A stretch of DNA of 64,000 nt. Origin: a virus. Its lineage: Duplodnaviria; Caudoviricetes. Within the stretch, counting starts at the first letter, position 1. The number at the start of each line of letters is the position of its first letter. Shown here piece after piece: positions 1-64,000 of the stretch. Position numbers and translations under genes: made by a program. The DNA is taken from IMG/VR virus record IMGVR_UViG_3300048581_000044, positions 25,138 to 89,137 of that record; one strand, 5' to 3'. The notes under the pieces were generated by a model. That model worked only from the letters and a program-made list of their open reading frames with translations, was not told where the DNA came from and made no database searches.

Positions 1-174
1 GCCGTGTTTATCACGGGGTGGAGCAACGTATATAAAGACCAGCACTTTGAACCGTTCTTCTTCAAATTCCAGCAATGTTTGCATGAAGTTGAGACGGTTC
101 AGACAGGCCGCTGCCTGACACGTTCGACTTGCAAGCTCTGCGGGTTTTCGACTGAAGTTGATTCGGGAGATTGA
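1..174 (+). CDS. 3' end of a gene entering from upstream (hypothetical, CxxC near C-terminus)
   Basis: Frame 1 is open from base 1 to TGA at 172-174 (AVFITGWSNVY...TCKLCGFSTEVDSGD*). Confidence 0.4.
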   Translation, partial: AVFITGWSNVYKDQHFEPFFFKFQQCLHEVETVQTGRCLTRSTCKLCGFSTEVDSGD

Positions 175-178
175 TTTA

Positions 179-502
179 ATGCAAACCCGTACTCTCCGCT
201 GGTACGAACGCTGCCAGTTACAGCTTAGTCTCAATTTCCAGCTAGTGCCGTCAAAGGACATGAGCTTAAAGGAATGGGCCTTTTCCCCATACTTCGGGAT
301 AACGAAGCCAAAGCAGCAAATCACTACGCGTTTTCAGCTACCAGAAGGTACAAGCTATTCAGTCGATACGCTTAGTGTCGGGGAAGGGCCTGATAAAAAG
401 TTCTATTCAAATGTCTTTTGGATTCGCGGCGCCGTGCGTGTGCTTGGGCTCGATGTAGGGGCTGGGTTTTTCTGGCGTGTTAAGCAAAGTGTAAAAGTTT
501 AA
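179..502 (+). CDS. hypothetical protein
   Basis: ORF 158..502; GGAG RBS precedes ATG at 179 (MQTRTLRW). Confidence 0.5.
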   Translation: MQTRTLRWYERCQLQLSLNFQLVPSKDMSLKEWAFSPYFGITKPKQQITTRFQLPEGTSYSVDTLSVGEGPDKKFYSNVFWIRGAVRVLGLDVGAGFFWRVKQSVKV

Positions 503-515
503 GGAGAACAAAACC

Positions 516-866
516 ATGCAAGTCAAAATTATAGAAATCCGTGATGAAGCCACCTACATTGCGGCCCTCTGTGTCGATATGAACCCTGATCTAGATGACG
601 ACAGTACGCAACGCTACTACCTCCGCCGCGAAGGCTATCCCTGCAACGGCGAACCCAACATCCTAATCACCCGCCTCTCAGCTGATGGCACGCCAGCCAC
701 CAACGATCCCTATTACTGGCAAGGCCGCACATGGCCTAACGCACACCATTACATTCTCGAACACTGGGCTGAGCTTGAAAACGGCAGCGTTGTTGATGTG
801 TCTTATATTCTTGGTGAGACTGACACGCCTAAGATCAGCGAGCGTTTTACAGCTTCTAGCTTCTAG
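516..866 (+). CDS. hypothetical phage protein
   Basis: 116-aa ORF with AAGGAG RBS, co-oriented with neighbours. Confidence 0.75.
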   Translation: MQVKIIEIRDEATYIAALCVDMNPDLDDDSTQRYYLRREGYPCNGEPNILITRLSADGTPATNDPYYWQGRTWPNAHHYILEHWAELENGSVVDVSYILGETDTPKISERFTASSF

Positions 867-884
867 CTTCTAAGGATTTTCAAA

Positions 885-2066
885 ATGATCGTCTTCAAAA
901 ACCCCGGTCTTATCGACTTAGACGCCGCTTTCACAATGGGTGTCAACGCCAAGCTAACAGACAACGCCTTTGGCTTTTTTGGAACAGGCTTAAACTACAG
1001 CGTTGGTGTGCTTCTTCGCACATGCCACGAGGTTATTATCTATCGCGGTACTGAGCGCTTTACGCTAACAACTAAAACACTTGAATCACGAGGCAAGACT
1101 TTCCAACGTATATATCTGAACGATGCGCCTCTCGGCTTTACGACCGAACTCGGCAAGAAATGGGAACTCTGGCAAGCTTATCGGGAGCTGTACTGCAACT
1201 GCATGGACGAGAACGGGAGCGTCTTTAAAGCCGATAGCTTTGAGCCGCAAGCCGATGAAACTGCCGTCATCGTAATCGGCTCGCTTTTCGAAGACCTCTT
1301 TTCTGAAAGCGCTGAATTCATCCTCGCCACGCAGCCTATCAAAAAGCTCAAAGGCTTAGAAATCCATCCCGGTGCAAGCCGCACGATTTTCTATCGTGGT
1401 ATCGCTGTTGGACGCTTTGCCGAAAACAAAGCCCCCCTCCACACTTATAACATCACCGATTTTCTCAGTCTCACAGAAGACCGCACGGCGAAATACAACT
1501 GGGAAGTCGAGCAGTTTATCGCTAAGGCTCTACATACGGCGGATGACGAAAAGCTGATCGAAGAAACCGTTCACAGTCCCAAAGGCTCGCTTGAACGCAC
1601 CATCGATCATTGCTTCCTTGGCACCACGCCCTCCCCCGTCTTCCTAGCTGTTGTCGAGCGCCTGCAGCGTACACACGCTGACGACATGAACGAGAGCGCT
1701 GTTGTTCACGCTAATGCGTATCGGCCGCTTCCTCCCATTCAATCTTTTGAACTCGGCGCCATGGAGCAGACTCAATTTGCCACAGCCGTGTGCTTTCTTG
1801 TCGATCTTGGCTACAACGTGCAAGATCACCCGATTAAATTTGTCGAATCGCTCGGGACGGGCATTTATGGCACAGCTTCTTGTGGCGAGATCACACTAAC
1901 TCGCCATGCCTTTATCACTGGAACCAGGCAGCTTGCCATCACGCTCTTAGAGGAGCACTTGCACCTAACAACCGGCCTAAGTGACATGACTCGTGCTTTC
2001 CAGGATCGCATCTTGCACGAGCTTGTTATGCTTGGCGAACGGCGTGTTTTGGGACATGCGTTATGA
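885..2066 (+). CDS. GHKL-type ATPase-like protein (permuted motif order) with C-terminal metallopeptidase-like motif
   Basis: IVFKNPG (G1-like), GFFGTGL (G2), WQAYRELYCNCMDE (N-box); C-terminal TLLEEHLH. Confidence 0.7.
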   Translation: MIVFKNPGLIDLDAAFTMGVNAKLTDNAFGFFGTGLNYSVGVLLRTCHEVIIYRGTERFTLTTKTLESRGKTFQRIYLNDAPLGFTTELGKKWELWQAYRELYCNCMDENGSVFKADSFEPQADETAVIVIGSLFEDLFSESAEFILATQPIKKLKGLEIHPGASRTIFYRGIAVGRFAENKAPLHTYNITDFLSLTEDRTAKYNWEVEQFIAKALHTADDEKLIEETVHSPKGSLERTIDHCFLGTTPSPVFLAVVERLQRTHADDMNESAVVHANAYRPLPPIQSFELGAMEQTQFATAVCFLVDLGYNVQDHPIKFVESLGTGIYGTASCGEITLTRHAFITGTRQLAITLLEEHLHLTTGLSDMTRAFQDRILHELVMLGERRVLGHAL

Positions 2067-2251
2067 GACCTTATCTCGGCCCCATTACCCTTAGCGACGG
2101 CCGTCAGGGGCGGCTCATTTGCGACGACGTTAAAGACGCATGGCCTTTATATGCCTTGATCTTAGACAAAAACGGCAAAGAATACGGAATGCCTTTTGAC
2201 GAATTTGGTAGACAAGGCACCGCAGGAATTCATATAAAAAGCTGCGATTAA
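2063..2251 (+). CDS. hypothetical protein
   Basis: ATGA overlap with the upstream stop; 62 aa. Confidence 0.55.
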   Translation: MRPYLGPITLSDGRQGRLICDDVKDAWPLYALILDKNGKEYGMPFDEFGRQGTAGIHIKSCD

Positions 2252-2265
2252 GCCTTATCACCCAC

Positions 2266-2295
2266 TTGACAGCTTTCCATTCCCACTTCTAAGAT
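2266..2295 (+). promoter_or_regulatory. sigma70-like early promoter
   Basis: TTGACA (2266-2271)-N18-TAAGAT (2290-2295) in an intergenic gap. Confidence 0.6.
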
Positions 2296-2581
2296 GAGTC
2301 AAAATCCCATGCCAAAGCTCAAGCTCACAACCGCTGATGTTCAAATCATCAAACGCCGAATCTGGAACGGGGAAACCCGTGAGGCGCTTGCGAAGGAATT
2401 TAGCATTTCGGTTAGCGAGCTTTGCAGCATTGGAGCAGGGTTTAGGTGGAAAACCGTAGCATGGCCGGATGGCTCAGATGGAGCCCTCCCGGACGCGCGT
2501 AAAGCAAAGATAGCAAGCGCGAGATTGCGCTTGAAGGCTAAGTATAAGAAGCATATGCAACAGGAATTGCACGTGCGTTAA
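2294..2581 (+). CDS. helix-turn-helix DNA-binding protein (true start may be ATG 2309)
   Basis: LTTADVQIIK...GETREALAKEFSIS...I..G..W pattern typical of small phage HTH proteins. Confidence 0.65.
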   Translation: MSQNPMPKLKLTTADVQIIKRRIWNGETREALAKEFSISVSELCSIGAGFRWKTVAWPDGSDGALPDARKAKIASARLRLKAKYKKHMQQELHVR

Positions 2582-2610
2582 AAGCTAACCGTTTGAGGAG
2601 ACCATTTCAA

Positions 2611-3225
2611 ATGTCCGAATCCTTTCGCCTAACTCGTGAAATGCGTGTGACTCTCACAGAACGAATCCTTGCTCATCGTTTTAAAGAGCGTGAAGACGCT
2701 CTAAAATACCGTTTCGCTACACTCGCAATTGCCTGCTACAAAAAGCAGTACAACGCCAAGCAGATCGCACTTATGGAATCCCTTCCAGAAGGCTGGCTTC
2801 ATACCAATACAGGTCTCAACGTCGCTTTTGGCGAAGCCAGTGATGGCTATGCGTTCTTAAGCTTTTCGCCTGCTTCCCCTGGTGCCTACATGTCACGCGA
2901 CAACGGCCATACAGAATTCCGCTTCCCACGCTGTGACAAAGGCCAGTGTCGTCTTAAACTTCCCGACAACCACGCTCTTTCGACAACGTATTTTAAGCTA
3001 CACAGCCAATGGGAAGAGCTTAAGAAGGAAAGGTCAGCCCTTTACAACGAAGTCCGCGGTACGCTCGGCTCTTTCTCTGCCACAAGCACGCTGTTAGACA
3101 AATGGCCTGAAGTTGCTCCCTTCCTTAAGGGCCTCGCGCCAGTTGTCTCGAAAAACCTCCCTGCTATTGTCGTCAAAGACCTTAACAAGCGGCTTGGCTT
3201 AACGACTGTAGTCGCTACGGCCTGA
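2611..3225 (+). CDS. Nmad5-like (nucleotide-modification-associated domain 5) protein
   Basis: N-terminal RLTREMR..., C-terminal SATSTLLDKWPEV...LPA pattern; GAGGAG RBS before ATG 2611. Confidence 0.6.
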   Translation: MSESFRLTREMRVTLTERILAHRFKEREDALKYRFATLAIACYKKQYNAKQIALMESLPEGWLHTNTGLNVAFGEASDGYAFLSFSPASPGAYMSRDNGHTEFRFPRCDKGQCRLKLPDNHALSTTYFKLHSQWEELKKERSALYNEVRGTLGSFSATSTLLDKWPEVAPFLKGLAPVVSKNLPAIVVKDLNKRLGLTTVVATA

Positions 3226-3282
3226 TCCTTCTTCCCTGTACAACGCCTCTAACCCTAACCCCCTCTTCTGGAGTCCCACTCA

Positions 3283-3783
3283 ATGCCCAAAACCCTCGTC
3301 CACGTCCGCCGGTCCAAAGCCGACAAAAACCCCGTCTCTGTCTCCTTCGATTTTGGAGATTCCTTGGCTGAATCCTCTGCCAAATTCGACGGCGCGCTGG
3401 CTATCGAAAAGGTCGTTCATGGTCTTTTTCTCACTGCCGCCAAGCAGCAGCTTCGCGATTTTGTTTTCAACCTCCTCGTCCCGGCCGCTCCCAAGCCGCG
3501 TAAAGTTCGTAAGCTGAAGAAGGGCGAGCTTCCCCCGCCTGTCCACGAAGCTCCCAAGCCCCTCACACCGGCTGAGATTCAGGAACGTGTCAACGCCTGG
3601 AAGCCCACGATTCAACGTCGTAGCAAGGCCACAGTGAACAAGGTGGCAAAGCTGGTTGGGAAGCTGTCTGAAGAAGAGAAGGCGGCTTTCTTGGCGCAGC
3701 TTGGTATCACGAATGAGGCTGAGTCTGCCGATGAAGCTGAACAGCACAAGCCTATTGGTGAAAGCCAGTACGACACTGAATAG
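3283..3783 (+). CDS. hypothetical protein, Lys/Pro-rich middle and acidic tail
   Basis: 166-aa ORF with GGAG RBS. Confidence 0.7.
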   Translation: MPKTLVHVRRSKADKNPVSVSFDFGDSLAESSAKFDGALAIEKVVHGLFLTAAKQQLRDFVFNLLVPAAPKPRKVRKLKKGELPPPVHEAPKPLTPAEIQERVNAWKPTIQRRSKATVNKVAKLVGKLSEEEKAAFLAQLGITNEAESADEAEQHKPIGESQYDTE

Positions 3784-3883
3784 CATTTCACGAAATTGCG
3801 GCGTGAATTAATACGTCGAAGTTTGAGGCTCCTGTTTCATAGCTCCGCCCCCACCTAGCTATGAGGCGCATGTTTCATAACTT

Positions 3884-3912
3884 GGGGCGGTCTCCGCCCC
3901 CAATCATTTTTT
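3884..3912 (+). terminator. intrinsic terminator
   Basis: GGGGCGG-TCT-CCGCCCC hairpin followed by TCATTTTTT. Confidence 0.55.
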
Positions 3913-3944
3913 CACCCATTCCTTTTCAAAGGCGCTTCCTACCC

Positions 3945-4514
3945 ATGTCTCAAACCACCACCTGTGTCCTCTCCTATCCGACCGAGCGCCTTGTTCTCTT
4001 TATCGACGGGTTTTATCTCTACAGCGCTGCGAAATCCCTTCGCCTCGATATCGATTACCGCGCTCTCCTCACCACATTCGCCCGTATCGGCCAGCTTATC
4101 CACGCCCAAAGCTATCACGCTGTTCTCGATACCCAGGACGATGAAGAAAACCCTCTCCGCCCTCTGCTCGACTGGCTTGCCTTCAATGGCTTTATCGTCA
4201 AGACGAAGCTGCGTAGGGATTTCACCGACAACACAGGTGCCTTTCGTACCAAAGCCAACGTCAGCGTTGAGATCGCTTGTGACATGCTTCAGGCAGCAGC
4301 TTACGCGGATCACCTCGTGCTATTTTCTGGCGAGAACGACCTTATCTATGCGGTCGAGGCGGTTCAAAAGCTAGGAAAGCGCGTGACGGTTGTAGCGAGT
4401 ACAACGGCGCAAAACGCGCTCGTGGCGTTGGATTTAAGGAAGCAAGCCGATTGCTTCATGGAGCTTGAAGATTTGAGAAGCAAGATTGGGAAGACTGCTA
4501 ACGGGAAGGTTTAA
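3945..4514 (+). CDS. NYN (LabA/DUF88, PIN-like) domain protein of alphaproteobacterial type with altered catalytic residues
   Basis: YPTERLVLFIDG, IDY..LL, RPLLDWL..NGF, VEIACDM, LFSGEND, QKLGKRVTVV, LRKQADCF. Confidence 0.85.
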   Translation: MSQTTTCVLSYPTERLVLFIDGFYLYSAAKSLRLDIDYRALLTTFARIGQLIHAQSYHAVLDTQDDEENPLRPLLDWLAFNGFIVKTKLRRDFTDNTGAFRTKANVSVEIACDMLQAAAYADHLVLFSGENDLIYAVEAVQKLGKRVTVVASTTAQNALVALDLRKQADCFMELEDLRSKIGKTANGKV

Positions 4515-4529
4515 GAGGAACAAGCTGTT

Positions 4530-4718
4530 ATGAAAATCGCAATAGGTCCGAAAGGTCATCAAACAATGATCCGCGTTCTGTTTCACTACTGTGGCTCCGG
4601 AAAACGCTGGGGGCGTAGCAAGTTCGCAAATGGGTACAGCCTTAGGCTTGGTTTATTCCATATGAGGATATGGTGGCCTCGTGGAAACGATCTCGGCAGC
4701 GACTACGCCCCAACCTGA
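4530..4718 (+). CDS. hypothetical protein
   Basis: 62-aa ORF with GAGG RBS. Confidence 0.4.
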   Translation: MKIAIGPKGHQTMIRVLFHYCGSGKRWGRSKFANGYSLRLGLFHMRIWWPRGNDLGSDYAPT

Positions 4719-4728
4719 GGAACATCTG

Positions 4729-5037
4729 ATGGACTGGGGTAGGTGTAAAAACTGTGGCGGCTATGGTTATCTTCCACACCGTTGCGTCGAGTTTGAAGTC
4801 TGTTGCGAAGGCGAGGACACCTGGGACACGCAATACGGTGTTGATTATGAAGATGCGCTTGAACGTTGGGCCGAACAAGATGACTGTCAAGGTGATTACA
4901 CGATCATCAAAGCTGGAGAGTGCGGTGATCTTCACGTGTTAATCCGTAATGCGGCACATCCTGAAGAAGTGAAAAGGTATCACGTCATTGGTGAGACTGT
5001 GCCGCAATATCATGCTTATGCAGCAGAAAAAGTTTGA
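4729..5037 (+). CDS. hypothetical protein with N-terminal CxxCxGxG motif
   Basis: GAGG RBS before ATG 4729 (MDWGRCKNCGGYG). Confidence 0.55.
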   Translation: MDWGRCKNCGGYGYLPHRCVEFEVCCEGEDTWDTQYGVDYEDALERWAEQDDCQGDYTIIKAGECGDLHVLIRNAAHPEEVKRYHVIGETVPQYHAYAAEKV

Positions 5038-5049
5038 GGAGTCCTTGTT

Positions 5050-6111
5050 ATGCCTGACGAAGCAACCGCTTTGATTCCCCTTCGCCTTTACGATAATTCC
5101 CGTTTAAGCGACTATAAGAAGTGTCCAAGATACTTTTTATTGCGTCATTGCTACAACTGGACTCCCACACGCAAACGCCTTCCCCTGATCTTCGGCTCAA
5201 GCTGGCACGCCGCGATGGATGTCATCTGGCGCAACTACGCCGCTCCCAAACAGCAATTCGAGCGTGTGATCGCTGAAGCCTATGCTGCCTTTATAGCAAC
5301 ATGGCAAGAAAACGGGATGCCGCATCCTGACGAGCTTTCGCCTGATGAGATCGATGAATACACGCCGAGAATTCCTCAGATCGCGGAGGAAATGCTTTAT
5401 AACTACATCGAGGCTCGGCAATATATCTTCAAAGACCCGACGTTCAAGCTGATCGATGTCGAACAGCCATTTGCTGTGCCACTTGATCCTGACAATGAAT
5501 CGTTATGGTATGTCGGACGGCTTGATAAGGTTTTTGAACTGCGGAATAAGGTCCTTTTTGGCGAACATAAGACGACAACTTCTTACCGCAAGAGTCCCAC
5601 TGTTCCATTCCGTTCCGAATATCTCGACTCATTCAGCCTTTCTAGCCAAATTGACGGCTATCTCTACAAGCAGCTTATGGAATACGGCGACAAGGCCGGA
5701 GGCGTCTACGTTGATGCCGCTTTGGTTCACAAAACCGTTCATGACGGCTTTACGATCATCCCAATCGATAAGAAATTCGCTCAGATCGAAGCTTGGCTTT
5801 GGACGGCGCATCAGTGGATTGCTGATATTGAACGCAATAAAGCCGTGCTGATCGAACGAAGCGCGCTTGATCTTAATTATCTAGCAGCGTTCCCGCAAAA
5901 CACGGGAAGCTGTGGAAATTTTGCAGGCTGCGACTTTGCAGACATCTGCCGCGGCGTGGCGAATCCAGCTAAGCTTGAAGAGGTTCCTATGGGATTCAAA
6001 ATTGAACACTGGAGTCCTTTTGACGCCATGAAGCTTGAAGCAATTGGCTTCACACCGGATCGCGCGGGTGAGCCACCAAGGCTTAAAGAGCATTTGATTT
6101 CGGAAGGTTGA
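5050..6111 (+). CDS. Cas4-like/RecB-family PD-(D/E)XK exonuclease
   Basis: CPRY near the N-terminus, GRLD...GEHKTT nuclease motif, C-terminal C..FAGCDFADIC (Fe-S cysteines). Confidence 0.85.
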   Translation: MPDEATALIPLRLYDNSRLSDYKKCPRYFLLRHCYNWTPTRKRLPLIFGSSWHAAMDVIWRNYAAPKQQFERVIAEAYAAFIATWQENGMPHPDELSPDEIDEYTPRIPQIAEEMLYNYIEARQYIFKDPTFKLIDVEQPFAVPLDPDNESLWYVGRLDKVFELRNKVLFGEHKTTTSYRKSPTVPFRSEYLDSFSLSSQIDGYLYKQLMEYGDKAGGVYVDAALVHKTVHDGFTIIPIDKKFAQIEAWLWTAHQWIADIERNKAVLIERSALDLNYLAAFPQNTGSCGNFAGCDFADICRGVANPAKLEEVPMGFKIEHWSPFDAMKLEAIGFTPDRAGEPPRLKEHLISEG

Positions 6112-6133
6112 ATTTTTACACAAGGCAAAAGCT

Positions 6134-6352
6134 ATGGACATTTCGCAGTGCAGGCCCGGTGTTGTCTGCCGTCATCATTCTGGGCGCGTCTACACGATCT
6201 TAGGCGTAGCAAATACAAAAAGCCTAGACTTTTCAAAATTCCCCACGATTGTTTATTATCGTGGAGCAAACGGTGAGGAATGGGCACGCCTGTTAAAGGA
6301 TTTTGCTCCAAACTTTTCCGTTTTGTTTGATGGCGCAACTTTAGCTGATTGA
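6134..6352 (+). CDS. DUF1653-like small protein
   Basis: RHHSGRVY...A...IVYY....WAR....F pattern. Confidence 0.6.
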   Translation: MDISQCRPGVVCRHHSGRVYTILGVANTKSLDFSKFPTIVYYRGANGEEWARLLKDFAPNFSVLFDGATLAD

Positions 6353-6364
6353 GGAAAGCCTCTC

Positions 6365-6748
6365 ATGTCTTCCAACGACACCATCCAGCAGCTTATCAGC
6401 TCCGTCATAGCGACCAAATCCCTCCCGCCCGACCCTCACCCCGAAGACCCTCGCATGGTCTCGGCTGGGGCCTTTATCAAACCCGATCTCCCGCACGACT
6501 ATCTTGTCACAATCCGCTTAACGCCTAATGAATCTCCCGTCGAGACTCCTTTCACCGACCGCCATCTAGCACTCCAGCTCTACATGGCCGCACGAATGCG
6601 CTTTAACGATTTCTCGCAAGAGCCTGAGAACTTCCTTGTACGGATTTTCTGCGACGGCGAGGAGTTTTTCAATAACAAGGACCATTCGGCAAGAGGGGCG
6701 ATTATAGGATCAGGCACGCCGATAAAGTCAGACAGGCGACTGCCATGA
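6365..6748 (+). CDS. hypothetical protein
   Basis: 127-aa ORF with GAGG RBS. Confidence 0.6.
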   Translation: MSSNDTIQQLISSVIATKSLPPDPHPEDPRMVSAGAFIKPDLPHDYLVTIRLTPNESPVETPFTDRHLALQLYMAARMRFNDFSQEPENFLVRIFCDGEEFFNNKDHSARGAIIGSGTPIKSDRRLP

Positions 6749-6836
6749 GGCGTGATTGGGAACTGTGGGTAGCGGGTGGTTATTTAATAGCTTTGGTGAT
6801 TGCTTGCCTGATCGTTGTGCTTCATGTGAGGTTCCG

Positions 6837-7193
6837 ATGAACGCCTTTCAAACTGCTGTAGACGCCTGGATGGCAGAAATCCTCGGCCCAGAAATCTCTG
6901 CCGACAAAACCGAACGTGTTTACCGTTTTCTTGAAGAAGCTTTAGAGCTTGTTCAAGCGCTCGGCTGTTCAAAATCCGACGTTCTTAAGCTTATCGATTA
7001 CACTTATAACCGCCCAGAGGGTGAACCTGCGCAAGAAGTCGGCGGGGTTATGATGACTCTTGCTGCGTTGTGTTCAGCACACGGGATCAAGCTTGATAAA
7101 GCTGCCTGGGATGAGCGACATAGATGTTGGGAGCAGCGTAAAAGAATTCGAGCTAAGCAGTTAAGCAAGCCAAAAGGCTCTCCACTTCCGTAA
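6837..7193 (+). CDS. MazG-like nucleotide pyrophosphohydrolase-fold protein
   Basis: RFLEEALELVQA...GEPAQEVGGVMMTL; GAGGT RBS before ATG 6837. Confidence 0.65.
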   Translation: MNAFQTAVDAWMAEILGPEISADKTERVYRFLEEALELVQALGCSKSDVLKLIDYTYNRPEGEPAQEVGGVMMTLAALCSAHGIKLDKAAWDERHRCWEQRKRIRAKQLSKPKGSPLP

Positions 7194-7205
7194 GCTGTTG
7201 CGAGC

Positions 7206-7364
7206 TTGGCGCAGAAGCCAGCTAACCATCTTGAAGCTTTCGCTGCGGCATTTTGCAAAAGCACCGCGCTTGATCCACGTGATTGTGCGTTGGTACAGCA
7301 GACGGATGGAAACCTCATACGTTGGCGGTTTGAGCCTAAAGAGCGCAGGTCTTCAGTAAGCTAA
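7206..7364 (+). CDS. possible small protein (TTG start)
   Basis: 52-codon open frame LAQKPANHLEAFAAAFCKS...RWRFEPKERRSSVS* fills the gap; no clear RBS. Confidence 0.3.
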   Translation: MAQKPANHLEAFAAAFCKSTALDPRDCALVQQTDGNLIRWRFEPKERRSSVS

Positions 7365-7376
7365 GGAGTTCATCTA

Positions 7377-7652
7377 ATGGAATGGCGCCGTTACGATTAC
7401 AAAGACAAAGCAACTTGGCCGACTGAATCAGGCGCCTATCGTGTAATGGTAAGCGGCAATTCAGAAAGCTGCGACGGCTACACAGTTTTTGAATACCCTG
7501 ACTATCCAACATGGGCCGATGTCTTTGAAGATGAAGATGACGACGGCAAGCCTTGTCTTCGATTCAACCAAGGCCCCTATGCTGAAGAGCCCGAGACTTT
7601 CTTTGCTTATTGCGGACCGTTTGCAATACCACCGCTGCCTGAAAATCTTTAA
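7377..7652 (+). CDS. hypothetical protein
   Basis: AAGGAG RBS; acidic 91 aa. Confidence 0.65.
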   Translation: MEWRRYDYKDKATWPTESGAYRVMVSGNSESCDGYTVFEYPDYPTWADVFEDEDDDGKPCLRFNQGPYAEEPETFFAYCGPFAIPPLPENL

Positions 7653-7663
7653 GGATCGATTTT

Positions 7664-8878
7664 ATGGACATTATGCTTTCAGCCGAACAATCCCTCGCGC
7701 TAGACGCAATTGGCGAATGGCTGCAAAACCGTAGCAAGCCTTTCTTTATTCTTCACGGGCCCGCCGGGACCGGCAAAACCACGGTTGGAAAGTACATCGC
7801 GGCACTCCATAACGGCCCTACATATCATATGGCATTTACTGGCAAAGCCGTACAGGTCATGTGTTCCAAGGGCATGAACGCTAAAACCATCCATGGCTCT
7901 ATTTATCTCCCAACAGCCGAGCGTCAAGAAGAAGCGCAAGGGCTTGAAACCGAACTTGCCCAACTTGCGGCAAAGGAATCCAGAACCCAAGCCGACGAAA
8001 AGCGTGAACACAAAATCCGCAAGCGCTTAGAAGAGCTTTATCAGCCCGATTTCGTCCTCCGCCCCGTCTCTCCCTTTGAACGTAACGGCCTTATCATCTG
8101 TGATGAGGTCTCTATGGTCTCGGCGCGTGAAGCTAACGATCTTCTCTCTTTCGGCCTTCCTGTCCTCGTTCTTGGCGATCCTGGCCAGCTTCCCCCAATC
8201 GAAGGCCAAGGGTTTTTCAACCGCAATCCCGACTTCTTCTTGCGCGAAATCCATCGCCAAGCTCTTGAATCCCCAATCATCCGCCTCGCCATGCTTGCGC
8301 GTGAAGGCAAGCCTTTGCCTTTTGGGAAATATGGCGAGTCCTCTGTTATCCACGCCCGAGACATCACGAAGGAAGTTGCGCTTAGGGCGACTCAAATCAT
8401 CACAGGATCGAACAAGGCGCGAATCAACTTCAACAATGAAATCCGCCAGCTCCGCGGCTTCTCTAGCCGTTACCCGCTCGAAGGTGAGCAAGTGATGTGC
8501 CTTCGTAATAACAAGGCTATCGGTATCTTCAACGGCCAGACGTTCGATGTTAAGGCCGATACAGTTGACGATGATTCAAACCCTGATCTTTATATCAGGC
8601 TCTCGTTAGAGTCCGAAGGATTCCTCGACCCTAGCGTCAAAGTCCATCGCGAGTGCTTTCATGACATCGATAAGCTCAAGTCATGGCCTTACAAGCGGCG
8701 GTCTTATGCTAATGAGTTCACATTTTCATATGCATGTACCGTGCATAAATTCCAAGGCTCGCAAACGCCTCGTGTGTTGCTTTATCCTGATTTGTTTAAG
8801 TGGGATCGGGAGAAATACGCACAACTCACGTACACAGGAATAACCAGAGCGGTTGATTCAGTGGACATCGCGCTATGA
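7664..8878 (+). CDS. RecD/Dda-like superfamily 1B DNA helicase
   Basis: GPAGTGKTT Walker A, ICDEVSMV Walker B, GDPGQLPP, EIHRQA, TVHKFQGS, YTGITRA. Confidence 0.92.
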   Translation: MDIMLSAEQSLALDAIGEWLQNRSKPFFILHGPAGTGKTTVGKYIAALHNGPTYHMAFTGKAVQVMCSKGMNAKTIHGSIYLPTAERQEEAQGLETELAQLAAKESRTQADEKREHKIRKRLEELYQPDFVLRPVSPFERNGLIICDEVSMVSAREANDLLSFGLPVLVLGDPGQLPPIEGQGFFNRNPDFFLREIHRQALESPIIRLAMLAREGKPLPFGKYGESSVIHARDITKEVALRATQIITGSNKARINFNNEIRQLRGFSSRYPLEGEQVMCLRNNKAIGIFNGQTFDVKADTVDDDSNPDLYIRLSLESEGFLDPSVKVHRECFHDIDKLKSWPYKRRSYANEFTFSYACTVHKFQGSQTPRVLLYPDLFKWDREKYAQLTYTGITRAVDSVDIAL

Positions 8879-9249
8879 CACAGAGCCCCCGACCTTCTTA
8901 CGTAAAAAAGCGTCTCGTAGTTCTTGAATCACCTTATGCTGGTGACATCGAACGCAACACTGCCTACGCGCGTGCCTGTGTGAACGACTGCGTTCATCGC
9001 GGTGAAGCTGTCCAGGTGTCACATCTTTTATACACTTTGCCCGGAATTCTAAACGACAACTCCCCAGAAGAACGCCAGCTTGGCATGGAATGCGGCTGGG
9101 CTTGGATGCGTGTCGCTGAAGCTGTTGTCGTCTATAGCGACTTTGGGATCAGTCCCGGCATGGCTTTAGGGATAACACACGCCCTAAGCCTTGGCCTGCT
9201 TATCGAATATCGAGTCCTCTCTGACAAGCTTTGGGCACCATTCAAATGA
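8875..9249 (+). CDS. nucleoside 2-deoxyribosyltransferase-like fold phage protein
   Basis: VVLESPYAGD..RN..YAR....SHLLY...ER..GM..G..W...AEAVVVY...GIS.GM pattern. Confidence 0.6.
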   Translation: MTQSPRPSYVKKRLVVLESPYAGDIERNTAYARACVNDCVHRGEAVQVSHLLYTLPGILNDNSPEERQLGMECGWAWMRVAEAVVVYSDFGISPGMALGITHALSLGLLIEYRVLSDKLWAPFK

Positions 9250-9488
9250 CTCCAATCGATCTTGGTACGTACAAAATGCGTAACGGCCTCACAGCCACCG
9301 TCATATCGATCTCACGTCGCGTTCCCTGTACAGACAAAACCACCGGTGCCCACGGCTTTGTAGACATCGCTTGGGGCGTTGATAGCTTGAACAACACGCA
9401 TATGTGGGACGTTGCAACTGGCGCACGGCCTCCCTGCGCAGAAGACGAAACCACCCCGCTAGACCTTATCGAAAGGATTTCAGAATGA
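9246..9488 (+). CDS. hypothetical protein
   Basis: ATGA overlap; GTYKMRNG...W...G...DL motif. Confidence 0.6.
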   Translation: MTPIDLGTYKMRNGLTATVISISRRVPCTDKTTGAHGFVDIAWGVDSLNNTHMWDVATGARPPCAEDETTPLDLIERISE

Positions 9489-9790
9489 AAGCGAAAGCTG
9501 TCTTTACCCCGACCGACGAACAGCTCCGCCGTGCTTATACGTTAAAGCCTTTGGCACAGGCTATTATCGATACGCGAGAAGCTGTCATACGTGCAGAGAC
9601 TGTATTAATGAAGGCTAAAGCTGCTTACAAAGACGCTGCGGCGGTAAGCGTAGACGTTCAGATTGAGACGCTGGTTTTTTCCAACGACCTTTGCAAGAAT
9701 CTCGTCGCCAGCTACTGTGTTTATAGCAAAGGGGCTGACTCAGCCGAGCCCGTCTGTATCTTTTGCGGCTCCTCGCCAAAGGCTCCTTAG
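9485..9790 (+). CDS. hypothetical protein with C-terminal CxxC
   Basis: ATGA overlap with the previous gene. Confidence 0.55.
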   Translation: MKAKAVFTPTDEQLRRAYTLKPLAQAIIDTREAVIRAETVLMKAKAAYKDAAAVSVDVQIETLVFSNDLCKNLVASYCVYSKGADSAEPVCIFCGSSPKAP

Positions 9791-9792
9791 CC

Positions 9793-10200
9793 ATGCCTAT
9801 CCAAACACTCGAATTCATCAGCCGCGCTTTTGCGCGTGCTCATCCTAACGATCTTTTCGTCTTCGGTGATAACCTCGCACGTAATGGCTTTGGCGGACAG
9901 GCTAGGGAAATGCGTGGGGAGCCTAACGCTATCGGACTGCCAACAAAGCGCTTGCCCTCTATGCGTCCTGAAGCTTTTCTATCAGATGCCGACTTGTCTG
10001 AGATCACGCGTGTCATCGCCGTCGATTGCTTGCGCCTTATGGATCAGCTCAAGCATGGCGGCGTTGTTTTTATGTCCTCTCACGGTATTGGAACAGGCCG
10101 TGCGCGGCTTGCAGAAAAAGCGCCAAAAATCTTCATTTACTATGATGACTTTTTCGAAACCCTGCGAAAAATAGCAAAACAGGCCGCCCCTCCCTCTTGA
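9793..10200 (+). CDS. conserved phage protein, possible Macro-like fold
   Basis: FVFGDNL.R.G.GGQA..MRGEPNAIGLPTK and GIGTGRA motifs. Confidence 0.55.
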   Translation: MPIQTLEFISRAFARAHPNDLFVFGDNLARNGFGGQAREMRGEPNAIGLPTKRLPSMRPEAFLSDADLSEITRVIAVDCLRLMDQLKHGGVVFMSSHGIGTGRARLAEKAPKIFIYYDDFFETLRKIAKQAAPPS

Positions 10201-10253
10201 CTCAGCTGTCTATCTTTTCGTAGAACTCTCACCCCTAAGAAGACTTTTCATTT

Positions 10254-11171
10254 ATGGCAAACGCCAAAGACCTTACCACCGCTAACACCTTTCAACGCAT
10301 TCTCGCAGTCGGCCTTGGCGGCGCAGGCAAGACCTCACAGCTTTTAACGCTTCCAGGAAAAGTATTTGGCTATATTTTCGATCCGAGTGCGCTTGCCTCC
10401 TTGGCAGGCCACGATATCGAATATGCGCTTTTCCTCCCCGAGGCGGCAGAACTCGACGCCACGTTGAAAGGCTTTAATAAGAACGCAAGGCCCGACGACA
10501 AGCCGAAAGGCGCACGTGAGCCAACTGTTTATTCACGCTGGGTTGAAGACTTGAATCAACGTGAGAAAGACGGCTTTTTCAAAACAATCGACTGGCTTTA
10601 TCTCGACTCTCTCACGCTGCTCAAAAGCGCCTTGATGGACCGGCAGCTTTGGATCAATAATCGCTATGGCTCTATCGAGGACCTTGGTGATTATCGTGTC
10701 ACAGGCTCTAAGCTTGTCGAGGTTCTCCGTTCCGTCTTTTCTCTCCCAGTCAACATCTTCTGCACCGGGCATTTAACATCCTATCAGGACGAAAAGACTA
10801 AAAAGATCGAAGTCCAAGTCGATCTCCCCGGCAAAGCGCGTTTAATGCTTCCCTTGTTGTGCTCAAACATCTGGGAATTCCGCGCCACCACTGAAGATGA
10901 AGAGCGTTACAACATGCTAACCCGCCCGGAAGTCCGAGGCTTCCAGAGCATCCGTTCTTCTATTAAAGACCTCCCTCCCGTCATCGACGTGACGATCAAG
11001 GACTTCTCTCATCCCGGCGACTACGGCGTCGGTGCAATTCTCGCCGGAAAAATAACCAAAGGCATGGCTCTTTCCGGCAATTCCAAGCCAGAACGCCCAG
11101 CCTTAAAAAAGCTCCAAACTCTCCCTGCTAGCGATTCGAGTGCCGCCAGCAAAGAGCCCTCCGCGTCCTAA
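10254..11171 (+). CDS. AAA_24/Sak4-like P-loop ATPase
   Basis: GLGGAGKT Walker A, LYLDSLT Walker B; lies between the nuclease/helicase genes and the SSB-like gene. Confidence 0.75.
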   Translation: MANAKDLTTANTFQRILAVGLGGAGKTSQLLTLPGKVFGYIFDPSALASLAGHDIEYALFLPEAAELDATLKGFNKNARPDDKPKGAREPTVYSRWVEDLNQREKDGFFKTIDWLYLDSLTLLKSALMDRQLWINNRYGSIEDLGDYRVTGSKLVEVLRSVFSLPVNIFCTGHLTSYQDEKTKKIEVQVDLPGKARLMLPLLCSNIWEFRATTEDEERYNMLTRPEVRGFQSIRSSIKDLPPVIDVTIKDFSHPGDYGVGAILAGKITKGMALSGNSKPERPALKKLQTLPASDSSAASKEPSAS

Positions 11172-11201
11172 CCGCACTCACTCAATCAGGAGACTCAATT
11201 C

Positions 11202-11612
11202 ATGCCTCTTATCCGTGACGACGAAAACTATGCCGATTTGGAAGACAAGACGATTTCCAAGGAAGGCGAATATCCGCTCCGTATCATCAAGGGCGAATAC
11301 AAGGCGACCAAGGCCGGTGACAACCACATGATCGTGGCGACTCTCTCGGTCGAGGGCGAGGAAGGCGAAGGTGTTGCGCCGTTCCAGCATTACATGACTG
11401 TCCCGTCTGCCGATGGCAAAGGCCAGTATGACCGTATGCGCAAGCGTGATCTCGTGCGCTTCTTGGTCAAGTTTGGCGTTGATCCCAAGGCGTTTGATCC
11501 CGAAGAAGACGCGCCTCAGCTCGCCGGTCTGACAGCTACGGTGCTCGTGAAGCTCGAAAAGGGCGACGATGACGAGTTTTACCCGCGTCTGCGCCTGCCG
11601 CGCATCGCTTAA
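11202..11612 (+). CDS. DUF669-like putative single-stranded DNA-binding protein
   Basis: EGEYPLRI...KAGDNHMIVATL...; follows the AAA ATPase; AGGAG RBS. Confidence 0.65.
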   Translation: MPLIRDDENYADLEDKTISKEGEYPLRIIKGEYKATKAGDNHMIVATLSVEGEEGEGVAPFQHYMTVPSADGKGQYDRMRKRDLVRFLVKFGVDPKAFDPEEDAPQLAGLTATVLVKLEKGDDDEFYPRLRLPRIA

Positions 11613-11636
11613 TCGGCGGTTTGCGGAAGGCTTTTT

Positions 11637-11685
11637 AGGGCGTCAGGGGTTTTGTGTTTGTACATGTTCCTCTGACGCTCTTTCT
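11637..11685 (+). terminator. hairpin, possible terminator or processing site
   Basis: 13-bp stem (AGGGCGTCAGGGG / CCTCTGACGCTCT, 2 GU pairs), 19-nt loop, short U-rich tail. Confidence 0.4.
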
Positions 11686-11708
11686 TCCTCCTTGGAGATC
11701 AGTTCCTC

Positions 11709-11939
11709 ATGCCAAAAGCTCTTATTTCCCGTGGCCGCGAGAAAAAGCCCATCTTAGGCAAGAACGGCCGAGTTTTAACCGTTAAGCATCTGGCCGAAAA
11801 GGATTATCAGACTATCCACCAGTTGCCACACGGCTTTAGGCAAAAAGTCCTAAAGGCTCTTCTCGCCTGTGCGACACAGCGGTCTAAGCGTTACGGCCCC
11901 GGCTGGCACCTGAAGCTCTTGTCACAGAAGACGCTCTAA
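11709..11939 (+). CDS. hypothetical protein
   Basis: 76-aa basic ORF with GGAG RBS. Confidence 0.55.
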   Translation: MPKALISRGREKKPILGKNGRVLTVKHLAEKDYQTIHQLPHGFRQKVLKALLACATQRSKRYGPGWHLKLLSQKTL

Positions 11940-11940
11940 C

Positions 11941-12519
11941 ATGGCAATCGTGCGACTGCCTCCCAAAATCGCGCCTGTCGTCGCTTCTAAGGCAGTCTCA
12001 GCGCCCACACGTTCTTTAGTTCTCCTCTCTAAGCCAGCCGCGTCTTCCCCACCTGTAGCCGCACCTGTAGCAGCCTCTGAGACGTCTCAGCCCGCCCCTC
12101 TTCCTCCCCCGGCTCCCACTCCCGTCTCTGTCCCTCAACCGCCGCCAGCCGCTTCCGCTGCTCCTTCTGGCCCAGAAATCACGGCCGCAGCGGCTAAGAA
12201 GCTGGCCCAGATCGGCGGGGACTTCCTAGCCCTCTCTCCCGAAGCAGCCTTAGCAGCTGTCTTGGAAACACGAGAACGCCGCAGCCAGCGGCAGGTGACG
12301 ATCTCGGCTACCAAGCGCAAAGCACCTAAGCCTCCCAAGGCGCTTAAATCGATCAAGGTTCCTAAAGAGCCTAAGCTGCCCAAAGCGCCAAAAGTCCCCA
12401 AGGTTCCAAAGCCCAAAAAGCGAAAAGGAAAAATCGATGAAACAAGCGAAGAAAGTCACAGTGACACGTCGAGTAATTCGGTCGAAGCGTTCGGCGAAGA
12501 AGGTATTTCACAAGAATGA
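11941..12519 (+). CDS. Pro/Ala-rich, KxPK-repeat low-complexity protein
   Basis: PKPPKALKSIKVPKEPKLPKAPKVPKVPKPKKRKGK tract. Confidence 0.65.
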   Translation: MAIVRLPPKIAPVVASKAVSAPTRSLVLLSKPAASSPPVAAPVAASETSQPAPLPPPAPTPVSVPQPPPAASAAPSGPEITAAAAKKLAQIGGDFLALSPEAALAAVLETRERRSQRQVTISATKRKAPKPPKALKSIKVPKEPKLPKAPKVPKVPKPKKRKGKIDETSEESHSDTSSNSVEAFGEEGISQE

Positions 12520-12973
12520 AGAGAAGGCTTTTTTTGAAGAAGCTCTTCAACATGTAGCACGTTCCCAAGCTGCGCTAGCCGCAAATTCTGAATCGAACAA
12601 TGAGCCTGCAACACCTATAGCTATTACGCTTCCGCGTGAACAGCTCATTGCCTCCGCCAAAGAACTCATCTGCACCGACCGCAATTACTCCTACGGCGAT
12701 CCGATGGAGAACTTTGGCGTCGTAGCAGCGTTGAAGGCTACTTTCTGGAGGGCCATACAGCGTTCAAAAAACACAGCCCTTGTTGAATGGCGTCCGGCAA
12801 TCCATTCGCAAAATAGCGCCTTCGGTCACGCTATCGACATGATCCTCCTCAACCTCGCGCGTCTCGCTACCTCTCCTAAGAGCGTCTACGAGAAAGATCG
12901 CTTTCTCGACTTGATTGGCTATTCCGCCCTAGCTGGAGAAATCGTTGAGCGTGTCCGCGCCGAAAAGCCCTAA
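12437..12973 (+). CDS. DUF6378-like protein (dNTP diphosphohydrolase-related)
   Basis: DRNYSYGDPMENF...AL...M.LL.LARL...D...DLIGYSAL pattern; start uncertain. Confidence 0.6.
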   Translation: MKQAKKVTVTRRVIRSKRSAKKVFHKNEEKAFFEEALQHVARSQAALAANSESNNEPATPIAITLPREQLIASAKELICTDRNYSYGDPMENFGVVAALKATFWRAIQRSKNTALVEWRPAIHSQNSAFGHAIDMILLNLARLATSPKSVYEKDRFLDLIGYSALAGEIVERVRAEKP

Positions 12974-12978
12974 CTACA

Positions 12979-13350
12979 ATGAACATCCCACATGTCAAAA
13001 TCGAGCGTCGTGTCTTCCACCCGATCAACGCCTGCCCTCCACCCTTCCCTCAAGCCCATCCGCTTGTGCATTTCATTTATGTCCAAATGCTCAACGAGCG
13101 GATGTCACGAGCCGAGGTAGCGCGTAGGGCAGGCTTAGCCGTCGCTACAATGATTTCTTGGTGGAAGGCGCCAAACAAAAAAGGAAAAGGCGGCATTGCG
13201 ATCCAAAATCTCGAAGCCGCCCTTGGCGTGTTTGGTTACGCTTTAAAACCCACCCCGCTCCAAGATCAAACCATCGCTCCGCCTAAGCGCAAGCGCAAAA
13301 CCGGTCCTCAAAAGAATTTCACGCTTATCCCTTTGGAGAAGCTTCCTTGA
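12979..13350 (+). CDS. XRE-like HTH protein
   Basis: MSRAEVARRAGLAVATMISW...NLEAALGVFGYAL. Confidence 0.65.
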   Translation: MNIPHVKIERRVFHPINACPPPFPQAHPLVHFIYVQMLNERMSRAEVARRAGLAVATMISWWKAPNKKGKGGIAIQNLEAALGVFGYALKPTPLQDQTIAPPKRKRKTGPQKNFTLIPLEKLP

Positions 13351-15113
13351 CAACCGAATACGAAGACGGCTCAGACGATGCGCCTATTTGTCTCTTGGGA
13401 GAAGCACCGTCTTTTGTCGAGATGAAAGAGCACAAGCCCTTTGTCGGCCCGGCTGGTGAAATCCTCGAACGTTGTATGCACTCAGCTGGAATCCCTCGAC
13501 GTAACTGTCGAATCCTAAACGTCTTCGAAACCCCAATCGTCAAGCCGAAAATCTCCAAAGGCAAAATCTTCAACCGTGACGGGGAGCTTCTCTGGGCTCC
13601 TGGCAAAGGCTTTACCGAAGCAGGCCACGCTGCCACAGCTTCCTCTCTCATGCGCCTTCGTCGCACGACTTCTAACGTTATCGTCCCTATGGGTGGGGTT
13701 GCCTTAACCCTCGCTCTCGAAGCGCGTTCGATTACAAAATGGCGTGGCTCAATTATCCCAGGCGGTGAGCAAATCAACCACCGCAAGATTGTCCCTACAA
13801 TCCACCCTTCTGCTGTCCTGCAAGGCAAATATGAATACCGCTATCTCATTATCAACGACCTCAAGCGCGCCAAGCGTGAGAGCGCTTATCCTGACATCCG
13901 CCCGATCAAGCGCAATTTAATCATCGATCCCACTTATGAGCAGTGCATTTCTTTTCTCGAAAAATGTCTAGACGCCAAGCTTGTCAACACCGACATTGAG
14001 CTTCTTCATGGGCACATGGATTGCTTCTCTCTCGCTATCGATCCCTTAGAAGCCATCTCAATCCCAATCGTCGATGCGACGTTTGAAAGCCGCTGGAGCC
14101 CAGAAGAAGAGCTTAAAATCTTCCAACTCTACGCTCAGATCATCGGCGCACCCCATATTGCTAAGGTTAACCAAAACATCACCTTCGATTTAGCGACTCT
14201 CCTTCAGCTTTACAGAATCGTCCCTCGTGGTGTTGTCCATGATCCTATGGTCGCACATTCGATTATGTATACGACTTTGGATAAAAGCCTGGGGCTGATT
14301 TGTTCTATGCACGCCGAAGAGCCTTATTACAAGGACGACGGGCAGCTTCACGACTCCCCAACCGTGGCGGATTTTACCCGTCGCTGGGAATACAATGCGA
14401 AAGACTCTGCGATCTCGTTAGAAAGCTGGCTTGCCTTAGAACCCTCTATCGATCCAGAAGGCTATCGTGCTACCTACGACATGACGATAAACGTTGTTTC
14501 ATCGCTTATTTACATGATGGCGCATGGGATTCCTGTTAACGCTAAGGCTCTGATCGCTACACGCGAGGAAGCAAACGCACAACTAATCGCAATTGTTGAG
14601 CGCTTGAGAAAGAGCTTTAACCGACCGATTCTCACAGAGGCCCCTAAACGTGCGGCTGATAAGCGTGCGGCTATTGCGGCTAACGCTATCAACATCAACT
14701 CTCCCGCACAGCTTTGCGCTTATTTCTATGGTGAAAAAGGCTTGCGTCCTTATAAAAACATGGCAGGCGCCCCAACTGTTGATGACAAGGCACTCACGCG
14801 AATCGCTTCACGCTTCAGCTTGGAAGAAGCTCGAACACTCCAAGAATATCGCAAGATCGATAAGATCATCTCGACTTATTTGAACGTCCGCTATGACGTG
14901 GATGGAAAGCTAAGAAGCTCGTTTAATATCCGGGGAGCTTGGACAGGGCGGTTAAGTTCGTCGCAGACTGTGTTTGAGACAGGCTTGAACTTCCAAAACC
15001 TCCCGATTGTGTTCCGGCAATTTATGGAGGGGGAGGGTGTTGAGGCACATCCGCATTTGGAAGAAATTATGAAAATCCCTGAAAGCCAACTCGAATGGAA
15101 TCCCGAACCATGA
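13347..15113 (+). CDS. family A DNA polymerase, N-terminal part: UDG family-4-like domain + 3'-5' exonuclease + thumb/start of palm
   Basis: LLGEAP...PFVGPAG...HPSAVL (UDG); TDIE, NQNITFD, YNAKD (Exo I-III); TGRLSS...NFQNLP at the end; motifs A-C absent. Confidence 0.9.
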   Translation: MTTEYEDGSDDAPICLLGEAPSFVEMKEHKPFVGPAGEILERCMHSAGIPRRNCRILNVFETPIVKPKISKGKIFNRDGELLWAPGKGFTEAGHAATASSLMRLRRTTSNVIVPMGGVALTLALEARSITKWRGSIIPGGEQINHRKIVPTIHPSAVLQGKYEYRYLIINDLKRAKRESAYPDIRPIKRNLIIDPTYEQCISFLEKCLDAKLVNTDIELLHGHMDCFSLAIDPLEAISIPIVDATFESRWSPEEELKIFQLYAQIIGAPHIAKVNQNITFDLATLLQLYRIVPRGVVHDPMVAHSIMYTTLDKSLGLICSMHAEEPYYKDDGQLHDSPTVADFTRRWEYNAKDSAISLESWLALEPSIDPEGYRATYDMTINVVSSLIYMMAHGIPVNAKALIATREEANAQLIAIVERLRKSFNRPILTEAPKRAADKRAAIAANAININSPAQLCAYFYGEKGLRPYKNMAGAPTVDDKALTRIASRFSLEEARTLQEYRKIDKIISTYLNVRYDVDGKLRSSFNIRGAWTGRLSSSQTVFETGLNFQNLPIVFRQFMEGEGVEAHPHLEEIMKIPESQLEWNPEP

Positions 15114-15397
15114 AAACCTTTCTTATCTCTGCCCTAACTTGCTTCCCAAGCTTCAACTCCCCTACCGAAGATATGGGCCATCGTGCAGCAATCGTTGCAG
15201 CAAATTCGCAACAAGAAGCTATCGGGATTTTTGTGCTGGATGCTTTTAAAAGCAGCCCCTGTGCAATCACTGATGTGAACGCTTCCGAGCTTGGGGATGA
15301 CGGTGTTCCGGGCTTTAAGCGCGTTGTGGAAGAAGTTATGAAGCCTATCCCCCTTGAAGACGCGCATGGAGAGCTGCCAGCCGAAAGCCATTCCTAA
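15110..15397 (+). CDS. hypothetical protein inserted between the polymerase halves
   Basis: ATGA overlap with the PolA-N stop; TAATG overlap with the next gene. Confidence 0.55.
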   Translation: MKTFLISALTCFPSFNSPTEDMGHRAAIVAANSQQEAIGIFVLDAFKSSPCAITDVNASELGDDGVPGFKRVVEEVMKPIPLEDAHGELPAESHS

Positions 15398-15975
15398 TGC
15401 ACGACACAGCGCGCGAACTCGGCAAGCTCTTCCTCAGCCTCTACCATTCCCCCTCTTGTACAACCATCCTCGACTTTGGCGCCATGAACATCAACGGCAC
15501 CTTGCGCGACTACTGCCCACCCGGCGTGACCTATCTTGGCGTTGATCTCTCCCCCGGCCCGGACGTTGATCTAACGCTCGACGCCTTCAATTCCCTCCGC
15601 TACCCTTCCACCCGCTACGACCTCATCCTCGCAACTTCCGTCTTTGAGCACGACGCCCTTTTCTGGAACACCTTTACCGAACTCTGTTCCCTCCTCTCGC
15701 TCCAGGGCGCCCTTTATCTCAACGTCCCCTCAGACGGCAAAGTCCACCGCCACCCGCTTGACTGCTGGCGCTTCTACCCTGACGCGGGCTTGGCGCTTCA
15801 GCGTTGGAGCGTGCTTGCAGGCTGTCCTGTGAGGCTTATTGAGAGCTTTGTTGCGAATCAAGGAGGCGAGGGCTGGAGCGATTTTGTTGCTGTCTTTTCC
15901 CCTAGCGCGCTGATGCCTAGATTGGCGAACGCTTATGGCATGAGAAATCTAACACATTACCAAACTGGACAATGA
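15397..15975 (+). CDS. class I SAM-dependent methyltransferase (small-molecule/glycan type)
   Basis: ILDFGAMNING motif I, YLGVD, YDLILATSVFEHD, HRHPLDCWRFYPD. Confidence 0.85.
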   Translation: MHDTARELGKLFLSLYHSPSCTTILDFGAMNINGTLRDYCPPGVTYLGVDLSPGPDVDLTLDAFNSLRYPSTRYDLILATSVFEHDALFWNTFTELCSLLSLQGALYLNVPSDGKVHRHPLDCWRFYPDAGLALQRWSVLAGCPVRLIESFVANQGGEGWSDFVAVFSPSALMPRLANAYGMRNLTHYQTGQ

Positions 15976-15978
15976 TTC

Positions 15979-17868
15979 ATGCTTCTTAACTTTGACCTTT
16001 CGGGTGCCGAGTGGAACGTGGTCGCTTATCTTTCCCAAGACCCAGGGATGCAAGCTGTTGTGCGCTCTGGGAAGTCTCCCCACATTGTCACGGGGGCCAA
16101 GATCAGCGGGCTACCTGAAGACGTTGTAAAGAAAGAAGCGTCAATTATCGGCGACCTGAATGACCCAATTCATATCTCAGAGCTTCGGCAGACAGAGCTT
16201 AAAGGACTTTTGGACGGTGCTAAGTTCCTGCCGCGCACGATGTCTATTCGTCAAGCCGGTAAGAAGTGCCTTGTAGCTGGAACAGAAGTTCTCACACCTG
16301 AAGGTTGGGTAAAGATAGAGGATGTAAAGCAAGGCGATAAAGTCCTACAATGGGATGCTGGAGAGCTTAGCTTTGTAGAGACAAGCGCTATTTATAAATA
16401 TGCTCTAGCTCCAGCTGAGGAGCTTATAGCTTTAAAAGGCCGACATTTTAGCCAGACTGTGACAGCAAACCACCGCTTGCCACTAAAGCATTTGAAAAAA
16501 TACTTCTTCGAAGAATGTACCGCCGCCACACTGCCTGAAAACTGTACGTATGGCATACCGTTATCTGGAAACCTAAACAATAAAACAAGCCTATTAAACG
16601 CCTACGAGACACGCTTACTTGTCGCTATTCAAGCAGACGGCGTTATCAACCCCTACGGACAGGTAGTGTTCAAATTTGCAAAGGAAAGAAAACGCGATAG
16701 GCTTGATAGTATTTTAAGCGCTCTCGGAATCAGCGTAACGATCACTAAGGGAAACCAGTTTCACATCCCACGCGGTCCTATAATTGACAAGCTTGTGAAG
16801 TTGCTAACAGGTGGTTTTGTCTACGAACGTCAGGAACGCCACGCTGTAAAAACCCTTCGTCATGGAGCGCTTTTAAAAAATTACGGCCTTTATCTTTTAC
16901 AGCTTGGTATTACAGAACTACAAGCTTTTGTTAATGAGCAACAATTCTGGGACGGGCACAACCGAAATGGTGGTGCTTGCTTTCAGGCTTTTACGACAAA
17001 CAAGAACAACGCTGACTGGATACAGACCATAAGTCATCTGTGTGGGTGTCGTTGTACTTTAATAAGTCGCGAACCAACTGGGGGATTTGGAAAAAAGACT
17101 CTTCATTGGTTGAGCATTGGAAAGGCTGACACTACCACAACCTCAGTGCTAAAACGTAGTAGCGTAAAGGCCGATAGCGTTTACTGTTTGACAGTTCCAA
17201 GTGGATTCTTCATGGTTAGATATGAAAGTATCATAAGTATAAGCGGTAATAGCAATCACTCGCTGAACTACAGACTTGGTTATCGAACATTCGCACAGCG
17301 CAATGAAATGGATGAAAAGGAAGCGCAAAAGATCGTAAATCTATACCGCGGTGAACGCATCGGGTCAACTATCCGCGGTGGTGCCTACCCCGAGCTAAAT
17401 CACTGGTACGACCGGATCGATGAGCAAATCCGCAAGACCCGTACCATGACAAACTGCTTTGGGCGGAAGATGTATTTCATGGGCCAAATGGGCGATGATC
17501 TCTTTCGAGAAGCCACCGCGGCCGTCCCGCAGTCAACCGTCGTGGATATCACCAATCGTGCGATGCCTTTGATGCTTAATGACAGCTCTCCAGCTTTTGA
17601 GCCTGCGAAATTGCTCGCACAGGTTCACGATTCAACACTTATCGATTATGTCTCGATGGAATTTCACGCCATGGCGCGGTTTGTTATAAAAATGGGACTC
17701 GATTATCTTAGCCCAACGCTCGATTATGGCGAGCCTTTTAAGCTTGGCGTTGATCTTAAAGCGGGTGTTAATTGGGGCGAGAGTATGAAAAAGATAGACA
17801 TGACTCCTGATGAAGATGTCATGGCTGAACGCTTAAAACTATGTTGGAAAGCTTTTAGCCTCATGTGA
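15979..17868 (+). CDS. family A DNA polymerase, C-terminal catalytic part, intein-containing
   Basis: Motif A NFDLSGAE, motif B RQAGKK|SNHSLNY interrupted by the intein, motif C QVHDS. Confidence 0.92.
   Translation: MLLNFDLSGAEWNVVAYLSQDPGMQAVVRSGKSPHIVTGAKISGLPEDVVKKEASIIGDLNDPIHISELRQTELKGLLDGAKFLPRTMSIRQAGKKCLVAGTEVLTPEGWVKIEDVKQGDKVLQWDAGELSFVETSAIYKYALAPAEELIALKGRHFSQTVTANHRLPLKHLKKYFFEECTAATLPENCTYGIPLSGNLNNKTSLLNAYETRLLVAIQADGVINPYGQVVFKFAKERKRDRLDSILSALGISVTITKGNQFHIPRGPIIDKLVKLLTGGFVYERQERHAVKTLRHGALLKNYGLYLLQLGITELQAFVNEQQFWDGHNRNGGACFQAFTTNKNNADWIQTISHLCGCRCTLISREPTGGFGKKTLHWLSIGKADTTTTSVLKRSSVKADSVYCLTVPSGFFMVRYESIISISGNSNHSLNYRLGYRTFAQRNEMDEKEAQKIVNLYRGERIGSTIRGGAYPELNHWYDRIDEQIRKTRTMTNCFGRKMYFMGQMGDDLFREATAAVPQSTVVDITNRAMPLMLNDSSPAFEPAKLLAQVHDSTLIDYVSMEFHAMARFVIKMGLDYLSPTLDYGEPFKLGVDLKAGVNWGESMKKIDMTPDEDVMAERLKLCWKAFSLM
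16267..17250 (+). mobile_element. intein (328 aa) with LAGLIDADG-type endonuclease in PolA motif B
   Basis: Starts CLVAGTEVLTPEGW; block B TANH; AIQADG and FWDG; ends VYCLTVPSG...SGN followed by +1 Ser. Confidence 0.92.
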
Positions 17869-18114
17869 TAGCATCTGTCACCGCCTCAAGCAGCCATTTC
17901 GTTTCGATTCGGTTGGCGCTGGCGTTGATCTGGAGAAAGGAACTGAGGGATGATCCTGGGTCACTCATGTCATTTTCCTTCCGGTTGCGGCGCGCTCGCC
18001 AGAGCGGTCACAAACTCCTGCGCCCTGGATACCATGTCACCGACGCTGCTCATGACTTACCTCTACGTTTGTACTGCGAATATGGCTGAGGGCAACCCCC
18101 GAACAGCGCATCCA

Positions 18115-18390
18115 CTATTGCTTTTTTACAGGTTCCTGGTCAGATATTTGAGCACTGTATTGCGCCATTAGTTCAGTGTATAGATTCGTAATACCAGCCC
18201 GATTCGCGTCGGCAAGGGTGATCCTACCCACACCGTCGAGAATAATAGCAGCATCAGATCGTTTCATTTTCAGTGTAATGACCTGATCGGCTCTTGGACG
18301 CGGTTGTGGAACAAGTATATCGGCAGAAAATGCAGGTACTATGACCATCAGTATGAAGGCCACGCAATACGCTTTTTTCATTTTGGGCAT
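18115..18390 (-). CDS. small protein with predicted signal peptide
   Basis: MKKAYCVAFILMVIVPAFS-A; GAGGT RBS. Confidence 0.6.
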   Translation of the reverse strand: MPKMKKAYCVAFILMVIVPAFSADILVPQPRPRADQVITLKMKRSDAAIILDGVGRITLADANRAGITNLYTELMAQYSAQISDQEPVKKQ

Positions 18391-18659
18391 ACCTCTTTCC
18401 TGCTTGGTTTCGGAAAATGGGGGAATAGAAAAAACGCGTTATACGCGCGAACTGGCTTGGAGAGTTTGCATTCCAAAACGATTTTGTACGACCCGTCCGC
18501 CGTATAATCTCGGATTTGCACAACCGAAGTTGTCAAATCTGCTGAGATGCTATCAGCAGGCACCGCGTAAACCAGACCGGCGCTATGCTGCGGCGGCAGA
18601 GTTTCTGCACTTGCGGCAGCGCCCACGATCATTGCCGCAATTACCGCTATGATCCGCAT
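18378..18659 (-). CDS. small protein with predicted signal peptide
   Basis: GGAGG RBS before ATG 18659; MRIIAVIAAMIVGAAASA-E. Confidence 0.65.
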   Translation of the reverse strand: MRIIAVIAAMIVGAAASAETLPPQHSAGLVYAVPADSISADLTTSVVQIRDYTADGSYKIVLECKLSKPVRAYNAFFLFPHFPKPSRKEVCPK

Positions 18660-18669
18660 TGATGGCCTC

Positions 18670-19401
18670 CTAACAGGTTGTTGTTGTTCCCATATAAACG
18701 GCTTTTGTAGTGCCATCTATACAAAGCATATTTTTTCCAGTTCCAGTTGTTATCGTTGGAAAATATATCAATTGTGTGGCTTCAATACGAATGGCGGCTG
18801 TCCCGTTCGTCCCAAAGACCAGATTTGCCGCTGAAGGTTCGCTGCGGATGAATGCGGGATTTGTATATTGTGCACTACCTGCCGCGGTGTAGAAATCTAC
18901 TTCTGCATTATACCCAGAATTTGTTACATCAAGACCAACAATGGTCGCAGCGTTTGGCTTTTTAATCGTCGCGGCTACCCCAACAATGGGGGCTTCCCCA
19001 ACGGACAAAGAGGCTAACATCGTATTTGCGTCAGGAGTCCATCGCACAGCAAGGGTCCCGCCGTTTGCCCCGGTTCCTGAAACAGTACCAGTATTACCTG
19101 TGCGTAATTCCACAGTGCTACCGGTACCTGTGCCCGTCCCGCGGGGAAAAGCCACCTGGATATTGGTGGCATTAACGTTGGCGGTGCTGCCGCCTGATAG
19201 GACATATGGAAATTTCCAAATAATGGTTGTGGGTGGTGCGGTATCGCCAGTCGCATCGGCGTGAGGTCCGATGTTCCAGGTATTTGGGGACCAAACGGCG
19301 CCCACACCTGCCGCCCCGCTGGGTGTGCTACCAAAATATATCTGTGCATTTGCCGGAATAAATAGTAGAGCAAAAATTCCGGCCACGAGTGTGCGTTTCA
19401 T
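18670..19401 (-). CDS. Gly/Thr-rich fibre-like protein with predicted signal peptide
   Basis: MKRTLVAGIFALLFIPANA-Q; LVFGTNGTAAIRI and LCID..T..V motifs resemble fibre repeats. Confidence 0.75.
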   Translation of the reverse strand: MKRTLVAGIFALLFIPANAQIYFGSTPSGAAGVGAVWSPNTWNIGPHADATGDTAPPTTIIWKFPYVLSGGSTANVNATNIQVAFPRGTGTGTGSTVELRTGNTGTVSGTGANGGTLAVRWTPDANTMLASLSVGEAPIVGVAATIKKPNAATIVGLDVTNSGYNAEVDFYTAAGSAQYTNPAFIRSEPSAANLVFGTNGTAAIRIEATQLIYFPTITTGTGKNMLCIDGTTKAVYMGTTTTC

Positions 19402-19402
19402 A

Positions 19403-21136
19403 TTAATTGCCTCCCACGTTGTCGTTCATACCCGTCACTGTGATCGTCGGTCTCGGCCATGACCCATTGTTTGCGTCGGGAGTCAAAAACGACGAAACAC
19501 CACCCACGTTAGCATCGTAGATGCGGTAGTCAACGGTGTACACTCCACCCGTTTGGATGTTTAGCGGTAGAGGAAGCGGCACAGAGACACATTTTGTTTC
19601 GCCGGGATTAACGCCAGTGGCGAGTGGAAACTCATACACTCCTGGGGATACTGTCGAGCCTGCCGCTGAAAAAACAAAAGATGCCATTACTTTCGAGTTA
19701 CTGTCAGCAACGAACGCAGCGCATGCCCGAACGCTAATCTCGCCCAAAGGCGGAGTTAGCCCTAGACTGGCGGGAGAATAGGCCGAGGCATTAGCTGGCA
19801 CGCGAAAGGTAACCGCTCCATATGATGTCGCGGTCTTTGGTATCGTAAGCCCACTAACGAGATCAGCGATCAGATTTTCGCGCGCAACGAGTGAATTGTT
19901 GTTCAGCAGGAATAGTGGAAACCCTCCGCTAATTATTACTGTTCCGGCAGCCACGCCTGCCCCTGTGATTGCCTGTCCCGATTGCAGTTGACCGTAAGCT
20001 ACGTCTGATGTCGACGCATGCAAGTAGTTTCCCGAGTTAGTACACCCAGAAACGTCGCCTATGCACCCCACAAATTGAGCTGTTCCTGCTATTTTTTCGC
20101 GCACAATCCCAGGAACAGCCGCAGTCGTTTGCGCGCCGATTCCTATAGTTGCAGGGTCTGCCGAAGTCGCAGAACCACGCCGCACATAAGCCTGATCGCC
20201 ACTTTCAGGCACGGCAATGTAAACTTCTTGGGCGGCCCATGTTGACGGATACGCTGCAAAATAGGTCTGCTGATCACAGCGATCCTTGGACCAGTAGGGG
20301 CGGTCCGGTAAAAGCAAACAGACGCGACCAGACTTTTGATCTAGTGTAAACGCTACTGAGAATAATGTGTTTTCAGGGATCATGGTGTCGAGAATGCCAG
20401 ATAAATTTGCATCCCCCAGCAAGGCACCCGTATTATCAATGTACTCTGCGATGTAAGACGTATTTTGTGTAACAAGATGCACCGCCGCACACGGCAGTGA
20501 AGGAGGACCGGTCCATGTTCCGTAGTTCTGACACCATGCCACAAGATCAACCGATGTTGAGGCGCTAGTTCCTGCGGTAGGCTGCAACAAAAAATCACCA
20601 CTTACGTAAGTGACTAGACCGGGCAACTGTTCGATGACGTGCAAAGCATGTTGATGTGTATCAGCGTAACGCTGGCAGCTAAGTAGCCCTAGGTATGACC
20701 CGACCGCACCAGAAAAAATAGGGCTGCATGTCCCCTTTGTACTTATCGTAAGGGCGTTGCCCGCGTAGCTAGTCGTTGGCAGCGCACCATCAACTGGAGT
20801 AGACCATCCATCTGCGGCCCCCGGAAACATGCCACCAATAAACAGCGCTGTATTATTCTTAACCCACCGCCCCGTCGCCGGAGCGTCCGCGAACGCGAGC
20901 ACGGTCACGCCGTCGATGGTTGCCGTGGAGTCGGCAATTGCGTCGTAGCAGCCTGCATAACCGGTCTCTATGATGCACACGTGCTTGTACGTGCCGGTGA
21001 GCGCGGTTGCCTTTGTCATCGTGGAAAGTGACGCGCGGGTTGGATACGCGCTATCGGAATACGACGGGTACGCCGAATTTGCCAGCGCGGCGCCAGAGAG
21101 CATCACGATAGCGGCAAGGTAACGGAGGAATTTCAT
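19403..21136 (-). CDS. tailspike/fibre-like protein with predicted signal peptide
   Basis: MKFLRYLAAIVMLSGAALA-N; DSTATIDGVTVL...GRWVK resembles tailspike N-terminal domains; Cys-rich body. Confidence 0.75.
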   Translation of the reverse strand: MKFLRYLAAIVMLSGAALANSAYPSYSDSAYPTRASLSTMTKATALTGTYKHVCIIETGYAGCYDAIADSTATIDGVTVLAFADAPATGRWVKNNTALFIGGMFPGAADGWSTPVDGALPTTSYAGNALTISTKGTCSPIFSGAVGSYLGLLSCQRYADTHQHALHVIEQLPGLVTYVSGDFLLQPTAGTSASTSVDLVAWCQNYGTWTGPPSLPCAAVHLVTQNTSYIAEYIDNTGALLGDANLSGILDTMIPENTLFSVAFTLDQKSGRVCLLLPDRPYWSKDRCDQQTYFAAYPSTWAAQEVYIAVPESGDQAYVRRGSATSADPATIGIGAQTTAAVPGIVREKIAGTAQFVGCIGDVSGCTNSGNYLHASTSDVAYGQLQSGQAITGAGVAAGTVIISGGFPLFLLNNNSLVARENLIADLVSGLTIPKTATSYGAVTFRVPANASAYSPASLGLTPPLGEISVRACAAFVADSNSKVMASFVFSAAGSTVSPGVYEFPLATGVNPGETKCVSVPLPLPLNIQTGGVYTVDYRIYDANVGGVSSFLTPDANNGSWPRPTITVTGMNDNVGGN

Positions 21137-21236
21137 TGAAGCACCTCGTAAACATTCTGTGGAAGTAACCCGCGGTCCAATTCGCGCTGGACGCGGGCGA
21201 CGATTTCAGCCTTTGTGCTCTTGCCGTCGTGGGCCA

Positions 21237-21863
21237 TCATGGAACACCCAAAACCCTGTCGATTGTTCCGTCCATCTCAATGTCAAGAAATCCAGCACCA
21301 CCAGCATCGTTCTGGTTGATAACATAAGCGACAACGGTTGTTCCATCTGATGTGATGATGCAATAATTTGTGTCAGCGCTTATTTTTTCGATCCGTACAC
21401 GCAAGACTGCGGCCGAAGACCCGAGTGCTGGCGGCGCGGTGAATGTGACGTTTCCTGCCGTGCTATCACATCTGACAATGCCATCGCTCGACTGGATTGT
21501 TTTGTTTCCAATAGAGTACGTAACTACCCTAATAGCTAGTTTAAGCGCTTTTCGTACCCAGCAACTCGTCGTCGCCACGCCTGTAGCAGCAATATAAGGG
21601 TCTCCAGCGGTTACACCGGGCGCAGCGGCAGTGCCAGGGCAAGCAACGTTATATGGTGCATAAGATGCGCTCAAACTTGCGCTATACCAATCGTATCGAA
21701 CACCGGCTACTTCGGCGCTAAGCGTTAACGAACTCGCCGCACCGAGATCAGCCATATCTTGCAAGGTGCCGATTTTTACAATTGCGCCCTGGGTTCCAGC
21801 TAGGGATGGAATCGCCCACGCAACAAAGGCAAAGGCAGCTAGCGTGAAAGCTTTTATGTTCAT
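21237..21863 (-). CDS. fibre-like protein with predicted signal peptide
   Basis: MNIKAFTLAAFAFVAWAIPSLA-G; C-terminal DGIVRCDSTAGNVTFTAP...IEKISADTN fibre-type module. Confidence 0.75.
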   Translation of the reverse strand: MNIKAFTLAAFAFVAWAIPSLAGTQGAIVKIGTLQDMADLGAASSLTLSAEVAGVRYDWYSASLSASYAPYNVACPGTAAAPGVTAGDPYIAATGVATTSCWVRKALKLAIRVVTYSIGNKTIQSSDGIVRCDSTAGNVTFTAPPALGSSAAVLRVRIEKISADTNYCIITSDGTTVVAYVINQNDAGGAGFLDIEMDGTIDRVLGVP

Positions 21864-21888
21864 AACGTCCTCGACTTAGGAGCAGCTA

Positions 21889-22314
21889 TCATCCGAACTT
21901 GAAGTGGATGCGGATATAATCGACGATTACGCTGACAACGTACAAGAATCCGGTCCCGAGCAGACCAACCACAGCCCATCCTGCGCCCTTCGCCATAGAG
22001 ATATCACCGCTCAAGATATCAACCGTGGCCTTGATTGCGTCGATCTTCACGTCTTGCTCGCCAAGATGCATCTGACGGTCCTTTGTCTGGTCATCGAACC
22101 GCTTATCGTTCGCGGCGCGCTCGGCTTCGAACAGGTCCAGGATTCTCTGAAAATCCACCCGGTTGTGTTCCGAGTGATCTTTGCGGATGGTCTTTTCTTC
22201 GTCAATCTCGCGGCGGAACCCTTGCATCTCGGCAAGGATCGCGCCATTACCCGATAGAACCTCACGCAGGCTGCTTTCGATGCGACGAAGATTTGAGTTT
22301 TCGGATTCGGTCAT
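21889..22314 (-). CDS. coiled-coil protein with C-terminal TM helix (holin/XhlA-like)
   Basis: ATGA overlap with the o-spanin stop; C-terminal GAGWAVVGLLGTGFLYVVSVIV. Confidence 0.6.
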   Translation of the reverse strand: MTESENSNLRRIESSLREVLSGNGAILAEMQGFRREIDEEKTIRKDHSEHNRVDFQRILDLFEAERAANDKRFDDQTKDRQMHLGEQDVKIDAIKATVDILSGDISMAKGAGWAVVGLLGTGFLYVVSVIVDYIRIHFKFG

Positions 22315-22616
22315 TTCGCCACTGCGGTAGGTTTGACATCGCGACACTTGGCGACGACGGTTTCGAGAAGGTCAAGCCGCTTAGCGCGCAACCGCGCCCC
22401 GGAGTCCAATAGCTTTTCGAAGTCTGCCAGTTCGGCCGCGGATTTGAGCGCGTCCAGCGTATCGGGATAGGTTGGTGCCGCGGTGACAGTATCTGGGACA
22501 CATGACACTGGCGTTGGAACGTCGGCTGTTACGGTGTTAACAACAGGCTCGGATGGCTTGTCGGCACACGCGGAAAGCAAGAGGGCAAGTGTAGCCATGG
22601 CGATACATCGGTTCAT
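22311..22616 (-). CDS. outer-membrane spanin lipoprotein (Rz1-like)
   Basis: Lipobox LLLSA-C, Pro-rich linker; overlaps the i-spanin by ATGA. Confidence 0.8.
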   Translation of the reverse strand: MNRCIAMATLALLLSACADKPSEPVVNTVTADVPTPVSCVPDTVTAAPTYPDTLDALKSAAELADFEKLLDSGARLRAKRLDLLETVVAKCRDVKPTAVAK

Positions 22617-23053
22617 CGGCTTCGATCCTCTATGATCTGTGCTCGCGCGGATATGGCCCGCTCACATTCATTCGCTCCAGCTGGTTTGGCTGCTGCTAGA
22701 ACCGCTAAGCGTGTCAGTAACGCCTCTCTTTCGGTTTGGTTCTTGGCTATAACATCGGCTAGAGCTGCCCGCAGCACGTCGCCCTGCTTCCCAAGGGCGA
22801 GAATTTTGGTATTTTGCTTTGCCACAGCAGTTTCGAGGCCGTCAACGTTCCCGTGGCACTGTCCGAGACTATCCCGTGCCGTCTTGAGCTGCGCTTTCAG
22901 CCCCGGCGCTCCCCACCAAAGAATCTGATAGCCGTTAATCTCGAACGCTTGGTAGAGCGCAACGGGCGTGAAAATAACACCGCACAAGGCTGCGACGGCC
23001 ACAACAGCAACCGCGATTTTGTTTGCTGCCCACGAGGCTATGGTTGCCCACAT
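22613..23053 (-). CDS. inner-membrane spanin (Rz-like)
   Basis: N-terminal TM helix then coiled coil; adjacent to the lipoprotein gene. Confidence 0.75.
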   Translation of the reverse strand: MWATIASWAANKIAVAVVAVAALCGVIFTPVALYQAFEINGYQILWWGAPGLKAQLKTARDSLGQCHGNVDGLETAVAKQNTKILALGKQGDVLRAALADVIAKNQTEREALLTRLAVLAAAKPAGANECERAISARAQIIEDRSR

Positions 23054-23349
23054 TACGTCGGTCCTCCTGCCTTTACTGCCGTGTGTTTATCCCACGATCC
23101 AAAGGCCGCTGTTCCAGCAAACACGCTTGAGATTAGCCCTACAGCCCATACGGCTGAATCTGGAGAGTTAATGTACTGCGCGATGCGTACCAGCACATAT
23201 GCCAAAGCAAGCCCAATCATCAACAAGCCGATAGGGCGGGCTAACACCGAGATCGCAAGCACAGTCTCCCGCAACCATTTCGTCTCAATCTGAGACGCGC
23301 TGGCATTGATTTGGAGAAACGAATTAAGGGCTTGGCCGGGATCACTCAT
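23053..23349 (-). CDS. putative holin (2 TM helices)
   Basis: Two hydrophobic segments and a basic C-terminus; lies in the lysis cassette. Confidence 0.6.
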   Translation of the reverse strand: MSDPGQALNSFLQINASASQIETKWLRETVLAISVLARPIGLLMIGLALAYVLVRIAQYINSPDSAVWAVGLISSVFAGTAAFGSWDKHTAVKAGGPT

Positions 23350-23364
23350 CTCATTACCTTAGCT

Positions 23365-23628
23365 TTAAGCCGTCCAACGACCAAGCATGAAGCTACCAAC
23401 AATAACCCCAAACGCGATGACAATCGCCCACGTCGGATGTTCAGAAACCCACGTCGCCTCTTTGGTCTCAAGATCAACAAGACGAAGCTGCACTGCGGTA
23501 GAGGCGCTTGCAATTTTACTAAGGACCACATTCTTCCGCATAACCAGCGCCTTCCAGTCTGCGTTCAGCTCATGGATTTCCGCATTGAGCATGGCAGCCG
23601 CAACGCCGATGTCTTGCTGAATAGTCAT
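23365..23628 (-). CDS. small membrane protein (C-terminal TM), lysis cassette
   Basis: PTWAIVIAFGVIVGSFMLG; AAGGAG RBS. Confidence 0.6.
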   Translation of the reverse strand: MTIQQDIGVAAAMLNAEIHELNADWKALVMRKNVVLSKIASASTAVQLRLVDLETKEATWVSEHPTWAIVIAFGVIVGSFMLGRWTA

Positions 23629-23641
23629 GTCGATTTCTCCT

Positions 23642-24070
23642 TCAGGACTTTAAAGCTGCGGCAACACCAGCCGCAAGATCAGAATCTTCAAAAAACCACC
23701 CGCCACATTCGTGCGTGGCGATGGCTTTAGCAAGCGCTTCAAGCACTGGCGCATCGTCTAGCTTAAGCGGCCAGTCTGGCGCGCGATGACAAGCATCAGA
23801 CACGGCCTTGATATAAGCGTCTGTGTTGTTCTCGCTTGGAGGTGCCCACCGGCCGATGATCTGGCGTATCGTGTTAAGCCCATGAAGCCGATGATAGTTA
23901 CACAGCACGGTTGCAAGCGCGCGGAAGCCCCACATTGGCGACTTGAACACAGCGAAGCGTTGTTCGTCCAACTGTTCCGGCGACATTTCGTGCGGATCGG
24001 CAAGTCCCTGCCATTGAACGCCGCGTTCGAGATTTCCAGGATTAGAATTTCGCAAAGCCCTAACCGTCAT
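23642..24070 (-). CDS. lysozyme-like protein of the RNNNPGN family, probable endolysin
   Basis: RNSNPGNL...W.G...RFAVF...G.RAL...TIRQIIGRWAPPSENNT..YI..V; adjacent to holin and spanin genes. Confidence 0.7.
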   Translation of the reverse strand: MTVRALRNSNPGNLERGVQWQGLADPHEMSPEQLDEQRFAVFKSPMWGFRALATVLCNYHRLHGLNTIRQIIGRWAPPSENNTDAYIKAVSDACHRAPDWPLKLDDAPVLEALAKAIATHECGGWFFEDSDLAAGVAAALKS

Positions 24071-24678
24071 GACGCGCTCCTCAAGCTAATAACACTCGTG
24101 CCATTCACGCGGATCGCCAGCGTCGGGACCTGTCCTCCATTTACCGGAGCGCTAATCGCATCGATTAGATTCACCTGCGTCGTATTCGACGACGACACAC
24201 AATCGTAAACCGCTATCGTGTTTCCCGTTGCGTCATTTACAACATCACGCATCGGCCAGCACACAAAAGGAACCAAAGAGCTGCCTAGCGTTCTCGGAAC
24301 AGTAATCGAACCCGCTCCGCTAGTCGCGTTGATCACAAGCACATAGCCGTAATCAGCAGCTACAACCACATGACCAAGTGCTACAGCTTTTTCAGGAGGC
24401 GCCGATACGGGAATAAAAACACCGTTCGTCTCATTAAAAGTCCCGACTAAAATCCAAGCTGTATCGGCTTGGTTTCTGCATTTAAGCGTATTCGTGCTTA
24501 AATCGTGCCAATAAATCCCTGCTACGGAGGCCAGCCCTGTCGAAGCAGCTGTCGGTGCAGAAGTCCCAGCTTGAAAGGTCGAGGTAGCTTGAAAGGCAGT
24601 ATTTAGGTTAGCCGCTAAAGTCGTCCCTGGGTAGGGAGGCGGAGAAGACGTTGGAAACTGCACCTTGCCTTGACTCAT
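24067..24678 (-). CDS. tail fibre-associated structural protein
   Basis: Follows the tail fibre; AGIYWHD....LK.RN.A.TAW..G motif. Confidence 0.6.
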   Translation of the reverse strand: MSQGKVQFPTSSPPPYPGTTLAANLNTAFQATSTFQAGTSAPTAASTGLASVAGIYWHDLSTNTLKCRNQADTAWILVGTFNETNGVFIPVSAPPEKAVALGHVVVAADYGYVLVINATSGAGSITVPRTLGSSLVPFVCWPMRDVVNDATGNTIAVYDCVSSSNTTQVNLIDAISAPVNGGQVPTLAIRVNGTSVISLRSAS

Positions 24679-24746
24679 GTCTTAGGCTTTCACTGTTTAA
24701 GACTGAGAACTTATAAAATCACGCAAACGCTAATTCATCAGCTCTA

Positions 24747-26588
24747 TTAAAAACCAAAGAAGGTCATTATTGCCAGCCCCGGCATTAGCCCTGTGTTAGC
24801 AAGCGATGCAAATCTGAACGTCGCAACACTTCCAGGCCCAACCAAGTTTAGCGGCGGACAGCCTACACAATTCTGTGAACCATCTTGGTTGGTACAGCTC
24901 ACTGTAGCGATACCTGTCCAGGAAGTTCCAGCAGGAGACGGGCTGCTTAGCGTCACATCGATGCCATTGCCACCATTCTGTGCAATGCCTGAAACCCCAA
25001 AGGACTTAACTAATGTAATCGATCCGCCGCTGTATTGACAAATAGCAAACGCCTTTGCCGAACACTGATAAGCGAACACTGATTCAGGCACACCTTGCAA
25101 GATAAAAGCCGTGCCGTTGTAAATAACAGTAAAGATACTATCTGGCGGAAGCTCTGCAATAAATAACGGAGAGCCGTTGCCATGCGTAACAGCTGTAGCC
25201 GCGAGGCTGCCAACTTTTAAAGTAACAGCCCCGGAATTGCCGAAACTAGCATTCTTCTGTACACGGATCGGTACGCCAAGCAGCGCTGCTAGTGACGCTG
25301 GTGTGGGCGAGAGCGTTATTGCCAGAGCGTTAGACGTGCCAGTGTCAACAGCATAGTTTCCAGACTGTTTTTGCACGTATGAGAGACTAGCTAGGCCAGA
25401 AACTGCGTTGTTTACATACGTCGTAGAGGCCAAGCCTGAAACGGCATTGTTTACATAGATTGTAGAAGCCAGACCAGAAACAGCCGCGCTTATCTGACTG
25501 TTGACGTAGCTTACAGAGGCCAGACCGCTAACAGCTGCGCTGATTTGGCTATTGACGTAGGATATTGAAGCCAGTCCAGAGACAGCTGCGGAAATCTGAC
25601 TATTGACATACGTTGTAGAGGCCAAGCCTGAAACAGCAGCAGAAATTTGGCTATTCACGTAGCTCGTTGAAGCCAAGCCGCTGATTGCAGAAGCAACATC
25701 TTGCGTGATTCCAAATTGTGAGCTTCCAACAACGCGCCATATACCGTTAGAGGCAAGGAGCAAAACCGTTGTGCCTTGTGGAATCGTGAAAGACCCAACG
25801 CCTGTACTTGGGGAGGCGACTGTCCCAAAGATAACATCAGCGCCATTGGCCTGTGTTGTAACAACACCCGATGTCGCAGAAGCCAGTGCAAACAGCGATC
25901 CGTTTACGAGCGCGACAACTGGAAGATTGAATGTCGTGGCGCTTGTTGCTTGTAAAAGCGTTCCAGCGTTTCCGCTAGCAAGCGTCAGCGTTCCTGAAAC
26001 GTTGAACGGTTGGAGCGTGTTATTAGCCGATAGCACTGTTTGATAAGCCGTATTCGGCGCAGGAAGCGTCGAGGCCCCAGCAGCTAACGCAAACCGACAA
26101 AGCTCAAACGTTGTTTGATTGTCTGGCGCCGTTGTCGAAGCGCCAAGAGTTATCGAGTTCACCAAAGACGCATAGGCCGTGTACGGAACAAAGCTAGGAT
26201 TATAATCAGGATGCCCTTGCGGCGGCCCAATCACCTGGAAAGGGTCTTGTTGGATCGCCGTCAGCTGCGCGATCAGATAAGCTGTCACGCTCCCTGAACC
26301 CGGTACGACGCTCGTGAAATCAGTCGTATAGGTCTGGGTATCAGCGTTGGATTGCGTGCCGTGTGCGCGTGCAAGCTGCCCATTGCTGAACAGCACGCCA
26401 AAGGGCGCAGGCAAAACCGACGTGAGAACCAAGCCTGTGCTCGTATAGGAAGCGCTCTGTACTGCCACCAAGCCGCTCAGGAGCGCACTCTTTGCCAACT
26501 CCGCCGTATCAGCCTCCAACATTGCACAGGCAACGTTAAAAGCCCCGGCGTTGACATATTGCTCCGGTGCGAAGTTTGGCGTCTTCAC
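24747..26588 (-). CDS. tail fibre protein
   Basis: Follows the baseplate wedge genes; internal A(S/T)xxYVN repeats, YAVDTGTSN module, C-terminal fibre-tip-like region. Confidence 0.8.
   Translation of the reverse strand: MKTPNFAPEQYVNAGAFNVACAMLEADTAELAKSALLSGLVAVQSASYTSTGLVLTSVLPAPFGVLFSNGQLARAHGTQSNADTQTYTTDFTSVVPGSGSVTAYLIAQLTAIQQDPFQVIGPPQGHPDYNPSFVPYTAYASLVNSITLGASTTAPDNQTTFELCRFALAAGASTLPAPNTAYQTVLSANNTLQPFNVSGTLTLASGNAGTLLQATSATTFNLPVVALVNGSLFALASATSGVVTTQANGADVIFGTVASPSTGVGSFTIPQGTTVLLLASNGIWRVVGSSQFGITQDVASAISGLASTSYVNSQISAAVSGLASTTYVNSQISAAVSGLASISYVNSQISAAVSGLASVSYVNSQISAAVSGLASTIYVNNAVSGLASTTYVNNAVSGLASLSYVQKQSGNYAVDTGTSNALAITLSPTPASLAALLGVPIRVQKNASFGNSGAVTLKVGSLAATAVTHGNGSPLFIAELPPDSIFTVIYNGTAFILQGVPESVFAYQCSAKAFAICQYSGGSITLVKSFGVSGIAQNGGNGIDVTLSSPSPAGTSWTGIATVSCTNQDGSQNCVGCPPLNLVGPGSVATFRFASLANTGLMPGLAIMTFFGF
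25374..25682 (-). repeat. in-frame tandem repeat: 4 x 17 aa (SGLAS.xYVNSQISAAV) + 2 x 13 aa + partial
   Basis: Directly visible in the translation; codons are synonymously diverged between units. Confidence 0.9.
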
Positions 26589-26630
26589 TAAATCAGCCTC
26601 AAAAACGATAACGTCTAGTTATGGCGGCTG

Positions 26631-26664
26631 ATTATGCCATAATGTCCGACCGGGGGAGGATAGC
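26631..26664 (-). promoter_or_regulatory. candidate late promoter GCTA-N24-CATAAT
   Basis: Intergenic, upstream of the tail fibre gene; same spacing as four other sites. Confidence 0.55.
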
Positions 26665-26678
26665 AGGAAAGACCGAAT

Positions 26679-27335
26679 CTAGGCGGAAAGTGAGGGATTT
26701 AGCGTCGGATCAGTGAGGAAAAGGTCAGGCAGGCTTGGTGACGTGCTGTTGGTTGCGGCTGGGAGGCTGGTCAAGGATTCAGACTCTCCTGAAGTCAAAT
26801 AAGCACCTGTCACACTTGGAGAAGCGTCAAAGAAATTGATCGTGTTTAGATACAAACCGCTTCCAGCTTTGTAAACAGCTGTGATTGGAACACCGGCAGG
26901 GCGTACACGCGCGAGACTTACCAAGAGCGCTAGAATTTGTGCGTCAGTTAAGGCGGTTATAAAGGTAAGGGAATAACCAACAGCGGGTAAGGATTCCTGT
27001 ACCGTTACATCAACCTGCCAGACAGCTTTGACCCAAGCCGCAATGCCTACTGGCGTACCGCCGCCAGCTAAAACAATGTAAGCAATTCGTGTTAGATAAG
27101 CTCCATCGCTTTCGTTATTAAACCGTGGAACATTGAACAAAAGCCCCCAGATGTCCAGCCAACCAAATCGAGCGTTCTGGAAAGCAGCGACTTGCTGGCT
27201 GATCTGATCGCTAGCACCTGTGTAACGCACCAATCCAGCCGTATTCGCGTCCAGCCACTGCGTGAAAGGAATTTGCGGGCGCAAAAACGTCTTAGGAAGG
27301 GCCGTTAGAACAGCTTGTACTTGCGCAAAGTTCAT
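26679..27335 (-). CDS. baseplate wedge subunit (P2 gpI-like)
   Basis: WLDIWGLLFNVPRFNNESDGAYLTRI motif; ATGA-coupled to the J-like gene. Confidence 0.75.
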   Translation of the reverse strand: MNFAQVQAVLTALPKTFLRPQIPFTQWLDANTAGLVRYTGASDQISQQVAAFQNARFGWLDIWGLLFNVPRFNNESDGAYLTRIAYIVLAGGGTPVGIAAWVKAVWQVDVTVQESLPAVGYSLTFITALTDAQILALLVSLARVRPAGVPITAVYKAGSGLYLNTINFFDASPSVTGAYLTSGESESLTSLPAATNSTSPSLPDLFLTDPTLNPSLSA

Positions 27336-28516
27336 TGACTCAAGTCCATTGCTAGATTGGCAAGCAGGACGCGCCCAGATGGAGGAGGTGTTATGATAGC
27401 TAGAGGGCTGCCGCTTATGGAATTGGAAAGTGTGATCGCTAGGGAACTAAACTGTAAAGAGGCCGTGTTTGAGACAGCTGCGGCTATTTGCGCCTGTTCA
27501 GCTTTTGTACCGAAAGGAAGCGTGAAATAAGCATTCACGGCGCTGACTAACGCGCCGCTCACGAGCGCGACGTTGGCGCTAGAGACGAGTGTGCCAGAGA
27601 CGCTCACGTAGGCCCAGGTTGGGGTTACGGCGTAAATGCCATAAGGCACCCCAGCGTCACGGTAACCGATAGCGCCTGATGCGTTGCTGGCACCTGAGAC
27701 AGTGCCCCCAGTCAATTTGGCGCCCACAGCTGCGATCAACCCTGACGACGCAGTGCCATTGCCGTTGTCGATAAAGAGCTGCCAGCCTGCTTGTCCTGAA
27801 CCTGCACCGCTTCCAGCTTCCAGCCAGGGTTCGAAACAGGTGGCGTAGGCAACCGTCTCGCTTCCATAGCTCACGCCTTGTGCAGCGTTAGCTATTGCAA
27901 CTGGCGAACTCAGCCCAATCGAGGCTACAACAGCGGAGAACTCTGCCAAGGACGCCGATAAACTTGGCGCATTAGCGCCACCAGTCGCAGCCGTAGGATT
28001 GGTAACAAAAAGCGGATAAGTCAAGCCTGAGACAATCGCTGTGATCGAATTGGCTGGAACATTTCCCGCTGCTCCAGCGATCACTGCGCTAACCGGTACG
28101 GAGATGCTGTTAGTCCCGGCTGAAAGCGTTACGGCCGTTGTCGTCTTAAACTGCACGCCGCCGTTCGTCTGAACAAACGTCCCGGCTGGAATCGTAACAT
28201 TTTGAGAAGCTGGTGGCGGGGTTCCCGACGAAGCGGTTGAGAAATCAACAATCGTTGTGGCAGCTGTAGGCTGCCCAGCAAAAATCCCAAACAGCGACAA
28301 CGCACTAAACACAAGCGCCTGATAAGCCAAAGCCTGTGTTTGAATCCCTTGTTGCTCAATCACGGCCCCTTGGCTTTCAGCCATTGTTCGAATTTGAGAG
28401 CCTGGATTGTAATCCGTAAGCACCCCAGACAAAGCTGCCATTAAAGACAGCTCTTGGCTTGCGATCTCTGCCGTAGTCGGCGGTGCCGCGATTGTGATTG
28501 TTGGTGAATCGGCCAT
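27332..28516 (-). CDS. baseplate J-like protein
   Basis: LTDYNPGSQIRTMAE, IPAGT.V, V.A..AG.AGNV..NSIT, VTNP.AA.GG. Confidence 0.88.
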   Translation of the reverse strand: MADSPTITIAAPPTTAEIASQELSLMAALSGVLTDYNPGSQIRTMAESQGAVIEQQGIQTQALAYQALVFSALSLFGIFAGQPTAATTIVDFSTASSGTPPPASQNVTIPAGTFVQTNGGVQFKTTTAVTLSAGTNSISVPVSAVIAGAAGNVPANSITAIVSGLTYPLFVTNPTAATGGANAPSLSASLAEFSAVVASIGLSSPVAIANAAQGVSYGSETVAYATCFEPWLEAGSGAGSGQAGWQLFIDNGNGTASSGLIAAVGAKLTGGTVSGASNASGAIGYRDAGVPYGIYAVTPTWAYVSVSGTLVSSANVALVSGALVSAVNAYFTLPFGTKAEQAQIAAAVSNTASLQFSSLAITLSNSISGSPLAIITPPPSGRVLLANLAMDLSQ

Positions 28517-28527
28517 AGGCTTTTACC

Positions 28528-29976
28528 TCAAGGAGTCGGCGAGAAAACTTCATTAACTGTGGCAGGTGTGGTGTTAAAACCGCCCGGCTGGACAGTTCCT
28601 AAGAACGAGATTTGGCCGTTGGTAAGAAGAGTTGCTTTTGCTGACAACACCGCTACGACACGCGGGTCAGAAGCCAAAGCGCTTTCCCCATATGCACCAA
28701 TGTGTCCAGCTGTTTGGTTATCTTGCACGGCCCCAACTTGCGGCGGGATGCGGCTTCCGAAGAGCAGGTGGTAAATAAGCGTCCCTTGCGTTGTCTGCAA
28801 ACGGCGTCCTAATGAGATCGCTAGATTCTCATAGCCAGAGATGACTTGGAAGTCTCCAGTCCAAGGAGGCATGGAGCCGTTAATCGGCCCGATGTAAATA
28901 TCAGTGCCGAGATAATTTATCGTATAGGACGGAATCGTTCCAACTGCGGCAAGCTGTGTCCCCGGAGACGGAAGCACAAGCTTTGTTCCCCAGCCCGCGA
29001 TCCCCGGAGAGCTGCTCATTCCAACATAGGGAGGCACAAGCGCGTTTAACGTCGCGATCTCAGGCCAACGTTCAAAGTCCCCAAGCGTTCTAGCTGCAAC
29101 GCTACTGAGTGATTCGTTATTCAAAAGCGTCGTCATTTTAATCTGTGTTACGAGCGGCTGACGAAGTGAAAGCAAGAAATTAGAAATCTTAGCGGCCGTC
29201 ACACTCATAACGTTACGCAGTACGGCCTGTTGCTGAAGCTGTTGCGTGTAAGGCGCTCCGGTTAGGGAATCAGCACACATGAGCATGGCAGGAAGCGTAA
29301 CGACTTGGTTCCAAGTGTTTAAGGCCACAACGTTGTTAGCAAACGGCCCTGACGTGACAGACGCGAGTATTTGTGCAACCGACTGGGCGCAAAGATATTC
29401 ACGATAGGCAACGTCATAGAGCTGTGTGACGTTGTTGCCTTGGTAAACACTAATGGCATTGGCAACGATTAAAAATGCAGCCGCTGTAGTGGTAGCTTCA
29501 GCGACAAGATTTGTAGCAGTCAATCCGCTTGGTGGTGTTTCATAGGCGAACACTGAAAAGAAATCCAAAAGCCTAGGAGACGTTATAGCCGCTTCACCGT
29601 TAGTCAGTGTCGAAGCTGCGCCATAAGGCGGAAAGGGCACACGTGGTGCCAAGGCAGCGTTAGCTGTTTGATAAGCCACAAGACGATTTGTAAAAATAGC
29701 TACTGTTGCAGGATCAAGCGCTAACGGAAGCGCTTCGATTTCTTGCAAGTAAAGAATCTCTGCCGTCCAGGCATTGTTAAGGGCATAAGCGTTAACTGCC
29801 TCGATACCGTTTTCTAAAGTCGCAAGCATACTCTCTGACATGAGGGCGATTAGGCTTATAGAGGGTGTTACAACACCAGACACAGGCGTGTTAAAGGCTT
29901 CAAGCTGCGCTGTATAATAAGCGAGCGCTGTGTAGGCTGTTTGCCAGAGTGTTCCTGAATAGCCGACATAAGTCAT
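28528..29976 (-). CDS. baseplate protein with LysM-like and gp25/W-like C-terminal domains
   Basis: ESLSSVAARTLGDFERWPEIATLN (LysM-like); LGRRLQT.QG.LIYH..FGS...L.SDPRV (gp25-like). Confidence 0.65.
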   Translation of the reverse strand: MTYVGYSGTLWQTAYTALAYYTAQLEAFNTPVSGVVTPSISLIALMSESMLATLENGIEAVNAYALNNAWTAEILYLQEIEALPLALDPATVAIFTNRLVAYQTANAALAPRVPFPPYGAASTLTNGEAAITSPRLLDFFSVFAYETPPSGLTATNLVAEATTTAAAFLIVANAISVYQGNNVTQLYDVAYREYLCAQSVAQILASVTSGPFANNVVALNTWNQVVTLPAMLMCADSLTGAPYTQQLQQQAVLRNVMSVTAAKISNFLLSLRQPLVTQIKMTTLLNNESLSSVAARTLGDFERWPEIATLNALVPPYVGMSSSPGIAGWGTKLVLPSPGTQLAAVGTIPSYTINYLGTDIYIGPINGSMPPWTGDFQVISGYENLAISLGRRLQTTQGTLIYHLLFGSRIPPQVGAVQDNQTAGHIGAYGESALASDPRVVAVLSAKATLLTNGQISFLGTVQPGGFNTTPATVNEVFSPTP

Positions 29977-30746
29977 AACGTGATCCCCAGCGCTCCAGGC
30001 GTTGAGCTTTTGTAATTTGCAAGCACTGAGACATTAGAAATAGCCATAGCTGCAATTGCTTGCGGCTGCGACAACGCCAATGCCGAAAGAATAGAATCAT
30101 TCGCTGTGTCGGTTTGAGGTTTCGCAACAGGGGCAATCCCAACTAGCCGAAAAGCGTATTCGAAAAGCAGCGGTCTGCGTTCGTTTTGTCTAACTACCTG
30201 CGGCCCAACAGGGACGACTTGCCAATAGCTTCCAGAGAAATAATCGTAAAACTCCATCGTATAAAGATCAGCGCTTCCGCTCTTGCGCTGCTGTGCGTTA
30301 AAATAAGCGAATTGATTCACAATGTCTTGAAGAGCTGCAATAGCTTCTAAGCCCGTGCTGCTATAGCCATCCGTACTATGATATTGCCAGCCGGTCGTCC
30401 CTTCGATCCGATACGTGACAGGGGAGTTGCCATAAATATCAACCTCACGGTGCACACCAAATTCGCTAGGGTCTCCTGCTACGTCGTAAACATTCGACAT
30501 AGCCGTGAATTCCTTAAACACTGTCGATGGTGATAAAGGAAACGTGAAAGACTGAAACGGTGTGCTTGTGTTATGCGACTCAAAAATAGAAATAGCGTAA
30601 AGGGCCGTCCGAGAATTTGGAAGCGGGATCGTCTGAAACGATTGTCCAACAACTCGCGCAGAAAGCGCAACAGTTGAACCGTTGAAGCCAATCCCAAGCT
30701 GTGTGCCAGAGGCCGCTAAGTTAAAGGGAAACCCTAAGCCTGCCAT
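29973..30746 (-). CDS. baseplate/tail structural protein
   Basis: Position within the tail module; RPLLFEY.F.L motif. Confidence 0.55.
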   Translation of the reverse strand: MAGLGFPFNLAASGTQLGIGFNGSTVALSARVVGQSFQTIPLPNSRTALYAISIFESHNTSTPFQSFTFPLSPSTVFKEFTAMSNVYDVAGDPSEFGVHREVDIYGNSPVTYRIEGTTGWQYHSTDGYSSTGLEAIAALQDIVNQFAYFNAQQRKSGSADLYTMEFYDYFSGSYWQVVPVGPQVVRQNERRPLLFEYAFRLVGIAPVAKPQTDTANDSILSALALSQPQAIAAMAISNVSVLANYKSSTPGALGITL

Positions 30747-32608
30747 TAGATGATCTCCAAAACAATGTCGTTTAACGAGCTTGTGGCAAAAAGGCTATTA
30801 TTTATCCATTGCAGGCTGGAGATTCCCAAAGGTGTTGCTTGGGGCTGTCCTGTAAACTGCGTGATAACACCCGAAGCAATGACTCCTCCCGTGGGAGAGA
30901 TTGTAAAAAGCTCATTTTGCAAAGTCGCGACTGTTATGCGGCCCGAGGGATCAAACGTCAAAGCTGTAGGGATATAGCTTTGGAGGTTAGTTGTTACCCA
31001 GCCTGAGCCGTTGTATGTTGAAACCTCTCCGTTCTTGTTAGCAGCTAAAGCATAAGGCGCAGAGAGGTTAAAAAACTCTGTAGCACCGCTTCCTGCCGCG
31101 ATGATCGTTGTAGCGACAGTGATCGGTGATATGATCGATGTTGCGTTTAAGGCTTGTAAGCTGTTTGGCCCTTGGTAATCGTTCTGTTCTGTAAGCGCAC
31201 CAGCGAATAAACTGAACACACGCAGACGTGAATTAGTGCCATCAGCGATCACGTATTGGCCTTGCTGGTAAAACAATCCAACAACTGATCCTGAGAACGT
31301 AGCTGTCAGCCCTTGCGTATAAAGATAGCCGTTAGCTCCTTGAGTTCCAGCGGCAATGATGTTTCCAAGGGAATCACTCGCAAGATAAGAGGGTGTGAAC
31401 GAGAGAGTCGTTGAAGCTCCAATCACCCAGGCTCCTAACGTGTATTGTAAATTAACCAACGCGCCACTTGCCCCTACAACTGCGGTAGAGGCCGTAGGTA
31501 AGAAAACCGAACTAGCTTTAGCAATCGAAAGCGGTGCGCCTAGTGCCCAGGTTGAACCTCCTAGGCTCAAAGACGTTACGGTGTTTAAGCTTGGCTGACA
31601 AGCGAGCGCTTTTGTTGCGTTAGGCGTGAGGCCAACAGCGGTTGCACCGCTAAGAGCAAGAGTTTGAGAACGCGTCAGCGAGCCGAACGTGTAGTTAAAC
31701 ACGCTTAGGACGTTATTGATGGAATCAGTTCCAAGTAGTGTGTTCCCGATAGAAGACCACGCTAGGGCGTTTAGACTCCCAATACCGCTTAGCGTTTGGG
31801 TTTCAGCCCAGCCGTTAAGACCATTGAGCTGCCAATACGAGATAGCTGAAACAGCAGGCGTTGCTCCAATGAAGGAAGTGTTGTTTAGAGGATTAGCCGC
31901 AAGCGCTGAAAAGCCAGAGCTTATAGTCATTGTCCCCCAACCGCCTACAGCAATAAGGCTTCCGCTGACAGCTAGACAGCTTGGCACAGGCATAGGCGTA
32001 GCGATGAGGCTACTAGTCACAACAGCGCCTGAACCTGTTCCTGAGATCGTGGCAGTGCCTATGCCGCTAGCTGTTGCTGATAACGTGTAAAGCTTATTAC
32101 CTTGGCCGGACAGTGTTAGAGCCGGAGAGCCAAAGGTTCCAATTGCGACTAACCCACTCGTCCCAAGTCCAGATGACGCAAAGAGATCGGCTGTAGAGAG
32201 AACGTCATAGAGACTAAGAATGTCGATAGTTGTCGTGTTTTCAGCTAGCGTGTAGATATTTCCCGACGCATCAACAGCGTAAGGGACTGTACTAAGTGAT
32301 CCGAGTCCTGTAAAAACAATGGCTGCATTTGGAGGAACATAAGCGTTAACGATCCCGCTCATGTTGTAAAGGCTAAGTGGCCCATAAAAAGGCAGAAGCC
32401 AGAGTCCGACGTTACCGCTAGGGGCTACGCCAGCAAAGCCAAGCTCTGTGCTACCTGACACTGCCGTGGTCGCAATGACGCCAGCGTTAAGCTGATAAGC
32501 GCTTGGGTGCTCCCAGGCAGGCAAAAACACCCCACTCGCCCACGCGGTTTGCAAGGTCGCTCGGATCGACGTATGTGAGTCGCTATAGCGATAGTAGCCT
32601 GAAGCCAT
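30746..32608 (-). CDS. large Ser/Thr/Gly-rich beta-structured virion protein (possible beta-propeller)
   Basis: 620 aa of alternating beta-strand-like segments with very few charged residues. Confidence 0.55.
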   Translation of the reverse strand: MASGYYRYSDSHTSIRATLQTAWASGVFLPAWEHPSAYQLNAGVIATTAVSGSTELGFAGVAPSGNVGLWLLPFYGPLSLYNMSGIVNAYVPPNAAIVFTGLGSLSTVPYAVDASGNIYTLAENTTTIDILSLYDVLSTADLFASSGLGTSGLVAIGTFGSPALTLSGQGNKLYTLSATASGIGTATISGTGSGAVVTSSLIATPMPVPSCLAVSGSLIAVGGWGTMTISSGFSALAANPLNNTSFIGATPAVSAISYWQLNGLNGWAETQTLSGIGSLNALAWSSIGNTLLGTDSINNVLSVFNYTFGSLTRSQTLALSGATAVGLTPNATKALACQPSLNTVTSLSLGGSTWALGAPLSIAKASSVFLPTASTAVVGASGALVNLQYTLGAWVIGASTTLSFTPSYLASDSLGNIIAAGTQGANGYLYTQGLTATFSGSVVGLFYQQGQYVIADGTNSRLRVFSLFAGALTEQNDYQGPNSLQALNATSIISPITVATTIIAAGSGATEFFNLSAPYALAANKNGEVSTYNGSGWVTTNLQSYIPTALTFDPSGRITVATLQNELFTISPTGGVIASGVITQFTGQPQATPLGISSLQWINNSLFATSSLNDIVLEII

Positions 32609-32636
32609 AATGCGGCTAGGGTACTACAGAATCAGC

Positions 32637-33488
32637 CTAATCTGAGATACCGATAATGGTGCTGGAGATGTCTGAGGCTGAGAGATTTGTCGTCGGTGTG
32701 CCGCTGTTGGCTGTTCCAGCTTGCACAAGCTTATGCGTGTGATTATTGAACTTATCGATAAGCTTAGAGACTAGCGTTAGGAAATCGGACGGAGAACTGC
32801 CACCTTGGGTGATATTAAGCTTGTCGCCGCCAGCAAGCGCGATTGTGGCTGTTCCTGTGTTGCCAATCGATAGCGTTGTGCCGCCAATTACAATATTCAA
32901 AGCTGAAACGCCGGAGACTGCCACGCTTCCACTTGTATCAACCTCGATTGTTGTTCCGGTAGCGTGTTTGAAAAAGAAATTGAAAGGTGAAGGAGGCGCC
33001 GTGACACGTTCTGCATATGTGAAAGGAATTCGTTGCTGTGCGTTGCTTGCGTCTACTGTGTGGCGATAGGCGGTAGGGAGTGTAGTTCCCGAGGCGGCTA
33101 CAATATAGCTTCCATCAGCAAACTGCTCTGCAAGATTTCCTAAGCCGTCGAGTAACCGCCAATGCCCCGAGAAGGTGGATTCATAATCGATAAAGGGATC
33201 AGTTGGGGCTGAGCCGCTTGCCTGTGTAGCGGTCATGGCGTCCAGGCCGCTGGGGAGATAAGCCCCTAGCCAAATTCCATTACGAATGTCGCCATAAGGG
33301 AAGATGACAACTCCCCAAGAGCCGATTTGAGGTAAGGGTTTCTGTTTAACACGCACAGCGTCTGCGTAATCGAGCAGCATAAGGACATCTGCTGCAAGCT
33401 CCTGGCCGGTGGACTGAAAAAGCACACGAAGCCCACGCGGGGGGCTGAGAGCTGTGACTCGTGCTAGGGCGAAGGAGAGTCCTTGCAT
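32637..33488 (-). CDS. baseplate central spike (gpV/gp45-like)
   Basis: PLPQIGSWGVVIFPYGD...GIWLG OB-fold motif; beta-helix segments; C-terminal FNNHTH metal-binding tip. Confidence 0.8.
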   Translation of the reverse strand: MQGLSFALARVTALSPPRGLRVLFQSTGQELAADVLMLLDYADAVRVKQKPLPQIGSWGVVIFPYGDIRNGIWLGAYLPSGLDAMTATQASGSAPTDPFIDYESTFSGHWRLLDGLGNLAEQFADGSYIVAASGTTLPTAYRHTVDASNAQQRIPFTYAERVTAPPSPFNFFFKHATGTTIEVDTSGSVAVSGVSALNIVIGGTTLSIGNTGTATIALAGGDKLNITQGGSSPSDFLTLVSKLIDKFNNHTHKLVQAGTANSGTPTTNLSASDISSTIIGISD

Positions 33489-33501
33489 TTTTTAGTGTTC
33501 C

Positions 33502-34368
33502 TTACACCTCATCATGTGCCCAGAGCAGATACTCGTTTTCCAAGTCTTCCAGAACCGTAGGGAGTTTAAGCTCAAACGTCTCACAAAAGGTCTTGTTGGA
33601 AAGAACGCTATAAGCCGGACGCGGATTAGCCAACGTTCCAGTTCGCACGTTAGCTCCAGAAACAGCTTCATATAAAGAAAGCGCCTTCAAAGCAAAAAAG
33701 TCTTTCCAGACAGGCTCCCAAGTCACGAGATTGTACAGTCCCCCAAGCGGCTGCTTGGACTTGTTAACAAATTCCAAAGCTTCAAACATCTTGTGTGCAA
33801 TGAGGCGTGTTGAGGTTGGTGTCGTAAGCTGTTTCAAGACTTTGATCGGGTTTTCAACTGTCCCTTTGCCAGCACGATACTGCTTAATAGCGTCTAGCGA
33901 TCCGCACATGTCAGCACTATCGTAAATAGAAGACAGCCGGAAGATAAAATGTTCCGGCGCCCGCAAAGCCAAAATCGCTTGTTCTCCGCAGTATTTAGAA
34001 ATGCCATAGACTCCCCAAGGAACACCTGTCGAGGGTGTGAGTTTGTTAGAGCAACAGGCGTAATCAGTAGAGAAATGAACGAACGAGGCTTGGCAATCGC
34101 GTGCCCCAAGAGCCATTTCTAACGGGGCAAGCGTGTTGAGGAGAAAAGCTTCTTCAGGATCAGCTACACACTGTTCCAAGCCATTCTTAGCCGAACAGTT
34201 AATCACGAGATCAGGGTTGTATTCTGAAACGAAACCGCGGATTTGAGGAGAATAGCTCAGGTCAAGGTCTTCCCGACTCACACCACTGACCTTATGGCCG
34301 TGCGCTCCAAACTCTTCAACAATACGCTTCCCAAGCCGTCCTTTGGCGCCAAAAACCAAAACGTGCAT
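33502..34368 (-). CDS. rmlD: RmlD-like dTDP-4-dehydro-6-deoxyhexose reductase
   Basis: GAKGRLG, VINCSA, HFSTDY, YGISK (YxxxK), PTS; start at MHVLVFG. Confidence 0.8.
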   Translation of the reverse strand: MHVLVFGAKGRLGKRIVEEFGAHGHKVSGVSREDLDLSYSPQIRGFVSEYNPDLVINCSAKNGLEQCVADPEEAFLLNTLAPLEMALGARDCQASFVHFSTDYACCSNKLTPSTGVPWGVYGISKYCGEQAILALRAPEHFIFRLSSIYDSADMCGSLDAIKQYRAGKGTVENPIKVLKQLTTPTSTRLIAHKMFEALEFVNKSKQPLGGLYNLVTWEPVWKDFFALKALSLYEAVSGANVRTGTLANPRPAYSVLSNKTFCETFELKLPTVLEDLENEYLLWAHDEV

Positions 34369-34372
34369 TTCC

Positions 34373-34930
34373 CTACTCCCAAGGCTCAGCTTCAGACAGC
34401 AACGGCGTAACGCGGTCTTTCGCCGATAGCACCACCTGCGCGCCAATCCCCATCGGCCATTGAATCCCAATCACCGGGTCATCCCAACGCACCGCGCGTT
34501 CTAGCTCTTGGCTGTAATAAGCTGTCATGTCGTAATGAACAACCGCACCTTGCTCGAAGGCGAAAAAGCCATTAGCAAACCCAGGTGGCACCCAGACTGA
34601 TTCGTTAGCCACGCCGTCGAGAACAACCCCAGCCCACGTTCCGAAATTTGGCGAACCAGCTCGTACATCAACAGAGACTTGGAAAATCTTTCCTGAAATG
34701 CAACGGAGGAGCTTACCCTGCATAGGCCGTCCAAGCTGATAATGCAGCCCTCTTAGCGTAAACGGCACAGAGACGGAGAAATTGGACTGGACGAATTCCA
34801 AGCCAGTCGTCAAGTCCATGTATTCATTCGAACGCCTAGCGTCGAGAAAGAACCCGCGGTGGTCTCGGTAAAGGCGCTCAGGGGTAATGACTGTAACGCC
34901 GCCTGGGTGGATAAGCCTTGTGCGTAGCAT
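34373..34930 (-). CDS. rmlC: dTDP-4-dehydrorhamnose 3,5-epimerase
   Basis: DHRGFF, FVQSNFS.S...TLRGLHYQ, QGKL..C..G.IF.V.VD.R.GSP.FG.W, VWVPPGFA.GF, LSAKD. Confidence 0.92.
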   Translation of the reverse strand: MLRTRLIHPGGVTVITPERLYRDHRGFFLDARRSNEYMDLTTGLEFVQSNFSVSVPFTLRGLHYQLGRPMQGKLLRCISGKIFQVSVDVRAGSPNFGTWAGVVLDGVANESVWVPPGFANGFFAFEQGAVVHYDMTAYYSQELERAVRWDDPVIGIQWPMGIGAQVVLSAKDRVTPLLSEAEPWE

Positions 34931-34971
34931 TTCCCAAATCCCTCTCGCTAAGACGTTGTCTGTTGTGAGGC

Positions 34972-35000
34972 AATATGGTAGCAAATTCGTCCTTTGTCAA
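34972..35000 (-). promoter_or_regulatory. sigma70-like promoter for rmlC-rmlD
   Basis: TTGACA (35000-34995)-N17-CATATT (34977-34972) in the divergent gap. Confidence 0.65.
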
Positions 35001-35031
35001 ACAACGGCTATGGCTAAAAAGCGAGGAAACC

Positions 35032-36021
35032 ATGAGAGTTTTAATAGTTGGCGGCGCTGGCTTCATCGGTTCAGTGCTCGCTCCCGTGCTGCTTGCACGA
35101 GGGCATGAGGTTACGGTTTTCGACCTCTTCTGGTTTGGAGATCATCTGCCGAAAGCTGTCAAGAAGCAAAAAGTCAACGCTGGCGCGCTCAAGGCCGAAG
35201 ACCTTAAGCCTTTTGACGCTGTGATTTTCCTCGCCGGGCTCTCCAACGATCCTATGGCCGATACGGCGCCTTTCTCTAATTACGTTTTTAACGCTGCACT
35301 CCCAAGCTATCTAGCCTATATTGCACGGCAGGCAGGCGTTAAGCTTTTCATTCATGGCGGCTCGTGCTCTGTGTATGGGCGAACGGAAGAACGTGTTCGC
35401 GAAGACAGCCAGCCTCAGACTTTCTCGCCGTATGGCGTCTCTAAGCTTATCGCCGAAACAGGGATTATCCAGCAGTATTGCCACGAGATGCGTGTCGTCC
35501 TCTTCCGCATGGGGACAGTCTGCGGCCCGAGTCCTCGAATGCGTTACGACCTTCTGCTTAACGCTATGGTCAAGGACGCAATCAAAAAACAAACCATCTC
35601 CGTCTTTGACAACATGGCCGAACGCCCAATCTTAGACATCGATAGCGCTTGCATTGCGTATGCGAATGCGCTGGAGGATAAAAAGGTCGTTGGGATTTAC
35701 AATCTTCTCTCGTTCAACCTTGGCGTCTCATTTGCCGCCGATGCAGTGCAAAAACGCGTCTTTGCCAAAACGCGCACACTTCCTAAAATCGTTTATCAAG
35801 GCGGGACGGACATCCGCAGCTATTCGGTCAATGACGGTCGGGCACAGCGTGCTAACTTGTCTTTTGAGACGCTCCCAACAGCCACAATCGATAAAATCAT
35901 TGATGGCGTGTTAGCTTCGACCGCTGACTTAGAGTCCTCAGCGTATCACAACATCAAACGTTTTAAGGAGTTGGTGGCGACTGAGTTCCCTGTGCTGTCA
36001 GGTACAGGTTGTCCAGCGTAA
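35032..36021 (+). CDS. extended-SDR NAD-dependent nucleotide-sugar epimerase/dehydratase
   Basis: GGAGFIG, LAGLSNDP, SCSVYG, YGVSK; GAGG RBS; lies opposite the late strand. Confidence 0.9.
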   Translation: MRVLIVGGAGFIGSVLAPVLLARGHEVTVFDLFWFGDHLPKAVKKQKVNAGALKAEDLKPFDAVIFLAGLSNDPMADTAPFSNYVFNAALPSYLAYIARQAGVKLFIHGGSCSVYGRTEERVREDSQPQTFSPYGVSKLIAETGIIQQYCHEMRVVLFRMGTVCGPSPRMRYDLLLNAMVKDAIKKQTISVFDNMAERPILDIDSACIAYANALEDKKVVGIYNLLSFNLGVSFAADAVQKRVFAKTRTLPKIVYQGGTDIRSYSVNDGRAQRANLSFETLPTATIDKIIDGVLASTADLESSAYHNIKRFKELVATEFPVLSGTGCPA

Positions 36022-37561
36022 TCATTTGCTCTGCAAACTTATTAGAGGGGAGTGCTTTTAGGAAGTCGCCTGATCCAGATGGCAGTCCGACTTTGTACTC
36101 CCCTCCTATACGCTGTGCGTTTCCAATGTGCATGTTGAAGAGTACGCCAGTTGTGCTTGAATCGTTATAGATAGCTGAAGGCAGCCCGCGCGTAAGCGTC
36201 AGATGCGTCATCGAAGGGCCGCCAAAGACATAATGGTTCGTAACGCCTTCGATATAAAAATCCCACAGCACTCCGTCTCGATAAGGTGCGTAGCTAAAGC
36301 GCGTTCCGATCTCAATATCAGGCCGCAGCCACGTCGAGACATCCGCTTTAGCCATAAGAGGCATGGCTTCGTAATAGCCGCAAAGCTGCCCAAGCACAGT
36401 CGCCATGACTTCTGGCAGTGTCGCATTTTTACCTGTTTGCTGCGCAATCTGCCCTGTAATATCAGCAAACCACGAGATCGTCTGCATCCATGGCCGATAA
36501 CCATAACGTGTTACTGACGCCCAATCTATTCCAGCTTCATAATTGAAAATGTATTGGCGTAGGTTTGAATTTGAATCGCCATTCTGCCCCATAAGCCATG
36601 TGGGGTTTATAGTGTAGAAATTATAGACTTCTGATTCTGAGAAAGAAATGTGTGAGCTTATAAAGCCAACACCTTCAAGATCGAAATTAGGAAGCTTCTG
36701 CCACGCTGATGTATCGATAGAATCAAATGACGGAAGGCTGCTTTTTATAGAGGTCACAAGTTGAGGCAAAGGATTTAGGCGTGCAATAACGGCCGGTGTA
36801 GCGGTGACAGACGCGCCTAAGCCAACTGTTGCGAAAGCTGTTCCACCTGATAGGGCGCTAAAAGTATTAGGCGCTGTTGTGGTGACGAAGAATTCGTAAA
36901 AGGGAAACGGAAAAATCGCACGGTATTTTGCCATCCAGGCACCGTTGATCCCTAGAAAATAGTCTGAGTACGGCACGTAGACTTTGAACTTGTCAAAGCG
37001 TGTCGCATAGAGATTCTTGAATGCTACTTTAGCCTTCTTGTACGAAATAGAAGTATCCTTAAAAACACCTTCCGTCATGATCGTATCATACCATGTCTTC
37101 CCCATCACGTCAGGTTCACCTGATAGCAAACCCGCAGCGTTTCCACCCTGTAAAAGCGCCCCCGTTGCTGTTAGGACCCATAGTGTGTAATAGTCTTCCA
37201 TCATAAAATAGTACGCAATATCAGGGCCGGTTATGGTGATTGTACGCACGACTGATTTTTCAGGCTGCCATACCTGCCCTTCTTCAACTAACGAGATAAA
37301 GCCAAGCATTGTGACTGCTGATTTATCGGCGCGTTGCATCCCGATAACAACAAGTGACATAGGGGTTAGAATTTGAGCGGCTGATAAGCCGTTACCAAAA
37401 ACAGTCGGCGCGAGAACAATTTTAAAGCTCCCAACGTCCTCTTTGAGCCTTTTGTTCGTAATGACTTCCAAGACAGCCGCACCCGAAAACGAATAAGGCC
37501 CGCCCTCAAACGGGTAAATATCCACTGTACAAAAATCAAAAGCCGTACCGTTAGGACTCAT
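35963..37561 (-). CDS. baseplate hub/tail protein (gp27/gp44-like)
   Basis: Follows the tape measure; V.T.K...GSF.I.L, ITGPD, RPDIEIG.R...FYIEGV.N.Y.FG...T.L.LTRG. Confidence 0.7.
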   Translation of the reverse strand: MSPNGTAFDFCTVDIYPFEGGPYSFSGAAVLEVITNKRLKEDVGSFKIVLAPTVFGNGLSAAQILTPMSLVVIGMQRADKSAVTMLGFISLVEEGQVWQPEKSVVRTITITGPDIAYYFMMEDYYTLWVLTATGALLQGGNAAGLLSGEPDVMGKTWYDTIMTEGVFKDTSISYKKAKVAFKNLYATRFDKFKVYVPYSDYFLGINGAWMAKYRAIFPFPFYEFFVTTTAPNTFSALSGGTAFATVGLGASVTATPAVIARLNPLPQLVTSIKSSLPSFDSIDTSAWQKLPNFDLEGVGFISSHISFSESEVYNFYTINPTWLMGQNGDSNSNLRQYIFNYEAGIDWASVTRYGYRPWMQTISWFADITGQIAQQTGKNATLPEVMATVLGQLCGYYEAMPLMAKADVSTWLRPDIEIGTRFSYAPYRDGVLWDFYIEGVTNHYVFGGPSMTHLTLTRGLPSAIYNDSSTTGVLFNMHIGNAQRIGGEYKVGLPSGSGDFLKALPSNKFAEQMITLDNLYLTAQGTQSPPTP

Positions 37562-39924
37562 GGCCGCGGTCTTTCAAGCGGACTCCAGCCAGGAGTGCTA
37601 TAACCGCGGCGGCTGCTAGTATCTGCCCAAAGGGCCGAAAAGCCTTTAGCCGCCTTGGTCATTCCATCAATAGCAGACGTTAAGCCTTTGATCGCTGTCT
37701 CAGCAGCAGGAATAAGCGTGTGAATAGCAGCATTAGCTTCCGTCAAATCACCTGTGGCCTTTTCCGCATAAGCGCGATTAGCGCCTACTGGCAAATTAAG
37801 CGGCAGAGGCTGTGTGCCCATGCCAAGGCTTTGTCTGAAAATATCAGCGCCTGTTGCCAAGTTCCCGCTTACGCTTCTTAGTGCGCCGGGATATCTACCC
37901 CAGTTTGCACTATTAATCTGCATCATGCCAAAGTCATCGCTATTGTATTTGTCGTTATGCACAAAGCCAACATTGGGATTGATCTTAGAGACTAAACCTT
38001 CTCCGTGCTTTTCGCTTTCCTTTGCTGCTATAGCAGCCAAAGAAAGAGGGTCTGTCTCGCTAAACAAACCAGCACGCGCAAATTCAGGCGCGAGATCAGG
38101 CGCCATTCCTGCTTTAAGCAGCATGTCTTTGTATTTGTCTAGCCCTATAGATTTGTCAAACTTTCCAGAACCAGGAGCTATGCCAAAGTTCTTCTTATAA
38201 ATTTCAGCAACTGATTTTCCATAGGCTACGTTTACTTCACGCCCAGGCCCTTTGCCTCCGCCATTATAACGCGCAAAAGCAGCCTCAATGCCTTTAGGCA
38301 GCCAACTATATGATCGTGTTGTATCTTGCGTAGCACCTGTAAGACCGGACAATATGCCCGGTTTCATATCACTATTGCCACCTGTTATGGAGTTTACAAA
38401 AGGATCAAGTATCTCAAAGGCGCGCTCTTTATTGGATTGCATAAAGGCAGAAGTGAGAATTCCCACTGCTATTGGGTAGCGTTCAGCTTGCGCAGCTTTT
38501 ACAGCTTGTGCGATTACAATGTCGCGCATCTCAGGAGAAGCCGCGTTATAATTCTCTTCACCAATAAAGGCTTTTACATCTTTGGCCGACTTTAAATTAC
38601 CAAAGCGACCAATTTGTGAGAGCAACGCTGTAAGAAGTGATGGATGTGCTGTGACATTAGAAAGCGTCTCTGTCATGCCTTGCTGTGTAGCAAGCGTTGA
38701 AGCGCCGGTTAGCCCTCCAGGCGTTCCAGTCATAGCATTTTGGCGTAGCATGGCGGCAATTGCAGCAGGGGAAGCCCCTAAGCTGTCAGACTTGGCGATT
38801 GTTTCAAGCGAGCCTTGCATGGACTCAAGTACTTTAGAACTGTCGAGTCCTTTAACATTTGCTTCTTCAACAACGTGCATGAAGGGCTTGAGGTATGATT
38901 CAGCCCCTCCAGCTGTTGGCGTTGTTAAGCCGTAGCCCGCGCCTTTACCGACGAGAGACTCAACAGTCCCAGGCGCCATGTTTGTAAAGGCGGGGGATAG
39001 GGAGCTACGGCGCAGTGTTTCGGCTAGCTGATTCAGCTCAGCCGGATTGCCTTGCGGTGCAACACCAAGCGAAGAAAGGCTTTTGATAGCTTCAGGCGCA
39101 GAGGAGCCTAATTCCTCCATCCAAGGCTGTGAACGATATGCGCCTGGATAAAGCTTACGTTCAATTCCTGCGCCGGAGTTTCCGCTATAACGCCCAAGCG
39201 AATAAGCTGAAGTCTGATAATCAAAGTAAGGCTTCGCCGCGCCGTAAGCTGCCGACATTGGGTTGACCAACGTCTTAACGATCTCACCAACGATTTCGGC
39301 AATCAGCCCGGCTGCTCCTGCACCAGCCCCGGCCATTTTAGCAATGCCGTAACCAGCAAGGCCGCCGATGCCCCCTGCCATGCCTCTGACGCCGCCCCCA
39401 CCAAGCGCGCTGACAGCCAGCCCGCCGATAGAGAGATCACGCCACATGCGGTTTCGTGCGCGCACATGTTCAAGCTCAGTGCGCTTTTCACGCTGTTCCA
39501 TGCGTGCGGTGCGCCGCGTGTTGTCTCTTTCAACACGCGCTTCTTGCTGCGCTTGTTCACGTTCGGAACGTTTTAGATCAGACGCTTCCTTGGCGTCTTT
39601 TCGTGCTTGTGTTGCTTCGTCCCGGAGCTTTTTTCGGCTGACGGCTGCTTCTGCACGAAGCTGTTCAGTGTTTGCTTTTTCTATTGCGCGAAGCTTTTTG
39701 TCTTCTGCTTGCTTCTCTACCTTTGCATTGTAAGTGTTGATGGTCTGCCGAAGGTTGTATTCATCTTTCGAAGCCTGTTCAGCCGTAATTTGTATGCGTT
39801 TGGTGAAACCACTACTGGCCCCTCCGCTGTTAGAAGCCGGTTCACCGCCCATGTTTCCACCCCCACGCGCGCCTCCTCCACCACTGTCCGCGCCACTCCC
39901 CCCGTGTATGTTAATCGTGGGCAT
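37558..39924 (-). CDS. tape measure protein with lytic-transglycosylase domain
   Basis: Coiled-coil and Gly/Ala-rich body; AAIAAKES...DFGMMQINS..W...NL..GA SLT motifs. Confidence 0.85.
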   Translation of the reverse strand: MPTINIHGGSGADSGGGGARGGGNMGGEPASNSGGASSGFTKRIQITAEQASKDEYNLRQTINTYNAKVEKQAEDKKLRAIEKANTEQLRAEAAVSRKKLRDEATQARKDAKEASDLKRSEREQAQQEARVERDNTRRTARMEQREKRTELEHVRARNRMWRDLSIGGLAVSALGGGGVRGMAGGIGGLAGYGIAKMAGAGAGAAGLIAEIVGEIVKTLVNPMSAAYGAAKPYFDYQTSAYSLGRYSGNSGAGIERKLYPGAYRSQPWMEELGSSAPEAIKSLSSLGVAPQGNPAELNQLAETLRRSSLSPAFTNMAPGTVESLVGKGAGYGLTTPTAGGAESYLKPFMHVVEEANVKGLDSSKVLESMQGSLETIAKSDSLGASPAAIAAMLRQNAMTGTPGGLTGASTLATQQGMTETLSNVTAHPSLLTALLSQIGRFGNLKSAKDVKAFIGEENYNAASPEMRDIVIAQAVKAAQAERYPIAVGILTSAFMQSNKERAFEILDPFVNSITGGNSDMKPGILSGLTGATQDTTRSYSWLPKGIEAAFARYNGGGKGPGREVNVAYGKSVAEIYKKNFGIAPGSGKFDKSIGLDKYKDMLLKAGMAPDLAPEFARAGLFSETDPLSLAAIAAKESEKHGEGLVSKINPNVGFVHNDKYNSDDFGMMQINSANWGRYPGALRSVSGNLATGADIFRQSLGMGTQPLPLNLPVGANRAYAEKATGDLTEANAAIHTLIPAAETAIKGLTSAIDGMTKAAKGFSALWADTSSRRGYSTPGWSPLERPRP

Positions 39925-40290
39925 CTAAGACTGCTTCGCCGCTGCGGCCAGCTTCGCGCCAGCCTGTGTCATCTGTGCTGCCTTTTGTAACACAGCAGCG
40001 CTCGGCATGAACATCCCCCAAAAGTCCTGCTTGGCTTTTCCCAGCAGCCTGCACTCCCACTCCGCCATGCTTTCTGTCGCAGTCAGCGGAGTTGGTTTAT
40101 CGGCGCGCACAAACGTGACTTCCTCTGGATTGTCCTTCGCGTACATTTCCAGAATGAAATCAAGCTGTGCTTCCGAGTGCTGCAAAAGCTCGTCAGCAAA
40201 AGGCGAGATGTTGTTAAGAACTCGGCTGACTTTCCACAACTTTGTCAGTAAGGGGGTTGTTACCGGGAGCCCCTCCCGAACGAAAGGAAG
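39925..40290 (-). CDS. tail assembly chaperone extension (GT-like), probably reached by frameshift
   Basis: Frame open from 40290 to the stop at 39925; overlaps the chaperone 3' end; no good RBS/ATG of its own. Confidence 0.6.
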   Translation of the reverse strand, partial: LPFVREGLPVTTPLLTKLWKVSRVLNNISPFADELLQHSEAQLDFILEMYAKDNPEEVTFVRADKPTPLTATESMAEWECRLLGKAKQDFWGMFMPSAAVLQKAAQMTQAGAKLAAAAKQS

Positions 40291-40633
40291 TCAGCTTTTC
40301 CTGATACGCTTGATACACCTGGACGACATCGGCGGCATTTTCGGGAGGGAATTTTGAGGAATCAACCTTCACCGCGCCAATATCATCGGGCGAGAAGGGC
40401 CATTTTGCCGAGCTTTTCTGCAAAAGAAGCTCAAACGCCGCACAAGCGCGGAGGCTGTATTGCGTGCCGCCGTCGAGTCCCATAGAGAAGCCATCCCAGT
40501 CAGGATCGATAACCGCCCGCAGCTTGGACATACGCGAGCCAATAGCGATCTCGTTATGAATGCTAGGAATTTTGAACTCGAAATTATCGTCCTTGTACGG
40601 AACAATCAGAGTCGTCTGCAATTTCTCAGCCAT
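40214..40633 (-). CDS. tail assembly chaperone
   Basis: Lies between the tube and tape measure genes; AAGGTG RBS. Confidence 0.75.
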   Translation of the reverse strand: MAEKLQTTLIVPYKDDNFEFKIPSIHNEIAIGSRMSKLRAVIDPDWDGFSMGLDGGTQYSLRACAAFELLLQKSSAKWPFSPDDIGAVKVDSSKFPPENAADVVQVYQAYQEKLTSFRSGGAPGNNPLTDKVVESQPSS

Positions 40634-40679
40634 TAGCTCACCTTTTTAGATTATGGGACCGTAGGGAGCGCGAACTGTA

Positions 40680-41207
40680 TCAGAGCGAAAGGCTGATCCC
40701 AAGGCCCCCCTGCACAGAAACGCCTACCGAGCCCGGCATTGAGAAAGCATTCGGGCCGTTGAGGATCGATTGGCCAGTTTGGTCGAGCACGTCCATAGCA
40801 TCGAAGCTGATGGCATCGGTGATTGGGCGGTTGGCAGCGATGGATTCGCTGAAGTCGCGGGCTGTACAGCCGACGTAGGTATAAAGGACGACGTTCTTAA
40901 TCCCATCAACGATTGAGATATTGAACTGGTTGTTTGCGATGATGCTGGCGAAGACAACGCTGTTTTGGATAATCGCCGCGCCTGCATCGGTGAGCGAGAA
41001 GTTGTCGATAGTGATTTCAGGGGAATCGCGAAGCTGTTGGATTTCCTGCGGCTTGGCGCTACCAACGCCATAAAGGACTTCCGTTCCCAAGCCAAAGCGA
41101 TGGTTTACTGTCTGTGCGAACGCAAGCGGCTGATCACCAATTAGAATAACCGCTGAATTGGCGTTCCGAGCTTGGTAATTGAGCTGCTGAGGACTGAATC
41201 CAGGCAT
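40680..41207 (-). CDS. tail tube protein
   Basis: Directly after the sheath; FGLGTEVLYGVGS..PQEI motif. Confidence 0.8.
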   Translation of the reverse strand: MPGFSPQQLNYQARNANSAVILIGDQPLAFAQTVNHRFGLGTEVLYGVGSAKPQEIQQLRDSPEITIDNFSLTDAGAAIIQNSVVFASIIANNQFNISIVDGIKNVVLYTYVGCTARDFSESIAANRPITDAISFDAMDVLDQTGQSILNGPNAFSMPGSVGVSVQGGLGISLSL

Positions 41208-41221
41208 GTTTCATCAGCTCC

Positions 41222-42991
41222 TTATTGGCCGTTCAGGCTGAGGGTAAACGAGGTTGGCAAGATGTTCGTCTGCGTGGTGATGAAGCGGTTCTGGCCGATA
41301 AACTGCACATCAACACGGAGCGCAGCAACCTGCTGCTGCCCATTGTAGACAAGCGTCAAGGACGAAGGAGACCACGCCAGGAGAACGCCATTAGCATTTC
41401 CCGAGTTATACATAAGCGCGTTCAGCATCGCCTTTGCGGCGTTGAGAATCTTAACTTCACGAAGCGGATCGGCTTGTGTGCCAGTGTAAGGCTGCGTTGC
41501 GTTCACCAGCGAATAAGCCAGATACTGGCGACAGGCGACTTGCTGATTAAACACGTTCTCAGGATTGGCATCGTTCTGCCAAGTTGTGAGATCAGACACA
41601 ATTGTCGGGACGCTGGTTTGAAGCGGAACCCAAATCGGCATGACGCCCGCTTGCTGGAGCTGATTGATCTGAGAGGGCGTCAAAGCGATCTCAATACCTG
41701 TTCCAGTGATAGCTTTGTTTGTTAAAGGCGTGGTGACGGCATTGCCTGTGGCCATGCCAGCCGCAGCGGCAGCGGCATGGTGCCCGTCGAACAACGTGTT
41801 AACACCTGTGGTCGTATCGACGGCGTAGATGCCTGGATAGACATAGGTGCTTTGATAAGCGTTGGCATTTTGAGCCGCCTGTACAGCATTCGCGACCGAA
41901 TCGCCCAAGCTGGAACCAGAGAAGAACCGGCGCCATTGTCCGTTAACTGTCTCGCTCGCCGTGATGACGTGCTGGGTTCCAAGCGCATTGACGCCTGAAG
42001 CATTGGAATCCGCAAAGACCGCCCAGCCAGGGATAGCGAGGGCAACGTTAAAGCCAGAAGCGTAGTTGCTTAGGGTTGGCGGAACGCTCGTAGCGCCAGA
42101 GAAAGGAGTCAGGGGGAGTAACGAAGGCTGCACAGCAGGCGAGGACGTAACGCCGCTAGCGATAGCCGCTGTAGCCAGTCCAAGCGCGTTGTTATTAACC
42201 CAATAGACGATATCGCCCAAGGTTGCCGTGACGCCGACTGCTGCGGCTCCAGAAGCCAGCGCGCCAGAAGCAATCGCGTCCAAGTTTGTTGCTGGCAGAT
42301 TGCCGTTGCTGATGACTGTAGCGTTGTAGAAGCCCGTCCCGTTCAGATACCCGGTCAGCGAAGCAATGGTGCTGTAATTGCCCGGCCCGAGCGGGATCGT
42401 GAGCGATTCGCCCGCGTGAGGGCTTGTGGTCGTAAAGGTCGTAGCCACCCCACCCGAGACAATGACGCTGTAGCTGACGCCCGAAGAAGTGCCGGTATAG
42501 GCAAGCTGGAAAGGCACACCTAGATTGTCGCCAGCGGCAGTCTTGTTGCCGTAGCCGTCATAGAGGGTCATCTGGCGACCGGCCAAGGAGCCTGCTTGAA
42601 TCTCAGCCTGAAGCAGATTGGACGGCAGGCCATAATTGGTCGATTGAAGGCTGACAACGCCTGACGTGCCGGAGAGCAGTGTTAAGGAAGACTGTGTGTT
42701 CGCCCCTACGTTGATAAAGGTAACCTGCTGTGCGCCATTAAGTACAGGCGAGGGGTTGGTTAGGAAGGGGACAAAGCCCGACACAGGACCGCCACGGATC
42801 GCCGTGAGAAGGTCTTGGGGCGTGAGATAGGTGGCCGGGACAAAGGGCTTCTGGCCGTAGCCATAACCGATGAGAATCAGAGGAGGCGTGGTGACAGGAG
42901 CAGGCGACAAAGCCGCTGCGACGTTATCGGCATAATAAGCGCCGGGAATTACGAGAGTCTGCCCGTTGAAGCTAACGTTCATATTTGGCAC
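41222..42991 (-). CDS. tail sheath protein
   Basis: 589 aa; N-terminal PGAYY, LTNK...G, LQQAGV, TIVSDLTT C-terminal sheath motifs. Confidence 0.88.
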   Translation of the reverse strand: MPNMNVSFNGQTLVIPGAYYADNVAAALSPAPVTTPPLILIGYGYGQKPFVPATYLTPQDLLTAIRGGPVSGFVPFLTNPSPVLNGAQQVTFINVGANTQSSLTLLSGTSGVVSLQSTNYGLPSNLLQAEIQAGSLAGRQMTLYDGYGNKTAAGDNLGVPFQLAYTGTSSGVSYSVIVSGGVATTFTTTSPHAGESLTIPLGPGNYSTIASLTGYLNGTGFYNATVISNGNLPATNLDAIASGALASGAAAVGVTATLGDIVYWVNNNALGLATAAIASGVTSSPAVQPSLLPLTPFSGATSVPPTLSNYASGFNVALAIPGWAVFADSNASGVNALGTQHVITASETVNGQWRRFFSGSSLGDSVANAVQAAQNANAYQSTYVYPGIYAVDTTTGVNTLFDGHHAAAAAAGMATGNAVTTPLTNKAITGTGIEIALTPSQINQLQQAGVMPIWVPLQTSVPTIVSDLTTWQNDANPENVFNQQVACRQYLAYSLVNATQPYTGTQADPLREVKILNAAKAMLNALMYNSGNANGVLLAWSPSSLTLVYNGQQQVAALRVDVQFIGQNRFITTQTNILPTSFTLSLNGQ

Positions 42992-42994
42992 GGG

Positions 42995-43183
42995 TTAGAC
43001 CTCCTGATTGCGCAGCGCGGCCAAGACAGCCTGCCATTCTTCCAACGTGTGCTTTTCTGAGCCGTGTTCGAGCTTTAGAAGCCGCCCCCAGATTTCATCC
43101 GCCGTGCCTTTTAGGGAAGGCAAGAATCGCGCCAACGGGACCGGAAAGGCTTGTTCGGTTGGGGGATTAGGGGTGTCGGACAT
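42995..43183 (-). CDS. small protein preceding the sheath gene
   Basis: 62 aa; its 3' end supplies the GGAGG RBS of the sheath gene. Confidence 0.6.
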   Translation of the reverse strand: MSDTPNPPTEQAFPVPLARFLPSLKGTADEIWGRLLKLEHGSEKHTLEEWQAVLAALRNQEV

Positions 43184-43220
43184 GGCGAATCAACCGCTGG
43201 AAGAGGGCTCCTAGCGGGAG

Positions 43221-43258
43221 ATTATAGAGGGAGGAGAGGGGAAGGGCCAATAGCGGGT
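43221..43258 (-). promoter_or_regulatory. candidate late promoter ACCCGCTA-TTGGCC-N18-TATAAT
   Basis: 20-bp exact repeat (43239-43258 = 54377-54396) followed by TATAAT. Confidence 0.7.
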
Positions 43259-43280
43259 AGGGGGCTAAGGGCTGGAGGGG

Positions 43281-43362
43281 AAACAAAAACCCCGGAAGCA
43301 ATCAGGGGGGCTGGGAGCTTCCGGGGTCTTGGGGGGTTCTGTACGCACAAGGGTACGGGAAC
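43281..43362 (-). ncRNA. candidate small RNA with C-rich (anti-SD) loop
   Basis: Strong upstream promoter, no ORF, 11-bp terminator stem ACCCCGGAAGC/GCTTCCGGGGT + TTTTG; contains GUUCCC and CUCCCA. Confidence 0.55.
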
Positions 43363-43368
43363 AGCAGA

Positions 43369-43397
43369 AAGCTAAAACGGAAAAAGCGCTTTGTCAA
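43369..43397 (-). promoter_or_regulatory. sigma70-like promoter of the candidate sRNA
   Basis: TTGACA (43397-43392)-N17-TAGCTT (43374-43369). Confidence 0.65.
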
Positions 43398-43424
43398 GCC
43401 CCCTTCCTCCCTTCAGCGCGGCAG

Positions 43425-43460
43425 TTGACAGCCCATAGCTAATGCAATACATGTTGCATT
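43425..43460 (+). promoter_or_regulatory. sigma70-like promoter with overlapping palindromic operator
   Basis: TTGACA-N17-TACATG; AATGCAA-tacatg-TTGCATT inverted repeat at 43441-43460. Confidence 0.6.
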
Positions 43461-43482
43461 GACGAAAAGAGGAAGCCGCTCA

Positions 43483-43671
43483 ATGTTCACCACCGTCTCC
43501 AGAATCGACATTTTTCAGCAAGTGGAAACTGAAAGAGTTGTTTATCCGTTCAGGTTGATCGAAACTTTTCTATGTGCTGATGGTCCGCGAACAAGAGTTT
43601 GTGATGGACAGTGGAGAACTTTGCAAGACGCGGTAGCCGCAAAACAGGCTTATGAAGCTTTGAGAAAATGA
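43483..43671 (+). CDS. small hypothetical protein
   Basis: GAGG RBS before ATG 43483; ATGA overlap with the HTH gene. Confidence 0.55.
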   Translation: MFTTVSRIDIFQQVETERVVYPFRLIETFLCADGPRTRVCDGQWRTLQDAVAAKQAYEALRK

Positions 43672-43850
43672 CAGCCTGTGAGCTTCAGCGTATTGGACGA
43701 AAGGTGTTCGGCCACGACTGGCAGGCATCACTTGGGCGCTGTATCGGCGTCCACCGCATAACTGCCTGGCGTTGGGCTACAAAGAAAACGCCTATTCCAG
43801 AAGATAAAGCTGCTGCTATTCGCCAGCTTGTGATTCAACCGATAAAGTAA
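43668..43850 (+). CDS. small Cro-like HTH protein
   Basis: WQASLGRCIGVHRITAWRW...PIP HTH pattern. Confidence 0.7.
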   Translation: MTACELQRIGRKVFGHDWQASLGRCIGVHRITAWRWATKKTPIPEDKAAAIRQLVIQPIK

Positions 43851-43861
43851 GGAATTTTCCT

Positions 43862-44056
43862 ATGTCACGTTCGCGCAGCATAATCGTTAACGTTGAAGCT
43901 TTTCCGTCTGAAGCGTCAGACGAAGATATTGCGGCCTTCGTAGCAGAAGCTTTAGAGGTCTGGGGAGGGTAACGGCATCCTAACGACCCACTATTCGGAA
44001 GTTTGGAAGTCAACAGCGTGAAAATAGGCAGCACTGTCTACAAAAACGCTAAATAG
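43862..44056 (+). pseudogene. small phage protein gene with in-frame TAA at 43970-43972
   Basis: AAGGA RBS + ATG; MSRSRSII...EVWGG*RHPNDPLFGSLEV...KNAK*; a CAA (Gln) at the stop would restore a 64-aa ORF. Confidence 0.5.
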
Positions 44057-44058
44057 CC

Positions 44059-44931
44059 TCAAGCTCCCAGCGGAACACGCGTAACCGTCTCCACGCCGTC
44101 ATCCGTTACGGCCGTAGTTGTGATCTTCGTGATAATCCCATAGGTCGGCATGAATGTAACATTCAGCGTTCCCTCAAACGACAGTACCGCGTCTGAATAG
44201 TAAAACCCCGGAGCCTTGCCCAAACGATCAGTCGCCACCTGCCCGCGTGAAACCTGCCAGGAATGCGTGACGTCCATTCCGAGTGGCTGGAGGATGTATT
44301 GGTAGGAGCTTTCGAAAATCCCAACGATGAGATCAGAATAGAAATTCCGCTCAATAGCGTTGGCTGAGAGCACTGAGACTCGGAAGGTGCGCTTTGCAAA
44401 TCCAACAAACGTGAACCCAGGGATCGAACCATCGGGCGTATCGATAGCGGGAGTGGGTGCAACAGACTGCCCAATTGGGACAGCGCCCTGCTGTGTTAGG
44501 TCGTTATTGATAACGACCAAAGGCATGTTGATGCTACCGCCCAAAGGCATAGCTTGCGTGACTTCGGCTTTTTTAATCCCAACCGGAAGCGTGAGGCTGT
44601 TTATGCCTCCTTGGATTAAACGAATAAGAAGCTCGATGATTGGTTCGGGCTGGACAGCGAGAGTTGAAGCAGGCTGGATAAAGGGAGTTGTGGTCGTGCC
44701 GGTTATGTCTGTGTAGCGATATTGATAGAACTTTGTGGGATCGAGTGGAGCAGGGAGAAAGTCCCCAGCATCGATATAGAGCGCCTGAGCAGAACCGCTA
44801 TAGAGTGGAGAAAACGCTTGTCCCGAAACCGCTCGTTCAAGCAACGCCGCCCCACTCACAGCGCCGTTGATCGTGAGAGAGATCACGCCGCCAGACGGGA
44901 TCACGTAAGCTGTGAGCTGCGGAGCGGTCAT
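44059..44931 (-). CDS. neck/tail-terminator region structural protein
   Basis: Position in the neck module; N-terminal FN3-like segment (YQYRY). Confidence 0.6.
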   Translation of the reverse strand: MTAPQLTAYVIPSGGVISLTINGAVSGAALLERAVSGQAFSPLYSGSAQALYIDAGDFLPAPLDPTKFYQYRYTDITGTTTTPFIQPASTLAVQPEPIIELLIRLIQGGINSLTLPVGIKKAEVTQAMPLGGSINMPLVVINNDLTQQGAVPIGQSVAPTPAIDTPDGSIPGFTFVGFAKRTFRVSVLSANAIERNFYSDLIVGIFESSYQYILQPLGMDVTHSWQVSRGQVATDRLGKAPGFYYSDAVLSFEGTLNVTFMPTYGIITKITTTAVTDDGVETVTRVPLGA

Positions 44932-45320
44932 TAGTTTTTAAACGCACTTGGAGGGAGAGCGCGAGGGAATGGCGCACGAGGATCAGCGAGGCCACGTGGA
45001 ACAAGGCGTTCGGTGCTGGTAGCAGGGGAAGAGGTGGTTAGTAAGAACAGCTCATACTCTGCACTATCGAGAGCGACCTTGGTAAAGAAAGCACGATCCC
45101 AATCAGTCTCAAGCTCGCCTTGCACGAGTTGTGTAAACAGCTCTCGCAGATTGTCAAAGTCTTCGGGCTTCACGAGATCGATACAGGCGTCACACAGCTT
45201 AAGGCCGATGATGCCTGAAATTGGGGCTTGCTGATCGGGTGAGAGCCCGAGAATAGGGACGTTAAGCTTGGGCGCCCATTTCGCTTCGTGCGTGCAGCCT
45301 GTTCGATTACAAAGAGCCAT
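44931..45320 (-). CDS. hypothetical protein with four Cys (CxxxxC...CxxC)
   Basis: TAATG-coupled on both sides. Confidence 0.6.
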   Translation of the reverse strand: MALCNRTGCTHEAKWAPKLNVPILGLSPDQQAPISGIIGLKLCDACIDLVKPEDFDNLRELFTQLVQGELETDWDRAFFTKVALDSAEYELFLLTTSSPATSTERLVPRGLADPRAPFPRALPPSAFKN

Positions 45321-45820
45321 TAAAGTTCTCCATTTCTAAGCAATTCGCTTAAATGAAAAGCCGGAGTCCACGCCGTCATGGCCGGGATAATCCAGCTATC
45401 AGCGTTCTCCGCCGTAATCACTGATGGTATCCTAGCAACACCGTTAAATCCAGCCGCTCTTGGCACGGCCCAGACATTCGCAGCCCTCCCGCCCATGGTT
45501 GGGTTATAAATCGGCGTTCCAGTCCCACGGTGCATTGGGTAAGCGCGCCCACCTATGAGGTGTTGCTTTAGGTCGATTTCTTTATGGCCTTCTTCCAAAA
45601 TCTCAGCTTCAGGCGAGTCAGCGATCACAGCGATGTGATTAGGTCCTCGGTCTTCGACGCGGATATTGGAGGCCATTCGGCCGGTTGGATTGAGGACGCG
45701 ATAGCCTGCTAAAGACTCCTCTCCCATAGCGAAAGCGATCCATTTTTGCAGGACTTCATGCGCTGCGGCCGTGAGTTCATCTGGCGATAAAGTGGTGAAA
45801 ACGTCGTAGCTGATCGGCAT
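45320..45820 (-). CDS. neck/tail-completion protein (HK97 gp10-like position)
   Basis: TGRMASNI...EEGHKEIDLK; TAATG overlap gives start 45820. Confidence 0.6.
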   Translation of the reverse strand: MPISYDVFTTLSPDELTAAAHEVLQKWIAFAMGEESLAGYRVLNPTGRMASNIRVEDRGPNHIAVIADSPEAEILEEGHKEIDLKQHLIGGRAYPMHRGTGTPIYNPTMGGRAANVWAVPRAAGFNGVARIPSVITAENADSWIIPAMTAWTPAFHLSELLRNGEL

Positions 45821-46563
45821 TAAATCTTCCCCGACCCGCGCAGCCAAAGGTCTAAGGCTTGAAGCCGAAAACGTTTAGGCAGCGGCTGCTCTCCATACGG
45901 ACGATCATGCGCCATCGCGCCAGCAGGACGCCATGCGACAAACGCTTTGGCAGCTTTGTACTGCACGACATAGCTTGTTCCTGTGGCATAGCCACTAGGA
46001 AGCGTGACCGCCGCGCCCGACACAACATAGCCTGACACCAAATCGACTGCATTTGTCGCGGTGTTATAAACCGTCACCGCCCCAGATACAGGGACGGTAA
46101 GAAGCTGCTGATAAGGAACCACCTGAATCCCCCCGACTTGAAGCTGGCTTTCAAATCTATCAATCGCATCGATCTGCACAAACACATCGTTCAAGCTGGC
46201 TTCTTGCCAGACTGCTCCAGCGGCTTGCGGAATAGTAAGCGTCGGTTCAGCGTGTTGGATTTGGCCGAATTTCTCATCCATCATCACGCCGGGTTCATCA
46301 GGCGACGGGGACATGTGAACGAACGTGATAAGGCCAGAGAAAGTCGGGGAAGCCGTATCCCAATACCAGCCAAGCCCATGGCAGGTGTTGCATTGCGGAT
46401 CAGGAGAGCCAGTGAGCTGGCCTGAAAAAGTGCAAGGACAGAGATGAGATTTCTGCCAAGTCAGTCGCGTTCCGTAATTGCCGAGGAGCTTGTCGAACGG
46501 CCCAAACGGCATTACGTAGGGATTGATCGGCGGGAGATAGGGAGAATAGCCGGAAGCGGACAT
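45820..46563 (-). CDS. head-closure/neck protein with CPC...CxxCxGxG motif
   Basis: HLCPC...PDPQCNTCHGLGW, as in SPO1/Twort-type neck proteins. Confidence 0.7.
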   Translation of the reverse strand: MSASGYSPYLPPINPYVMPFGPFDKLLGNYGTRLTWQKSHLCPCTFSGQLTGSPDPQCNTCHGLGWYWDTASPTFSGLITFVHMSPSPDEPGVMMDEKFGQIQHAEPTLTIPQAAGAVWQEASLNDVFVQIDAIDRFESQLQVGGIQVVPYQQLLTVPVSGAVTVYNTATNAVDLVSGYVVSGAAVTLPSGYATGTSYVVQYKAAKAFVAWRPAGAMAHDRPYGEQPLPKRFRLQALDLWLRGSGKI

Positions 46564-46574
46564 TTAGAACCTTT

Positions 46575-47600
46575 CTAAAGCGATCCTAGCATGGGTCCTG
46601 CCACCTTGCTTTGAGCCATCTTCATCAATCGTTCACGGCGTTTTTCGAAATTAGAAATCAGTGGACCAAACGGCCCGTTCTTAAAATACGTGGTCTTATA
46701 CTGCATTCCGTCAACAGCCATAGAATATGATTCCGCGCCTAGATTCAACGTCCCTTGGATCGCAGACAGCGCGGTTATCGACGCTTCAGCAAGCACGAGT
46801 TCTTTCATAAAGGAATAATGCGAAGCATAATCGAGTGCTGTCAGCCCAGCTGTGTAGTTAACCCAAATCCCCCCTGGCGTGTTTTCGTTAAACCCCATAA
46901 ATGCAAGCTGCATTGCCCAAAGTGGAAGCATTTGGACATTCGTAGCTGGGACAAGGCGGATGTAGCCATAGTTGCGGTCTTCAACAAACCACGGCGGAGG
47001 GACTCGAAAATACTCGTTCAAGAGCGGATAGATAAACGACATGCTCTTGATTGCTGTGATTCCCTGCGTAGCGGGTGTTCCTGATACGCCGATTTTATTG
47101 TACGTAGTGCTTTGCACTGGCCGATAGCGGAGAGTCAGATAAGTCCAGCCTGCATCCTGTGCGCGCGCGAAGTTGAAATCGTAGGCATTGTCTTCAAGAT
47201 CATAGTCGTAGCCAAGCTGCTGGCCATTGCCGTTCTTTGTAATCAGCCCTACAGAATTGGCGATTTGCTGATCCAACGCAGGCGGAGAGGCCACCCATGT
47301 CTGGCAAAGGAGAATCGTTGTCTCTTGCTCGACTTTATCCTCAGCCCAGCGAATCCACTGCTGGATTGTCGCAGGGAGAACAGGAGTCGGCGGGTTGCCG
47401 TAATAGACTAGCGGAACGCCTACATAGGCTTGGAGATCGGCCGGTGACACGCCGGTCTTGGTCGGGGCGTAGCCGCTTGGATAAGCCGTCGAGATGCCCA
47501 CAGGATAGCCTGAGACGACCGGGACTTCCCCGCTGGTGTCCCATAGCCAGAGAGCCTGATCGGGGACGGCTGGCGCGTAGCCAGAGGCGTAGGTAGGCAT
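46575..47600 (-). CDS. head-tail adaptor/neck protein
   Basis: WIRWAEDKVEQETTILL, L.YRPV, YTAGL, S.S..VDG motifs. Confidence 0.7.
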   Translation of the reverse strand: MPTYASGYAPAVPDQALWLWDTSGEVPVVSGYPVGISTAYPSGYAPTKTGVSPADLQAYVGVPLVYYGNPPTPVLPATIQQWIRWAEDKVEQETTILLCQTWVASPPALDQQIANSVGLITKNGNGQQLGYDYDLEDNAYDFNFARAQDAGWTYLTLRYRPVQSTTYNKIGVSGTPATQGITAIKSMSFIYPLLNEYFRVPPPWFVEDRNYGYIRLVPATNVQMLPLWAMQLAFMGFNENTPGGIWVNYTAGLTALDYASHYSFMKELVLAEASITALSAIQGTLNLGAESYSMAVDGMQYKTTYFKNGPFGPLISNFEKRRERLMKMAQSKVAGPMLGSL

Positions 47601-47606
47601 TTCGAG

Positions 47607-47900
47607 CTAGTCCCTCTCGACAGGCGGCGGGGATTTTTTGAGGGCTATGGGCGCTTTGTGAGGCGTTGGAGAAGGCACTGAAGATGGCGCGGCTTCTGTC
47701 CCAACGCTAAAGACCTCGATATCAGGATGCCCCTTACCTTCGCCAACAAGAAACTCCCCGTTGAGAAGCTCTTCAGATTCAAAGGAGCCATCTTTCAGCC
47801 GCTTGAAATGTACGCCTGCGATCACGCCCCCAATACGGTTATGGGCTGTCCAGATGTTGAACAGGAGGCTTTTGGGGCGAATGCGCGCAAAATGCTTCAT
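47607..47900 (-). CDS. small hypothetical protein
   Basis: GGGAG RBS before ATG 47900. Confidence 0.55.
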   Translation of the reverse strand: MKHFARIRPKSLLFNIWTAHNRIGGVIAGVHFKRLKDGSFESEELLNGEFLVGEGKGHPDIEVFSVGTEAAPSSVPSPTPHKAPIALKKSPPPVERD

Positions 47901-47919
47901 TGGAGGGCTCCCTAAGAGG

Positions 47920-47930
47920 GGGAGATTGTA
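47920..47930 (-). promoter_or_regulatory. candidate -10 element TACAATCTCCC
   Basis: Matches TATAATCTCCC at 43.2 kb and shares the downstream TAGG(G)AGCCCTC; GCTA box not at canonical spacing. Confidence 0.4.
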
Positions 47931-47961
47931 GCGGAGAGACCAGGGTTTCTCCAGCACGTAT

Positions 47962-48606
47962 TTAAGAAGAGGGCACTATCTTTCGTCCCGCAAGAACAGT
48001 CATCTGCTTTTCCTGCACAACGTAAGCTCCTACAGGCGTGAGGTTTATTTCAGGAAACAAAGCTGTGTAAAAAGGAACAGTGCGTGCTTTCCAGAATGAA
48101 TCAGACTCTTCCTCTTTCTCAGCTGTGCGTTCAACCAAGAACAGCAAACCATCTGGAGCCAAAAGCTGATTTAACAACGGCCCGTACTGGCTAACAATGT
48201 CATCAGGCAAATATCCCAGGACATTCACAATCCACATAGCGTCAAAAAGGTGCTTTTCAGCATGGAAAAACGAGTGCGGGCCGCAAGCACGATAACGGAC
48301 GCGCTTATGGTAACTAGCTAGGTTGAAAAAGTCCGAACAGGGGTCATAGGCTAAGACGCGATATGTTGCGTAAATGTTAGCCAGTGCGTTAGAAAATCTC
48401 CCATAGCCACATCCGAAATCTAAAATTCTAGCTTTTCGTTTATCAACTATTTGCGCTTTGAAAAGCGAAATAAGCAGGTTTAGCTGCCGATTAGTGCTGT
48501 GGCTGAAATAAGTACGATCAATTGCCAAGTCATCAGCCGCGCGTTTTCCATAACGGCTGACACGTTCCTGCCAGATGTCACGAAAAGGGTTGAAGGAGTC
48601 AGACAT
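47962..48606 (-). CDS. class I SAM-dependent methyltransferase
   Basis: RILDFGCGYGRF motif I, AYDPC, FDAMWI..VL, LLAPDGLLFLVE. Confidence 0.88.
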   Translation of the reverse strand: MSDSFNPFRDIWQERVSRYGKRAADDLAIDRTYFSHSTNRQLNLLISLFKAQIVDKRKARILDFGCGYGRFSNALANIYATYRVLAYDPCSDFFNLASYHKRVRYRACGPHSFFHAEKHLFDAMWIVNVLGYLPDDIVSQYGPLLNQLLAPDGLLFLVERTAEKEEESDSFWKARTVPFYTALFPEINLTPVGAYVVQEKQMTVLAGRKIVPSS

Positions 48607-48646
48607 GGACTTTTAGCTTAGGAGACTGCGTGAAAAACTCAAGCCT

Positions 48647-48997
48647 TCATTCGTAACCCCACCCTTCGTGGTCAGATCGGCCGGTGTTCAAATGCCCATC
48701 CTCATGCCGGATGATGCAGGCGACTTCGACCACGGGCAGATCGCTCGGCACGATCCGCAGCGGCACGCCGTCGACGCGACCGGGGATCACGCAACCCTCC
48801 AAACGCCCGCGGTAGTCGCGCAATCCCTCAAACACCCGGCACGCGCTGTCGATGTCCCAATACGGCAGGCGGTGATCGATGAACGGCCGCGTTGGGACGT
48901 GGTCGTAGGGCTGCGGCGGGATCAATGTCGTGTCGCAGTCTGCCAGTGCTGGCGTGGCGAGGAGGAGCAAGAGGGCTAGGGCTGCGGCGCGAGTCAT
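48647..48997 (-). CDS. small secreted protein with HExxH motif
   Basis: ATGA overlap; MTRAAALALLLLLATPALA-D; RHEDGHLN...DH. Confidence 0.65.
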   Translation of the reverse strand: MTRAAALALLLLLATPALADCDTTLIPPQPYDHVPTRPFIDHRLPYWDIDSACRVFEGLRDYRGRLEGCVIPGRVDGVPLRIVPSDLPVVEVACIIRHEDGHLNTGRSDHEGWGYE

Positions 48998-50232
48998 GGG
49001 GCGGTGGCCGCTTGGAATTGTGCGTCTGACATCGCATATGGGACTACATACTGCCGCGCCGTGTTGCCATTCTGGAATGCTGACGACCCGCCTATTGATC
49101 CCTGATACACCGCCGTAACCGCAGCCGGGGTATTCGCGGCGCTCACTATCGTGCCACCATTCAACACGATAGCAACACTTGTCGGCATCCACCGCAGACC
49201 GACCTTGACTGTTCCGGTCCACGTCGCGGTGTTTGCCGTTGTTTGCGCCCCACCCCATGCGGTCGTCAGTTTGTTGTCTACGGTCTTGCCAAGACCGATG
49301 AGAGAGTTGATGCCGAAGAGTGTCCCGGCCACAGATTGCACGCCGTTTTTAAGTGTGATGATGATGGTGCCGCTTGGCTTTTGCATAGCGGCAAGGGCCA
49401 CGCTCTGCCACGGCGCATTATCGGCAGCCCGCGTGGCAGCGGCGCCTGCGGTGATGATCGGGGGTGTGGCGAAGGAGCCTTCTTCGAGTTGGTTAAGGAT
49501 GAAGTAGACGACGGCGCCAGGCTGCGCACGGATGCCTAATTGATCCGCACTTACAGAGGTGCCCGTTACGCTGACGCGGGCGTATGTTGCAGAGGTAATT
49601 GCAACAAAAACTCCCGTACTCGTAACCATCCGCAAGATACTGCCCGCAGGCCCCGAAACTCGTGCGTACACGCTTAGCGTTTGGGTATTTATATTGCCCG
49701 CCGTTCCACCCATTGCTGCAATTGCGGCCGTAGACCCACTGGTATTATCTAGCTTGTAGACTTTGCCGCTGGTAGCAATTTGAGAGAGCAGCGCCGTGGC
49801 AAGCGCAGAACTATCATCAACAACCGTGAGCGTCGCCGCAGCATCCCCCGTCTTCGTGACGTTCGTCAGGTCTGTCGGATTTGCGTTGTAATTGGTGTTT
49901 TTGTTCGTCCTCGCCTCGTACACCTGCAACCCGAGGTCGGAAATAGCCAGGACGTTGTTACCAACGCTAGACCAATGCCCATTCACCCACTGCACAAGTT
50001 CTGGCGATGCGCGCGAGACCGACAGCACGCTTGTGATTGGCACAACGCGCCGATTGATCGTGCATTGCGCAGTCGTAAACTGGCAGTCCGCCGACGAGCC
50101 CGGCTGCGTCCACGCAACGACGCCTGAGAACAGCACCGCATCTTTTGCGGCGGGTGTGATCCCGCTAGATGGCGCAGCAAGCAACCCGACTAGCAGGAGC
50201 GGAAGCAGCAATATCCGGAGGAGGTTCTTCAT
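48994..50232 (-). CDS. virion fibre/lectin-like protein with predicted signal peptide
   Basis: MKNLLRILLLPLLLVGLLAA-P; SRAS...GLQVYEARTN and T.GAAATRAAD motifs, C-terminal ConA-like region. Confidence 0.75.
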   Translation of the reverse strand: MKNLLRILLLPLLLVGLLAAPSSGITPAAKDAVLFSGVVAWTQPGSSADCQFTTAQCTINRRVVPITSVLSVSRASPELVQWVNGHWSSVGNNVLAISDLGLQVYEARTNKNTNYNANPTDLTNVTKTGDAAATLTVVDDSSALATALLSQIATSGKVYKLDNTSGSTAAIAAMGGTAGNINTQTLSVYARVSGPAGSILRMVTSTGVFVAITSATYARVSVTGTSVSADQLGIRAQPGAVVYFILNQLEEGSFATPPIITAGAAATRAADNAPWQSVALAAMQKPSGTIIITLKNGVQSVAGTLFGINSLIGLGKTVDNKLTTAWGGAQTTANTATWTGTVKVGLRWMPTSVAIVLNGGTIVSAANTPAAVTAVYQGSIGGSSAFQNGNTARQYVVPYAMSDAQFQAATAP

Positions 50233-50247
50233 GCGCCTGCGCCTCGC

Positions 50248-51042
50248 CTACTGAGCCGTCTTAACGCCGAACTGCCAGTCGCCCGTCGTCGGAGGCGTCT
50301 CGGCAGTATTATCGGTCACGCACATGTAGAGCGTAGTCCCGTCGCTCACATACGACAGAGCCAAATTCGTGAGGGCGCCAAAGCTTGCAGTTGCGGCGTC
50401 ACCAGATACCGCGGGGAATAATTGCCCAAGCGAACCGTTGAGGACCATGAACAGGTCATCGGCGGCGCTACCAACAAAGGCGGCTTTGTCCGTGCAGGTC
50501 GTATTAGTTGGGTTATGGTCCCAAACCCGCACCGTCTTGGCCACCGTCGAGCCACTGGCTGACCGGCCTTGCACCACCATGAGCGCCCCGGACGACGTGA
50601 CTGTGAATGACATCAGGCCGCCCAGCGCATTGCCTTGAGCATAGGCTGCGTTTTGAATGGTTGGCTTGATCCAGACGTTTTTGTAGGCTGCGGGATCGGT
50701 GCCGACCTTACCAATAACGTTGGCACCGGCATTCGCCACCACCCCATTCGTTGACCCCGGCGTGGTCTGGTCGATCTTGACCGGCCACGGGCTTGCGCCT
50801 GCGGTGCCTTGGTTCGCCGTCACTGTGCCGGAAACCGAAACCGCCGAAATGCAAAGCGTTCCATCAGGGCCAAGCGTGATAACACGCAGTTGCCCGACTG
50901 CTGTTGCGTAGTTCGCCCCAGCACAAGCAGCAAGGACAATTCCACGTGCCCCAGCATCTTGCGCTAAGGCAGCGGGCGAAAAGAAAAGCCCAAAAAGGCT
51001 CCCCATAAAAGCCAAGATCAGGGCAAAACGAGGGGATTTCAT
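50248..51042 (-). CDS. head decoration-like protein with predicted signal peptide
   Basis: GGAG RBS; MKSPRFALILAFMGSLFGLFFSPAALA-Q; VTANQGTAG.SPWPV motif; directly after the capsid gene. Confidence 0.7.
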   Translation of the reverse strand: MKSPRFALILAFMGSLFGLFFSPAALAQDAGARGIVLAACAGANYATAVGQLRVITLGPDGTLCISAVSVSGTVTANQGTAGASPWPVKIDQTTPGSTNGVVANAGANVIGKVGTDPAAYKNVWIKPTIQNAAYAQGNALGGLMSFTVTSSGALMVVQGRSASGSTVAKTVRVWDHNPTNTTCTDKAAFVGSAADDLFMVLNGSLGQLFPAVSGDAATASFGALTNLALSYVSDGTTLYMCVTDNTAETPPTTGDWQFGVKTAQ

Positions 51043-51079
51043 CAGCAGTGCTCCGTACAGGGTAGCCGCAGGCAGCGCA

Positions 51080-51113
51080 ATTATAGCTGAAAAGTGGTCT
51101 AACGACAGATAGC
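51080..51113 (-). promoter_or_regulatory. candidate late promoter GCTA-N24-TATAAT
   Basis: Immediately downstream of the capsid terminator. Confidence 0.6.
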
Positions 51114-51119
51114 AAAAGC

Positions 51120-51149
51120 AAAAAGAGCCCACTTACGCAGGCTCTTTTT
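51120..51149. terminator. bidirectional intrinsic terminator after the major capsid gene
   Basis: AAAAAGAGCC-N10-GGCTCTTTTT. Confidence 0.8.
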
Positions 51150-51178
51150 AATAGGTCTTAGTGGCTTATCTTCAGCTC

Positions 51179-52963
51179 TTAAGTGGCGCTTGCATTCGGC
51201 AAGAGAGGATTCCAGTTCGGCTGATCAGGCACGTAGTTATTGATCAAGCCGTGGAATTTCGGAATGCGCAGCCGCGAGGCGCCAATCATGCACACTGCCC
51301 AAGGCATGTAGAGGTTTTGGGCGAAAAGCTCAATCTTGGTAAGCGGGAGCAGATAACGGAAGTCCAGCGCGAAATCGTTCTCGTCCAAGTCAAGAAGGAA
51401 GATAACTTCCGAGCCGGGGATTTTGGTATTGAGATCAGTCCAGGTGACTGCCGAACCCCCCGAAGCCGCAACCGTGCCAACGTAGCGGTAAGAAGCCGCG
51501 TTCGCCGCACCGCTGGTGGCAGGCGCGTAGCCAAGGCCAGAGCGATAAATGCGGAAGGCTGCGTCGGTGGCTTCAGCTGGGGTGACGGTCAAGGTGATCG
51601 CACCACTGGCCGCAACACCCGTCACGGCCAGGGTCGAACCAGCACCGGCGCCCGAAGAGATGAAGGTCAGGAGTGATTCGTTCATGGATGCATCGCAGGA
51701 TGCGGCGGCGTAGCTGTAGACGCCAGAGGCCGCGACATAGCCGCCAGCCCAGGCCGAGTTGGCAACCGCGCCAGTGACCACCGCAGCGCTCAACGACGTG
51801 GGCTTAAGCGGATTGGAAACAGTCGCGTAGTTTGTGCCATCATCAAAGAGGATCGCCTGGGCAGGCTTATCACGCGCACTGATGAAGAGATCGATTGGAA
51901 ATTGAATCTCACCAAAGCGCGTGCGCATTCCTTGCAAATCGCCATCCACAACGACGCCAGAAAGGCGTTCCTGGGTGGGCGTAATCGCCGTGACAATGTT
52001 GTTCAAGACGGTCGTAACGAGTGATTGGAGAGAACCAGCAGCAGTTGGCGACATGAACGCGTGGGTAATCCGGCCAAACTGACGGAAGTTAGTAATCTGC
52101 GCCGAAGCTTCATAGATCAGGTTGAACAAGCCCTGAGCCGAAGTCCAGCCGTTGGTCGTTCCAACCGACGCGTACCACGTTTGGTAATTGAACGTATTCG
52201 CCGCGGGGATCGAACCAGCAATACCCTGGAACTGATTCGCGAAGAAAGTCGGATTGCCCCAATAGCACGTCCAATTGATCGAAGAGAGGACCGTCAGGGC
52301 AGCGTTGATGTTTTCCTGCGCCGTGATATCGACAAAGGAGTTCTGCGCTGCCAAGGCAGTTGTGATCGCACGGCCATTGACCGCGAGCTTGAGCGTGATG
52401 TTGTTGAGGTTATAGACGCCCGCGCTGGTGGACAACGTGCCAGAGGCAACATTGCCAAAGCCCTGGAACGCCGTACCAGGAAGACCGCCGCCAGTATCGG
52501 CAGCATACGGCCAGTAATCGACAACCTGATAGGCGCCGGACTTGTGAAGGCACTGATAAAGCGTGAAAGAATTCGGCCGAACCGTGCCACGGGCCATCTG
52601 TGTATCGAGCGAGACATAGCCGAGCGACTGGCCACCGTTGATGGCCGAGAAGTTCGTCAATGTGCCAACGTCAAGCTGCGACTTGGTGATTGCACCGTCT
52701 TTGGAGAGATCGCGCAAAGACTTAAACTGCTTCGCTCGCGTGTTCGACCGGAAGGCTTTAGCGATAGCATTATGCGCCGTCATCCGGCGATCCGCTTCCT
52801 GACGCACATACTCAATGTCCGCGCTGCGGCTCTCTTGAGGCATCATCAGCCCGAGCAAAATCCCGCGGAACGGGCTGTTCGGATCGATCATGGCGTTGAG
52901 CCGGTCAACGGACTTTGCAATCTCCATTTGGAGGTGATCGCGAACAGTTAGCTCCTGAGTCAT
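51179..52963 (-). CDS. major capsid protein (SPO1/Twort-like) with C-terminal accessory domain
   Basis: After protease and scaffold; ITKS..., GGQSLGYVSLD...FTLYQ, E.A...W.C.WG pattern; GAGG RBS before ATG 52963; strong terminator downstream. Confidence 0.85.
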   Translation of the reverse strand: MTQELTVRDHLQMEIAKSVDRLNAMIDPNSPFRGILLGLMMPQESRSADIEYVRQEADRRMTAHNAIAKAFRSNTRAKQFKSLRDLSKDGAITKSQLDVGTLTNFSAINGGQSLGYVSLDTQMARGTVRPNSFTLYQCLHKSGAYQVVDYWPYAADTGGGLPGTAFQGFGNVASGTLSTSAGVYNLNNITLKLAVNGRAITTALAAQNSFVDITAQENINAALTVLSSINWTCYWGNPTFFANQFQGIAGSIPAANTFNYQTWYASVGTTNGWTSAQGLFNLIYEASAQITNFRQFGRITHAFMSPTAAGSLQSLVTTVLNNIVTAITPTQERLSGVVVDGDLQGMRTRFGEIQFPIDLFISARDKPAQAILFDDGTNYATVSNPLKPTSLSAAVVTGAVANSAWAGGYVAASGVYSYAAASCDASMNESLLTFISSGAGAGSTLAVTGVAASGAITLTVTPAEATDAAFRIYRSGLGYAPATSGAANAASYRYVGTVAASGGSAVTWTDLNTKIPGSEVIFLLDLDENDFALDFRYLLPLTKIELFAQNLYMPWAVCMIGASRLRIPKFHGLINNYVPDQPNWNPLLPNASAT

Positions 52964-53028
52964 TTTGGTCCTCGTTGAGTGCCGACTTTTACGGCGATAC
53001 AAGCGTCAGTTGTTGTGGCGGACGGCGG

Positions 53029-54300
53029 TTAAGCGACTCGCAGAACGTCAGAAAAGAGCGAACGAACAGAGGCGGTGGTCTTGGCAAGGCGGTCAGTGAC
53101 GACAGTCGGGTCGAGCTTGCCGCCTTTGACGAGTTCCAGCTTGGAGAAAATGTCGCGGGCAGCAAAGGCGTCGGTCATGGAAAGCGTGCCGGAGTCTTCC
53201 ATGTCCATAATGCGCTCAGGGATCGTGTTGAGGGATTCCAGAGTCGCCTTGGCGATGTTAGGGACCTGATCGCTTACGCGGCTTTTGCCAGAGACAACAT
53301 CGAGCATTCCGGCGACGGTGGTCTGGAGAGTCGCAATACCAGCGAGGGCTTTCTGGAGGTCGTCGGGGGAGACGGCGGATTTAGCAGCTTCAGCAGCCTG
53401 ATTGCCCGTCTTCGGGTCAGCGTGATCGGCCTGATTCCCAGCGATGTCGGTTTTGGCCTTGGCAGCTTTTGCAGCTTTGGCAGCCTTGGTCTGCTCTTCG
53501 CCGTCGTCTTCCTCGTCCTCTTCGTCGTCTTCCTGCTCCTGCACGACATCGACATCGGCTTTCGCTGCGAGGGCACGGACGGATTTCTTGAGTTCGAGGC
53601 TCTTGGCCGCATAAGCACAGCTACGCGCCTTGCCGAGCAGCTTGCCAGCCGCCTTACGGAGAGCCTTCGCTTCGGCTTTAAGGGCCTTGCATTTCTCTTC
53701 GTCTTCAGGTTCGTCTTCGGCGAGCGCTTCGGCTTTCTTGGCCTTTTTGATAAGGCCCTTTGCCTTAAGGATCAAGGACTTAGCGCGAGAAGCGTTGATC
53801 TCAACGACCTCGGACTCTTCCTCATCTTCCTCTTCGTCGGTTTCCTCCTGCGCTTCATCCTCGTGATCGGCTTTGACCAGTGCGGAGAGCAGGGCTTTGA
53901 TAGCGGTCTGGCTATTCGCCAAGACGTTGAGATTGTTGGAAATCGCCTTCATAGAGGCGTTGAAATTGTGCAACATGTCCGCGAGGGCCATCGGGGTTTC
54001 GGCAACGCCGTGAACCTGGGTGACAGGATTGGAATATTCCTTGACCATTGCTTCAGCGCCTGCGCCCGAAGCAGCCTGGGCCGGGCCGGTCTTAACCTGT
54101 TCAGCAGTAGCCGAACGATTGGTCTGGCCTTCCAAGAAATGCCCTTCGACCAGTTCGCCAGGACGAAGCTTTTCCGAACCGTTCTGGAGCACGCCTTTGG
54201 TCAGCGCGGCGTCATCAGAAAGCGCCTCAACCAAATCAGGATCGGCCCCTTTCAGGATATTCAGGGCATCCAACAGGGTTGCAATCTTGGACTTGGGCAT
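53029..54300 (-). CDS. scaffold-like acidic/Lys-Ala-rich protein
   Basis: Lies between protease and capsid; poly-Glu/Asp tracts; many xxKA/KS sites; GGAG RBS before ATG 54300. Confidence 0.7.
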   Translation of the reverse strand: MPKSKIATLLDALNILKGADPDLVEALSDDAALTKGVLQNGSEKLRPGELVEGHFLEGQTNRSATAEQVKTGPAQAASGAGAEAMVKEYSNPVTQVHGVAETPMALADMLHNFNASMKAISNNLNVLANSQTAIKALLSALVKADHEDEAQEETDEEEDEEESEVVEINASRAKSLILKAKGLIKKAKKAEALAEDEPEDEEKCKALKAEAKALRKAAGKLLGKARSCAYAAKSLELKKSVRALAAKADVDVVQEQEDDEEDEEDDGEEQTKAAKAAKAAKAKTDIAGNQADHADPKTGNQAAEAAKSAVSPDDLQKALAGIATLQTTVAGMLDVVSGKSRVSDQVPNIAKATLESLNTIPERIMDMEDSGTLSMTDAFAARDIFSKLELVKGGKLDPTVVTDRLAKTTASVRSLFSDVLRVA

Positions 54301-54358
54301 AGGATTCTCCGCTTTCGCCGTGGAGGCGCGTTTATTGCAGCACGCCATCATGCGAGGA

Positions 54359-54396
54359 AGATTACAGCTAGGGATTGGGAAGGGCCAATAGCGGGT
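54359..54396 (-). promoter_or_regulatory. candidate late promoter (second copy of the 20-bp repeat)
   Basis: ACCCGCTATTGGCCCTTCCC; TAATCT at N24 from GCTA (or TGTAAT at N22). Confidence 0.65.
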
Positions 54397-54418
54397 TTTT
54401 AGGAAAAATGGGATTTTT

Positions 54419-55363
54419 TCAGGAAAGGCGACGGCTAGACAATAGCAACTCATGCATAAGGGCGTGTGCGAAAAGCTCAGCCATCTCAGGCGCCATCCCG
54501 CAGCAGTTTTGAAAGTGTGCGGAGAAGCCGGGGGTGCTTTTTAGGCCGCCCGAATGAGGGCAGTCCTTTTTGATATGCGTATGGTATTGGCCTACGGCGT
54601 CGGACAAATTGCGCGGGGAAGAGAAGGAGGGGGCGGCTGGGGCGCCTGATTGCGCGACATAAGGCGATCCGCCGTCGAGGTCGAGAGGCTGGACAGTAGG
54701 CGGGGAAGAAAGGTTATCGCTCATGCTCATAGCTGGGACGGTGGGAGGTATAGAGCCAGCACTGGATTTCAGAAAAGCCGCGATGAAAGCCTTTGCCGAG
54801 ACGATTTTAACAAAGCCTTCGATTGCGTCGTTAACAGGAGAAGTCGTCAGCGCGAGAGATTTCCAGTCCATGCCGCTGATATGAAAGCGCCGGGCGCCGT
54901 TTTCACGGCTTTTGCCACGACAATCTTCGACCATACCGGGCTTGGGGAAGCCATAAATAGAAGCGCGATAGCGCACGCCCGCCTTGATCGCACGCCAGAC
55001 AGACTCGGCTTTATGAAGCGCGCCGTTGGAGTCCTCGGTCTCGCGAAGAAGCTCCATACGAACGCCGGTTCGCCCATCACCAAGATCGTTGACGGCTTTC
55101 GGATAGCCAATAATCCAGTCGGAAGGAATGCCTGGAAGCCCAAGACGGTGATGAAGCTCAGAGCCATGGTCAAGATCGATGTGGCCATTTTTGAGAAAAG
55201 AATCAGCTGAAGACATAAGAGCTTTTTGCTCAATAACATCGCCTTCGGAATCGCATTCCTCGTTGCTGACTTCACATTCCACGACGCGATTGCCTGCGGC
55301 ATCGGTAGACGCCTTGACGATTGTCGGGAGAGAGATGATTACGGCGTCTTGCGCGATCTGCAT
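54419..55363 (-). CDS. prohead (capsid maturation) protease
   Basis: VSNEECDSEGDVI, GHIDLDH, IGYP, YRASIYG, LALTTSPVN. Confidence 0.8.
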   Translation of the reverse strand: MQIAQDAVIISLPTIVKASTDAAGNRVVECEVSNEECDSEGDVIEQKALMSSADSFLKNGHIDLDHGSELHHRLGLPGIPSDWIIGYPKAVNDLGDGRTGVRMELLRETEDSNGALHKAESVWRAIKAGVRYRASIYGFPKPGMVEDCRGKSRENGARRFHISGMDWKSLALTTSPVNDAIEGFVKIVSAKAFIAAFLKSSAGSIPPTVPAMSMSDNLSSPPTVQPLDLDGGSPYVAQSGAPAAPSFSSPRNLSDAVGQYHTHIKKDCPHSGGLKSTPGFSAHFQNCCGMAPEMAELFAHALMHELLLSSRRLS

Positions 55364-55401
55364 AGGAATGGCCTGCTATCGTGGTGGCATAAGCGCCGGA
55401 T

Positions 55402-55435
55402 AGGATAGCGTAATGCAAGCGCTGGGGCCTATAGC
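55402..55435 (-). promoter_or_regulatory. candidate late promoter GCTA-TAGGCC-N18-TATCCT
   Basis: Intergenic, upstream of the protease gene; N24 spacing. Confidence 0.55.
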
Positions 55436-55464
55436 AGTCTGAAAAACAGCGGCAGCCTTACTGC

Positions 55465-55836
55465 TTAGAGAAAATCGCGGATAGCTGATTTGTGCTGCCC
55501 AGTTCCGATGTCGTTGTTCCCCCGCTTATCAACGCTTCCAGTGCGCAATGCAACACGCCCAGGAGACCCGTCGTCATCTGTAGCCTTAAAGAAGGCGTTC
55601 GGGTGGCGAGGGTGCATATATTCGATCATCGCAAAGTTGGCGGCGTCCATTAAATACTCTGTGTTGCCTGTTTCTGCGTATGACCGAAGGCGCTGCATGA
55701 GAGACCCGATAGCGTCTACTTTGTGTGGATAGGCGTTAGCGACGGGGCCATACTTGTAAAAGCTCATGTCCATGCGAGCCTTCATTCCAGCAGTAAAAGA
55801 TAAGCAGAATTCTGTTGTTGGGACTTCGGTCATCAC
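55465..55836 (-). CDS. conserved hypothetical phage protein
   Basis: YKYGPV...DAIGSL..RL..Y.ETGNTEYL.DAANFAMIE motif; GTGA-type overlap. Confidence 0.7.
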   Translation of the reverse strand: MMTEVPTTEFCLSFTAGMKARMDMSFYKYGPVANAYPHKVDAIGSLMQRLRSYAETGNTEYLMDAANFAMIEYMHPRHPNAFFKATDDDGSPGRVALRTGSVDKRGNNDIGTGQHKSAIRDFL

Positions 55837-56396
55837 GATTCTCCACTTACGGTCAAGCTATGAAGCGGGTCGGACAAAAGCCCTGAGCGCGGAAGGGAGT
55901 CAAGGTCCACGAAAAGCCGGTCCTCATAAACGCGATCCTTGGTGACGCTGATTTGAAACATGGTCAGCCAGTACTGGAGAGAAAGATAAGGCGCCTTTCC
56001 AACCCACCAACTGTCTTTATAAGTTGTGCGATTGGCTAGGATTCGAGACAGCCACTGCATAAAGTATTCCCCAACCATAACAAGCTCCATAGAGGAAGCG
56101 TGCCAGGAGCATTCGCTATAAAGATCACGGCGGTTGTCAGAAGCGTGAAAAGCCGCACGCGCAGCACGACCGGTGCGGCAAAGAGAACAAGGACCACGCA
56201 TGTCATTAAAGCAGCCGCGCGTGGTGCAAGTGGCAACACGCGTTGTGACGATGGATTGCGCGAGCTGAAAAGCTTTTAAGCGCTCGCGCCATTCAACGCA
56301 GAGAGGACAAATGCAAAAACGGTCGAGGTCATAGTAATCGTAATGCTCAAGCGGAGGAAAGACGTGAGTTTTAGAGAGCTTGATGATGGAGGGCAT
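55833..56396 (-). CDS. Cys-rich hypothetical protein (start uncertain)
   Basis: CICPLC and C...C....GPCSLC motifs. Confidence 0.5.
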   Translation of the reverse strand: MPSIIKLSKTHVFPPLEHYDYYDLDRFCICPLCVEWRERLKAFQLAQSIVTTRVATCTTRGCFNDMRGPCSLCRTGRAARAAFHASDNRRDLYSECSWHASSMELVMVGEYFMQWLSRILANRTTYKDSWWVGKAPYLSLQYWLTMFQISVTKDRVYEDRLFVDLDSLPRSGLLSDPLHSLTVSGES

Positions 56397-56412
56397 GGAG
56401 GTTTTCAGCTCT

Positions 56413-56595
56413 TTAACTTCCGATAGGCGTTGTGTGCGCCCATTCTTTAATACGCACATCTGCTGCAACATGCCAACTTGACCGTACACTACTCCAGCTG
56501 ATCCTGACCTTATCACCGTCCCATTTTGTGACGATGCCAAATCGCTCAGGCGCTTTGTCAAGATAAACCACGTCTCCCAGTCTTGGAGTCTTCAT
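56413..56595 (-). CDS. small hypothetical protein
   Basis: ATGA overlap with the glycosyltransferase stop. Confidence 0.5.
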   Translation of the reverse strand: MKTPRLGDVVYLDKAPERFGIVTKWDGDKVRISWSSVRSSWHVAADVRIKEWAHTTPIGS

Positions 56596-59500
56596 GCAGC
56601 ACCTTCTGTTTTTGGCGCCTGCTCACCATAGACATGTTCAACTGCCGCGCGTTCAGCCGGATCAGAAAGGAAATCAAGCTCGACGCTGATGTTTGAGTTT
56701 TCAGAAGCCAAGAAGCGAAACCATTCTGCGTACCAAGCAGGCATTAGAACATTCCCGTAAGGGCTGCTGTTTAGATTCATGCAGCTTTGGCAGAGGTTGC
56801 GCGAATAGCCAAAGTCGCAAGACTTGTCGCCTTCTAACTTGAGATTCCCACGCGGACAAACCGCTTCAGCCGAGCTAGGCCGATAAATCACAGGAACGCC
56901 CAAGCCTTTAAAGAATGAGAGAAGCTGAAGCGGCGCCTCATCCAAGCTTGTAAAGACAACCTTATCAATCCCAAGCTTGCGAAAGGCTGCGGAGGCAATG
57001 TCAGGACGGCGGATGTCCCAAGGTCCGGCGTTTGAAAGCTCAGGAAGGCTGATCGATATGACGTTGCCTTGGCAAGAGAGCTTATAGATGACAGCCCCGT
57101 CGTGAGATTCAGAAGCGCAGGCTTCAGACGGCCCAAAGAGGAGAACACGCTGGGTTTTGGAAAGCTGCCAAGGGATTGAAGGAGGTGGATAGGAATAAGT
57201 CGCGAGGTCCATGCCTGCGAGCATCATGCCGTTTTGTGCGTAGGCGAGCGCGAGATTTGGGTTCCAGTAAGGATCGGGTTCGGGATAAAGCTGTCCAAGC
57301 CGAACACCTTCATCTTGGAGGCGTTTGAGTTTGATAGCGTCAAAGCCGCTGTTATGGCGAGTCACGCCTTCAAAGTGCTGAAGCTCCGCTAGCGAACAGA
57401 CGATGTTTAGATAGCCTGCACGAATGGCCTCAAGACAGAACGCCACGTCGTTAAAGTCGTGAGGGAAGGATTCATCAAAGCCTCCAAGCTCCTCAAAACG
57501 ATGACGTGTGACAGCGAGACAGGCGCCAGTTACGGCGGTTGATTCATGTGTCGTAAATGCGTAGCCGTTAACGCCTGGGTTGTTGGCCGCTAGTCCTTTA
57601 TGGATGTGCCCGGTTAGGCCAGAGTTGCAGACAACACCGACGTGTTGGACATAGCCATGGGGGTAAGTGAGGCGTGCGCCTGCGGTGGCGACGGTGGGGA
57701 GAGTCGCCGCGCCGATAAGTTCAGCAAGCCAGCCAGAAGACATGACGCGCGTATCGTCGTTAAGGAAGACAAGAACCTCGCCTTTGGCCTCTTTGACCGC
57801 GAAGTTGTTGAGGGCTGACCAGTTGTAAGACTGTGGCCAGGAAAGAAGGCGGATGCGCGGATTGGTGGCAAGAGAGGCTTGGTAAGCAAGCATGTCTTCT
57901 CGCGTCGAACCGTTATCGACAATAAGGATTTCGTATTCGTTGTGTGAGGTCATCTTTAAGATCGTCGCGATGCAAGGCGCGAGCATTTCGAGATTGTCTT
58001 TGCAGGGGATGATGATGCTGGCGAAGACATTTTCAGCGCGAGAAGCAAAAGAGGTCGTTGTAAGAAGCGGGATAGTAGCGTTCTGTCTGATCGTAAGACC
58101 AAGCGATTCAGTAAGGGAAGCTGCAACTTTGGCCTTTTGAGAAGCTTCATGTACGCCATTTTCGAAATTCAGCGGCGGGAGGTGTGCAAGGACGCGGGGA
58201 AGGTGGCTGATAACCTTGCGATTGCTGAAGCCTTGAGTCAGGACAAGCTCATAAAGGCTGATCGCTGTAGCCTCGAAGTTAGCAGGAATGAGTGAACTGT
58301 GAACCGCGAGCGCCTGGGTCACGTAGTCACGCGATAACAGCATGAAGAGGTCAAAGTTAGGCTTAAAGTCTGGGTTAACGCGCTTGCCGTCCGTGATAAA
58401 ATCGTTGTCTGCGTAGACAATAAGCGCTTCGGGATTTCGGCTGATGTGCTCTTTAAGAAGCTCATAAAAGTCGCCAGCAATTTGGGCACCGGCTGGAACA
58501 AAAAACCGCCAATCACCAATCTGTTCTCCTGGCTGCTCAACCACAGTCGTCGGGTAAAAGAGATGCTCTATTAACGGCGCACCTTGTTGCTTATTTCCCC
58601 ACTCTAACGCAGCTGCAAGAGTCGCCTCCCCTCGCGTATCACACGCGTTAGCCCAAGCCGTGTAATCGCTACGGCTTTGCGGCGGGAGAGATTCAAAATG
58701 CTCACGATAGAATGAGAATTCAAGCTCTTCGCGAAGCGCTTTAAGCGCAGCTTCGTCCGATTTCCCTTGCGGCCAACGGCTGTTAATACGCAAAGCAGCC
58801 GTGTCGGCTTCTTCTTTAAGTGGCGGGGAAGCGTGAGGCACACCGACGAAAGCGCTAGGACAGAGACCGACTTTGAGCCCCCGCGCGCGTGCGGCACAGG
58901 ACCATTCGAGAAGCGCGATTTCGAGCGAGGAATCATCGAGATCAGGCGAGCCGATAGCTGCTAAGGCAGAGCGCCGACAGAGAACAGCTGGGCCGCTTGC
59001 GGCTACGAGATCGATTGGTTTGGCTTCAGCGAACGCTGCGCAAGACAAGCTAATCCCTGCCATGGCAGTTGAGTCAACAGGAGAGAAGGCAGTTTGAGTC
59101 GGAAAACCCCAAGGCCCACCGTCGTTGGTTAGAGCGCAAGCAACATCGAGATTGACTGCTTTGAGATTGGCGAGAGAGTCCTCTGTGTAGGTCGCGCCGG
59201 GACGGAGATAAAGGATGTCCTCTGAGGAGTCCAAAGCCTCGACAAATTCGGCTTTATTCGCCACAACGCAAACGCCCGAGCCTTTAGCGTTAAGCGCTGG
59301 CTTGAAGGGACGCACGTTTTTGGGAAGCCATGCCGCAAGACGCTTTTCAGCGTGATCATCGAGAATGTAGAAGTTCTTTACCCAAGTATGAAGCATCTGG
59401 CCGAAATGACGACGGCGTTCGGCTGTTGTGTCAATAAAAGATCGAATGGCGCTGATCCATTCGGCAGGCGTAGCAGCGTAGGCAAATAAGGGCGGACAGT

Positions 59501-60347
59501 CGGTTAGATAAGGCCCGACTGGTGAGGCAATAGTTGGATAAGCACAAGCGCCTGCTTCAACAAGACGGAGATTGGATTTACAGCGATTGAAGAGATTGTC
59601 TTCCAAAGGTGCGACAATCAAATCAACATTGATTGAAGCAAGAGAGGCGAGATAGCGGTCGGGAGGAGACGCCCCGGCGTAGGTTTTATGAACGCCTTCT
59701 GGAACAGGCGGGTCCATGCCGAGAAACACCCATTCGACTTCATCTTTGAGCGCAATAAAGGCTTCAGAGAGAATTGCGAGATCGCCAGCATGACCAATCC
59801 CGCCTCCCCAGCCGATACGGAGCTTTTGGCCGGGCGTAGGAGGCATGAACTGCTTTCGGATTTGCGTGGTGAGTTCTAGATCGTCTCGCCCAAGCATGTT
59901 AGGAACGACGCGGATATCAGTGCCTTCCTCGCAGATAGAGCGCATATGATCAGCGAGTTCGACCGTTGTGACCGTAACGGCGTCACATAGCGCGACGGCT
60001 CTGCGAATTTTCTCGTCAATGTTTGGCGTCATGTAAGGAGCGTGCCAGGAATAAGAAGGCACAGCAGAGAGCGCATCATCGACTTCAAAGACAAAGAAGG
60101 CGTCAGGAAGGAGTTCACGCCAATGGCGCATGGTGGCAAGGTGAGAGTCTTCGGTCTGACGCTGCCAGACAATGATAGAGGGGTTTATGGCTTTGAGAAC
60201 AGGATCAGACGGGAAAGACATCTCGGCACGGCCAGAAAGAACACCGCAGCGCCCCATGATCTGCATTGGACGAAGAATTCGGTGCCAACCGCAACCAGAA
60301 ATATCCCCAGGCAGGGCGAGCACAAACGGAGGACGTGTGAGTTTCAT
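56592..60347 (-). CDS. multi-domain glycosyltransferase (GT-B-like + GT2 domains), FgtA/RfbC-like
   Basis: GDISGCGWHR...QRQ...DD...IGWGGG.GH.GDL...APLEDNLFNRCKSNLRL; YADND...PDFKP; SIIIP.KD...VDNGS...FLNDD...VTGACL..GGFDE..NDV...DPYWNPNL. Confidence 0.9.
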   Translation of the reverse strand: MKLTRPPFVLALPGDISGCGWHRILRPMQIMGRCGVLSGRAEMSFPSDPVLKAINPSIIVWQRQTEDSHLATMRHWRELLPDAFFVFEVDDALSAVPSYSWHAPYMTPNIDEKIRRAVALCDAVTVTTVELADHMRSICEEGTDIRVVPNMLGRDDLELTTQIRKQFMPPTPGQKLRIGWGGGIGHAGDLAILSEAFIALKDEVEWVFLGMDPPVPEGVHKTYAGASPPDRYLASLASINVDLIVAPLEDNLFNRCKSNLRLVEAGACAYPTIASPVGPYLTDCPPLFAYAATPAEWISAIRSFIDTTAERRRHFGQMLHTWVKNFYILDDHAEKRLAAWLPKNVRPFKPALNAKGSGVCVVANKAEFVEALDSSEDILYLRPGATYTEDSLANLKAVNLDVACALTNDGGPWGFPTQTAFSPVDSTAMAGISLSCAAFAEAKPIDLVAASGPAVLCRRSALAAIGSPDLDDSSLEIALLEWSCAARARGLKVGLCPSAFVGVPHASPPLKEEADTAALRINSRWPQGKSDEAALKALREELEFSFYREHFESLPPQSRSDYTAWANACDTRGEATLAAALEWGNKQQGAPLIEHLFYPTTVVEQPGEQIGDWRFFVPAGAQIAGDFYELLKEHISRNPEALIVYADNDFITDGKRVNPDFKPNFDLFMLLSRDYVTQALAVHSSLIPANFEATAISLYELVLTQGFSNRKVISHLPRVLAHLPPLNFENGVHEASQKAKVAASLTESLGLTIRQNATIPLLTTTSFASRAENVFASIIIPCKDNLEMLAPCIATILKMTSHNEYEILIVDNGSTREDMLAYQASLATNPRIRLLSWPQSYNWSALNNFAVKEAKGEVLVFLNDDTRVMSSGWLAELIGAATLPTVATAGARLTYPHGYVQHVGVVCNSGLTGHIHKGLAANNPGVNGYAFTTHESTAVTGACLAVTRHRFEELGGFDESFPHDFNDVAFCLEAIRAGYLNIVCSLAELQHFEGVTRHNSGFDAIKLKRLQDEGVRLGQLYPEPDPYWNPNLALAYAQNGMMLAGMDLATYSYPPPSIPWQLSKTQRVLLFGPSEACASESHDGAVIYKLSCQGNVISISLPELSNAGPWDIRRPDIASAAFRKLGIDKVVFTSLDEAPLQLLSFFKGLGVPVIYRPSSAEAVCPRGNLKLEGDKSCDFGYSRNLCQSCMNLNSSPYGNVLMPAWYAEWFRFLASENSNISVELDFLSDPAERAAVEHVYGEQAPKTEGAA

Positions 60348-60857
60348 TTATAGAAAACCTCTTGCTTCGGGGATTTGTGCTAAGGGCTTGGTTGGGTTTG
60401 AAGGACGGATATGTGGACGTTTCAAACCGAGGAGGTGCGCTTTAGAAAAAAGCACCATGCGGTCTTTTTTAACAATACGGCTTATATCTGCAACAGCTGC
60501 GTGAGTAGGCCACAACTTCCGCAACGCACGTTCTTGCGCTTTAGTCCACTGAAAAGCCTCTGTTGTAAGACCTTCATACGCACTCATGTGGTAAATTGCT
60601 GCAACAGAACGCCCAAGGCGTTTCGCAATCTCAGCGCATTTCACATTCTTAGCCCTAAGTGCTTTTAGTAAGGCTATGTCTTTTGGAGTCCACATCTTAC
60701 CGCCCGCTCGTCCAAAACGTCTAGGAAGCCCAAACGCTCGCGCTTTAGAGTCTACCGTCCCCGGAAGAACGCCAAAATACGCTGCAATCTCAGCTCTTGG
60801 TGTTTTAGCTTTCCAGAGCTTTTTGAAGAGCTTGTCATCATTTATTTTCTTAACCAT
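60348..60857 (-). CDS. protein with three GcrA-N/Myb-like HTH repeats
   Basis: KKLW...AEIA..FG....V.SKAR.FGL; WTPKDIALLK.L...AEIA.RLGRS; WTKAQERALRKLW...SKAHLLGL. Confidence 0.75.
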   Translation of the reverse strand: MVKKINDDKLFKKLWKAKTPRAEIAAYFGVLPGTVDSKARAFGLPRRFGRAGGKMWTPKDIALLKALRAKNVKCAEIAKRLGRSVAAIYHMSAYEGLTTEAFQWTKAQERALRKLWPTHAAVADISRIVKKDRMVLFSKAHLLGLKRPHIRPSNPTKPLAQIPEARGFL

Positions 60858-60872
60858 AAAACCTCCTATTAG

Positions 60873-63710
60873 CTAAGCTTCTTGCGAAGAATTCCGCCGA
60901 ACACCCGCTGCATGGCCGTGACCTTGTGCGAGAGCAGAGTCTTGTCGAGAGGTGATTGCTGAGCCGGGTGTGTCTGCGTCTTTTGTGCTGCCCTCAAACA
61001 TCATCTTTAAGAACTGCGCCGCAAGTGTCTGAAACACGCCACTTCTGTTAGCGTCAGAAGGTGTTAGTTCTAAAATCTTTGCAAGCTTCTTAAGGTCTTT
61101 ATCCTGTACCAAGGTCTCAAGCGACGGAAGACCGTTCTCAGCACGTGCTTCTTTCCATGTGCGAGATTCTTTCATCTCCGCGAACTGCCGCGCGTCTTCT
61201 TTAGGAGTCTTACCTGTGAAGCCAAAACGCAGATGCGGCCAGCGTGTTGCTATAAGGTATTCGTTGATAACGACTTCCCAGTGCGTCAGCAGGGGAGCAA
61301 GGCCAGGATCGTCTTCGTCAACTGCGGCGATAGAGGAGTCAGGAAGAGGTTCGTTGTCTCGCGCTGTGCCGCTGACTTTATAGCCCAGGCGGCGGACTGG
61401 AAAACGCCAGAGCGTTGCAAGTGCTCCTGCAAGCATGTTCATCCAGAGATTATAAAATGACTCGTTTCCTTTTAAGCGCGTCAAGTCCAGGAGTTCAAGT
61501 TTTGCACCATCTGGAAGCCCCATGACGGGAAGAGCCCACCACTTCGAAATGCCTTTTTTCATGTTCGTAAACATGCGAGTAAGCAAGTCGATTTGGCGTT
61601 GCGTGATCGCTCCACCAGAGACTGTTAGGATACCTTGTGCTATGCTCGAATTTCCTGACCAAGCAGCCTTGCCATTACGCCGAACATAGAGCGTTCCATT
61701 GGGAACAGTGACGCAGCCGATCTTACCTGTATAAGGCGTCTTCTCTAAATTGAAGGCTTGCATTTTCGACATTTTTAGGCGGATGTCGTAACGAGTCCTG
61801 CTTGTTTTGATCGCTTGTGTACCGCCCTTAATGATGCGCCCTGGCACGATATATTTTTCAGCGTTTACAGTACTGATTGTTGCAGCATACCCCATTTTTT
61901 GCGCTAGTTCTTGCAGTTGATCAGCCATAAGGCGGCTAGTCGTAGCTATGTGTTCAACACGGTTAAGCCTTTTTGCATTCTTCGTTTTTACCCATTGAAT
62001 ACAGCCGTCCCCTAAACAGTAATAATCCCAGAAGATTTTTTGTTGGCGAGGTGTCGCGTCAAGAATTTCCTGTGGGATGTGCTTTGTGTAGCAGTCTTCT
62101 CCAAACTGCCGAAGGTGTTCAGCAAGGCCGTGCCAGTTCACAGCAAAACAATTTTCTGCATAAAACTGAGGCTTAGCATCAAGCACTTTTTGAATCAGTG
62201 CGTAAAACGGTTGGAAACCCTTAGAAGCGCGTCTTTGGGCAATGGAGATTTTCTCTAAACGGCGGCTGTTACCCTTTGCCAAGCTTCCTTCCGAAAGAAA
62301 CATACCCAAGAAAGCACAATAATCGTCGCCCGAAATCTTTCGAGGTTTACGGCCATAATGTGTAGGATAGGCAGAAAACGATTTTGTTTTGATCTCCTTA
62401 CCCTCCCACGCAGATGTCGTCGGAAGGCAATAGTTTTGCCTTGAAAGCTTCTTCATGCCTTGTAACTGCAAAAACAAATCGCGTGCAGTACTGACAGTGT
62501 AATCAGTCTCGCCATAAATCAAAAAAGAGGGCTTGTATTGTGTAATGATCCGATGGTTTGGCGTTACCTCAAAATCAAACGACCTTGAAGCCACACGATA
62601 CATGTCACCTGAATAGTCGTGCCATGTTTTAGCTGTAGCTTTCTGGTATTCAAACGTTCCATGCTGCAAATTAAGCGTTGCAAACAAGTCCTTTTCGATG
62701 TCTACCGCACCAAACAGCTTCCAGCCTTCTTTTGTCAAAACCTCCGTATCTGCTCGGTGGCATTTATCGAAGACATCACAATTAAGGTCAATCGCATTCT
62801 GAAATCCCTTGATAATGCGCATCGCCATTTCGACCTCCGGGTACCCGTAGCCGAAAACGTCAGGGTCAGTACGCGGGTTACGCACCGCAATGGTCAGCTC
62901 ATCACGTGTAAATGCTTGAATGACTCTTCCGCCCTCATCAACTGCCACAGCATATTTGTCAGGATCGTTCTCATAACCAGCCGTCGTACAAAGCCGGATG
63001 TTTCCTGCTGGAAGAAGCGCGTAGCCTTTAACACACTCCTTCATATCCATGTCCGTCCAGATCGCGAGCATGTCGAAGGTGAGCCAGTCGCGCGTTCCAG
63101 CCGCAAGAAACTTTTGAAAGCCTGTGAGCCGTTTGGAGTCACGTTTGCGGACTTCCGTATAGCTCGTTTCGATATTAGAGTTCTGGATGAAGCGTGTCGC
63201 TTCAGCTATGTCTTTCTTGACGTTCGCTTTGTCGTTATCTTCCGTATCGACGGCTTCAATGTGCCAGCCGGGTTTCCAAATGTGTTTTGCGTGGTTTGAA
63301 TAACGAAGCACGTCATCAACGCGCATTCCGAGAACAAGCTGTGGGGCGACATTCTCACGCACGATCTTGCGAAGGGAATCCGGGTTAATCCCCGGCCATT
63401 GCATCACGCCGCCATTAGTCGTCGCATCAGGCGCGTAAGAAAGCCGCCCGAAGTTAAAAGCCGTAGGAGGAGTCCCAAGCGCCTTAGCGCTGGTGTATTT
63501 TGGCGACTCAACCCCAAGCGCCTTAGCCGCAGCCAGCATCGGATCATCCGACCCGAGCATACTCTCGAAAGCCTTAGCGTAACCCCCAATATCAATAGCT
63601 AAGGTGTTCTCAGGCATGGACGGGAAACGATAGCCCTTAACAGCATCAGCGCCTTCGTTAACGTCAAACACCGCCGCTTTGGCTGTTACAGCCGGACTTG
63701 ATTCACTCAT
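60873..63710 (-). CDS. portal protein (SPO1/Twort-like), intein-containing
   Basis: F.KF....RD.LTFD, RNPRTD...GYGYPEVE, F..|SSIAQGIL, WALPV motifs. Confidence 0.88.
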   Translation of the reverse strand: MSESSPAVTAKAAVFDVNEGADAVKGYRFPSMPENTLAIDIGGYAKAFESMLGSDDPMLAAAKALGVESPKYTSAKALGTPPTAFNFGRLSYAPDATTNGGVMQWPGINPDSLRKIVRENVAPQLVLGMRVDDVLRYSNHAKHIWKPGWHIEAVDTEDNDKANVKKDIAEATRFIQNSNIETSYTEVRKRDSKRLTGFQKFLAAGTRDWLTFDMLAIWTDMDMKECVKGYALLPAGNIRLCTTAGYENDPDKYAVAVDEGGRVIQAFTRDELTIAVRNPRTDPDVFGYGYPEVEMAMRIIKGFQNAIDLNCDVFDKCHRADTEVLTKEGWKLFGAVDIEKDLFATLNLQHGTFEYQKATAKTWHDYSGDMYRVASRSFDFEVTPNHRIITQYKPSFLIYGETDYTVSTARDLFLQLQGMKKLSRQNYCLPTTSAWEGKEIKTKSFSAYPTHYGRKPRKISGDDYCAFLGMFLSEGSLAKGNSRRLEKISIAQRRASKGFQPFYALIQKVLDAKPQFYAENCFAVNWHGLAEHLRQFGEDCYTKHIPQEILDATPRQQKIFWDYYCLGDGCIQWVKTKNAKRLNRVEHIATTSRLMADQLQELAQKMGYAATISTVNAEKYIVPGRIIKGGTQAIKTSRTRYDIRLKMSKMQAFNLEKTPYTGKIGCVTVPNGTLYVRRNGKAAWSGNSSIAQGILTVSGGAITQRQIDLLTRMFTNMKKGISKWWALPVMGLPDGAKLELLDLTRLKGNESFYNLWMNMLAGALATLWRFPVRRLGYKVSGTARDNEPLPDSSIAAVDEDDPGLAPLLTHWEVVINEYLIATRWPHLRFGFTGKTPKEDARQFAEMKESRTWKEARAENGLPSLETLVQDKDLKKLAKILELTPSDANRSGVFQTLAAQFLKMMFEGSTKDADTPGSAITSRQDSALAQGHGHAAGVRRNSSQEA
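61650..62762 (-). mobile_element. intein (371 aa) with LAGLIDADG endonuclease in the portal gene
   Basis: CHRADTEVLTKEGW; block B TPNH; FLGMFLSEG and CLGDG; ends CVTVPNG...SGN then +1 Ser. Confidence 0.92.
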
Positions 63711-63901
63711 TTTCGCATCGCTTCCGAGAGCAGGTTAACATCCGTAGGAAGGTCGTCAGCGTATGAGTCGCAGGAGTCCAAAGCAAGCATCCTACGGCCT
63801 TGGATAGTGCAAAATTTCTGTCCGTCATGGACGCAGCGTGCACAGGTGCCCCAGTAGGGGTCCTCGGATTGGTTCACGAGATCGCCTATGGCGGAGAGCA
63901 T
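63707..63901 (-). CDS. small Cys-rich protein
   Basis: CARC...C...C; ATGA overlap with the portal start. Confidence 0.55.
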   Translation of the reverse strand: MLSAIGDLVNQSEDPYWGTCARCVHDGQKFCTIQGRRMLALDSCDSYADDLPTDVNLLSEAMRK

Positions 63902-64000
63902 AAGCGCACGGGGATCGGTGGCGAGGGGCTGGGAGCTTTGAGACGCGGCAAGGTAGCCGGGGAGCTGGGAACGTTCGGGAGCCCAATCAGCCGGGAGGTG

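Follow-up and report, generated by a model that had tools for sequence, protein, structure and literature searches.

Five consecutive genes of an uncultured, contractile-tailed myovirus, which we call A to E, encode proteins with export-type leaders. We propose, with a probability of roughly one in two, that they form a mobile cassette and that their products are exported and act as accessory proteins on the host envelope rather than being building blocks of the phage particle. The genome of this phage is ~89 kb long and has roughly 100 genes; the window, i.e. the whole stretch of DNA to which the positions refer, comprises 64,000 nucleotides. As the earlier note had stated of five consecutive late genes following a lysis cassette, the genes are found tightly packed on the minus strand between positions 18115 and 21863, directly 3' of genes for an endolysin, holin-like and spanin proteins. 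Gene E is the last one before a convergent DNA polymerase gene, and genes A to E are best explained as the terminal part of the late, co-directionally transcribed block. The block and the genes that precede it are as follows.

23642 to 24070, minus strand: endolysin (phrog_873, E 2e-46).
23053 to 23628, minus strand: two small membrane proteins, of which the 98-residue one has two helices and is holin-like.
22613 to 23053, minus strand: i-spanin-like gene (matches to phrog_456 and to phrog_812, Rz-like spanins, cover the spanin pair).
22311 to 22616, minus strand: o-spanin lipoprotein gene, overlapping the i-spanin-like gene (phrog_456; lipobox LLSAC).
21889 to 22347, minus strand: 152-residue coiled-coil protein ending in a membrane helix; its gene directly precedes A (from its sequence).
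21237 to 21863, minus strand: gene A, 208 residues (ribosome-binding site GAGGA; leader score 4.33).
21133 to 21240, minus strand: ORF of 35 residues bridging A and B, absent from the ORF list (from its sequence and translation).
19403 to 21136, minus strand: gene B, 577 residues (ribosome-binding site; leader; four relatives).
18670 to 19401, minus strand: gene C, 243 residues (ribosome-binding site GGGAGG; its start overlaps the stop of B).
18378 to 18659, minus strand: gene D, 93 residues from a revised start (AGGAGG 6 nt upstream of the ATG at 18659; leader score 5.19).
18115 to 18381 or 18390, minus strand: gene E, 88 or 91 residues (leader score 5.11).

All five genes A to E have a ribosome-binding site, and the frame of each scores best of the six by codon usage. 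The most likely start of D, judging from the sequence, is the ATG at 18659 rather than that at 18716. The ORF between A and B codes for a hydrophilic, leaderless peptide, and the ATGA stop/start overlaps at both of its ends suggest translational coupling from A through this ORF to B. The presence of spanin genes implies a host with an outer membrane and a periplasm. The phage itself is probably virulent. A search for close relatives yielded one distant contig devoid of the A to E block (L002) and nothing else, and the sheath proteins of the nearest cultured phages are only ~25% identical. We found no tRNAs in the genome, no signal above chance in a promoter and terminator scan, and no paralogues of A to E within the genome in an all-against-all BLAST comparison.

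The leaders were called with a heuristic score of our own, applied across the whole 89-kb genome, and not with SignalP. Those of A to E score between 4.3 and 5.2, at the top of the genome, in which high scores were otherwise obtained only for the spanins, the holin-like protein and two genes at 48994 to 51042. Each of the five has a basic n-region with a net charge of +1 to +3, an uncharged h-region of 12 to 16 residues and a small-x-small cleavage site, which bears out the earlier reading of signal-peptide-type N-termini on all five proteins. The leader of A is MNIKAFTLAAFAFVAWAIPSLA, followed by G (SLA-G, with AWA-I as an alternative site), and that of B is MKFLRYLAAIVMLSGAALA, followed by NSAYPS (ALA-N). 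C starts with MKRTLVAGIFALLFIPANA, followed by Q (ANA-Q), D with MRIIAVIAAMIVGAAASA, followed by E (ASA-E), and E with M(PKM)KKAYCVAFILMVIVPAFS, followed by A (AFS-A, alternatively VPA-F). As read from the sequences, lipobox Cys residues, twin-arginine motifs and prepilin sites are absent from A to E; a lipobox is present in the o-spanin encoded nearby.

An exhaustive HMMER search of 1.8 billion proteins returned only four relatives of B, all of them leader-bearing, and the only part common to the family is an N-domain (residues ~25 to 95 in B, where a unique body follows). The B family thus appears to be tiny and to be laid out as a leader, a conserved N-domain of ~75 residues and an interchangeable body. 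A leader is present in all five B-family members (B, P0002, P0003, P0006 and P0007) and in both members of the A family. Comparison of B with its relative in another phage, G001, revealed 12 synonymous and eight conservative changes in the first 26 codons. Around the cleavage site (codons 16 to 25, AALA-NSAYPS), there are seven synonymous and no replacement changes, and in the B family as a whole the NSAYPS segment is kept by purifying selection. The latter fits with a defined mature N-terminus and argues against the idea that the hydrophobic N-termini stay uncleaved in the inner membrane as tethers. The long, Ala/Gly-rich h-region of D (16 residues) is somewhat similar to signal-anchor-release domains; however, h-regions of 12 to 16 residues are short for a stable anchor, and a canonical small-x-small site follows every one of them. 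We thus regard uncleaved anchors as unlikely.

The distribution of Cys residues also points to export. The predicted mature chains of A, B, C and D contain 4, 12, 2 and 2 Cys residues, respectively, those of the relatives 10, 12, 8, 18 and 4, and those of a second cluster of leader-bearing proteins 2, 4 and 4. Thus, the count is even in all 12 Cys-bearing mature chains of this set (the A to E cluster, the relatives and the second leader cluster), compared with 31 even and 51 odd counts (~38% even) among the other ORFs of the genome. In B, the Cys residues are arranged as six local pairs. The earlier note had described this protein as Cys-rich; its mature Cys content does exceed that of the genome (2.15% vs 1.45%), but the excess is modest, and the even, locally paired pattern is more informative. 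The Cys pair of the N-domain differs in location between two subgroups of the B family, as would be expected from gain and loss of Cys residues in pairs. The two Cys residues of C are close to its C-terminus in a Thr/Gly/Ala-rich mature chain; mature D has 75 residues, and mature E, of ~68 residues, is devoid of Cys. A later hydrophobic stretch was found only in B (residues 392 to 411, Gly/Ala-rich). A Bacteroidota-type glycosylation motif, D-S/T-x, was also considered in B, where ~3 occurrences were counted by eye for ~1.5 expected, and was dropped.

The conservation of the leaders in relatives, the purifying selection on the cleavage region and the even Cys counts indicate that the leaders are functional. 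Export of the A to E products from the cytoplasm, with disulfide bonding except in E, is therefore strongly supported by the sequence data, and this part of the earlier proposal, export probably with disulfides, holds. It is very improbable that we are dealing with chance, i.e. with hydrophobic N-termini of ordinary cytoplasmic proteins or with non-genes. C, D and E are ORFans, so that the argument from leader conservation covers A and B only; nevertheless, five such N-termini in a row out of roughly 100 genes, the in-frame codon usage, the leaders kept in every relative of A and B and the Cys parity all speak against it.

The argument for a mobile cassette comes from the comparison of the source phage (G000) with G001. 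The latter codes for a homologue of A with its own leader (36% identity, E 1e-29), which was spotted among the neighbours of P0006. A word-indexed search of 5.8 billion proteins, in which A and C matched only themselves, missed this real homologue. The two phages have in common only A, the B N-domain, the holin-like protein, a common fibre domain and two ORFs 5' of the late block, and BLASTP at an E-value of 1e-5 gave no matches between the sheath, hub and wedge proteins of the one and those of the other. Since A and the B N-domain are common to phages whose virion proteins do not match, these genes appear to be mobile. In G001, the A-like and B-like genes are located in the head-gene region, outside the tail module, and no leader-bearing proteins of that phage other than their products lack a lipobox-like Cys site. 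Two other genes of the source phage have counterparts there. The 152-residue coiled-coil protein has a weak one next to the A-like gene (20% identity, pairwise E 2e-6, same architecture), and the first 50 residues of the 98-residue holin-like protein are 68% identical to a 67-residue fragment encoded beside the B-like gene.

Searches in other collections yielded little more. In pattern scans of viral contigs for B, its N-domain and A, of 185,579 species genomes for the B N-domain alone and of JGI metagenomes for A alone, only G001 was found, and tblastn searches of 50,697 GenBank phages with A, B and C gave no matches. An 85-residue leader-bearing protein is encoded beside P0002; it has no similarity with D, and its single 20-residue match with E (pairwise E 0.009) is unconvincing.

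We then considered what the mature chains might be. Ala, Gly, Ser, Thr and Val are abundant in them. The earlier note had attributed tail-fibre- or tailspike-like bodies to three of the proteins; this was based on short motifs only, and searches of Pfam, PHROG, NCBIfam, PDB sequences and GenBank phages gave no significant match of A to E to fibre, tailspike or depolymerase domains. More generally, Pfam, PHROG, NCBIfam and PADLOC searches with A to E had no matches, and PDB sequence searches with B, C, the A profile, P0003 and P0006 returned nothing meaningful. The bodies of P0003 and P0006 give hints of a beta-helix, as in sugar-cutting enzymes, below every threshold. The AlphaFold2 models have pLDDT values too low for use, of 29.6 for B (five-sequence alignment) and 36.6 for A (two sequences). 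Atlas models are also of low confidence (pLDDT 0.48), and the Atlas neighbours of B and C score below 0.9 or are unnamed, those of C including phage fibre-type clusters with weak scores. In an hhalign comparison (E 0.008, with a probability of only 4.9%), the C-terminal 70 residues of A could be aligned in register with the fibre domain of the phage itself.

These hints bear on the proposal that A, B and C are virion appendages that fold and are oxidised in the periplasm and attach to finished particles when lysis mixes the compartments, with the B N-domain serving for docking. The fibre-like composition, the weak neighbours of C, the C-terminal alignment of A and the conserved N-domain with a swappable body typical of receptor-binding proteins are in its favour. 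However, a leaderless fibre gene (613 residues) and a complete baseplate set are already encoded within positions 24747 to 40000, and A to E are located beyond the lysis genes, outside the tail block; a 203-residue protein encoded next to the fibre has no family match. Besides the widespread fibre-shaft domain, no common baseplate or tail protein on which such appendages could dock was detected in the two phages, and attachment after lysis would take place under dilution. By the current view, all parts of a tailed-phage particle are built in the cytoplasm; we are not aware of any tailed phage whose virion contains a protein cut by signal peptidase, and our literature searches found none. The analysis thus lent no weight to the appendage proposal of the earlier note, and we consider it improbable that part of the host-recognition gear is made outside the cytoplasm, with A, B and C added at lysis. 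The same holds for a weaker form, in which a lysis-coupled exported module for receptor binding or glycan cutting travels as a cassette between unrelated phages. The other suggestion of the note, that fibre-derived proteins are exported as receptor-masking or exclusion factors, fits the anatomy of the locus better, although our searches and models revealed no fold, function or fibre ancestry.

The location of the block directly after the endolysin, holin-like and spanin genes raises the question of a role in lysis. D and E, and perhaps A, might regulate or sense lysis from the periplasm in the manner of the T4 antiholin RI, and B-type proteins might contribute an additional step to lysis by cutting an outer layer of the envelope. 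A and B are accompanied in G001 by the holin-like fragment and the tail-anchored coiled-coil membrane protein, P0007 is encoded three genes downstream of a phage lysozyme, and RI, which is small and periplasmic, has a cleavable leader (as cited in PMC13577005). Nevertheless, Pfam and PHROG searches revealed no homology of A to E to RI or to any lysis family, and the source phage already encodes a complete holin-endolysin-spanin set. In addition, the holin and spanin candidates of G001 are 20 kb away from its A-like and B-like genes, after the tail fibre, and the link to a working lysis cassette is thus not conserved. We therefore hold a role in lysis to be a possible but rather doubtful explanation.

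A non-virion role of A to E is moderately supported by the presence of leaderless fibre and baseplate genes elsewhere and by the position of the block after the lysis genes. According to the accessory-cassette hypothesis, A to E would be exported by the Sec pathway and cut by signal peptidase I, and all but E would be oxidised to disulfide-bonded proteins in the periplasm. A and B would be the central pair of a small cassette passed between unrelated phages, along with the genes of the tail-anchored coiled-coil membrane protein and the holin-like protein. The conserved N-domain of B might dock on a constant envelope partner, either a host component or protein A, and its variable body might bind or cut a strain-specific envelope glycan. 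The proteins would build up in the periplasm late in infection and act there or after their release at lysis. In the periplasm, they might mask or destroy a receptor or matrix, sparing the progeny from adsorption to debris and shutting out late-arriving phages. The glycan and receptor activities are inferred; Pfam, PHROG, NCBIfam, PADLOC, PDB and AlphaFold2 analyses assigned no enzymatic motif, fold or function to A to E. Further points count against the accessory hypothesis. Virion receptor-binding proteins, too, are classically composed of a conserved N-domain and a variable body; exclusion genes are often early, and it is unusual to find them late in a probably virulent phage; and Sec export ends in the periplasm, so that action at the cell surface would need lysis or a further route.

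To our knowledge, tailed phages export few proteins, and small ones (spanins, some endolysins, Llp, Cor, Spackle and RI), and we found no paper describing such an exported cassette. The block thus points to a class of phage-host envelope interaction for which we found no experimental description in the literature; on a conservative reading, A to E would still represent a new family of envelope-acting phage accessory proteins. Llp of T5 and Cor of phi80 and N15 are receptor-blocking lipoproteins, Spackle and RI of T4 are small periplasmic proteins with leaders, and Bor and Lom of lambda are also exported. Llp blocks superinfection and shields the progeny from receptor on debris, and several exported phage accessory genes adjoin fibre or lysis genes. 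A to E are similar to these proteins, which act in the host envelope and not in the particle, in having an export signal. They differ from them by the absence of sequence relationship and of a lipobox, and PHROG and PADLOC searches gave no match to exclusion or receptor-masking proteins (Llp, Cor, Sp and Imm) or to defence systems. Furthermore, A to E are five in a row at the end of a late block, reach 577 residues, are disulfide-rich and include one protein with a modular, swappable body.

Another parallel is found in a predatory bacterium. The mosaic adhesive trimer (MAT) proteins of Bdellovibrio bacteriovorus have a leader, a conserved beta-rich N-domain thought to bind a cell-surface element, and variable phage-fibre-like bodies or tips (PMC10769870). 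The five-member alignment of the B family matches this description in architecture, i.e. a leader, a conserved N-domain and a variable body. In contrast with MAT, the N-domain of B has ~75 and not 130 residues, no S74 domain was detected with Pfam, and B is encoded by a phage rather than by a predator. There is no indication of homology, as none of the four HMMER relatives of B among 1.8 billion proteins is from Bdellovibrio. Finally, the B family resembles phage receptor-binding proteins in its layout, its composition rich in small and beta-branched residues, and the sub-threshold beta-helix hints in P0003 and P0006. It differs from them in that all its members bear leaders, that its genes are outside the tail module, that the phage has separate, ordinary fibre genes, and that there is no significant match to a fibre or tailspike family. 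In this system, one of the exported proteins is thus laid out like a receptor-binding protein, with an exchangeable body, and the cassette is common to unrelated myoviruses.

The IMG/VR record comprises 89,137 bp and is rated 95% complete; the window corresponds to its bases 25138-89137. Plus-strand genes run up to 17868 and include a split DNA polymerase, and from 63710 down to 18115 all substantial genes are on the minus strand, with the five genes called A to E converging on the polymerase gene. The C-terminal half of the polymerase (15979-17868, plus strand) seemingly carries an intein-like insertion, judged from reading the translation alone: it starts with CLVAGTEV after a conserved KK, with an apparent return to extein sequence at about SNHSLNY.

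Features of the late block, 63710 down to 18115, all on the minus strand
Within 63710-18115: portal-to-capsid region
48647-51042, just after the capsid region: second leader cluster, three proteins (412 aa, 264 aa and ~116 aa)
Within 63710-18115: tail sheath, matching GenBank phage tail sheath genes at ~25% identity
Within 63710-18115: baseplate wedge and baseplate proteins, with PHROG support
Within 63710-18115: fibre, 613 aa
Beside the 613-aa fibre: 203-aa protein without match to any family
After the fibre genes: endolysin (phrog_873, E 2e-46)
After the endolysin: two small membrane proteins, one of them a 98-aa holin-like protein
After the membrane proteins: i-spanin-like protein and overlapping o-spanin lipoprotein (phrog_456/812)
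After the spanin genes, before A: 152-aa coiled-coil protein with a C-terminal membrane helix
21237-21863: A, 208 aa
19403-21136: B, 577 aa
18670-19401: C, 243 aa
Start most likely 18659: D, 93 aa
18115-18381/18390: E, 88 or 91 aa

That the phage encodes a spanin pair implies that its host possesses both a periplasm and an outer membrane. All five of A to E have Shine-Dalgarno sequences and are tightly packed, the stop and start codons of neighbours overlapping or adjoining. By a codon-usage model built from 17 confident genes of the phage, the annotated frame is in every case the best-scoring of the six. The start of D is most likely the ATG at 18659, which has AGGAGG 6 nt upstream, rather than the first ATG at 18716. 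The sole gap, between A and B, is occupied by a 35-aa hydrophilic ORF (21133-21240, minus strand) that shares ATGA stop/start overlaps at both ends and is shorter than usual ORF length cut-offs; its product may be a small cytoplasmic partner whose translation is coupled. Inside the 3' part of D, just before E, is a short GC hairpin with a T-run after it (18434-18448, minus strand); the number of such sites in the region is not above chance.

Predicted Sec-type signal peptides (leaders) were scored with our own heuristic, based on n-region charge, an uncharged h-region and small residues at -3/-1, and requiring a ribosome-binding site. When it was applied to all ORFs of the 89-kb genome, A to E scored 4.3-5.2, and the only ORFs with comparable scores were two genes at 48994-51042 and those of the spanins and the holin-like protein. 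Neither a lipobox nor a twin-arginine motif is present in any of the five proteins. The earlier note's observation of consecutive Sec-type leaders on five genes directly after the lysis genes is thus upheld. B alone among them has a further hydrophobic stretch beyond the leader, Gly/Ala-rich and in the middle of the mature chain (aa 392-411; 19903-19962, minus strand; 19-residue Kyte-Doolittle mean 1.85); this may represent either a membrane-active segment or a buried strand region.

The leaders are conserved in relatives. When 1.84 billion representative proteins were searched exhaustively with HMMER, only four relatives of B (P0002, P0003, P0006 and P0007) were returned, in addition to a 359-aa fragment of B itself. 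Similarity is confined to the first ~95 residues, the leader and the N-domain. B has the layout of a conserved N-module and a swappable body. All four relatives carry a leader with a matching cleavage context, ALA-NSAYPS, GLA-NSSYPG or GA-YSAYPSY (hyphens mark the predicted cleavage points), in P0003 if an internal Met is taken as the start. The single relative of A, a leader-bearing 200-aa protein (36% identity, E 1e-29), is encoded by the phage genome that carries P0006, called G001. Between B and its G001 relative, 20 of the first 26 codons differ, 12 by synonymous and eight by conservative changes; codons 16-25 (AALA-NSAYPS) show seven synonymous and no replacement changes. This bias indicates that purifying selection acts on the leader and the mature N-terminus, and that neither is a recent copy.

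Cysteine parity provides another line of evidence. The mature chains of A to E contain 4, 12, 2, 2 and 0 cysteines, those of the A and B relatives 10, 12, 8, 18 and 4, and those of the three leader-bearing proteins at 48647-51042 2, 4 and 4. Hence, the count is even in all 12 cysteine-bearing mature chains; the remaining 94 ORFs of the genome comprise 31 with even counts, 51 with odd counts and 12 without cysteine. In B, the cysteines form neighbouring pairs (54/63, 137/154, 202/216, 273/287, 358/365 and 472/516). The position of the pair in the N-domain differs: B, P0002 and P0003 share one site, P0006 and P0007 a second. This pattern is as would be expected of disulfide-bonded proteins in an oxidising compartment. 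Separately, the ~116-aa protein of the second leader cluster contains an HEDGH motif resembling a metallopeptidase site.

Conservation, selection and cysteine parity are three independent lines by which we consider the predicted leaders functional. A to E are a real, well-supported cluster of late phage proteins predicted to be exported and disulfide-bonded, and from these sequence data we put the probability of export and disulfide bonding at roughly 0.9.

The fibre- or tailspike-like bodies that the earlier note had attributed to three of the proteins were not confirmed. A to E have no match in Pfam, PHROG, NCBIfam, PADLOC, PDB sequences or GenBank phages, and A and C each matched only itself among 5.8 billion proteins searched. 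The AlphaFold2 pLDDT values of B (29.6) and A (36.6) are too low to use, and the Atlas models of B and C are similarly poor, their neighbours serving as leads only. The last 70 residues of A can be aligned in register to a domain of ~90 residues in the phage's own fibre, at an hhalign probability of only 4.9%. P0003 and P0006 have sub-threshold beta-helix or rhamnogalacturonase-type matches (E 0.025-0.057). Charged residues are scarce in the mature chains of A, B and C, which have a high content of Ala, Gly, Ser, Thr and Val. The fibre domain itself (NYAVDxGTxNA...IRVKK...) occurs once in the 613-aa fibre (25089-25367, minus strand) and three times in the G001 fibre (8600-9613 of L009, a piece of that genome), with 44-49% identity between the two otherwise unrelated phages.

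G001 is likewise the genome of a myovirus (sheath, hub and wedge PHROGs); at 67,728 bp it is complete and has terminal repeats. All-against-all BLASTP identified only seven ORFs shared with the phage studied here: the B N-domain, A, the 98-aa holin-like protein (68% identity over 50 residues), the fibre domain and an opposite-strand ORF overlapping the same DNA, and two ORFs 5' of the late block. The coiled-coil membrane protein gave a weak match. According to this comparison, similarity between the two phages is far greater for A and B than for any of the virion proteins. In G001, the A-like and B-like genes are located amid head genes, away from the tail genes, in the order portal, a 176-aa protein without assignment, head-morphogenesis gene (phrog_324), B-like gene, 67-aa holin-like fragment, head-morphogenesis duplicate, A-like gene and coiled-coil membrane protein. 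The two phrog_324 copies (3706-4527 and 7081-7914 of L005/L008) flank the B-like and truncated holin-like genes, and the duplication resembles a scar left by recombinational insertion of a cassette. The holin and spanin candidates of G001 lie ~20 kb away, after its fibre. At the threshold used, its leader-bearing proteins are the A-like and B-like proteins and one other with a lipobox-like Cys site. This neighbourhood indicates that A and B move together with small membrane proteins, with no tie to the tail module.

Elsewhere, the P0007 gene is located three genes downstream of a phage lysozyme gene on a 5.4-kb contig. Downstream of P0002 comes an 85-aa protein that likewise starts with a leader (MNKVAAVLSALLFTSSAVA-Q; 1610-1867 of L003, the DNA piece carrying P0002); it is not convincingly similar to D or E, the match to E spanning only 20 residues (pairwise E 0.009). 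No counterparts of C, D or E were found among the sequences compared. A function in regulating or assisting lysis, which would concern especially the small D and E, seems unlikely to us. That the proteins are virion appendages matured in the periplasm is improbable: the phage has ordinary leaderless fibre and baseplate genes, the A to E block sits past the lysis genes, and the two phages have no docking partner in common except the widespread fibre-shaft domain. For these same reasons, we favour an accessory cassette acting on the host envelope. Its products would build up in the periplasm late in infection, where the conserved N-domain of B might dock on A or on a constant envelope partner and its variable body might bind or cut a strain-specific glycan. 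A receptor or matrix may thereby be masked or destroyed, before or at lysis.

We assign the cluster to the phage-encoded exported envelope proteins, an already known kind, with a small chance that it represents something categorically new. A full-text search of the open-access literature found no published description of such an exported cassette. The closest proteins in role are phage envelope proteins such as T5 Llp, Cor, T4 Spackle and RI, which have no homology with A to E. The closest architecture to that of B that we could document in print is found in the Bdellovibrio MAT fibres, also devoid of homology with the cluster proteins, which combine a leader, a conserved N-domain with a proposed role in binding a cell-surface element, and variable adhesive bodies (PMC10769870).

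Follow-up and report, generated by a model that had tools for sequence, protein, structure and literature searches.

Enzymes of the Fgt1/FgtA type put rhamnose or another deoxyhexose on the serines of flagellin. The chlorovirus PBCV-1, a eukaryotic virus with N-linked glycans, encodes a multi-domain enzyme, A064R, whose third domain is a methyltransferase and which assembles a glycan containing rhamnose on the viral major capsid protein. Rhamnose transfer by Fgt1 to flagellin Ser is documented (PMC3927599). The flagellin of a pa1091 mutant is unglycosylated, and PA1091 of PAO1 is described as a GT2 domain joined to a phosphotransferase, which by that description is a different fusion from P0001, the protein studied here (PMC11833859). 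In Caulobacter crescentus, FlmG is a modular cytoplasmic O-glycosyltransferase whose GT-B domain needs an added substrate-binding domain for a self-assembling structural protein. The same principle may hold for P0001, and the two are likened by principle, since FlmG has TPR repeats, transfers pseudaminic acid and carries no GT2 module (PMC7591256).

Within the literature searched, glycosylation of phage virions has been demonstrated only in mycobacteriophages, where it changes antibody recognition. According to the work of Freeman et al. 2023 as it is cited in PMC12619734, the capsid and tail-tube subunits carry the glycans on tails at their C-termini, the glycosyltransferase (GT) genes are embedded among the structural genes or adjoin them, and the virion proteins are presumed to be modified in the cytoplasm. 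The locus described here, which lies in a window of 64,000 nucleotides of viral DNA, is likened to these systems by gene placement: its GT gene is also among structural genes, but the mycobacteriophages have actinobacterial hosts and, as far as that source describes them, separate small GTs, whereas a single four-domain protein is found here.

The P0001 gene and its place in the head operon

The gene coding for P0001 (56592..60347, minus strand) forms a TAA-ATG junction with the upstream ORF and translates without a stop into a soluble protein of 1251 aa, in which no transmembrane segment was predicted. The gene occupies a place between the portal and prohead protease genes, as the sequence-only reading of this DNA had stated. 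All the motifs quoted in that reading were found, namely SGCG (aa 17-20), QRQ (aa 62-64), DD (aa 90-91), IGWGGGIGHAGDL (aa 178-190), APLEDNLFNRCKSNLRL (aa 246-262) and DPYWNPNL (aa 1025-1032), although the spacing given for 'R..P' was off by one. The GCG motif falls within residues 5-27, a stretch conserved in 40 homologues, and therefore the ATG at position 60347 is the correct start. The automatic gene call (P0002, 1224 aa) starts at M28, so that these residues are lost. No promoter or terminator signal above chance was found around the gene.

The upstream neighbours are the portal gene (60873..63710, minus strand), which carries an intein-like insert of ~371 aa, and a gene for a 169-aa HTH protein (60348..60857, minus strand) that is not conserved in relatives. 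Small ORFs separate the GT gene from the prohead protease gene (54419..55363, minus strand), whose product shares 30% identity with the maturation protease of Aeromonas phage ST4 (4e-17). The ORF directly after the GT (55833..56561, minus strand) is Cys-rich and is kept at this place in ~10 relatives (25-40% identity); neither a family nor an atlas match was obtained for it, the atlas model being poor.

Related loci were recovered when the scan was run with an alignment as query; a single-protein query returned nothing. The order portal, GT, protease, capsid is conserved in ~19 loci. A GT, or at least its GT-B domain, was found upstream of the prohead protease in all 15 IMG/VR loci with the same capsid type, its placement after the portal being scored where the portal gene was on the fetched DNA. 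In two of these 15 loci only a 330-aa GT-B domain occupies the slot, in one case on the opposite strand. The GT is a core head-operon gene of this clade. Megablast revealed no near relatives among cultured phages, and tblastn gave partial matches only, those to the GT2 part falling in unannotated fragments and those to the GT-B part in Phapecoctavirus.

Domain architecture of P0001

The N-terminal domain (aa 1-346; 59310..60347, minus strand) contains the GCG motif. The GT-B-like fold proposed for it from sequence was recovered in full by structure search, and the domain is a complete GT-B (GT4-like) domain. The best matches were 6kih (VIA Z 26.0, rmsd 3.4, 318 residues aligned), 6n1x (Z 24.9) and BshA, PimA and PglA (Z 23-25; Foldseek 6e-11 for PglA), and protein, lipid, small-molecule and DNA glycosyltransferases fit the fold about equally well. 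The domain matches phrog_7162 at 1e-37; the Pfam GT1/GT4 models fell below cut-off on P0001 (PF13524, 16.6 bits vs 25; PF13692, 12.3 bits vs 27). A set of 40 homologues retains E88, D90, D91, H186, K257 and R261 without exception.

A canonical GT2 catalytic domain with its pre-segment occupies aa 601-1040 (57228..58547, minus strand), the module itself spanning aa ~612-1035. PF00535 matches aa 777-895 with 63.9 bits (gathering cut-off 23.3), and both the DXD motif (N863-D864-D865) and the catalytic Asp (D967) are invariant in the 40 homologues. The one intact GT2 ending in DPYWNPNL that had been predicted was thereby recovered.

Two further degenerate GT2-like segments had been proposed, and one of them stood. 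The domain at aa 347-600 (58548..59309, minus strand) consists of a divergent GT2-like (GT-A) part, aa ~350-510, and a helical linker, with N-D-G where DXD is expected. With a profile of aa ~350-510, true PF00535 proteins were retrieved at ~1e-11 from a set of 1.8 billion, and nine of ten sampled matches carry PF00535; by its sequence profile this part is GT2-derived. The assignment is one by sequence profile, the fold searches of a 620-aa model having been filled by GT-B matches. A profile comparison of the middle domain with solved structures gave no match, and no counterpart of aa 347-600 was found in the bacterial relatives. The second segment, aa 601-770, could not be recognised as a degenerate GT2 (hhalign probability 1%).

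The tail (aa 1041-1251; 56595..57227, minus strand) is phage-specific. It had been taken for a truncated, Cys-containing GT4-like domain; it is indeed Rossmann-like and has a cluster of four Cys (C1164, C1177, C1186 and C1189), retained in 28-29 of 40 homologues, but its likeness to the N-terminal halves of GT-B enzymes is weak (best Z 7.3, in the range of common arrangements; Foldseek TM ~0.3). That it is a leftover N-terminal half of the same GT-B domain found no support in the sequence comparison (hhalign probability 3.7%).

Relationship to the bacterial flagellin-island enzymes

The GT-B domain and the GT2 module of P0001 are homologous to the C-terminal domain and the central module, respectively, of bacterial flagellin-island GTs. 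P0001 aa 5-342 align with the C-terminal domain of P0094 from Pseudomonas borbori (aa 844-1171; 35% identity, 3e-44), and aa 612-982 with its central GT2 (aa 402-777; 27% identity, 2e-30). The P0094 gene lies directly upstream of fliC-flaG-fliD-fliS. Among the best 80 bacterial loci, identities range from 23 to 39% for the GT2 and from 26 to 38% for the GT-B matches. One or more of fliC, fliD, fliS and flaG was found within 10 kb in 59 of 81 bacterial homologue loci, and it is by position next to fliC that these relatives are assigned to the flagellin-island type. Several loci also contain rmlC or rmlD.

Like P0001, the enzymes of the Fgt1/Fgt2 (Pseudomonas syringae group) and FgtA type are soluble proteins of ~1200 aa, linked to rmlC/rmlD in some loci, and both their GT2, with its pre-segment, and their GCG-motif GT-B domain are homologous to those of the phage protein (27-38% identity). 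The differences lie in arrangement and context. The bacterial enzymes (~1190 aa) have the order GT2 then GT-B in the best 80 loci, with the GT-B last, whereas in P0001 it comes first. Because the bacterial order is GT2 then GT-B, the description of P0001 as a domain-shuffled FgtA-like enzyme is confirmed, and the GCG domain does normally follow the GT2 in the bacterial proteins, as the sequence-only reading had stated. The sole exception among the 81 bacterial loci is an 8-kb MAG contig with the phage order. In addition, the bacterial enzymes are without the Rossmann-like four-Cys tail, and their genes lie beside fliC rather than between portal and protease. Their N-terminal region of ~390 aa is GT2-like (hhalign probability 95% against the phage GT2), but it does not correspond to the middle domain of the phage protein (0.3%), which led us to reject a circular permutation from bacterial A-B-C to phage C-A-B. 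In an unrooted FastTree tree, the fused phage GT-B domains form one group apart from the bacterial ones, well supported by SH-like values, which argues against a recent capture from the host.

Sugar genes, methyltransferases and candidate acceptors

The sequence-only reading had joined P0001 to RmlC, RmlD and SDR genes and two methyltransferases in a complete sugar-supply, transfer and capping pathway. This was not sustained. The sugar cassette (33502..36021) comprises an rmlD-like gene (33502-34470, minus strand), rmlC (34373-34984, minus strand) and an SDR gene (34975-36021, plus strand), and lies 21 kb from the GT, in the tail/baseplate module. RmlC scored 171 bits with TIGR01221 (cut-off 155.75); the RmlD-like protein reached 125 bits with Pfam (cut-off 27), but with 124 bits against 224 for TIGR01214 it stays below equivalog level. 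No RmlA (PF00483) and no RmlB-grade dehydratase was found in the genome, the SDR scoring 22.6 bits with TIGR01181 (cut-off 365). The expected co-occurrence of GT, rml and methyltransferase genes failed as well: the cassette is present in three of 11 related records, all of the closest subclade, and complete relatives keep the GT without it. The cassette is accessory and not part of the conserved system. The class I SAM methyltransferase (214 aa; 47962..48606, minus strand) was dropped as a conserved capping enzyme, and since none of the 11 relatives has it, its link to a glycan is unsupported. The second methyltransferase gene sits inside a split DNA-polymerase locus.

Two virion proteins encoded in the window are candidate acceptors: the major capsid protein (51179..53002, minus strand), which is probably translated from the ATG at codon 14, and a protein with a head spike fibre domain of the GTA type (48994..50232, minus strand; NF048003, 41.2 bits vs a cut-off of 36). 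Capsid C-terminal tails, glycosylated in the mycobacteriophages according to the source cited above, were rejected as the acceptor here: no Ser/Thr-rich tail is present in 17 clade members, the C-termini of which end 3-6 residues past a conserved NPL motif. The capsid has an insertion domain rich in Ala, Gly, Ser and Thr, but it is not specific to GT-bearing phages, since Touem01 and ST4, which lack the GT, have it as well.

Proposed role of P0001

Because two of its domains are related to flagellin-glycosylating enzymes and its gene occupies a slot in the head operon, P0001 most likely coats the virion with sugar. Judging by where the gene lies and by its descent, we consider virion O-glycosylation the best reading, with a probability of about 0.55. 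P0001 would then be a cytoplasmic, late-expressed, multi-domain glycosyltransferase whose GT2 and GT-B modules share ancestry with the ~1190-aa enzymes encoded beside flagellin genes across many Proteobacteria, Pseudomonas among them; in the phage lineage the order of the two modules is the opposite, and they are joined to a divergent GT2-like domain and a Rossmann-like, Cys-bearing tail. During head assembly it may O-glycosylate Ser/Thr residues of at least one surface-exposed virion protein, which could be the major capsid protein, a head fibre or another head protein. With two or three catalytic domains, it could assemble a short glycan out of nucleotide sugars taken from the host, and the new acceptor might be recognised through the phage-specific domains, much as FlmG uses its TPR domain. 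The rmlC, rmlD-like and SDR products of this phage and of its closest relatives probably raise or redirect the supply of dTDP-6-deoxyhexose from the host RmlA/RmlB product.

The enzyme could instead act on a host acceptor (flagellin, an O-antigen or capsule intermediate, or another envelope glycan), so that receptors are masked, which would either block superinfection or keep progeny from sticking to cell debris. P0001 relatives do act on flagellin, soluble multi-domain GT2+GT4 enzymes also build O-antigens, and P0001 has weak matches to a rhamnosyltransferase model and to EPS-type GT models. We nevertheless regard a host acceptor as rather unlikely: the gene is fixed in the late head operon of every clade member and not in an early or moron position, both a transmembrane segment and a transporter partner are absent, and an enzyme made late would have hardly any time left for changing the host surface.

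In distant relatives the position behind the portal gene has varying content (a GDSL lipase in Touem01, a 388-aa protein in ST4), and variable enzymes are often encoded there. It could thus be imagined that P0001, with its two conserved phage-specific domains, is packaged in the head and acts after ejection in the next host, or has a structural part in morphogenesis. This appears improbable, as both GT modules keep their catalytic residues unchanged in all 40 homologues, neither a capsid-targeting nor a cleavage signal was noticed in P0001, and the two relatives with the GT-B domain alone, one of them inverted, do not fit it. Glycosylation of phage DNA against restriction is very improbable: the GT-B fold also matches the T4 alpha- and beta-glucosyltransferases (Z 21.4 and 17.3), and in phAPEC8-like phages the neighbours of the GT-B homologue, which belongs to a cluster of four GTs, are primase, DNA methyltransferase and polymerase genes rather than structural ones, but the P0001 gene is far from replication genes, a ThyA-type hydroxymethylase (PF00303) was not found in the 89-kb record (~95% complete), and the closest homologues are, as had been anticipated, flagellin-island enzymes (35% over 340 aa, against 34% over 130 aa for phAPEC8) and not DNA glycosyltransferases.

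If P0001 does glycosylate the virion, the phenomenon extends to a different phage group with a different chemistry, and the protein is a clear case of a protein-glycosylation enzyme re-aimed by domain rearrangement and new domains. More tentatively, and at slightly less than even odds, we propose that throughout an 80-110-kb myovirus clade, probably with Gram-negative hosts, a core flagellin-type O-glycosyltransferase puts a short deoxyhexose-containing glycan on capsid or head fibres; the clade is known from uncultured genomes, and function is read here from sequence and predicted structure. In unrelated phage contigs of ~40 kb, a stand-alone homologue of this GT-B domain is encoded at the end of a cluster of sugar genes that follows the capsid gene: the major-head-protein gene lies 2.7-9.6 kb upstream in 30 of 44 loci, and a structural protein is encoded next in 17 of the 44. 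Should the GTs of both groups be virion-glycosylation systems, the phenomenon would be widespread beyond actinobacteriophages and repeatedly assembled from the bacterial flagellin glycosylation toolkit. Full-length homologues of P0001, conserved over the entire length at 29-56% identity, form ~76 clusters that are now annotated merely as "GT2 family glycosyltransferase", and some of them are binned into bacterial MAGs.

Architecture of the phage glycosyltransferase

The multi-domain glycosyltransferase (GT) P0001 is encoded by ORF 56592-60347(-), which specifies 1251 residues, and all motifs quoted in the sequence-only reading were found in its translation. The automatic gene call begins at M28, with the loss of residues 5-27 and of the GCG motif that they contain. 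Since these residues are kept in 40 homologues, the upstream ATG is the true start. A TAA-ATG junction joins the gene to the preceding ORF, no promoter or terminator signal beyond chance level was detected around it, and no 19-residue stretch of P0001 is hydrophobic enough for a membrane helix.

As modelled by AlphaFold on aa 1-620 (mean pLDDT 90), the N-terminal domain (aa 1-346) adopts a complete GT-B fold. Its VIA Z was 26.0 against sucrose-phosphate synthase and 23-25 against BshA, PimA, PimB' and PglA; Foldseek returned 6e-11, PHROG 7162 matched at 1e-37, and the Pfam GT1/GT4 models scored below their cut-offs. The middle domain (aa ~350-510) has a beta-alpha-beta pattern. Its profile retrieved ordinary GT2 proteins at ~1e-11 out of 1.8 billion representatives, and PF00535 was present in nine of ten sampled matches, with the alignment running from the DXD region onward; the middle domain is therefore GT2-derived. 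It carries N-D-G at the expected DXD position, and D409 is present in 37 of 40 homologues. The GT2 domain proper (aa 777-895; PF00535, 63.9 bits) is the only PF00535 match of the genome. Within the GT2 module N863-D864-D865, D967, H991 and R997 are invariant in 40 homologues, and E993 is found in 39 of them. The tail (aa 1031-1251) is modelled as Rossmann-like (pLDDT 89), and comparison with the N-terminal halves of GT-B enzymes gave Z values of 6-7 at best, which are not decisive. Its four Cys residues are conserved in 28-29 of 40 homologues.

Relation to flagellin glycosyltransferases

The best named match outside the full-length family is a 1172-aa Pseudomonas borbori protein, whose C-terminal domain aligns with aa 5-342 of P0001 (35% identity, 3e-44) and whose central part aligns with aa 612-982 (27%, 2e-30). 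Its gene lies directly 5' of fliC, flaG, fliD and fliS, with other sugar-modifying genes around. A bacterial scan with one genome per species yielded at least 596 matches, and the best 80 loci plus that of P. borbori were examined. Flagellar genes were found within 10 kb in 59 of these 81 loci, often adjacent; several Pseudomonas loci have two such GT genes 5' of fliC, and several contain rmlC or rmlD. The bacterial proteins cluster at ~1160-1270 aa. It has been published that fgt1 and fgt2 lie upstream of fliC and that Fgt1 transfers rhamnose to serine (PMC3927599), and that flagellin glycosylation is lost in a pa1091 mutant (PMC11833859). The 81 loci agree with this arrangement and phenotype, the likeness being one of description and of position relative to fliC.

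In the bacterial loci the domain order is GT2 followed by GT-B throughout, the sole exception being an 8.1-kb MAG contig labelled 'Proteobacteria bacterium', in which the domains are arranged as in the phage; this contig is probably a mis-binned phage fragment. The phage architecture was also observed in P0034, a protein from an 80.7-kb contig of the NCBI MAG 'Patescibacteria group bacterium', which was probably likewise placed in a bacterial bin by mistake. The taxonomic labels of both contigs are therefore unfit for host inference. No bacterial counterpart of the middle domain or the tail was found in the 81 loci or by profile comparison, and in the literature searched we found no description of a flagellin-type multi-domain GT in a phage.

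Conservation of the gene and its slot among phages

The window covers the final 64 kb of a virus record in IMG/VR (89,137 bp, ~95% complete). By gene content (tail sheath, baseplate J protein, phrog_752 capsid protein) the phage is a myovirus, and no close relative was found among ~50,000 deposited phage genomes. Its capsid protein shares only 25-28% identity with its counterparts in phages (~50-95 kb) that infect Pseudomonas, Bordetella, Aeromonas, enterobacteria and Thermus. The host is probably a proteobacterium.

Full-length homologues of P0001 form ~76 clusters (29-56% identity; 1133-1567 aa, mostly 1200-1320), nearly all of them metagenomic. The GT gene lies just 3' of the portal gene in ~19 loci, in most of which the protease and capsid genes follow further downstream; capsid identity across these loci is 47-67% and GT identity 27-50%. 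When the search was reversed and a capsid profile was used, all 15 IMG/VR loci retrieved had GT sequence in the same slot; two divergent ones retained the GT-B domain alone, in one case encoded on the opposite strand. In distant cultured relatives the slot holds a GDSL lipase (Touem01) or an unknown protein (ST4). In an unrooted tree of the GT-B domain (FastTree, SH-like support), fused phage, stand-alone phage and bacterial sequences formed three clean groups. The GT is therefore old in this phage lineage, and recent capture from a host was ruled out.

The portal protein (gene 60873-63710) has an insert of ~371 aa (aa 316-686; 61653-62765, minus strand), which falls exactly at a point where the portals of Touem01 and ST4 run on uninterrupted. 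It matches LAGLIDADG_3 (aa 558-617) and the intein-like phrog_85 (aa 315-390), and probably represents an intein that includes a homing endonuclease; one related locus (L010) has a portal of similar length. The portal and GT genes are separated by the gene of a 169-aa HTH protein (60348-60857, minus strand), absent from relatives, which matches phrog_323 ('D5-like regulator') and, faintly, HNH and transposase-like models. Given the intein-bearing portal next to it, this gene may represent an insertion of a mobile or homing type. A 121-kb ENA contig with a related head module (L005) carries type IV secretion genes (VirB4, VirB3, TrbC and a VirB11-like ATPase) ~4 kb upstream, as well as TnpB/OrfB_IS605 (features at 3670-5741 and 22629-23693). 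It could be a phage-plasmid, or else an element integrated into a conjugative one.

The sugar genes do not form a conserved pathway

The sequence-only reading had joined P0001 to rml, SDR and methyltransferase genes in a complete pathway of sugar supply, transfer and capping; this proposal did not hold. The rmlC gene (34373-34984, minus strand) reaches equivalog grade. The rmlD-like gene (33502-34470, minus strand) is above the Pfam cut-off but below the NCBIfam equivalog cut-off, and the adjacent SDR gene (34975-36021, plus strand) resembles GalE only generically. RmlA was not found in the genome. The cassette lies 21 kb from P0001 in the tail/baseplate module, flanked by the baseplate genes and by the gene of a tail protein that matches a lysin domain, and recurs in the three closest relatives only, while three complete relatives keep the GT and have no rml gene. 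One class I methyltransferase gene (47962-48606) is missing from all 11 relatives searched; the second such gene is located within a split DNA-polymerase locus, with one half of the polymerase on either side. The sugar genes therefore constitute no conserved, complete pathway. A role of the rml/SDR genes as helpers in this phage is plausible. In relative G002 (IMGVR_UViG_3300047333_000104) the rmlC homologue (52884-53354) contains an in-frame TGA and rmlD is missing; this cassette may be decaying.

Likely function and acceptor

Cytoplasmic O-glycosylation of virion proteins is the function that we favour for P0001, at a probability of roughly 0.55, because it descends from enzymes that glycosylate a self-assembling surface protein, its place in the head operon does not vary, and its catalytic residues are invariant. 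We regard action on the host surface or on flagellin as unlikely, and packaging of P0001 as an enzyme of the particle as more doubtful still. Glycosylation of DNA is very improbable; it is weakened by the lack of a ThyA-type hydroxymethylase in the ~95% complete record.

The GT-B domain of FlmG requires a separate substrate-binding domain (PMC7591256), and by analogy recognition of the new acceptor may fall to the middle domain and the tail, which are specific to the phage enzyme. The capsid protein has no Ser/Thr tails, and its Ala/Gly/Ser/Thr-rich insertion domain is found in GT-less relatives too. Other candidate acceptors are the proteins with head-fibre domains encoded 3' of the capsid gene. 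That gene is followed immediately by three ORFs (48647-51132, minus strand) with hydrophobic, signal-peptide-like N-termini; one of them, ORF 48994-50232(-), scores 41 bits (cut-off 36) with NF048003, the model of the GTA head spike fibre domain. Export signals on head appendages are odd. Within the portions of the literature covered by our search, virion glycosylation is cited only for mycobacteriophages.

A second phage context of the GT-B domain

Stand-alone GT-B homologues of 330-430 aa are present in an unrelated group of ~40-kb phages (L026-L072, IMG/VR contigs of ~9-50 kb, mostly 35-45 kb). Here the gene ends a cluster of 5-8 sugar genes that includes a nucleotide-sugar epimerase, an aminotransferase and GT2 genes. 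In 30 of 44 such loci the same strand carries a phrog_1357 major-head-protein gene 2.7-9.6 kb further upstream, and in 17 of the 44 a phrog_399 structural protein follows. These clusters give independent support for linking this GT type to structural modules, and look like a second candidate virion-glycosylation system. Phage phAPEC8 (NC_020079.1) is a counter-example: its GT-B homologue belongs to a four-GT cluster near primase, DNA methyltransferase and polymerase genes, the four GT genes being consecutive (109618-112765) between the lysis genes and the primase/helicase.
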